Both the position numbers and the translations under genes were made by a program. Below the pieces are notes generated by a model. That model saw nothing but the letters and a program-made list of their open reading frames with translations, had not been told where the DNA came from and did no database searches. A stretch of 24,000 nt of DNA from Rhodococcus sp. Leaf278 (lineage in GTDB: Bacteria; Actinomycetota; Actinomycetes; Mycobacteriales; Mycobacteriaceae): positions 4,695-28,694 of the forward strand of contig NZ_LMRR01000017.1 in NCBI RefSeq assembly GCF_001426085.1. The letters are read 5' to 3'. Shown here in pieces: positions 1 to 24,000 of this stretch. Position 1 is the stretch's first letter. Every line of letters begins with the position of its first letter.

Positions 1-2302
1 CCGGCTGGTCAATGTCGACGGCAATCGCGTCGCCGCAGGCCGCGATTTCGGAGCCGACGGCAAGCTCAAGACCGAGTCCGTGACCGTCCTCGACGAACCG
101 CGTGCCCGACGCCTCGCCGATGCTCTCGAAGGCGTCGATCTGACGGTTGCGTCGGCGGAGGACAAGCCGTACACCCGTAAGCCGTACCCGCCGTTCATGA
201 CGTCGACGCTGCAGCAGGAGGCCGGCCGCAAACTGCGGTTCAGTTCCGAGCGCACGATGCGCGTGGCGCAGCGTTTGTACGAGAACGGCTACATCACCTA
301 CATGCGTACCGACTCGACGTCGCTGTCCGCGTCGGCGGTCTCCGCGGCACGGGCCCAGGCAACCGAGCTCTACGGCCCCGAGTACGTGCACCCGACTCCG
401 CGGCAGTACACCCGCAAGGTCAAGAACGCGCAGGAAGCGCACGAGGCCATTCGCCCCTCCGGTGACGTGTTCCAGACTCCCGGCCAGCTGCACTCTGCGC
501 TGCAGACCGACGAGTTCCGGTTGTACGAGCTCATCTGGCAGCGCACCGTGGCGTCGCAGATGGCGGATCTGCGCGGCACCACGCTGACGCTGCGCATCAC
601 CGGAACCGCAGGCACCGGCGAGGAGTGCACGTTCTCCGCGTCGGGCCGCACCATCACGTTCGCCGGCTTCCTCAAGGCCTACGTCGAGAGCGTCGACGAC
701 GAGGCGGGCGGTCAGACCGACGACGCCGAGTCGCGTCTGCCAGCGCTCGAGGCCGGCCAGGCAGTGACGGCCACCAAGCTCGATCCCGACGGCCACACCA
801 CCAACCCGCCGGCTCGCTTCACCGAGGCGTCGCTCATCAAGACGCTCGAAGAGTTGGGAATCGGTCGACCGTCGACGTATTCGTCGATCATCAAGACCAT
901 TCTCGACCGCGGCTACGTCTACAAGCGGGGCAGTGCCCTGGTGCCGTCGTGGGTGGCGTTCTCGGTGATTGCGTTGCTGGAAGCGCACTTCGGGCGTTTG
1001 GTCGACTTCGATTTCACCGCCGGCATGGAGGACGATCTCGACGCGATCGCGGGAGGCCGTGAGCGACGCGGTGATTGGCTGCAGAATTTCTACTTCGGCG
1101 GCGAGACCGGTGCCGAGGGTTCGGTGGCGCGCTCCGGCGGCCTGAAGAAGATGGTGGGCCAGAATCTCGAAGAGATCGACGCGCGCACCATCAACTCGAT
1201 CCGTCTGTTCGACGACTCCGAGGGCCGCGAAATCCATGTGCGCGTGGGCCGTTACGGTCCGTACCTGGAACGGATGGTCAAGAACGACGACGATCCCGAC
1301 GGTGACCCGATCAGCCAGCGCGCCAACCTGCCCGACGATCTGCCGCCGGACGAGTTGACCCTCGACTTCGCCGAAAAGCTCTTCGCCACACCACAAGAGG
1401 GCCGCAAGCTCGGTGTCGACCCGCTGACCGGCCACGACATCGTCGCGAAGGAAGGCCGTTTCGGCCCCTACGTCACCGAGATCCTGCCCGAGCCGGAACC
1501 CGAGCCGACGCCGCCTCAGCCCGACATAGTGCCCATCCCGTCCGGTAGCGACGGTGATGGTGGCGGTGGCGTCAAGACTGCGGTGAAAAAGGCTGCCGCC
1601 AAGAAGGCACCGGCCAAGAAGGCTGCTGCGAAGAAGGCCACCGGCCCCAAGCCGCGAACCGGCTCGTTGCTCAAGTCGATGGATCTGGCGACGATCACGC
1701 TCGACGATGCCCTCAAGCTGCTGTCGCTGCCGCGCATCGTCGGCGTGGATCCGGAGTCCAAGGAAGAGATCACCGCTCAGAACGGTCGTTACGGCCCGTA
1801 TCTGAAGAAGGGCACCGACTCTCGCTCGCTCGCCGACGAGGATCAGATGTTCACGGTCAGTCTCGAAGAGGCCCTGAAGATCTACGCCGAGCCCAAGCGT
1901 CGCGGCCGTCAGGGTGAGGCCAAGCCGCCGTTGCGTGAGATGGGCGTCGACCCGATCAGTGAGAAGCCGATGGTGATCAAGGACGGCCGATTCGGGCCGT
2001 ACGTCACCGACGGAGAGACCAATGCGAGCCTGCGCAAGGACGACGAGGTCGAGTCGATCACCGACGATCGTGCGTCGGAGTTGTTGGCGGACAGGCGCGC
2101 TCGTGGTCCGGTGAAGAAGAAGGCACCGGCCAAGAAAGCGGCCGCCAAGAAGGCACCGGCCAAGAAGACTGCGGCCAAGAAGGCTCCGGCCAAGAAAGCC
2201 GCTGCCAAGAAGACCGCCACCAAGACCACTGCTACCAAGACCACGGCGTCCAAGACCACGGCCGCGAAGAAGGCCCCGGCGAAGAAGACCGACGGCGAAT
2301 AG
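1..2302 (+). CDS. topA: DNA topoisomerase I, 5'-truncated by the window edge
   Basis: The reading frame is open back to nt 2, so the GTG at 80 in the ORF track is internal. The translation has type IA core motifs: [10 protein letters not shown] (catalytic Tyr context) and [23 protein letters not shown]. Four GR(Y/F)GPY(L/V) C-terminal repeats follow, with no Cys4 zinc fingers. It ends in a Lys/Ala-rich tail, the architecture known for actinobacterial TopA. Confidence 0.95.
1571..1642 (+). repeat. Internal Lys/Ala-rich low-complexity insert in the TopA C-terminal domain ([24 protein letters not shown])
   Basis: Direct reading shows reiterated aag-aag-gc(n) codon blocks encoding AKKA/PAKK units, located between the 2nd and 3rd GRxGPY repeats. 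Confidence 0.7.
2111..2290 (+). repeat. Coding tandem repeat for the TopA C-terminal basic tail ([12 protein letters not shown] x several, then TKTTA units)
   Basis: Near-identical ~24-nt units (aagaaggcaccggccaagaaagcggcc...) are reiterated at the DNA level and translate to AKKAPAKK repeats ending just before the stop at 2300-2302. Confidence 0.8.
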
Positions 2303-2403
2303 CCCGACGAGCTCGAAGTCATGGACGATTTTCGTGCCGTATCCATCCATAGCTTCGAGTTCGCGGGTTCGGGTTGTCGGGCGCAACCACTAGGGTTGGT
2401 GTC

Positions 2404-3591
2404 ATGGCGGGTGTGTTCGATCGATTGGTCGGTCAGGAAGATGTCGAGGCCGATCTGACGGCCGCCGCGGTGGCTGCTCGTACGGGCGTCGACTCGTCGG
2501 CGATGACGCATTCGTGGCTCTTCACCGGTCCGCCCGGATCCGGTCGCTCGGTCGCCGCCCTGTGCTTTGCTGCGGCGCTGCAGTGCACCACCGAGGGTGT
2601 TCCCGGGTGCGGGCACTGTCAGGCGTGTACGACGACCATGGCCGGCACCCACGGGGACGTGCGGCGCGTCGTACCCGAGGGCCTGAGCATCAGCACCAAG
2701 GAGATGCGCGACATCGTCTCCATCGCCTCGCGTCGTCCCAGCACCGGTTTGTGGCAGGTGGTCGTCGTCGAAGATGCCGACCGCCTCACCGAAGGTGCCG
2801 GAAACGTGCTGCTGAAGGTCGTCGAGGAGCCGCCGGCGCGGACGGTGTTCCTGTTGTGCGCTCCGTCGGTCGATCCGCAGGACATCTCGGTGACGCTGCG
2901 CTCGCGATGCCGTCACGTCTCCTTGGTGACGCCCACGGTGCCGGCGATCGCCCAGGTGCTGCAGACCCGCGACAAGCTCGACGCCGAGACCGCCCAGTGG
3001 GCCGCGTCGATCAGCGGCGGGCATGTGGGCCGAGCGCGTCGACTCGCCACCGACGAGGACGCACGAGCGCGGCGCAAACGGGCGCTGGCGCTCGCGTCGG
3101 CCGCGGCCCGGCCCAATCAGGCCTACCTCGCGGCCGAGGAACTGGTGAAGGCCGCCGAGGACGAGGCCAAGGAGATGAGTGCCTCCCGCGACGAAGCCGA
3201 GACCGAGGAGCTGCGAACAGCCCTCGGCGCGGGCGGTACCGGTAAGGGTGCGGCAGGGGCACTGCGTGGCTCAGCGGGTGTGCTCAAGGACCTCGAGAAG
3301 CGGCAGAAGTCTCGGGCCACCAGGACCGGGCGCGACTCGTTGGACCGGGCGTTGATGGATCTTGTGGGCCTGTATCGAGATGCCCTCGCCCGTTCGTACG
3401 GATCGACCGCAACGGCTACTCACCCCGACATGGCCGAGCAGGTCGAGCGGATGGCGAAAGCGGTCTCGCCCGAGGCGCTTCTGAAGAGCATCGAGGCGAT
3501 CCTCGAATGTCGAGAGTCGTTGGCGGTCAACGCGAAACCGAAGTTCGCGATATATGCGATGGTGGCAACGCTGGGTGACGTGCTGCGCTAG
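2404..3591 (+). CDS. holB: DNA polymerase III subunit delta-prime (clamp-loader subunit)
   Basis: Motifs seen: P-loop-like FTGPPGSGRS, Cys cluster CGHCQAC, VVVVEDADRL box and SRC motif (TLRSRCRHV). The position after topA is the conserved actinobacterial synteny. ATG 2404 (MAGVFDRLVGQ...) is preferred over the TTG at 2374 in the ORF track, but the start remains uncertain. Confidence 0.85.
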   Translation: MAGVFDRLVGQEDVEADLTAAAVAARTGVDSSAMTHSWLFTGPPGSGRSVAALCFAAALQCTTEGVPGCGHCQACTTTMAGTHGDVRRVVPEGLSISTKEMRDIVSIASRRPSTGLWQVVVVEDADRLTEGAGNVLLKVVEEPPARTVFLLCAPSVDPQDISVTLRSRCRHVSLVTPTVPAIAQVLQTRDKLDAETAQWAASISGGHVGRARRLATDEDARARRKRALALASAAARPNQAYLAAEELVKAAEDEAKEMSASRDEAETEELRTALGAGGTGKGAAGALRGSAGVLKDLEKRQKSRATRTGRDSLDRALMDLVGLYRDALARSYGSTATATHPDMAEQVERMAKAVSPEALLKSIEAILECRESLAVNAKPKFAIYAMVATLGDVLR

Positions 3592-3676
3592 TGGCCGAGC
3601 CCGCCACTCGGCTTCAGGGAGGGCGATTTTCGTTTCGACGGGATGCTCCGTTAGACTCACCAACGCCGAAAGGCAC

Positions 3677-3752
3677 GCCGCCTTAGCTCAGTCGGTAGAG
3701 CATTTCACTCGTAATGAAAAGGTCAAGAGTTCGATTCTCTTAGGCGGCTCCA
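3677..3752 (+). tRNA. tRNA-Thr, anticodon CGU, with encoded CCA end
   Basis: Manual cloverleaf. Acceptor GCCGCCT/AGGCGGC; D-arm GCTC-AGTCGGTA-GAGC; anticodon arm TTTCA-CTCGTAA-TGAAA (anticodon CGT). Variable loop AGGTC; T-arm AAGAG-TTCGATT-CTCTT; discriminator T then CCA (3750-3752). A TAGACT -10-like hexamer lies at 3652-3657. Confidence 0.93.
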
Positions 3753-3758
3753 CCAGCA

Positions 3759-3800
3759 GGCCCTTGACACGTACCAACGTGTCGGGGGCCTTTTGCTTTG
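3759..3800 (+). terminator. Rho-independent terminator downstream of tRNA-Thr
   Basis: A 13-bp stem forms between GGCCCTTGACACG (3759-3771) and CGTGTCGGGGGCC (3778-3790), including two G-U pairs. The loop is the 6 nt TACCAA. TTTTGCTTTG follows immediately. Confidence 0.75.
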
Positions 3801-3862
3801 TCGTGTAGGTCCTGCAAGATCGATCCATGCGACCTGACGAGGTACACAGCGCCGGTGACGTG

Positions 3863-4876
3863 ATGACCGCGATCGTCACCACTGGCACCGGTGGATACGA
3901 CAAGCTCGTCCTGTCCGAGGTGCGGAGACCGGTGCCGGGTCCGGGTGAGGTCCTTGTTCGAATCTTGGCGGCGGGGATGAACAACACCGAGATCAACACG
4001 CGGGTGGGCTGGTATCAGGACGGCGGGTGGAACGAGACGACACCGTTCCCGTTGATTCAGGGCACCGACTGCTGCGGGATAGTGTGCGCGGGCACCGAGA
4101 CCGACAAATCCATCGTCGGCCGCCGTGTTCTGGTTCGATCCTGCATGCGTGTCGACGGTTTCTCGTCGGGTGAGACGCGTTGGCTGGGATCGGACATGAA
4201 TGGCGCGTTCGCCCAGTTCGTCGTCGTTCCGGCGAGTGAGATCTTCGTGGTCGATTGTGAGTGGACCGACGCCGAGCTGGCGACGATTCCGTGTGCGTAC
4301 GGCACGGCGGAGAACATGATCGCCCGCGCGGGAGTGCGTCCAGGGTCGACGGTGTTGGTGACCGGCGCATCGGGCGGAGTCGTTTCTGCTGCAGTGCAAC
4401 TCGCGGCTCGGCGCGGCGCGCGCGTGATCGGAATCGCGAGCCGTGCCAAGCACGATCAGCTCCGCGAACTCGGCGTCGACGAGGTCTACGGACGTGATGT
4501 GGACGTGGTGGGCACCCTCGGCAAGCGCAGCGTCGATGTGGTGATCGACAACGTCGCCGGCGCAGGGTTCGGTCCGTTGCTCGATCTTCTCGTTCGTGGG
4601 GGAACGTACGTATCCTCGGGCGCAATCGCGGGCCCCCTCGTCGAGCTGGATCTACGAACGATGTATCTGAACGATCTCACGCTGCTCGGGTGTACAGCGT
4701 GGGATGAGGACGTGTTCCCGAACCTCGTGTCGTACATCGAAGCCGGTGAGATTCGGCCATTGCTGGCCGAGTCTTTCCCGCTCGAGCAGATCGCGGTGGC
4801 GCAGCAGCGGTTCTTGGAGAAGGACCATGTCGGAAAGTTCGTGCTCGTACCACCGGTCGTCCTCGATCAGGTCTGA
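3863..4876 (+). CDS. Medium-chain dehydrogenase/reductase family oxidoreductase (quinone-oxidoreductase-like, NAD(P)-binding)
   Basis: The N-terminus has a GroES-like pattern (VRRPVPGPGEVLVRILAAGMNNTE). The Rossmann motif is VLVTGASGGVVSAAVQLAARRGARVIG. ATG 3863 (MTAIVTTGTGGYDKL) fits family N-termini better than ATG 3827. Confidence 0.8.
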   Translation: MTAIVTTGTGGYDKLVLSEVRRPVPGPGEVLVRILAAGMNNTEINTRVGWYQDGGWNETTPFPLIQGTDCCGIVCAGTETDKSIVGRRVLVRSCMRVDGFSSGETRWLGSDMNGAFAQFVVVPASEIFVVDCEWTDAELATIPCAYGTAENMIARAGVRPGSTVLVTGASGGVVSAAVQLAARRGARVIGIASRAKHDQLRELGVDEVYGRDVDVVGTLGKRSVDVVIDNVAGAGFGPLLDLLVRGGTYVSSGAIAGPLVELDLRTMYLNDLTLLGCTAWDEDVFPNLVSYIEAGEIRPLLAESFPLEQIAVAQQRFLEKDHVGKFVLVPPVVLDQV

Positions 4877-6069
4877 CTGGCGGTACGAGCACGGACAGAA
4901 TTCTGGTTGTGCCACACCGAGAATGCGAGTGCGGTGGTTGCGAGATCGGCCGTTCGGGCAAGATCGAGTCCAGTGAGTTCGGTGAAGTCCTTGAGCCGTC
5001 GTCGAACAGTATTTCGGTGGCGGTAAGTGCGGCCGGCGATATCGGCAATGGTTCCGCCGTGCGCAACCAGATCCCCGACGGTCTCGAGAATGGCTGTGCG
5101 CTCGTATTCGGTCAGCGTGGTCAAGGGCCCGAAGGCTGCTTGGTAGACGGCGTCGGAGATCTCGGCGTTGCCTGCCGCGATCACTTGCAACCATGTGTCG
5201 CGGACATGCCTCACTCCTGGATCGCCGCGTCCGTCGACCGCTGTGCGGGCCAGTCTGATGGCACGAGGGACCCGCGTCAGCCCGTTCGCGTCGACTACCG
5301 CGCAAATGTGGCCACTCAGCGCGGTCAGGTGCGAGGTTACGTCCGGTCGATCGTCCGGTAGATGCACGATTGCGCGCAGTTCGTGTCCGTACCAACCGAA
5401 ATGGTGTGCAAGACCGGCAGAGTGCAATCGGTCGGTGCAGTCTGCGATGAGATCGGGGCGCGGAACAGGGAAACTGCCGACGATGCACAGATACGACCCC
5501 AGCACGGGCAGTCCGAGAAGCTGAGAAGCGTTGTCGACGGTCAATTCGTTCTGCGCTCCTTCGATGAGCAGTTGATCGAAGGCTGCCGACCGCAGTTCTT
5601 CCATGCCTTCTTGAGCTACCTGGTAACCCCGTACCACCTCTTCGGTGCTCGCTTCGACCGTCTCCCAAACCATTACGGAGGACAACTCGAGAAAGTCCAA
5701 ACGCTCCAGGGGTGAAAGTAGCCGCCCCTCCGATACCAACGCCCCCCACAGCATGCGCAGATCGATACGGAACGAGTGCAGAACCGTCGGCAGTGGTACG
5801 CGTTGTCGGGCCCGGAGGGTGCCCACGTCGAAAGCAGCCCCTGCCAGTGTCTCGGGCACCGGGCCGCCTACCAGTCGTGTCAGGGCCAACCTCAACGTGC
5901 GGTCCATGTGATGACGGAGATCGTCTTTGCTCACCGGACCGCCGGTGTATCCAGGCTCGTCCCCGAGGGTGCGTTCGACGGCGAGGTCGGTCAGTTCGTC
6001 CAAGTGCAATGTAAGTACTTGCATCGCGGCGGCGCGTACCAGCCGAGCGGTGTGTGTCTCGGTGCTCAT
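4867..6069 (-). CDS. PucR/CdaR-family transcriptional regulator
   Basis: The C-terminal PucR-type HTH is TIADIAGRTYRHRNTVRRRLKDFTELTGLDL. The ATG start has a GAGGAG Shine-Dalgarno sequence 5 nt upstream on the minus strand. The gene is divergent from the 6309 operon, and its 3' end overlaps the convergent oxidoreductase gene by 10 nt. Confidence 0.85.
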   Translation of the reverse strand: MSTETHTARLVRAAAMQVLTLHLDELTDLAVERTLGDEPGYTGGPVSKDDLRHHMDRTLRLALTRLVGGPVPETLAGAAFDVGTLRARQRVPLPTVLHSFRIDLRMLWGALVSEGRLLSPLERLDFLELSSVMVWETVEASTEEVVRGYQVAQEGMEELRSAAFDQLLIEGAQNELTVDNASQLLGLPVLGSYLCIVGSFPVPRPDLIADCTDRLHSAGLAHHFGWYGHELRAIVHLPDDRPDVTSHLTALSGHICAVVDANGLTRVPRAIRLARTAVDGRGDPGVRHVRDTWLQVIAAGNAEISDAVYQAAFGPLTTLTEYERTAILETVGDLVAHGGTIADIAGRTYRHRNTVRRRLKDFTELTGLDLARTADLATTALAFSVWHNQNSVRARTASQT

Positions 6070-6160
6070 CTGTGCTCCTCGGTCGCGTCAGCACGTCCGA
6101 AACGTGGCGGCAACACGATGTTCTCGGGTCCGTGACGGGATCAGTGAAATCTGGACCACG

Positions 6161-6177
6161 TGGTGCAGTGTGCACCA
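6161..6177. promoter_or_regulatory. Candidate operator: perfect 7-bp inverted repeat TGGTGCA-gtg-TGCACCA
   Basis: Read directly in the 239-bp divergent intergenic region. It overlaps the palindrome CCACGTGG at 6156-6163. No binding data exist. Confidence 0.3.
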
Positions 6178-6195
6178 TATTCCTAGCTAACGCGC

Positions 6196-6213
6196 GTCAA
6201 TATTCGCATTGAC
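6196..6213. promoter_or_regulatory. Candidate operator: inverted repeat GTCAAT-attcgc-ATTGAC
   Basis: Perfect 6-bp arms with a 6-bp spacer, AT-rich relative to its surroundings, located between the PucR-family gene and the operon. Confidence 0.3.
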
Positions 6214-6275
6214 CTCAGCGTTTTGCGCCACTTCAATGATGTGTATCACTCACACACCGGCCGTTTTCACTCTCG

Positions 6276-6287
6276 CCACACGCGTGG
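6276..6287. promoter_or_regulatory. Candidate operator: imperfect palindrome CCACACGCGTGG
   Basis: A 12-bp palindrome with one mismatched pair. It shares CCAC...GTGG ends with the 6156-6163 palindrome and lies 22 nt upstream of ATG 6309. Confidence 0.2.
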
Positions 6288-6308
6288 TCCGAAAGGAAAA
6301 GTTCGACC

Positions 6309-9002
6309 ATGACCGACGCCCCGGCACGGCCCACCGACTCGCTCGCCGAATCGACAGCAACCCTCGAAGCGCTTCTGCGCGACGGCTATGGATTGACTGT
6401 GACGTCCATGAAATTTCTGGGTGGCGAGCTGGATCGCAACTACCGGGTCCGAACTCCGGATGCGACGTACCTCGCCAAATTTCAGCTGCGAGCAGCTGAC
6501 CGAGCCGAGCTGCAGTGGCAGGAAGATATCTTGCTGCACCTCGCGGAGCAGGATCTGCACGTACCTGTTCCAACCGTCGTGCGCACTGTGTCCGGTGCCC
6601 CGAACCTCGCGGTCGACTCCGGTCCCGAGCTCGGAACGCTTCGCGTATTCGAGTGGGTGCACGGCACCGAGCTGGCCAAAGTTGCCGAGCACACCGATGT
6701 GCTGCTCACCGAGCTCGGCTCCACCGCCGCTCACATCACTGCGGCCTTGGACGGCTTCACTGCCTCCGACCTCCTCCCGACGCACCACTGGGACGTGACG
6801 AATTCTCGGTCCGCAATCGAGTCCTGCATCGCTGATGATCCCGGCCTGGCCGACCTGGAGTACGTGCGCACCGTCCTTGCGTGGTTCGACTCGGTCGAGC
6901 CGCGTCTGCCGAGTTTGCCGACCGCAGTGGTCCACCACGACCTGAACGACAACAACGTTTTGGTCAGCGTCGATGGGGACGACCAACACGTGTCCGGAGT
7001 GCTCGATTTCAACGATGCTTTACGCAGTGCCCGAGTTGCCGAACTCGCTGTAGCGGGGGCTTACGCAATGCTGCGTAAGTCCGATCCGCTCGGTGCTCTC
7101 GGCCTCGTGGTTGCGGGATACAACGACGTCTCGTCCCTGACGGACGACGAGATCGACGTCGTATTTCCACTCTCCGCTGCACGACTGTGTGTGCAGGTCC
7201 TGACCTGGACGAGCCGTGGTCGTGTCGACCCCACCGCGTACGGACGCATGCGAATGCAGTACACCCTGCCCACTCTTCTTGCAGTCGCGCGCCTGGACCC
7301 CACGGTGGCGTCGGCGCATCTGCGCTCGGTGTGCGGTCGAGTCGCGTCGACGGCGACCGACGCCGCCCGATATTTCGTTGCGAACGCAACGGCTGTGACG
7401 ATTCTGGGTGAGTCCCGGACGTCTTCAACGGGCGAGAACGCCGATATTCCTGTTCGACCCGCTGTGGGCGAACCCGCTACTTACTCACCGCACTTGGCGG
7501 TGCATCAGCACCGGTCGGATATCTGGCGACCGGACATCGGAGAGCCCGAGACCGTGTCACTCGGCTCCACGTTCTGGCTGGCCGACAGCACCGTGCTGTG
7601 CACTCCTCTCGAGGGCCGCGTTGTCGAGATCGAGCCCGTTGTCATCGAACACGGCGGTGTCGGTGGTGCACCGTTGGCGTATTCGGTGTGGTCCGGTGTG
7701 CGGCCGCTGGTAGGTGTCGGTGAAAGTCTGGCGGCGGGCGAGCCTCTTGGGGAGACAATCGACCTGCACTCCTCGGGGGCTCCCACCCTGCGTGTGCAGA
7801 TCGTCGCCACACACGATCTCGCCCTGCGGATGCCGTCATACGTGTCGGCAACGGATGCGGCGTACTGGGCGCACGTGTGCATCGACCCCGCACCGTGGTT
7901 CGACAGGACTCGGTCCGAGAACTCCGACGAGGGCTCCGACGTCTCCGCTTTCGTGCGGGGTCAAGGTGTCTGGTTGCACGACAACCGCGGTGTGCGTTAT
8001 CTGGACGCACGATCGGAGGGGGGCGTCCACGTAGCGCACGGCGACCGGCGCATCGTCGCTGCGGCCAATCGGCAGATGCTCTCTCTCGACGTAGCGAGCG
8101 ATGTCACGGTGGCGAGTCGACTTCTGACCCGGCGAATCCTGTCCACGATGCCCGAAAGCTTGGACACCGTGCTGTTCACCGACACTGCTGACGAAGCACT
8201 GGGCCTGGCCGAACGGTTGGCGAGTCGAGTTACGGGGCGCGCCTCGACTACACGACCGAACGAACACCCGACGGCCGAATTCGACCGGTCGGCTCTGCCG
8301 GCCGCAGTGATCCTGGAAGCCGTCGTAGCCGACGGCGTGCATCCGACGTCGCACGAATTCTGTGTATCCGCCTGTGCCGGTGCGAACGCCGCAGGCAGTG
8401 TGGTGATCGTCGACGAGACCACGAGCGGCCCGGGTCGAAGCGGAACTCACCTGTGGCAGTTCGACGCGTTGGGCATCGTTCCCGACATCGTCGTGCTCGG
8501 CCGCAGGTTGGCGAACGGACACCCGATTGCCGCCGTGGTGACCAACTCGGAGATCGCGCACAACAGTGGGGTCGACGTCGCCCGCTACAACGCCAACCCA
8601 GTCCCCGCTGCCATCGCCGCAACGACACTCGACATCATCGAGGCAGACGGCCTGATGCAACGCGCACATGCGGTCGGAGCTTATCTACGGACCGAGTTGA
8701 CGGCTCTCGCATCGGATGTCTCAGCGGTGTCCGACGTGCGTGGTTGGGGCTTGATGGCCGGAATGGAGTTGAGCGGTGGGTCGATGACGAGCGTCGCTGC
8801 CGCGAGGTACGCCCGCGCAGTGCGCCGCCGCTTGGCGCGACACAGTGTGTTGATCGGACAGTCGGGCAAGGGGGACAACGTTCTCACCGTCGACCCACCG
8901 ATGACGTTCTCGCACTCCGACGTCGATCTTCTCGTCACTCGCCTCGCCGACGTCTTCACCATGGCGGACATCCGTCCCGCCGACACCGACAGCTCATCGT
9001 AG
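6309..9002 (+). CDS. Three-module fusion protein: APH-fold (hydroxylysine-kinase/homoserine-kinase-II-like) kinase, degenerate M23/LytM-like domain, and class-III aminotransferase-like domain lacking the PLP lysine
   Basis: Kinase module (~6309-7330): Brenner motif HHDLNDNN (6933-6956) and DFND (7005-7016) are both intact. Middle module (~7520-7850): the G..V..G..LG pattern resembles an M23 barrel but has no HxxxD or HxH motifs. C-terminal module (~7949-8999): it aligns colinearly with the aminotransferase at 16485-17807. Shared blocks include VRGxGVxLxD, PDxVVLG, NP, DVRGxGL and NVL..PPMTF. Confidence 0.85.
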   Translation: MTDAPARPTDSLAESTATLEALLRDGYGLTVTSMKFLGGELDRNYRVRTPDATYLAKFQLRAADRAELQWQEDILLHLAEQDLHVPVPTVVRTVSGAPNLAVDSGPELGTLRVFEWVHGTELAKVAEHTDVLLTELGSTAAHITAALDGFTASDLLPTHHWDVTNSRSAIESCIADDPGLADLEYVRTVLAWFDSVEPRLPSLPTAVVHHDLNDNNVLVSVDGDDQHVSGVLDFNDALRSARVAELAVAGAYAMLRKSDPLGALGLVVAGYNDVSSLTDDEIDVVFPLSAARLCVQVLTWTSRGRVDPTAYGRMRMQYTLPTLLAVARLDPTVASAHLRSVCGRVASTATDAARYFVANATAVTILGESRTSSTGENADIPVRPAVGEPATYSPHLAVHQHRSDIWRPDIGEPETVSLGSTFWLADSTVLCTPLEGRVVEIEPVVIEHGGVGGAPLAYSVWSGVRPLVGVGESLAAGEPLGETIDLHSSGAPTLRVQIVATHDLALRMPSYVSATDAAYWAHVCIDPAPWFDRTRSENSDEGSDVSAFVRGQGVWLHDNRGVRYLDARSEGGVHVAHGDRRIVAAANRQMLSLDVASDVTVASRLLTRRILSTMPESLDTVLFTDTADEALGLAERLASRVTGRASTTRPNEHPTAEFDRSALPAAVILEAVVADGVHPTSHEFCVSACAGANAAGSVVIVDETTSGPGRSGTHLWQFDALGIVPDIVVLGRRLANGHPIAAVVTNSEIAHNSGVDVARYNANPVPAAIAATTLDIIEADGLMQRAHAVGAYLRTELTALASDVSAVSDVRGWGLMAGMELSGGSMTSVAAARYARAVRRRLARHSVLIGQSGKGDNVLTVDPPMTFSHSDVDLLVTRLADVFTMADIRPADTDSSS

Positions 9003-9011
9003 GGACAGGAC

Positions 9012-10481
9012 ATGACACACATACATATCGACAACATCAGCAAGCGGTTCGGTGCAACCGCAGCCTTGTCCGAGGTGTCCTTGGCCGTCGATGCCGGTGA
9101 GGTGCACGGACTTCTGGGTGAGAACGGAGCGGGGAAGTCGACTCTGATGAAAGTGCTGTCGGGCATCGTCGTGCCCGACAGTGGGTCCGTCACCATCGCA
9201 GGCAAGCCCCTGACTCTGGGTTCACCGCAGGCATCGCGAAACATCGGCCTGGCGATGGCCTACCAAGAGCTCAGCTCACCCGCCAACATCACGGTCGCAA
9301 CCAAGTTGTGTCTGCCGTCTTTGCCGACTCGATTCGGTTTCACGGTGTCGCAGCGCGAACTCGTCGCCAGAGCGGTTGATCGCCTGCAGCAGTGGGAGGC
9401 AGGACATCTCGATCCCACTGCGACCATGGGCGAGCTGAGCCTGGCCGCTCGACAGGAGGTCGAGATAGTTGCTGCCCTGTCCGGTGCGCCGCGACTGCTT
9501 GTTCTGGACGAGCCGACCGCAGCTCTCCCCGACCCGTCTTGGCTCTTTCGTCAGCTCGAAAGCATCACTGCCACAGGAACTTCGGTGATCTACATCAGTC
9601 ACAAACTGAACGAGATCGGGACCATCTGCTCGCGGGGAACAGTCCTTCGTAGCGGACGAGCAGTGGGGCAGTTCGGCCGGAACGAACTGTCCGAGAACGA
9701 ATTGGTCGAGCTCATGATCGGACGGTCGTTCGACCACGCTTTTCCGGCCAAGGGCACGGCCGAGGTTGCGCAACCAGTACTCGAAGTCCGAAACCTCACG
9801 GTCGGCAGCCTCACTGACGTATCCCTGCAGGTCGCTGCCGGCGAGGTTGTCGGTGTCGCCGGACTCGAAGGCCAAGGTCAACGCGATCTCTTCTACACGC
9901 TGGCCGGCGAACTGTCCCCCGAATCCGGTTCGGTGACGGTCTCCGACTCGAACGGGGGCGTGGATTTCGCGCTGGTGCCCGAGGAGCGCAAGACGGAAGC
10001 ACTGTTCCTGGAGATGCGGTCGGATTTCAACCTGACTCTGCCTTTGTCGGGCAGCTTCGCCACTGCTTCGGTCATCTCCACCAGACGCCGACGCGACGTC
10101 GCCCGCTCGTTGGCTGCACAGATCAACCTCCCCGAGGCGATGCTGGAACGCACCGTATCGAATCTGTCGGGCGGCAACCAACAGAAGATCGTGTTCGGAC
10201 GCGCGCTCGCACAATCGCCACGCTGTCTTCTTCTCTTCGACCCGACCCGCGGTGTCGATGCCGCCACGAAATTGGAGATCTACAGGATGACACGTGATTT
10301 CGCGGCTGCCGGGCATGCCGTACTGGTCTACTCCACAGAGATACCCGAGCTGGTCGGACTGTGTGATCGTGTGTGTTCGCTCTACGACGGCCGAATTGTC
10401 GCCGAACACTCCGCAGGCGACCTCGACGATGCATCGGTGTTGCGCGCAATTCTGGGCCGCACCCCGGAGCTGGCACGATGA
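9012..10481 (+). CDS. ABC transporter ATP-binding protein, tandem-NBD CUT2 (RbsA/MglA-like) type
   Basis: NBD1 has Walker A GENGAGKST, a CUT2-style signature LSLAARQEVEI and Walker B LLVLDEPTA. NBD2 has LSGGNQQK and LLLFDPTRGVD. The length is 489 aa. Confidence 0.9.
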   Translation: MTHIHIDNISKRFGATAALSEVSLAVDAGEVHGLLGENGAGKSTLMKVLSGIVVPDSGSVTIAGKPLTLGSPQASRNIGLAMAYQELSSPANITVATKLCLPSLPTRFGFTVSQRELVARAVDRLQQWEAGHLDPTATMGELSLAARQEVEIVAALSGAPRLLVLDEPTAALPDPSWLFRQLESITATGTSVIYISHKLNEIGTICSRGTVLRSGRAVGQFGRNELSENELVELMIGRSFDHAFPAKGTAEVAQPVLEVRNLTVGSLTDVSLQVAAGEVVGVAGLEGQGQRDLFYTLAGELSPESGSVTVSDSNGGVDFALVPEERKTEALFLEMRSDFNLTLPLSGSFATASVISTRRRRDVARSLAAQINLPEAMLERTVSNLSGGNQQKIVFGRALAQSPRCLLLFDPTRGVDAATKLEIYRMTRDFAAAGHAVLVYSTEIPELVGLCDRVCSLYDGRIVAEHSAGDLDDASVLRAILGRTPELAR

Positions 10482-11479
10482 CTCTCCTGAATTCACTGAC
10501 AAGGCGAAGCTACGGCAGCCGCAAGGAAACTCTCGTCGCACTGGCCATCTTCGCAGCGTGCTACGGAGCGGTGCTGTTCGTGAATCCGTACGAGCGAAAT
10601 GCCTACGCCTTCAACAACTACGTCGTGCTATTGACCCCGTTGGCGCTTGCCGCCGCAGGAACCACCCTTGTGCTGTTGGTAGGCGGATTCGATCTGTCGG
10701 TGGCCGGAACGGTGAGCTTGTCCAACGTCGTCGCGGCGACCACCATGGCCACGAATCCGGATCTGTTGTGGCTCGTCATCATCGGGGTCGTCGTTCTCGG
10801 CCTGGCGGTAGGCCTGATCAACGGACTCTTGATCGTCCGCCTGGGACTGCAGTCGTTGGCGGTGACACTCGGAGCGTTCATCGTGCTGACCGGAATCGCC
10901 CTCATCGTGCTACCGGCACCAGGCGGTGAGGTCCCCGAGTCGTACGCTCTGGCCTTGACCGATCCGCTCGGGCCCGTGCCGGTTGCGCTGATCGCCCTCG
11001 TGTTGCTGGCCGCCGGCTGGTGGTGGTTCAGCACTTCAACGGCAGGCATATCGGCGTTTGCCATCGGGGCAGATCGTCAGGCTGCGCGCATGTCGGGGAT
11101 CCGCGTCGACGCGGTCGAGATTCTGAGTTACACCCTTGCCGGAGGGTTGTATTCGGCTGCCGGCTTGTATCTGACTGCCATCACTGCCTCGGGGGACCCG
11201 AATTCCGGTCGCCCGTTCCTGCTGACGTGCTTTGCCGCAATGGCGCTCGGCCTCGTCGGTTTTCGCGGCGGGTCGGGAAGCGTTGTTGCCGCGGTGTTCG
11301 GTGCGGCGAGCCTCATCGCGCTCCCGAAGTTACTGTTCGCTGCGGGCGTCGAAGACTTCTGGTCCGGTGCCGTGCAGGGCGCCGTCATTCTCATCGCTCT
11401 TGCTCTCCCACTGGCCGCAACGTATTACACCAACGTGCGCACGGCGCGAACGCGTCTCGCGGAAGGGACTATTCGATGA
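10478..11479 (+). CDS. ABC transporter permease (RbsC/BPD_transp_2-like)
   Basis: The protein is polytopic and hydrophobic, with FDLSVAG and GIRVD motifs typical of CUT2 permeases. ATG 10478 overlaps the upstream stop (ATGA). The ORF-track start at 10373 is an out-of-context extension. Confidence 0.85.
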   Translation: MTLLNSLTRRSYGSRKETLVALAIFAACYGAVLFVNPYERNAYAFNNYVVLLTPLALAAAGTTLVLLVGGFDLSVAGTVSLSNVVAATTMATNPDLLWLVIIGVVVLGLAVGLINGLLIVRLGLQSLAVTLGAFIVLTGIALIVLPAPGGEVPESYALALTDPLGPVPVALIALVLLAAGWWWFSTSTAGISAFAIGADRQAARMSGIRVDAVEILSYTLAGGLYSAAGLYLTAITASGDPNSGRPFLLTCFAAMALGLVGFRGGSGSVVAAVFGAASLIALPKLLFAAGVEDFWSGAVQGAVILIALALPLAATYYTNVRTARTRLAEGTIR

Positions 11480-12483
11480 GTGCGAGTCCGACTCTTGTTC
11501 CCGATCAAGCATCGAGCAGGGTGAGTTCGCCGGGCCGGGCCGGTGTGCCGCAGTGGATGCGAAGTCAGACCTTCGTGATCTGGGCGCTGCTGATCGTGTG
11601 TTTCCCGTTGTCGCGGTTGGTGAGTGACAGTTTCCCGTCCGTCAATCTCGTCGTCAACGTGTTGGTGCTCGGCTTGTTCCTTGCGGTGATCGCCTTCGGC
11701 CAGGGTTTGGTGATCTTGTCCGGTGGCATCGATCTGTCCGTGGCTTCACAGGTTGCCCTCGGTGCCTTCGTCACGGGGTCGCTGTGTGACAACGGAGTGC
11801 CGGTGCTGGGCGCGGCTCTCGCGGCCCTCGCCCTGTGTGGAGTGGTCGGTGCCGCCAATGGTCTTCTCGTCACCCGGCTCGGGTTTCCCCCGTTCATCGT
11901 GACGCTGGCTGTCGGGACCGTGCTCGCGTCCGTGCTGCTCGGAATGGCGCGTGGTGCCCCGGCGCAATCGTCCCCGGCCGGTTTGAGCGAGCTGTTCGCT
12001 CGATCGACGACGTTGTTGGGAATTCCGGTCGCGATCTGGCTCTTCGTCGTGATTGCCGCGGTCGGTCTCGTGGTGCAACACCGCACGACCCTCGGCATGC
12101 GTACCTACGCACTGGGGAACAGTGTTGCCGCATCGAAGAACGCACGTGTGCGTGTCCACCGCGCGACCGTCTCGGTCTACAGCGTGTCCGGTGTGGCCTA
12201 CGGCTTGGGCGGCGTGATGCTACTGGGGTACTCGTCAGGAGCGGATCTCAACGTCGGTGAGCCGTGGTTGCTGCCGAGTATCGCGGCCGTGGTGGTGGGT
12301 GGATCCTCCATCCGAGGAGGTGCCGGTTCGTTCAGCGGCACGCTGGCAGGAGCATTGCTGCTCACACTGATCGGCATCGACATCAGCGCCACCGGACTTG
12401 CCGAGGGGTACAAGCAGATCGTGTACGGACTGGTGATCGTCCTCGCGTTGCTCGGAGCGAGACTCGCCGGGCGGCGTCAATGA
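11476..12483 (+). CDS. ABC transporter permease, second subunit (RbsC-like)
   Basis: The protein is hydrophobic, with GGIDLSVAS and NARVRV motifs. ATG 11476 overlaps the upstream stop (ATGA). The ORF-track start at 11020 lies inside the previous gene. Confidence 0.85.
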   Translation: MSASPTLVPDQASSRVSSPGRAGVPQWMRSQTFVIWALLIVCFPLSRLVSDSFPSVNLVVNVLVLGLFLAVIAFGQGLVILSGGIDLSVASQVALGAFVTGSLCDNGVPVLGAALAALALCGVVGAANGLLVTRLGFPPFIVTLAVGTVLASVLLGMARGAPAQSSPAGLSELFARSTTLLGIPVAIWLFVVIAAVGLVVQHRTTLGMRTYALGNSVAASKNARVRVHRATVSVYSVSGVAYGLGGVMLLGYSSGADLNVGEPWLLPSIAAVVVGGSSIRGGAGSFSGTLAGALLLTLIGIDISATGLAEGYKQIVYGLVIVLALLGARLAGRRQ

Positions 12484-12523
12484 GTACCACTCGATTTCGG
12501 ACTCAACAGAACAGGCACTCACG

Positions 12524-13756
12524 ATGAGACGCATCCTCACGAGAAGACACCTCGCGGCGCTCGCCGCACTGGCCGCGATCGTTCCGTTCAGCGCGTGCTC
12601 GGCTCCGGAGACCGGTAAGGACAAAATTTATCTCGACTTGAGCTACAGCGGGAACAATTGGCAGGACGAAGCCGCCAATCTCGCGCTGTCCGTGGCTCGT
12701 TCCGCGCCGTATGCCGATCGATACAGCGTCACGAAGCAGATTTCGGGAACCGACATCCAGAAACAAATTTCGGATGTGCAGTCCATGATCGCTGCCGAGG
12801 CGAAGCTGGTGGTTCTGTACCCGCTGTCACCGACCGCTCTGAACCCGACCATTCGCCAAGGGTGTGAGCGCGGTGTCACCTTCGTCGTCTACGACTCCAC
12901 CGTGCGAGAGCCGTGCGCATACAACGTCGCGTTCATCACCGGCGCCCGCGCGGACAAGCCGCAGGACGCGTTCTTCGGAGCTCAGACTGCCCAAGCCCTC
13001 GTCGACCTACTCGGGGGCAAGGGAAGAATTTTCATGAATCGCGGCGTTGCCGGCACCTCGACCGATCAAGTCCACTACGACACCGCCAAGGCGGTGTTCG
13101 ATCGGTACCCCGACATCGACGTGGTGTCCGAGTATTACGGCAAATGGGACAGTGCGGTCAGTCAACAAGAAACTGCCAAAGCATTGGCGGCGCACCCCGA
13201 CGTCGACGGGGTGTGGTCGCAGGACGGCGAAGTAGGAGTTGTCAAAGCACTGCAGGCGGCGGGGTTGGAGATTCCCGTGACCGGCGAGAACGGCAACTAT
13301 TTCCGCAAAATGCTGAGCGAAGGGTGGCCGGGAGTGTCTTCCGGTTCACCACCGGCCCAGGCAGCGGTCGCGATGCAAGTGGGTCTTCGTATCCTCGAGA
13401 ACGGGCCCGACTCGGTACCGCACGACATCGAAATGCCGCTACCCTGGGTGACCACGGACACGGCTAAAGCCTGTCCAGGAAGCGAATTCGTCGACGGATG
13501 CAATTTCTTCCCGAACGAGTCCGACACGTTCGTCACCGAGATTTTCCAGCGGGAGCTGTTGCCGCAGAGCTCCCTCACAGCTGCGCTGACCGGGCAGCCG
13601 ATGGAGGGCCTCGAACCGCTCGGCGACATTTCGAAATTTGCGCAACCGGAGTCTCGTCGGATGTACACCCGAAAATCGTGTGATGACGGCTGGACGGTGG
13701 GAACCGTGACCGACGGCCAGAACCCGTCCGGTTTGACCGGCTGCGTTCGATCCTGA
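12524..13756 (+). CDS. ABC transporter substrate-binding lipoprotein, periplasmic-binding-protein type I (sugar-type) with a Cys-containing C-terminal extension
   Basis: The signal peptide has the lipobox AAIVPFSAC. The body resembles RbsB/Peripla_BP_4 (VVLYPLSP...VTFVVYDS...GVWSQDGEVGVVKALQAAG). About 94 extra residues follow from Cys317 (13472 onward). Confidence 0.85.
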   Translation: MRRILTRRHLAALAALAAIVPFSACSAPETGKDKIYLDLSYSGNNWQDEAANLALSVARSAPYADRYSVTKQISGTDIQKQISDVQSMIAAEAKLVVLYPLSPTALNPTIRQGCERGVTFVVYDSTVREPCAYNVAFITGARADKPQDAFFGAQTAQALVDLLGGKGRIFMNRGVAGTSTDQVHYDTAKAVFDRYPDIDVVSEYYGKWDSAVSQQETAKALAAHPDVDGVWSQDGEVGVVKALQAAGLEIPVTGENGNYFRKMLSEGWPGVSSGSPPAQAAVAMQVGLRILENGPDSVPHDIEMPLPWVTTDTAKACPGSEFVDGCNFFPNESDTFVTEIFQRELLPQSSLTAALTGQPMEGLEPLGDISKFAQPESRRMYTRKSCDDGWTVGTVTDGQNPSGLTGCVRS

Positions 13757-13791
13757 ACCGCTCCACCCGAACGTCCGTGAAAGGGCAGCAA

Positions 13792-14577
13792 ATGAACAAG
13801 CGAATCGACATCAATGCAGATATCGGTGAAAGCTTCGGACGCTGGAACCTCGGTTCCGACAGCGAACTGATGCAGCTGGTCACGTCGGTCAACGTGGCGT
13901 GCGGTTGGCACGCCGGTGACCCGTCCACGATGCGCGAGGCAGTGGAAAGCGGTGTCCGTGCAGGCGTGAACATCGGTGCCCATCCTGGGTTTCCGGATTT
14001 GCTGGGTTTCGGACGTCGCGCAATGGCGATCTCCGACAGTGACGCCGTCGACTACACGCTCTATCAGGTCGGTGCGCTGATGGGAGTCGCCTCGCGAGCC
14101 GGCGCGACACTGACCCATGTGAAACCGCACGGTGCGTTCTACGGGACAATCGCTCGCAGTGCGGATCGTGCTGTTGCGATCGCCACGGCACTTCAAACTC
14201 TCCAGCTCGGGCTACCGATGTTGATCGCTCCGGGCGTCGGGTTCGCTGCGATCCGCGCTGCCGGACTTCCCGCCGTTGCCGACAACGCGTGCGATCTCGA
14301 TTTCGACGAGGACGGCAACAACATCATCGAGCCCAGGCCGGGTGAACGGGACCCCGAAGTAGTTGCAGCGCAGGCTCTTCGCATGGCACACGGCACGGTG
14401 CTGACCGTTTCCGGTCGGGAGATCGACATGCCTGTGGACTCTGTGTGCGTACACGGGGATCGACCCAATGTCGTGGAGGTCGCGCGAGCCGTGAAGCGCG
14501 CACTCACCGGTGCCGGAGTCGAGGTCCGATCTGCGGTCGATCGGACCGGAACAGCAACCACACGAGGGGCCTCGTGA
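13792..14577 (+). CDS. pxpA: LamB/YcsF-family lactamase subunit (5-oxoprolinase subunit A-like)
   Basis: IDINADIGESFGRW...VNVACGWHAGDP...GAHPGFPD...HVKPHGA are the family hallmarks. ATG 13792 has AAGGG 7 nt upstream and is preferred to GTG 13777. Confidence 0.85.
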   Translation: MNKRIDINADIGESFGRWNLGSDSELMQLVTSVNVACGWHAGDPSTMREAVESGVRAGVNIGAHPGFPDLLGFGRRAMAISDSDAVDYTLYQVGALMGVASRAGATLTHVKPHGAFYGTIARSADRAVAIATALQTLQLGLPMLIAPGVGFAAIRAAGLPAVADNACDLDFDEDGNNIIEPRPGERDPEVVAAQALRMAHGTVLTVSGREIDMPVDSVCVHGDRPNVVEVARAVKRALTGAGVEVRSAVDRTGTATTRGAS

Positions 14578-15464
14578 TCCAACTGAACGACGGGTCTCGT
14601 CTCTCGTTCGGTGGTGAGGAGTTCGTCTTCGTCGAACTCACCGAACACATGTCGCTGTCGGGCGCACTCCGGATACAGGCCATCACCGACTCCCTGACGA
14701 CTGCCGCGATCGAAGGCGTGTTGGACATCTGCCCGTCGAACGCAAGTTACATGCTCCGCGTCGATCCCGACATTTGTGATCCACGATCGCTCGTCGATCC
14801 TCTGCGTGACCTACACCGACGCTTCGAGGACACCTCCGACGTGGTGCTCGAGACCGAGATCCTCGAAGTGCCGGTGCTGTACGACGACCCGTGGAGTACC
14901 GAAACAGTCATGCGATTCCGAGATCGACATCAGTCTCGAACAGAGACCGACCTCGAATACATCACGCGCATCAACGGTTTCGATACCACAGCCGATTTCG
15001 TGGTGGCTCACGCGCGCAATCCCTACATCGTGACGTTCATGTGCTTCGTCCCCGGGAACGCCGAGTCGATGCAACTGGTGAACCACGACATGCAGCTGCA
15101 GGCACCGAAGTACATCAGGCCACGCACCGACACACCCGAACGCGCCCTCGGGCACGGAGGTGCGTTCGCGACGATCTACCCGGCACGCGGAGCGGGCGGC
15201 TACCAACTGGTCGGCCGCGCAGCTACGCCGGTGTTCGACCTGTCGCAATCGCTCCCGGATTTCGCCGAGAACCCGGTTCTCGCCCGGGCCGGCATGCTGG
15301 TGAAATACCGCCCGATCGTCCGAGACGAGTACGACGACATCAGACAAGAAGTCGACGCCTGCTCGTATCGCTATCTACGGCGGCCGGTGTCGTTCTCGTT
15401 GGCCGAGTTCACCCAGGATCCGCTGCTGTACAACCGAACTCTGCTCCAGGAGCTGAACTCGTGA
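14574..15464 (+). CDS. pxpB: PxpB/KipI-like subunit (CT_C_D, allophanate hydrolase subunit 1 family)
   Basis: Motifs seen: EVPVLYDD..., FVPGNAE..., PRTDTPERALGHGGAFATIYPARGAGGYQLVGR. The GTG 14574 start overlaps the pxpA stop (GTGA). At 296 aa it is longer than typical PxpB. Confidence 0.8.
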   Translation: MIQLNDGSRLSFGGEEFVFVELTEHMSLSGALRIQAITDSLTTAAIEGVLDICPSNASYMLRVDPDICDPRSLVDPLRDLHRRFEDTSDVVLETEILEVPVLYDDPWSTETVMRFRDRHQSRTETDLEYITRINGFDTTADFVVAHARNPYIVTFMCFVPGNAESMQLVNHDMQLQAPKYIRPRTDTPERALGHGGAFATIYPARGAGGYQLVGRAATPVFDLSQSLPDFAENPVLARAGMLVKYRPIVRDEYDDIRQEVDACSYRYLRRPVSFSLAEFTQDPLLYNRTLLQELNS

Positions 15465-16435
15465 TCGATGTCGGCGCGCCGGGTGTGCAGACCCTCGTCC
15501 AGGACTCCGGGCGCAGTGGACATTTCGCTATCGGACTCCCACCATCGGGCCCCATGGACCTGTGGTCTCACCACGCGGCCAACGCGTTGGTCGGCAACTC
15601 ACCGGACGCCGCGACCTTGGAATCGGTGTACGTGGGTCCCGAACTGCATTTCCGTCGCGACACCGTCGTCGCAGTGACCGGGGCCGATGTCGATCTGCGG
15701 GTGAACGGCAGGTCCATGCCGACGTGGACGACTCTGCCCGTCACCGCCGGTTCCGTCCTGACCGTCGGCTCCGCCCTCCGTGGTGCCCGCAGCTATGTCG
15801 CGGTGCGCGGCGGCATCGGAACGACACCGGTCATGGGTAGCCGATCGACGTATCTGTCCTCGGCTATCGGCGGCCTCGACGGGCGCGCACTTCGTGCCGG
15901 TGATGTCCTCCCCAGCGGAGTCGACCTCGGTCCGTACCCCAAGCTCGGATTTTCGGTCGAACACGACGACCGACCCGATCTCGGCCGAACACAGGACGTA
16001 CGAGTGGTACTCGGCCTGTGCAGCTACCGCTTCACGCCCGAGAGCTTGGAGCGCATGTTCACATCGCCCTTCACGGTCGGAACAGAAGCGAATCGCGTCG
16101 GATACCGTCTCAGCGGTCCGCAGTTGGACTTCGTGGAACGAGAACCACCATTCGGTGCCGGCGACAACCCGAGCAACGTGGTCGATTTGGGATACCCCGT
16201 GGGTTCCATTCAAGTACCGGGCGGCGAGGAACTGATCTGCCTGCTTCGGGACGGTGTCACCGGAGGCGGATACGCCACGGTCGGCACGATCATCAACTGC
16301 GACATAGACCGCCTCGCGCAGATGAAAGCACCGGATTGCGTGCGCCTTTCGAAGATCGGCATAGACGATGCCCTACAGGCACGACGAGAACGCGGTGCAC
16401 GAATCGAGCGGCTCTATCACGCTGCCCGAGACTGA
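15461..16435 (+). CDS. pxpC: PxpC/KipA-like subunit (CT_A_B, allophanate hydrolase subunit 2 family)
   Basis: The N-terminus VIDVGAPGVQTLVQDSGRSGHFAIGLPPSGPMDLWSHHAANALVGN is the family signature. The GTG 15461 start overlaps the pxpB stop (GTGA). The ORF-track start at 14891 is an out-of-frame overlap artefact. Confidence 0.8.
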   Translation: MIDVGAPGVQTLVQDSGRSGHFAIGLPPSGPMDLWSHHAANALVGNSPDAATLESVYVGPELHFRRDTVVAVTGADVDLRVNGRSMPTWTTLPVTAGSVLTVGSALRGARSYVAVRGGIGTTPVMGSRSTYLSSAIGGLDGRALRAGDVLPSGVDLGPYPKLGFSVEHDDRPDLGRTQDVRVVLGLCSYRFTPESLERMFTSPFTVGTEANRVGYRLSGPQLDFVEREPPFGAGDNPSNVVDLGYPVGSIQVPGGEELICLLRDGVTGGGYATVGTIINCDIDRLAQMKAPDCVRLSKIGIDDALQARRERGARIERLYHAARD

Positions 16436-16484
16436 CCGAATCATGCAGGACGTCGCACCTGCGGAAATCGACGAGGAAGAGAAG

Positions 16485-17807
16485 ATGAATCCCAAACAGA
16501 TGTACATGGCCAACGCCTACGACGGGTCCAACCTGGCGTCGCTGGATCCGAACACGCGGGCGCTGATCGAGCGCCGCGACGCCGTACTGGGCACGAGCTA
16601 TCGTTTGTTCTACCGCGATCCTGTTGTCCCGGTGAGAGGTTCGGGTGTATACCTCTACGACGCAGACGGACGTGAATACCTCGACGTCTACAACAACGTT
16701 CCCGCGATCGGACACAGTCACCCCCATGTTCAGCGGCTCGTCTCCGAACAACTCGGTGTACTGAACACGCACACGCGCTACCTGACGGAACCTGTGGTCG
16801 CCTACTCCGAGCGACTGCTCGCGCTGTTCCCCCAAGAGTTGTCGAAGGTCGTATACACCTGTACCGGTAGCGAATCGGTCGACCTCGCGTTACGCATGGC
16901 TCGATACCGCACCGGCGCGACCGGAGTGATCTGCACGAGACACGCCTACCACGGTACGACCGCCGCGGCAGCAGAAGTGTCACCCAGCCTGGGGCCGAAC
17001 AACCTGATCGGGCCCAACGTGGTGCTGGTCGATGCCCCGGATCTCCTGCGCGACAACCGCGAGACCGCCGCGGCGGACTTCGCTTCCCGTGTCCGCCAGG
17101 CGGTGGACGAGTTGAACGCCCGCGGACTCGGTATCGCCGCGATGATCGTCGATTCCATCCTCTCCAGCGACGGAGTGCAGTCGCACCCAACCGATCTTCT
17201 TCGCGAGGCGGTCGACGTTGTCCACGAAGCCGGTGGTCTTTGGATCGCCGACGAGGTACAGCCGGGCTTCGGCAGACTCGGGGTGCAGTGGTGGGGATTC
17301 GCTCGCCACGGCATCGCACCCGACATGGTCGTGTTGGGAAAGCCCATGGGGAACGGAGTCCCCGTCGCCGCGGTCGTAGGAACCGAGGACGCGATGGACA
17401 GCTTCGGTCGTGACATCCGGTACTTCAACACCTTCGGTGGAAACCCCGTCAGCATCGCGGCCGCCACAGCGGTCCTCGATGTCATCGAACAAGAGTCGTT
17501 GTTGGACAACGCTCGTCGCGTCGGCGAGCACCTCGATACCGGGCTCCGAAACATCGCAGCACGCCATCGGGCCCTCGGTGATGTCCGTGGGTGTGGGTTG
17601 TTCGTTGCAGCCGAGTTCGTCACCGAGGACGGTCTCACCCCCGACCCTGCTATCGCCGCCTTCGTCGTCGACGAGCTACGCACGCGCCGCATCCTGATCA
17701 GCGCTTCAGGAAAACACGCGAACGTACTGAAGATCAGGCCTCCGATGACGTTCGGGCTCAGCGACGCCGATCGATTCCTGACCGAACTGGACGACATCCT
17801 GGGATAG
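16485..17807 (+). CDS. Class-III PLP-dependent enzyme of the AGXT2L (phosphoethanolamine / 5-phosphohydroxylysine phospho-lyase-like) subgroup
   Basis: The catalytic set is intact: YNNVPAIGHSHP, TGSES, HAYHGTT, ADEVQPGFGRLG, VVLGKPMGNG (Lys codon 17340-17342), FNTFGGNP and NVLKIRPPMTF. ATG 16485 has GAGGAAG upstream. ATG 16443, 7 nt after the pxpC stop, is an alternative start. Confidence 0.85.
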   Translation: MNPKQMYMANAYDGSNLASLDPNTRALIERRDAVLGTSYRLFYRDPVVPVRGSGVYLYDADGREYLDVYNNVPAIGHSHPHVQRLVSEQLGVLNTHTRYLTEPVVAYSERLLALFPQELSKVVYTCTGSESVDLALRMARYRTGATGVICTRHAYHGTTAAAAEVSPSLGPNNLIGPNVVLVDAPDLLRDNRETAAADFASRVRQAVDELNARGLGIAAMIVDSILSSDGVQSHPTDLLREAVDVVHEAGGLWIADEVQPGFGRLGVQWWGFARHGIAPDMVVLGKPMGNGVPVAAVVGTEDAMDSFGRDIRYFNTFGGNPVSIAAATAVLDVIEQESLLDNARRVGEHLDTGLRNIAARHRALGDVRGCGLFVAAEFVTEDGLTPDPAIAAFVVDELRTRRILISASGKHANVLKIRPPMTFGLSDADRFLTELDDILG

Positions 17808-17897
17808 AGATCGAGTGATCACAACCGTTAAAACCCGTTGCGGCCCAAAGGCGCGGTCCGACAGTGGTCACGGCCGTCGAAGGCGTCCGGAACCGCT

Positions 17898-18611
17898 TCA
17901 CCTACCGAGTTCGTTCTGCAGACGCCGGGCGGCCGATTCGAGGGCAGGAACTCGCCCACCTCGTGGCGCGCGCCGCGCGAACAGAACGAACGCCGCGGTG
18001 GCCCCAGAGGTGGGGACGGCGATCGCGGCGATGTCGGGATCGGCGAGTCCGTCGCTTCGAGCCAATCGATCTCGACGAATTCTCGGGAGCTCCTGCTGAA
18101 ACTGCGCGGCTCCTTCCGGGTCGTCTCCACGTAGTCCGCTCAGGATCTTTTCACGTGCGGGCTCATCGGCGCTGGCGAGCAGGAGTCGTCCCGCCGCAGT
18201 GCGTAATGTGGGTCGCGGCCGGTGGTCGTCGGCCACTATCTGGATGTGGTCGGGTGCGCGCGGCCCTGCGTGGTCGAGGTAGTAGATCTCGTGCCCCACC
18301 AGGGCAGCGATACCGATCGGTGCCCTGGCCACTTCGCTCAGGCGGACGAGCTCGGCGTGGTCCACCCCTGACGCGGTCGCCGATCCGGCGATCGTTGCCA
18401 GCATGTGCGCGCGCAGGCCGAGGGCATACCGCTTGCCGGCCATCGTCAAGTATCCGAGTGCACACAATTCCTTGACGAGGTCCTGCGTCGAACTCACCGG
18501 TGCCTCGATCGAACGCGCGAGCGCGGACAGTGTGGGCGGTTCGTCGCAGCGCGCGACGTACTCGAGAATTCGGTCCGCACGCATCAAGGTCCGATGACCC
18601 TCGTTGCTCAT
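17898..18611 (-). CDS. IclR-family transcriptional regulator
   Basis: The N-terminal winged HTH is RADRILEYVARCDEPPTLSALARSIEAPVSSTQDLVKELCALGYL, followed by an IclR effector-domain-like C-terminus. The start is ATG 18611 or GTG 18620. Confidence 0.85.
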   Translation of the reverse strand: MSNEGHRTLMRADRILEYVARCDEPPTLSALARSIEAPVSSTQDLVKELCALGYLTMAGKRYALGLRAHMLATIAGSATASGVDHAELVRLSEVARAPIGIAALVGHEIYYLDHAGPRAPDHIQIVADDHRPRPTLRTAAGRLLLASADEPAREKILSGLRGDDPEGAAQFQQELPRIRRDRLARSDGLADPDIAAIAVPTSGATAAFVLFARRAPRGGRVPALESAARRLQNELGR

Positions 18612-18622
18612 TCGCGTCACAT

Positions 18623-18636
18623 TACGGATATACGTA
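18623..18636. promoter_or_regulatory. AT-rich imperfect palindrome TACGGATATACGTA immediately upstream of the IclR gene
   Basis: A 14-bp palindrome with one mismatched pair, 3-12 nt upstream of the candidate start codons. It is unusually AT-rich for this genome. Any function is unproven. Confidence 0.2.
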
Positions 18637-18712
18637 CACGCGCGACGAAATCTCCGGCCGAGGCGACGGCCGCGTTCACCGACATCGGAAGGCGTACTAC
18701 GAGGGTCGGTGA

Positions 18713-19558
18713 CTACCGGTCGATCGGGTGCCGGTTCAAGAAATCCGCGATGAGCGCGTTCACCTCGTCCGGCATTTCGGCTGCCAACAGATGTGCCGCG
18801 TTCTCGATGACGACGAACTCGCTGTCGGTGATTGCGGCCGCCATGCGAGAAACCTCGTCGACGGGGAATGTCGTGTCTTCGCGGCCGGCGAGCACCAGAA
18901 CGGGCGCGGTGATCGAGGCGAGCAGGCGGTGTTGATCCGGCCGACGCGAGACGACGCTCTCCCCGGCCAGGCCGACCGATCTCACGTCATGGCTGTGAAC
19001 GAGTGCGGAGATACGTTCCACCAGTTCGGGTTTGTCTCGCCGTGCGGTCGGACCGAGAAACATCCGCAGGACGCTGCGGTCGACGAGCGGCCGTGACACA
19101 CGCAATTCGAAGGCTGCGGGCAGACGGGCGCTCAGCCACCCCAGTCGGGCCTGCGCCATGACCTTCACCCGTTGCAGTGGCGGTGCCACCGACGCCGTAC
19201 CGTTCATCAGCACTGCGCAGCCGACCCGGTCCGGATAAGTGGCGGTGATGGTCGCGCCGATCATCGCGCCCCATGAGTTGCCGACGAGGTGAGCCCATTC
19301 GAGACCGAGCGCGTCCAGGATCTCGACATAGCAGCGCGCACACTCCGCGAAATCGAAGTGACGCGTCACAGGCTCGCTGCGCCCATGTCCAGGCGGATCG
19401 ATCGCGATTGTCGTGTAACGGTCTGCAAAGTACTCGACCTGCCGGTCCCACAGGGAGTGGTCGGTGAGCATGCTCGGCCACAACATCATCGGGTCGCCCG
19501 TACCCGACACTTGCGCGTGAACAGTCCCCAGCGTCGTGGGGATGAAGTGATCGGTCAT
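18713..19558 (-). CDS. Alpha/beta-fold hydrolase
   Basis: The nucleophile elbow is GNSWG, with HGRSEP after strand 3 and a C-terminal His (AAHLLAAE). GGAGG lies 6 nt upstream of the ATG. Confidence 0.85.
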   Translation of the reverse strand: MTDHFIPTTLGTVHAQVSGTGDPMMLWPSMLTDHSLWDRQVEYFADRYTTIAIDPPGHGRSEPVTRHFDFAECARCYVEILDALGLEWAHLVGNSWGAMIGATITATYPDRVGCAVLMNGTASVAPPLQRVKVMAQARLGWLSARLPAAFELRVSRPLVDRSVLRMFLGPTARRDKPELVERISALVHSHDVRSVGLAGESVVSRRPDQHRLLASITAPVLVLAGREDTTFPVDEVSRMAAAITDSEFVVIENAAHLLAAEMPDEVNALIADFLNRHPIDR

Positions 19559-19604
19559 CGATACCTCCGGGTCTTCGAACCGAGCAGTGCGGCAGTCTGA
19601 GTCG

Positions 19605-20729
19605 TCATCGAGGTCTTCCCGACACGATGGGGGAGTCGGCGGTACCCCGCCGGCGTTGCCGCTCGATTCGCCTGATGATGCGTCGACAGCGTAATTCCAG
19701 TGCTACCACGGCGATCCCGAAGAATCTGAACGAGCTGTTGGTGGTCTGACGATGGTAGTAGCGGTAGTAGATCTGTTGGCAGATCGCTGCCAGTCGAAAC
19801 AGCCCGAACACTTCGTAGAACGACCACTGCTCCTCCGTCACAGGCAGTCCGGTGCGACTGCTGTAGTACGCGATCACCTCACGTCGCGTCATCATGCCGG
19901 GAACGTGGGTGGGTTGACGACGAAACCGGCGAAACAACCAGCCGTCATCGGCCTGAACCCAGTAAGCCAGTGCGCCGCCGAGATCCATCAAGGGGTCGCC
20001 GACGGTGGCCATCTCCCAGTCCAGCAACGCCTTCGGTACCGTCGGGTCCTCCGGCTGGAGCACTATGTTGTCGAACCGAAAGTCGTTGTGCACGATCACA
20101 CTCGGAAGATCCTCGGGTCGATGTGCACGCAACCACTCGACAACGGTGGCAAACGATCCCACGTTGCGGGTGCGCGCCTCGGCGTACCGCGCGGCCCACC
20201 CCTCCACTTGCCGGGCGACGTAGCCGCCGCCTCGGTCCACGTCGCTCAGCCCGGCGTCCTCCACCGGCACCGCGTGCAGATCGATCAGAATGTCCACCAC
20301 CCGTCGGCACAGAATGGACACCGCGCGCGGATCTTCGGTGAGTCGCTGCGGAAGCTCCCGTCGCGCGATGGGACCGGAGACGTATTCCATCACGTAGAAC
20401 GGATTTCCGATTACCCCCGAATCCTCGCACAGTGCATACGGTTCGGCGATGAGTGAAAAGTGGGGGTGCAGCCTTTTCTGTAGCCGGAATTCGCGCGACA
20501 TGTTGTGCGCACCAACGGACTTCCTGCCTGTCGGTGGACGCCGGAGAATCATCCGGGCTCCGCTGGGGTAGGTCAGCAGGTAGGTCAGGTTGGATGCGCC
20601 GCCGGAGAATTGAGTCACGGTCGGCAAGTCGTTCAGCAGCGTGCTCAGCTGCGGCGCCCCGATGTTGGCACGGATCCAACTCGCCGCGGCGCACACGTCG
20701 AATTCGTCCTCACTGCGAACACCGCTCAC
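19605..20729 (-). CDS. APH-fold phosphotransferase of the ACAD10/ACAD11 N-terminal / LvaA / mycobacterial FadE36-like subgroup
   Basis: Motifs seen: FSGGASNLTYLL, ILRRPPTG...AHNMSREF, HNDFRFDNIVL and LLDWEMATVGDPLMDLG. The GTG 20729 start overlaps the SDR stop (GTGA). The 670-aa ORF in the track is an upstream shadow extension. Confidence 0.8.
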   Translation of the reverse strand: MSGVRSEDEFDVCAAASWIRANIGAPQLSTLLNDLPTVTQFSGGASNLTYLLTYPSGARMILRRPPTGRKSVGAHNMSREFRLQKRLHPHFSLIAEPYALCEDSGVIGNPFYVMEYVSGPIARRELPQRLTEDPRAVSILCRRVVDILIDLHAVPVEDAGLSDVDRGGGYVARQVEGWAARYAEARTRNVGSFATVVEWLRAHRPEDLPSVIVHNDFRFDNIVLQPEDPTVPKALLDWEMATVGDPLMDLGGALAYWVQADDGWLFRRFRRQPTHVPGMMTRREVIAYYSSRTGLPVTEEQWSFYEVFGLFRLAAICQQIYYRYYHRQTTNSSFRFFGIAVVALELRCRRIIRRIERQRRRGTADSPIVSGRPR

Positions 20730-21493
20730 GTGAGTTTCCTGACTACTCGAAGTGGAAGAATCCGCATGGCCATGCCCACCAGTGCCCAGGGCCAGGCGGG
20801 CACGAAGGCCTTGGCGCGTCGACGCTCTATCGCGGCAACCATGGCCGCGACTCCGGTTTCGGTGTCGACAAGGAATGGGGTGCGTTCGCGGACATGCGCG
20901 TTCATCTCCGACGCGATGTAGCCGGGGAGAATCACCGAGACGTCGATGCCCTCGAGGTTCTCCGCACGCAACCCCTCGGCGATAGCGGCCACACCGGCTT
21001 TGCTGGCGGCATACGTGGTCATCGATCGACGCATGCCCCGGACGGCCGACATCGACGAGATCAGCACCATATGGCCGCTCCGTTGGCGGCGGAACACGCC
21101 CATCGCTGCATCTGCTTGCGCTAGAACACCGACGAAGTTCGTTTCTGCCGTCTGCCGGTTGGCTTCCCAGCCGCCGGTCCCCAGGGCGGCACCCTTGCCG
21201 CTGCCGGCGTTGGCGATGAGTCGATCTATTCCGCCGAGTAGGACATCGAACCGGTTGACGGCATCGTGAACCGCGTCGCCGTCGGTGACGTCGAGTTCGA
21301 TGACTTCGACTCGGCGGGTGGGGTAGCGCGCTGTGATTTCGTCCCTCAGCGAGTCCAAACGGTCGAGCCTGCGGGCAGCCAGCCCGAGATCGTAACCGAG
21401 GGCGGCGAATTGGCGTGCCATCTCGGAGCCCAGTCCTGCGCTGGCACCGGTGATGACGATGGAGCCTCGCCGAGGCCTCGGTGCTGTGTTCAT
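20726..21493 (-). CDS. Short-chain dehydrogenase/reductase (classical SDR)
   Basis: Motifs seen: cofactor motif ITGASAGLG, NAG, and the catalytic S...YAASK. Confidence 0.9.
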   Translation of the reverse strand: MNTAPRPRRGSIVITGASAGLGSEMARQFAALGYDLGLAARRLDRLDSLRDEITARYPTRRVEVIELDVTDGDAVHDAVNRFDVLLGGIDRLIANAGSGKGAALGTGGWEANRQTAETNFVGVLAQADAAMGVFRRQRSGHMVLISSMSAVRGMRRSMTTYAASKAGVAAIAEGLRAENLEGIDVSVILPGYIASEMNAHVRERTPFLVDTETGVAAMVAAIERRRAKAFVPAWPWALVGMAMRILPLRVVRKLT

Positions 21494-21580
21494 TGTGCGG
21501 ACCCTTCGGCCGAATCGCGGGCGCGTGCTGACGGGGTGAAGTCCATGCCTTCACGCTGCACGGTCGGCGACCGTCGAAGT

Positions 21581-21618
21581 TGACCGATCCCGCCACAGAT
21601 GTGACCGATCCCGCCATA
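21581..21618. promoter_or_regulatory. Tandem direct repeat TGACCGATCCCGCCA(C/T)A x2 with 21-bp phasing; candidate AraC-family binding site
   Basis: Copies lie at 21581-21597 and 21602-21618, with 15 bp identical plus 1 of the next 2. The site is in the SDR/AraC divergent region and ends 3 nt before the AraC ATG. Direct half-sites two helical turns apart are the classical AraC-type arrangement. Confidence 0.4.
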
Positions 21619-21620
21619 CG

Positions 21621-22664
21621 ATGGCAGGTATGGCATGGGTGCGTTCGGCGGGTCTACGCGGCGTTCGGCAGGTGATCGAGAGCTTGGACGGCGATGCGGT
21701 GGGGCTGACGACGCGCGTGGGGCTCCCGCCTGGAGTACTCGACGACGATGAAATCTTGGTCAGGGATACCTCTGTTGCCGCGCTCCTGGAACTCGCGGCG
21801 TCCGAACTCGGCTGCCCCGATTTCGGATTGAGGGTCGCGCTCCGTCAGGATCTGAACTTGCTCGGGCCGCTCGCGCTTGCGGTGGGAAACTCGGAGTCGA
21901 TCGGAGAAGCATTGGACTGCACGTCGCGATACCTGTTCGTGCATGCCCGGGGTCTCAGTGTCGCAGCGATTCCCGACCCCCACGGGGCCCGCGGTGTGGT
22001 CGCATATCGCTACGGTTACCCGCCTGGTGTCGATGCCCCGCCGCAGAGCGTCGACATGGGCTTACTTTTTCTACACCGAGCGATAACCAACCTTGCCGGC
22101 GGCCCGTACGGCTTGCGGAGTGTCGAGATTCCCCACGCGCCCGCGGCGGAGCCGACACGGTACGAGTCGTTGTTCGGCGTCGCCGCCGTACAGTTCCACT
22201 GTTCTGCTGCGTTGCTACGGGTGCCCGATCGCCTTGCCGTGCAACAGATCAGTGGCCGTAGTCGAGCAGCTCACGACCTCGCACTTCGATACCTGCAGCA
22301 TCAGGACAACAGCACTGCTGCTGTGACGACGCGGGTGAAGGCGTATCTTCGGCGAACGCTGGGAACCGTCCGACCCTCCCTCGATGCGACGGCGCGCGAG
22401 ATGGCGATGGCGCCGCGCTCACTGCAACGCCATCTCGAATCCGAGGGCACGACCTTCGGTGCGTGTCTCGACGAGGCCCGACGCGAGCAAGCCGAACATT
22501 TCCTGCGCACAACAACATTGCCACTGAGTCAGGTCGCCGCCGTGGTCGGACTCGAAAGTCCCGCCAGTTTGAGCCGCTACGCGAACCGATGGTGGAACAC
22601 CACTCCTCGCCGCTTCCGTATGGCCGCATCCGAACGTTCCACGAATCCCGCCGCGCCGAAGTAG
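21621..22664 (+). CDS. AraC-family transcriptional regulator (N-terminal arabinose-binding-like domain plus C-terminal double HTH)
   Basis: The C-terminus reads SLDATAREMAMAPRSLQRHLESEGTTFGACLDEARREQAEHFL...LPLSQVAAVVGLESPASLSRYANRWWNTTPRRFR. The in-frame ATG 21630 is an alternative start. Confidence 0.85.
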   Translation: MAGMAWVRSAGLRGVRQVIESLDGDAVGLTTRVGLPPGVLDDDEILVRDTSVAALLELAASELGCPDFGLRVALRQDLNLLGPLALAVGNSESIGEALDCTSRYLFVHARGLSVAAIPDPHGARGVVAYRYGYPPGVDAPPQSVDMGLLFLHRAITNLAGGPYGLRSVEIPHAPAAEPTRYESLFGVAAVQFHCSAALLRVPDRLAVQQISGRSRAAHDLALRYLQHQDNSTAAVTTRVKAYLRRTLGTVRPSLDATAREMAMAPRSLQRHLESEGTTFGACLDEARREQAEHFLRTTTLPLSQVAAVVGLESPASLSRYANRWWNTTPRRFRMAASERSTNPAAPK

Positions 22665-22711
22665 CAGGCGTGAGCACCGCGGTCGACTCTTTTCTCCGCA
22701 GACGGTTCGTT

Positions 22712-23821
22712 TCACCGTTGCTGCTCGCTCCCGAGCTCGAAGTCCGCGCGTCCGTAACTCACACCGTTGATCTGGAGCTCGATCGCGTGGGGGCCGGGGT
22801 AGTACTTGCGTGTGGTCAACGCCTTGAACGAATGTCGCCGACGCACATCGACGCTCTCGCCGGGCGCAATCGTTGTTGTCCTCAGCTTGAACGTTTTTCC
22901 GGTCATCCGACCGTTGGCCTTCGTGTGATGAACGATGTAGTCGATCACGACCTGTGCGGGTTCGAGGCCCAGGTTGCGGATCGAGGCTGTGAATTCGAGG
23001 CTTCCCCCGATGAGTAGTTTCGGAACGTCGAGGGCCGGGCCCGTCACTGCCAGTTCGGCCGGCGCAAACCCCAGTAGCGCAAGCGCATCGATGTTTCCCT
23101 TCTTGATTACCGTCCGCAGCGCCTGCCGAACGAGCCGGCCGGTGTTCGCATCCGGGTCGTCGAGCCATCGTGCTGCGGCCCCGACGACGACGTCCGGGAC
23201 ATCTCGACTGAAATCGTTGAGATGGTTGGCAACCGAACGCCGAACGTAGTCACTGTCGTCGCGGTACAGCCGGTCCAGAATCGGCACCGTGCTCCCCGGA
23301 CGCGCAAGTATCTCCGGGACACGCACTGCCCACGGCAGATACGGGCGGGTCCCTTCCGACGCCAGACGGCGGACGTGCTCGTCCGGTGACTGCGTCCAGT
23401 CGAGCGCGATGGCGAGAGCACGATCCAGATCGGCTCGAAGGAAAGTGCGGATGGCGAATTCCGAGCTGAGTCGGCCGGTGAGCTCGGCGAGCAACGACAT
23501 CCCGTCGTCGAACGCGGTCGTGGTGTTCTCCTCGACGGCCTTCGCTGCGACAGCGCTCGTGACCGGCCAGACCAACCAGCCCTGGAAGTCCGGGTCCGTG
23601 GCTGCCCGTCGGATGATGCCGGCGAAGTGGACGTAGTTGCCCGGCAGTCCGGTCAGGAGCGCATCACGCAGAAGATCGGCGCGCGCTCGAAGCGCGAGTG
23701 GGCCCAGAAGACCTGACGCGGCGTCGAGTGACGACAGATCAGCGCTCGGTGCGGCGGTGCGAACGGTCCGATACAGCGCGCGAGCGGTGTCCGGTCCGAT
23801 GAGTTCGTCGGCGAAGGGCAT
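22712..23821 (-). CDS. DNA alkylation repair protein (HEAT-like-repeat glycosylase family, AlkC/AlkD-like) with a beta-rich C-terminal domain
   Basis: PDEHVRRLASEGTRPYLPWAVRV and DSDYVRRSVANHLNDFSRD match my recollection of the DNA_alkylation family. The last ~120 aa have an alternating beta-strand pattern consistent with the Ig-like domain described for AlkC. Confidence 0.7.
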   Translation of the reverse strand: MPFADELIGPDTARALYRTVRTAAPSADLSSLDAASGLLGPLALRARADLLRDALLTGLPGNYVHFAGIIRRAATDPDFQGWLVWPVTSAVAAKAVEENTTTAFDDGMSLLAELTGRLSSEFAIRTFLRADLDRALAIALDWTQSPDEHVRRLASEGTRPYLPWAVRVPEILARPGSTVPILDRLYRDDSDYVRRSVANHLNDFSRDVPDVVVGAAARWLDDPDANTGRLVRQALRTVIKKGNIDALALLGFAPAELAVTGPALDVPKLLIGGSLEFTASIRNLGLEPAQVVIDYIVHHTKANGRMTGKTFKLRTTTIAPGESVDVRRRHSFKALTTRKYYPGPHAIELQINGVSYGRADFELGSEQQR

Positions 23822-24000
23822 GAGAGGTTCTTACTCCACGTGCTGTTGATCCCCGAACGCCGCAGGGTTGGGCAGGAAGTACAGTCCGCAACGTGTCGGT
23901 TGTACTGAAACTCCGCGATCGGTCGTGGCCGTGGTCGGCGCTGTTCTGGTGCACGGTTCCGGTGTCGCTGTACGGTTCGCTGTTTGCCATGACTGGCGAG

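What the first reader, a model, noticed from the sequence alone, without database searches (positions are those of the whole stretch)
6070..17807. Nine-gene operon combining a kinase, phospho-lyase-type PLP enzymes, a PxpABC lactamase and a sugar-type ABC importer under a divergent PucR regulator; candidate undescribed catabolic pathway
Seen in sequence: nine same-strand genes run from 6309 to 17807 and are very tightly packed. The junctions are a 9-nt gap at 9002/9012, then ATGA overlaps at 10478 and 11476. Gaps of 40 nt and 35 nt follow, then GTGA overlaps at 14574 and 15461, and a final gap of 7 or 49 nt. A PucR-type regulator is divergently transcribed across a palindrome-rich 239-bp region. 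Established knowledge: (1) hydroxylysine-kinase-like APH kinases work with AGXT2L-type PLP enzymes. The kinase phosphorylates the hydroxyl of a vicinal amino alcohol, and the PLP enzyme eliminates phosphate and ammonia to give a carbonyl. The known examples are phosphoethanolamine and 5-phosphohydroxylysine phospho-lyases. (2) PxpABC is an ATP-dependent 5-oxoprolinase, that is, a lactam-opening enzyme. (3) Tandem-NBD CUT2 ABC systems with type-I binding proteins usually import monosaccharides, polyols or cyclitols, not amino acids. (4) PucR-type activators control amine and aminotransferase catabolic operons in actinobacteria, for example the GABA operon of Corynebacterium. Inference: the operon may import a sugar-like or cyclitol-like compound carrying a lactam and/or a 1,2-amino-alcohol. 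It would then open the ring, phosphorylate the hydroxyl, and deaminate by phosphate elimination. Possible substrates are an amino-polyol, an aminocyclitol, an opine or Amadori-type lactam, or a hydroxy-lactam. I do not recognise a characterised pathway with this gene combination, but I cannot search databases, so novelty is unverified.
Basis: partly seen in the sequence, partly recalled or inferred. Interest (0 to 1): 0.72.

Follow-up and report, generated by a model that had tools for sequence, protein, structure and literature searches.

The report
Operon for a sugar-like lactam
A conserved, uncharacterised actinobacterial operon joins a sugar-type importer, an ATP-driven ring-opening enzyme and a kinase/lyase pair that removes an amino group, probably to feed on a nitrogen-containing sugar look-alike.

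Summary
The window comes from Rhodococcus sp. Leaf278.

The same cluster occurs in at least 18 actinobacterial genomes. The trio of APH kinase, phospho-lyase-type PLP enzyme and PxpABC paralogue also recurs in a second architecture with a different transporter and regulator. This supports a functional link.

- The PLP domain fused to the kinase is dead (catalytic Lys replaced by Arg, large deletions, relaxed selection). Only the stand-alone enzyme is live.
- PxpB and PxpC fall below the 5-oxoprolinase cut-offs. Four orthologous clusters add biotin carboxylase and BCCP.
- PucR, kinase and lyase form a module shared with simpler permease clusters.

The binding protein keeps the family's ribose-binding-protein-equivalent ligand positions but has gained Ser125 and Asp234. 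A 71%-identical paralogue in the same genome lacks both and sits next to a lactonase-like hydrolase.

Best model (inferred): import a hydroxylated lactam, open the ring, phosphorylate, then eliminate phosphate and ammonia to give a semialdehyde.

No described pathway matches. The substrate is unknown.

The parts
4867..6069 (-). PucR-type transcriptional regulator, divergent from the operon
   Evidence: It carries Pfam HTH_30 (E 2.5e-12) and GGDEF_2. It is 55-59% identical to the regulators of type A (L081, L086, L087) and type B (L088) clusters.
6070..6308 (.). 239-bp divergent control region
   Evidence: Imperfect inverted repeats are present. GTCAAT-N6-ATTGAC lies at 6196-6213 but is found only in this window.
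6206..6237 (+). Conserved promoter-like element: GCATTGAC (6206-6213, containing TTGACC), a 17-nt spacer, then TTCAAT (6232-6237)
   Evidence: GCATTGAC (one mismatch allowed) lies 86-113 nt upstream of the kinase start in 17 of 20 type A and type B intergenic regions. In most of them TTGAAT or TTCAAT follows about 17-18 nt later. Reading it as a promoter is inference.
6309..7418 (+). APH-family kinase domain of the fusion protein (aa 1-370); predicted amino-alcohol kinase
   Evidence: Pfam APH scores 87.5 bits. The catalytic motifs HHDLNDNN (6933-6956) and DFND (7005-7016) are intact. dN/dS is 0.11. In 11 orthologous clusters this domain is a stand-alone gene of about 350 aa.
7419..7943 (+). 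Middle region of the fusion (aa 371-545), fold unknown
   Evidence: No Pfam hit at E <= 0.1. The distant homologue P0228 carries Peptidase_M23 after its kinase domain. dN/dS is 0.24.
7944..9002 (+). Degenerate class-III aminotransferase-like domain (pseudoenzyme)
   Evidence: The Schiff-base Lys is replaced by Arg732 (8502-8504). About 50-60 residues are deleted, including the HAYHGTT region, and DEVQ has become DETT. The Pfam match covers only profile positions 192-402. dN/dS is 0.34, against 0.08 for the live AT. The domain is absent from 11 orthologous clusters.
9012..10481 (+). Tandem-NBD ABC ATPase (CUT2 type)
   Evidence: Two ABC_tran stretches. The best NCBIfam matches are AraG, XylG and RbsA, all below cut-off.
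10478..11479 (+). ABC permease 1
   Evidence: BPD_transp_2. ATGA overlap with the ATPase gene.
11476..12483 (+). ABC permease 2
   Evidence: BPD_transp_2. ATGA overlap.
12524..13756 (+). Type-I solute-binding lipoprotein (Peripla_BP_4); lipobox Cys25 at 12596-12598; clade-specific Ser125 (12896-12898) and Asp234 (13223-13225)
   Evidence: Peripla_BP_4. Type B binding proteins form one clade. Of 11 positions equivalent to E. coli RBP ligand contacts, 10 align to a residue. Of those ten, seven are invariant in the family, and only S125 and D234 separate type B (16/16) cleanly from non-B (G/A/S and A/L/Y).
13792..14577 (+). PxpA / LamB-YcsF subunit (predicted hydrolase of the ring-opening system)
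   Evidence: LamB_YcsF E 1e-75. NF003814 (subfamily model) scores 268.9, above its cut-off of 226.
14574..15464 (+). PxpB-like subunit (CT_C_D)
   Evidence: CT_C_D. The PxpB equivalog TIGR00370 scores 55, below its cut-off of 145.6. The urea carboxylase model scores 99.8.
15461..16435 (+). PxpC-like subunit (CT_A_B)
   Evidence: CT_A_B. The PxpC equivalog NF045499 scores 184.5, below its cut-off of 500. The best solved relatives are urea carboxylase/amidolyase CT domains, then E. coli YbgK, then MSMEG_0435. NCBI names it 'biotin-dependent carboxyltransferase family protein'.
16485..17807 (+). Stand-alone AGXT2L-type PLP enzyme, predicted phospho-lyase (catalytic Lys286 at 17340-17342)
   Evidence: The best solved relatives are the phospho-lyase A1RDF1 5G4I (E 5.5e-100) and human ETNPPL 6TOR (6e-96). 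The next hit is at 2.7e-59. The lysine is present. dN/dS is 0.08.

Best explanation
This is a PucR-controlled catabolic operon of Actinobacteria for a neutral, sugar-like cyclic amide, most likely a hydroxylated gamma- or delta-lactam whose ring nitrogen sits on a CH2 carbon next to a CH-OH.

Proposed steps (all inferred from gene content):
1. The CUT2 ABC system imports the compound.
2. The PxpABC paralogue opens the ring at the expense of ATP and gives an omega-amino, vicinal-hydroxy acid.
3. The kinase domain of the fusion protein phosphorylates the hydroxyl next to the terminal amine.
4. The stand-alone AGXT2L-type PLP enzyme eliminates phosphate and ammonia and gives a semialdehyde acid.
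5. An SSADH-like aldehyde dehydrogenase oxidises the semialdehyde. This enzyme is encoded in the cluster in Gordonia and Glaciibacter and presumably elsewhere in the genome in Rhodococcus.

The PLP-like domain fused to the kinase is a decaying pseudoenzyme.

Shown here: the gene content, conserved synteny, the dead domain, the recurrence of kinase + lyase + PxpABC in two architectures, and the pocket changes in the binding protein.

Inferred: the substrate class, the order of steps and all the chemistry.
For: (a) Synteny. PucR, kinase, four ABC genes, PxpB and PxpC are in the same order in L001-L012, L014, L016, L088 and L093. This covers Mycolicibacterium, Gordonia, Rhodococcus, Arthrobacter, Microbacterium, Glaciibacter and Cryobacterium. 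A live AT and PxpA are also present, apart from stated variations. The AT gene is inverted in L011, and the live AT is the fused domain in L012 and L014. PxpA is missing in L008.

(b) The next-closest PxpC relatives (56-59% identity) again sit with an APH kinase and a class-III AT, but with an SDR, a TetR regulator and an MFS or APC transporter (L090, L091). The trio is therefore the conserved core and the transporter is exchangeable.

(c) The AT is nearest to solved phospho-lyases, by about 40 orders of magnitude in E-value over transaminases.

(d) PxpABC enzymes open gamma-lactams. Examples are 5-oxoproline (C. glutamicum pxpTABC) and butyrolactam (P. putida PP_2920-2).

(e) PucR, kinase and AT are 52-68% identical to those of type A clusters: PucR | APH | AT | Zn-ADH | APC permease | ALDH. 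They intermix with them in trees and share a promoter-like element. Type B thus looks like the same end-pathway fed by a different uptake and pre-processing module.

(f) Binding protein. The family's RBP-equivalent ligand positions are conserved. Ser125 and Asp234 are gained only in type B. The 71%-identical paralogue in the same genome has Gly and Ala at these positions. It lies next to an MBL-fold hydrolase whose only family matches are lactonases, plus HisD-like, SDR and 3HCDH genes. This gives a lactonase/lactone versus ATP-lactamase/lactam parallel.

(g) Extended clusters add an SSADH-subfamily ALDH (533-582 bits) and, in Glaciibacter, a tartrate / D-malate dehydrogenase equivalog (480 bits, cut-off 470). 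This fits a C4-type semialdehyde acid product.
Against: - No substrate has been identified and no experiment supports the model.
- PxpB and PxpC fail the 5-oxoprolinase equivalog cut-offs and are as close to urea carboxylase. BC and BCCP are in the operon in 4 of 18 clusters, so the chemistry may not be simple lactam hydrolysis.
- One cluster (Arthrobacter, L008) lacks PxpA.
- The window encodes no aldehyde dehydrogenase.
- The mapping of ligand-contact positions uses an E. coli RBP sequence supplied from memory (checked only against its known residue numbers) and a sequence alignment, not a structure.
- The ALDH of type A clusters also hits SSADH models best, so that clue does not discriminate.
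Confidence: 0.45

Rival explanations
1. Biotin-dependent 'amidolyase' reading. PxpB and PxpC would be the carboxyltransferase of a urea-carboxylase-like enzyme. The BC-BCCP partner is encoded in the cluster in some genomes and would be borrowed from an AccA3-type subunit in Rhodococcus. This enzyme would N-carboxylate an amide, carbamate, ureido or lactam nitrogen. PxpA would then hydrolyse the activated bond and release the amino alcohol or amino acid for the kinase/lyase pair. This overlaps with the best explanation if the substrate is a lactam, and differs from it if the substrate is an acyclic amide or urea derivative.
For: BC and BCCP are translationally coupled to the Pxp genes in L005, L011, L012 and L014. 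In Bacillus badius L092, BCCP and BC lie between PxpC and PxpA. PxpB scores higher on the urea carboxylase model than on the PxpB model, and PxpC's best solved relatives are urea carboxylase CT domains. The mycobacterial PxpC/PxpB homologues MSMEG_0435-0436 bind the biotinylated BCCP of AccA3, with biotin positioned for carboxyl transfer (PMC13012033). G. soli PxpB and PxpC (BC-linked) are the closest orthologues of the window's proteins outside Rhodococcus, at 74-77% identity.
Against: There is no BC or BCCP in the window, nor in 14 of 18 type B clusters or in the type C clusters. The characterised PxpABC enzymes are not reported to need biotin. MSMEG_0435-0436 showed no urea carboxylase activity, and its authors read it as a regulator.
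Confidence: 0.2
2. Metabolite-repair reading. The imported compound would be an open-chain amino-polyol or amino-aldonic acid that goes directly to the kinase/lyase pair. PxpABC would only re-open the lactam that this omega-amino acid forms spontaneously.
For: 5-oxoprolinase itself is viewed as a damage-control enzyme, and the same was proposed for the P. putida lactamases. Asp234 in the binding protein would also suit a free ammonium group.
Against: Type A clusters handle what is presumably the open-chain compound with an APC permease and carry no PxpABC. PxpABC is tightly co-conserved and translationally coupled in types B and C.
Confidence: 0.12
3. The stand-alone PLP enzyme would be a genuine omega-transaminase that acts on the amino acid released by ring opening, as GABA transaminase acts after butyrolactam hydrolysis. 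The kinase would then have another role, for example trapping the sugar-like substrate.
For: Most class-III enzymes are transaminases. GABA transaminases are among the solved relatives.
Against: The two solved phospho-lyases are far closer (E 1e-100 and 1e-96, against 1e-47 for GABA transaminases). An APH kinase is always paired with this AT, in types A, B and C. In Glaciibacter and Cryobacterium the kinase and the live AT are one polypeptide.
Confidence: 0.08
4. Juxtaposition without a shared pathway: an ordinary sugar importer, a housekeeping 5-oxoprolinase and an amino-alcohol pathway that merely happen to be neighbours.
For: Each module exists alone elsewhere. The transporter occurs without the enzymes in L013, L015 and L017-L080. 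Kinase and AT occur without Pxp in type A clusters.
Against: The kinase and the AT bracket the other seven genes. Four junctions are overlapping start/stop codons. The order is kept across two orders of Actinobacteria. PxpB and PxpC are not 5-oxoprolinase equivalogs. True pxp operons use an NRAMP-like PxpT transporter. Type B binding proteins are a separate clade with their own pocket residues.
Confidence: 0.05

Closest known systems
PxpABC 5-oxoprolinase (E. coli ybgJKL; B. subtilis; C. glutamicum pxpTABC, PMC13274462)
   Same: It has the same three subunit families (LamB_YcsF, CT_C_D, CT_A_B) as adjacent, translationally coupled genes (here in the order pxpA-pxpB-pxpC). It carries out ATP-dependent opening of a gamma-lactam.
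   Different: PxpB and PxpC score far below the equivalog cut-offs (55 vs 145.6; 184.5 vs 500). There is no NRAMP-type PxpT transporter. The genes are embedded between a kinase and a phospho-lyase. Orthologous clusters add BC and BCCP.
P. putida KT2440 PP_2920-2922, a PxpABC paralogue required for butyrolactam use (bioRxiv 10.1101/2021.12.09.472016)
   Same: It is a PxpABC paralogue specialised on a lactam other than 5-oxoproline, with its own regulator. It is the best precedent for the role proposed here.
   Different: It comes from a different phylum and its sequence relationship to the window's proteins was not tested here. The product GABA goes to ordinary transamination, with no kinase/lyase pair.
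Amino-alcohol kinase + phospho-lyase pathways: human HYKK/PHYKPL and ETNPPL (Veiga-da-Cunha 2012, from memory); Arthrobacter A1RDF1 (PDB 5G4I); the Mycobacterium RMM aminopropanol pathway (from memory)
   Same: An APH-type kinase is paired with an AGXT2L-type class-III PLP enzyme. The AT here is closest to 5G4I and 6TOR. Source databases name homologues of the kinase 'hydroxylysine kinase'. A kinase-AT fusion exists (PRK06148 family).
   Different: The kinase has no detectable solved relative by phmmer, so it is not the RMM kinase type. There are no microcompartment shell genes. The pair is coupled to an ABC importer and a PxpABC paralogue. The fused AT domain is inactive.
Urea carboxylase / urea amidolyase, and the MSMEG_0435-0436 complex that binds the AccA3 BCCP (PMC13012033)
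   Same: PxpC and PxpB are homologous to the CT domain. BC and BCCP are in the operon in four orthologous clusters.
   Different: There is no BC or BCCP in this window. A LamB/PxpA subunit is present instead of an allophanate hydrolase. PxpC is only distantly related to MSMEG_0435 (114 bits).
C. glutamicum GabR (PucR-type activator) with gabTDP
   Same: A PucR-type regulator sits next to an amine-catabolic operon with a class-III PLP enzyme. Type A relatives also carry an APC permease and an SSADH-like ALDH.
   Different: A kinase plus lyase replaces the transaminase. The NCBIfam match to PucR-family equivalogs is negligible (PmfR 21 bits vs cut-off 800).
CUT2 polyol and monosaccharide ABC importers (for example M. 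smegmatis threitol/xylitol binding proteins 4RSM/4RS3; E. coli RbsABC)
   Same: Tandem-NBD ATPase, two BPD_transp_2 permeases and a Peripla_BP_4 binding protein. RBP-equivalent ligand positions are conserved.
   Different: No equivalog reaches its cut-off. The binding protein is about 100 residues longer, with a Cys-containing C-terminal extension. It carries clade-specific Ser125 and Asp234 in the predicted pocket.

Membership tests
PxpABC 5-oxoprolinase | Three subunits of the LamB_YcsF, CT_C_D and CT_A_B families encoded together | tested here: met
   Pfam E-values are 1e-75, 2.4e-32 and 7.6e-83. GTGA overlaps join the three genes.
PxpABC 5-oxoprolinase | Sequence reaches the curated equivalog cut-offs for PxpB and PxpC | tested here: not met
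   TIGR00370 scores 55.2 against a cut-off of 145.55. NF045499 scores 184.5 against 500. Only the PxpA subfamily model NF003814 passes, at 268.9 against 226.
PxpABC 5-oxoprolinase | ATP-dependent hydrolysis of 5-oxo-L-proline | not testable with these tools
   This needs an enzyme assay.
PxpABC 5-oxoprolinase | Usual genomic partner is an NRAMP-like PxpT/YcsG transporter | tested here: not met
   The partner here is a CUT2 ABC system. pxpT context is as described in PMC13274462.
AGXT2L-type phospho-lyase (stand-alone gene 16485-17807) | Class-III fold with the Schiff-base lysine | tested here: met
   Aminotran_3 E 3.3e-71. Lys286 lies in VVLGKPMGNG.
AGXT2L-type phospho-lyase (stand-alone gene 16485-17807) | Closer to characterised phospho-lyases than to transaminases | tested here: met
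   5G4I E 5.5e-100 and 6TOR E 6.1e-96. The next family is at 2.7e-59.
AGXT2L-type phospho-lyase (stand-alone gene 16485-17807) | Encoded with, or fused to, an APH-type kinase | tested here: met
   The pairing holds in all type A, B and C clusters examined.
AGXT2L-type phospho-lyase (stand-alone gene 16485-17807) | Releases phosphate and ammonia from an O-phospho amino alcohol | not testable with these tools
   This needs an enzyme assay.
AGXT2L-type phospho-lyase (C-terminal domain of the fusion, 7944-9002) | Schiff-base lysine and an intact PLP-binding core | tested here: not met
   Lys is replaced by Arg732. There are deletions of about 50-60 residues. Only profile positions 192-402 match. 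dN/dS is 0.34.
Biotin-dependent carboxylase (urea carboxylase-like) | BC and BCCP components are present with the CT component | tested here: not met
   They are absent from the window. They are present in the orthologous clusters L005, L011, L012 and L014 and in L092.
Biotin-dependent carboxylase (urea carboxylase-like) | CT domain is homologous to the urea carboxylase CT | tested here: met
   PxpC scores 150 bits to 3VA7, and PxpB scores 99.8 bits on TIGR02712.
Biotin-dependent carboxylase (urea carboxylase-like) | Activity depends on biotin and bicarbonate | not testable with these tools
   This needs an assay with and without avidin and BC-BCCP.
CUT2 ABC importer | Tandem-NBD ATPase, two BPD_transp_2 permeases and a type-I binding protein | tested here: met
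   The lipobox Cys25 is seen in the sequence.
CUT2 ABC importer | Membership of a named substrate-specific equivalog (ribose, xylose, arabinose, allose, AI-2, B6 ...) | tested here: not met
   All hits are far below their cut-offs. Examples are AraG 344.7 vs 689, ABC_ATP_B6 283 vs 670 and RhaS 52 vs 342.
PucR-family regulator | C-terminal PucR HTH (HTH_30) with a GGDEF-like middle domain | tested here: met
   HTH_30 scores 46.8 bits (cut-off 27). GGDEF_2 scores 23.9 bits, just under its cut-off of 24.5.
RMM-type aminopropanol microcompartment pathway | BMC shell genes with the kinase and phospho-lyase | tested here: not met
   No BMC-domain gene occurs in the window or in the type B loci. The kinase has no solved relative.

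The most novel reading that the evidence does not exclude
The PxpABC paralogue of this operon would be the carboxyltransferase/hydrolase half of a biotin-dependent 'lactam amidolyase'. BC-BCCP is encoded in cis in Gordonia and Microbacteriaceae and would be borrowed from an AccA3-type subunit in Rhodococcus and Mycolicibacterium. It would carboxylate biotin. PxpB and PxpC would transfer CO2 to the ring nitrogen of a sugar-like lactam. PxpA would hydrolyse the activated amide, and the resulting carbamate would lose CO2. This would define a new biotin-dependent reaction class and a new amino-deoxy-aldonate catabolic route. It would also give a catalytic rather than regulatory reason why MSMEG_0435-0436 docks on the biotinylated BCCP of AccA3.
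Probability: 0.2. Interest if true: 0.8.

Novelty: new variant of a known kind. Interest (0 to 1): 0.58.

Why it matters
If the model holds, it defines an undescribed route by which soil and leaf Actinobacteria use nitrogen-containing sugar look-alikes, such as hydroxylated lactams or oxidised iminosugar-type compounds, as carbon and nitrogen sources.

It also assigns a role to a large, unannotated branch of the PxpABC / 'allophanate hydrolase subunit' family. It shows that the amino-alcohol kinase/phospho-lyase pair is a portable end-module that plugs into different uptake systems.

The in-operon BC-BCCP genes in some orthologues give a concrete, testable context for a currently open question: what mycobacterial PxpB/C-like proteins do with the biotinylated BCCP they bind (PMC13012033).

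The series from live fusion, through dead fusion plus stand-alone enzyme, to kinase alone is a clear example of a domain decaying after functional replacement.

Tried and rejected
1. Vitamin B6 importer or degradation idea. The MBL hydrolase, SDR and 3HCDH next to non-B transporters recalled pyridoxine catabolism. All NCBIfam scores are far below cut-off, so I rejected it: 4-pyridoxolactonase 36.8 vs 325, FHMPC dehydrogenase 157 vs 500, pyridoxal 4-dehydrogenase 146.7 vs 325 and ABC_ATP_B6 283 vs 670.

2. The palindrome GTCAAT-N6-ATTGAC as a PucR operator. It is present only in the window and not in 19 orthologous intergenic regions. The conserved element is promoter-like instead.

3. Solved relatives of the kinase domain. 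None at E <= 0.01.

4. Fold of the fusion's middle region. No Pfam hit at E <= 0.1.

5. Sigma-70 consensus promoters. None found, as expected for Actinobacteria.

6. Literature searches for the gene combination, for biotin-linked PxpABC and for GABOB / hydroxypyrrolidinone catabolism. No described pathway turned up. Veiga-da-Cunha 2012, Niehaus 2017 and Cuetos 2016 are not held.

7. The APC permease of type A clusters as a GabP or ethanolamine permease. The scores are too low to say.

8. ALDH subtype as a discriminator of the product. Type A and type B ALDHs both hit SSADH models best, so it does not discriminate.

9. I did not use structure prediction, fold search, the representative-protein search or the metagenome scan. 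None would have identified the substrate.

Full report
**Observation**

The window is high-GC (about 0.61-0.67 across the window) and matches Rhodococcus sp. Leaf278 exactly (proteins KQU52227-KQU52232). Nine + strand genes run from 6309 to 17807.
- a 9-nt gap between 9002 and 9012;
- ATGA overlaps at 10478 and 11476;
- gaps of 40 nt and 35 nt;
- GTGA overlaps at 14574 and 15461;
- a final gap of 7 nt (ATG 16443) or 49 nt (ATG 16485). Orthologues begin at the residue that corresponds to 16485.

Pfam and NCBIfam confirm all family assignments. The operon encodes an APH kinase fused to a class-III aminotransferase-like domain (897 aa) and a tandem-NBD ABC ATPase. It also encodes two BPD_transp_2 permeases, a Peripla_BP_4 lipoprotein, LamB_YcsF, CT_C_D and CT_A_B proteins, and a stand-alone class-III PLP enzyme. 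The divergent gene at 4867-6069 has the PucR HTH_30 domain. No terminator-like site lies on the + strand inside the operon. 'Palindrome-rich' is an overstatement.

**Conservation**

I scanned one genome per species with an alignment of binding-protein homologues and ran tblastn with all window proteins. The whole set is present in the same order in Mycolicibacterium (several), Gordonia soli, M. frederiksbergense, two Arthrobacter, Microbacterium, Glaciibacter and Cryobacterium. The set is PucR, kinase, four ABC genes, PxpABC and AT. M. arabiense and Rhodococcus sp. 14-2483-1-1 have it as well.

In the second Rhodococcus strain the gene that follows the AT is the orthologue of window 22712-23821. 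The operon therefore ends at 17807, and 17823-22708 is a strain-specific insertion. One Arthrobacter cluster lacks PxpA.

**The fusion protein**

An alignment of the fused and free PLP domains (A2) shows that the window's fused domain has lost the Schiff-base lysine: VVLGRRLANG against VVLGKPMGNG in the free enzyme. It has also lost about 50-60 residues of the PLP-binding core.

The equivalent residue is Ala in G. soli, with still larger deletions, and Glu in M. frederiksbergense. In Glaciibacter and Cryobacterium the fused domain keeps the lysine, and those clusters have no separate AT. In 11 clusters the first gene is the kinase alone.

I compared the window with the second Rhodococcus strain. 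dN/dS is 0.11 for the kinase domain, 0.24 for the middle region and 0.34 for the dead domain. It is 0.05-0.17 for the other genes and 0.08 for the free AT.

The fused PLP domain is therefore a pseudoenzyme under relaxed selection. The kinase motifs HHDLNDNN and DFND are intact.

**The live PLP enzyme**

Its best solved relatives are the phospho-lyase A1RDF1 (5G4I, E 5.5e-100) and human ethanolamine-phosphate phospho-lyase (6TOR, E 6e-96). The next family, the racemases, is at 2.7e-59, and GABA transaminases are near 1e-47.

**The PxpABC paralogue**

PxpA passes a subfamily model. PxpB (55 bits against a cut-off of 145.6) and PxpC (184.5 against 500) fail the 5-oxoprolinase equivalogs, and PxpB scores higher on the urea carboxylase model. 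The closest solved relatives of PxpC are urea carboxylase CT domains, then E. coli YbgK, then MSMEG_0435.

In G. soli, Microbacterium, Glaciibacter and Cryobacterium the operon continues with translationally coupled BCCP and biotin carboxylase genes.
- G. soli and Glaciibacter then have an SSADH-subfamily aldehyde dehydrogenase.
- Glaciibacter also has a tartrate / D-malate dehydrogenase equivalog (480 bits, cut-off 470).

A PxpC homologue in Bacillus badius (53% identity) lies in a PxpB-PxpC-BCCP-BC-PxpA set.

Two published results frame this.
- P. putida PP_2920-2, a PxpABC paralogue, is required for butyrolactam use, while PP_4575-7 handles 5-oxoproline.
- The mycobacterial PxpC/PxpB homologues MSMEG_0435-0436 bind the biotinylated BCCP of AccA3, with biotin placed for carboxyl transfer. 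Their function is unknown.

**A portable kinase/lyase module**

Close kinase homologues (52-60% identity) also sit in 'type A' clusters: PucR | APH | AT | Zn-ADH | APC permease | ALDH. These occur in Streptomyces and Mycolicibacterium sp. YH-1. R. qingshengii has the shorter set PucR | APH | AT.
- Type A and type B kinases and ATs intermix in trees and follow taxonomy.
- The regulators are 54-71% identical across types.
- Both types share a GCATTGAC...TTGAAT element about 90 nt upstream of the kinase gene.

Independently, the PxpC relatives next in similarity (56-59%) lie in 'type C' clusters: TetR | SDR | APH | AT | PxpA | PxpB | PxpC | MFS. These occur in R. qingshengii (found in many assemblies) and in Amycolatopsis. 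Their AT is 52% identical to the window's, but their kinase only 28%.

The trio of kinase, phospho-lyase-type AT and PxpABC is thus the recurrent core. Transporter and regulator are exchangeable.

**The transporter**

Binding proteins of type B clusters form one clade. Their nearest relatives include a 71%-identical paralogue in the same Rhodococcus genome. These relatives accompany LacI, an MBL-fold hydrolase whose only family matches are lactonases, a HisD-like dehydrogenase, an SDR and a 3-hydroxyacyl-CoA-dehydrogenase-family enzyme. In Proteobacteria a PdxA-like enzyme and a DUF1537-type acid-sugar kinase are sometimes present as well.

I aligned E. coli ribose-binding protein with the family. 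I supplied the RBP sequence from memory, and all 11 known ligand residues fell at their published numbers. The mapping is:
- N13 to N44, F15 to W46, D89 to D124, R141 to H184, F164 to W208, D215 to E255 and Q235 to S275. These positions are invariant across the whole family.
- F16 falls in a gap, and N64 maps to a Tyr/Phe position that does not separate the two groups cleanly.
- R90 corresponds to Ser125 in all 16 type B proteins and mostly to Gly or Ala elsewhere.
- N190 corresponds to Asp234 in all 16 type B proteins and to Ala, Leu or Tyr elsewhere.

The paralogue in the same genome has Gly and Ala at these two positions. The inference is that the type B ligand shares the sugar-like core of the family but carries an extra hydrogen-bond donor or cationic group, that is, nitrogen.

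**Model**

Where the sister system has a simple lactonase, type B has an ATP-dependent lactamase-type enzyme. Where the sister system has a HisD-like oxidation of a terminal alcohol, type B has a kinase/lyase pair that removes a terminal amine next to a hydroxyl. An aldehyde dehydrogenase follows in some genomes.

The most economical reading is this sequence:
1. import of a hydroxylated lactam;
2. ring opening to an omega-amino, vicinal-hydroxy acid;
3. phosphorylation;
4. elimination of phosphate and ammonia to a semialdehyde acid.

Candidate substrates, offered only as examples, are 4-hydroxy- or 3,4-dihydroxy-pyrrolidin-2-one. These would give succinate or malate semialdehyde. The malate route would fit the D-malate/tartrate dehydrogenase of Glaciibacter. 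4-hydroxy-2-pyrrolidinone has been used as an analogue of D-xylonolactone isomers in a lactonase crystal structure (PMC8820113). All chemistry here is inferred.

**Rivals**

- PxpBC may work with biotin. This overlaps with the model if the substrate is a lactam.
- PxpABC may only repair a spontaneously formed lactam.
- The AT may be a transaminase. This is disfavoured and by the invariable pairing with a kinase.
- The modules may be unrelated neighbours. This is disfavoured by the nesting, the overlapping codons, the conservation and the clade-specific binding protein.

**Novelty**

NCBIfam (June 2026) gives no pathway-specific name; the fusion matches only PRK06148, 'hypothetical protein'. 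Source databases use generic names. Nine literature searches found no description. All parts belong to known families, so I rate this a new variant of a known kind. The more novel possibility is a biotin-dependent lactam-opening system.

Noticed in passing
window 17823-22708: This is a 4.9-kb strain-specific insertion relative to Rhodococcus sp. 14-2483-1-1 (L093). It carries an IclR regulator (17898-18620, -), an alpha/beta hydrolase (18713-19558, -), a second, unrelated APH-family kinase (about 19605-20660, -), an SDR (20726-21493, -) and an AraC regulator (21621-22664, +). In L093 the orthologue of 22712-23821 directly follows the AT gene.
   Followed up: partly
L089 (Rhodococcus sp. Leaf278, another contig) 5031-20611: The same genome has a paralogous CUT2 transporter (binding protein 71% identical). 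It sits with an MBL-fold lactonase-like hydrolase, LacI, an MFS transporter, a HisD-like dehydrogenase, an SDR and a 3HCDH enzyme. An HpcH/HpaI aldolase, a tartrate-dehydrogenase-like Iso_dh (53% identical to the one in the Glaciibacter type B cluster) and an FAH-family enzyme follow. It looks like an uncharacterised sugar-lactone or acid-sugar pathway.
   Followed up: partly
L090 1971-9475; L091 2239-7990: These are 'type C' clusters in R. qingshengii (found in many assemblies) and Amycolatopsis jejuensis: TetR | SDR | APH | class-III AT | PxpA | PxpB | PxpC. An MFS transporter follows in R. qingshengii, and an APC permease lies upstream in A. jejuensis. They form a second, uncharacterised home of the kinase + lyase + PxpABC trio.
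   Followed up: partly
L084 / L085 2436-12228 (metagenome): The order is GntR | GH42 beta-galactosidase | SDR | CUT1 ABC system | GH63-like glucosidase | APH kinase | class-III AT. This would fit catabolism of a glycosylated amino alcohol such as glucosyl-galactosyl-hydroxylysine from collagen. That reading is pure conjecture.
   Followed up: no
L083 1233-7922 (metagenome): An APH-Peptidase_M23 fusion (664 aa) is followed by a short class-III AT. Next to them are a radical-SAM/B12-binding protein, a BMC shell protein and an RnfC-like protein. This may be a microcompartment-linked amino-alcohol locus.
   Followed up: no
L092 6093-14654 (Bacillus badius): A PxpB-PxpC-BCCP-BC-PxpA five-gene set lies directly upstream of CoxG and a three-subunit molybdenum hydroxylase (Fer2, MoCoBD, FAD_binding_5). 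This suggests a biotin-linked Pxp system in N-heterocycle catabolism.
   Followed up: no
window 13450-13756 (binding protein residues about 310-410): The binding-protein family is about 100 residues longer than classical CUT2 binding proteins. The C-terminal extension carries invariant cysteines (C317, C326, C386, besides C114 and C131). Its role is unknown.
   Followed up: no
L008 11221-11460 (Arthrobacter sp. GCM10027362): This otherwise complete type B cluster has only about 240 nt between the binding-protein gene and pxpB, and no pxpA. Its relative A. ginkgonis (L010) keeps pxpA.
   Followed up: partly
L086 1161-8570 (R. qingshengii): Divergent from a PucR | APH | AT set lies a gamma-glutamylation-type amine pathway. 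It has a glutamine-synthetase-like enzyme, a Zn-ADH, an ALDH, a reductive-aminase-like enzyme, a peptidase C26 and a flavin monooxygenase.
   Followed up: no
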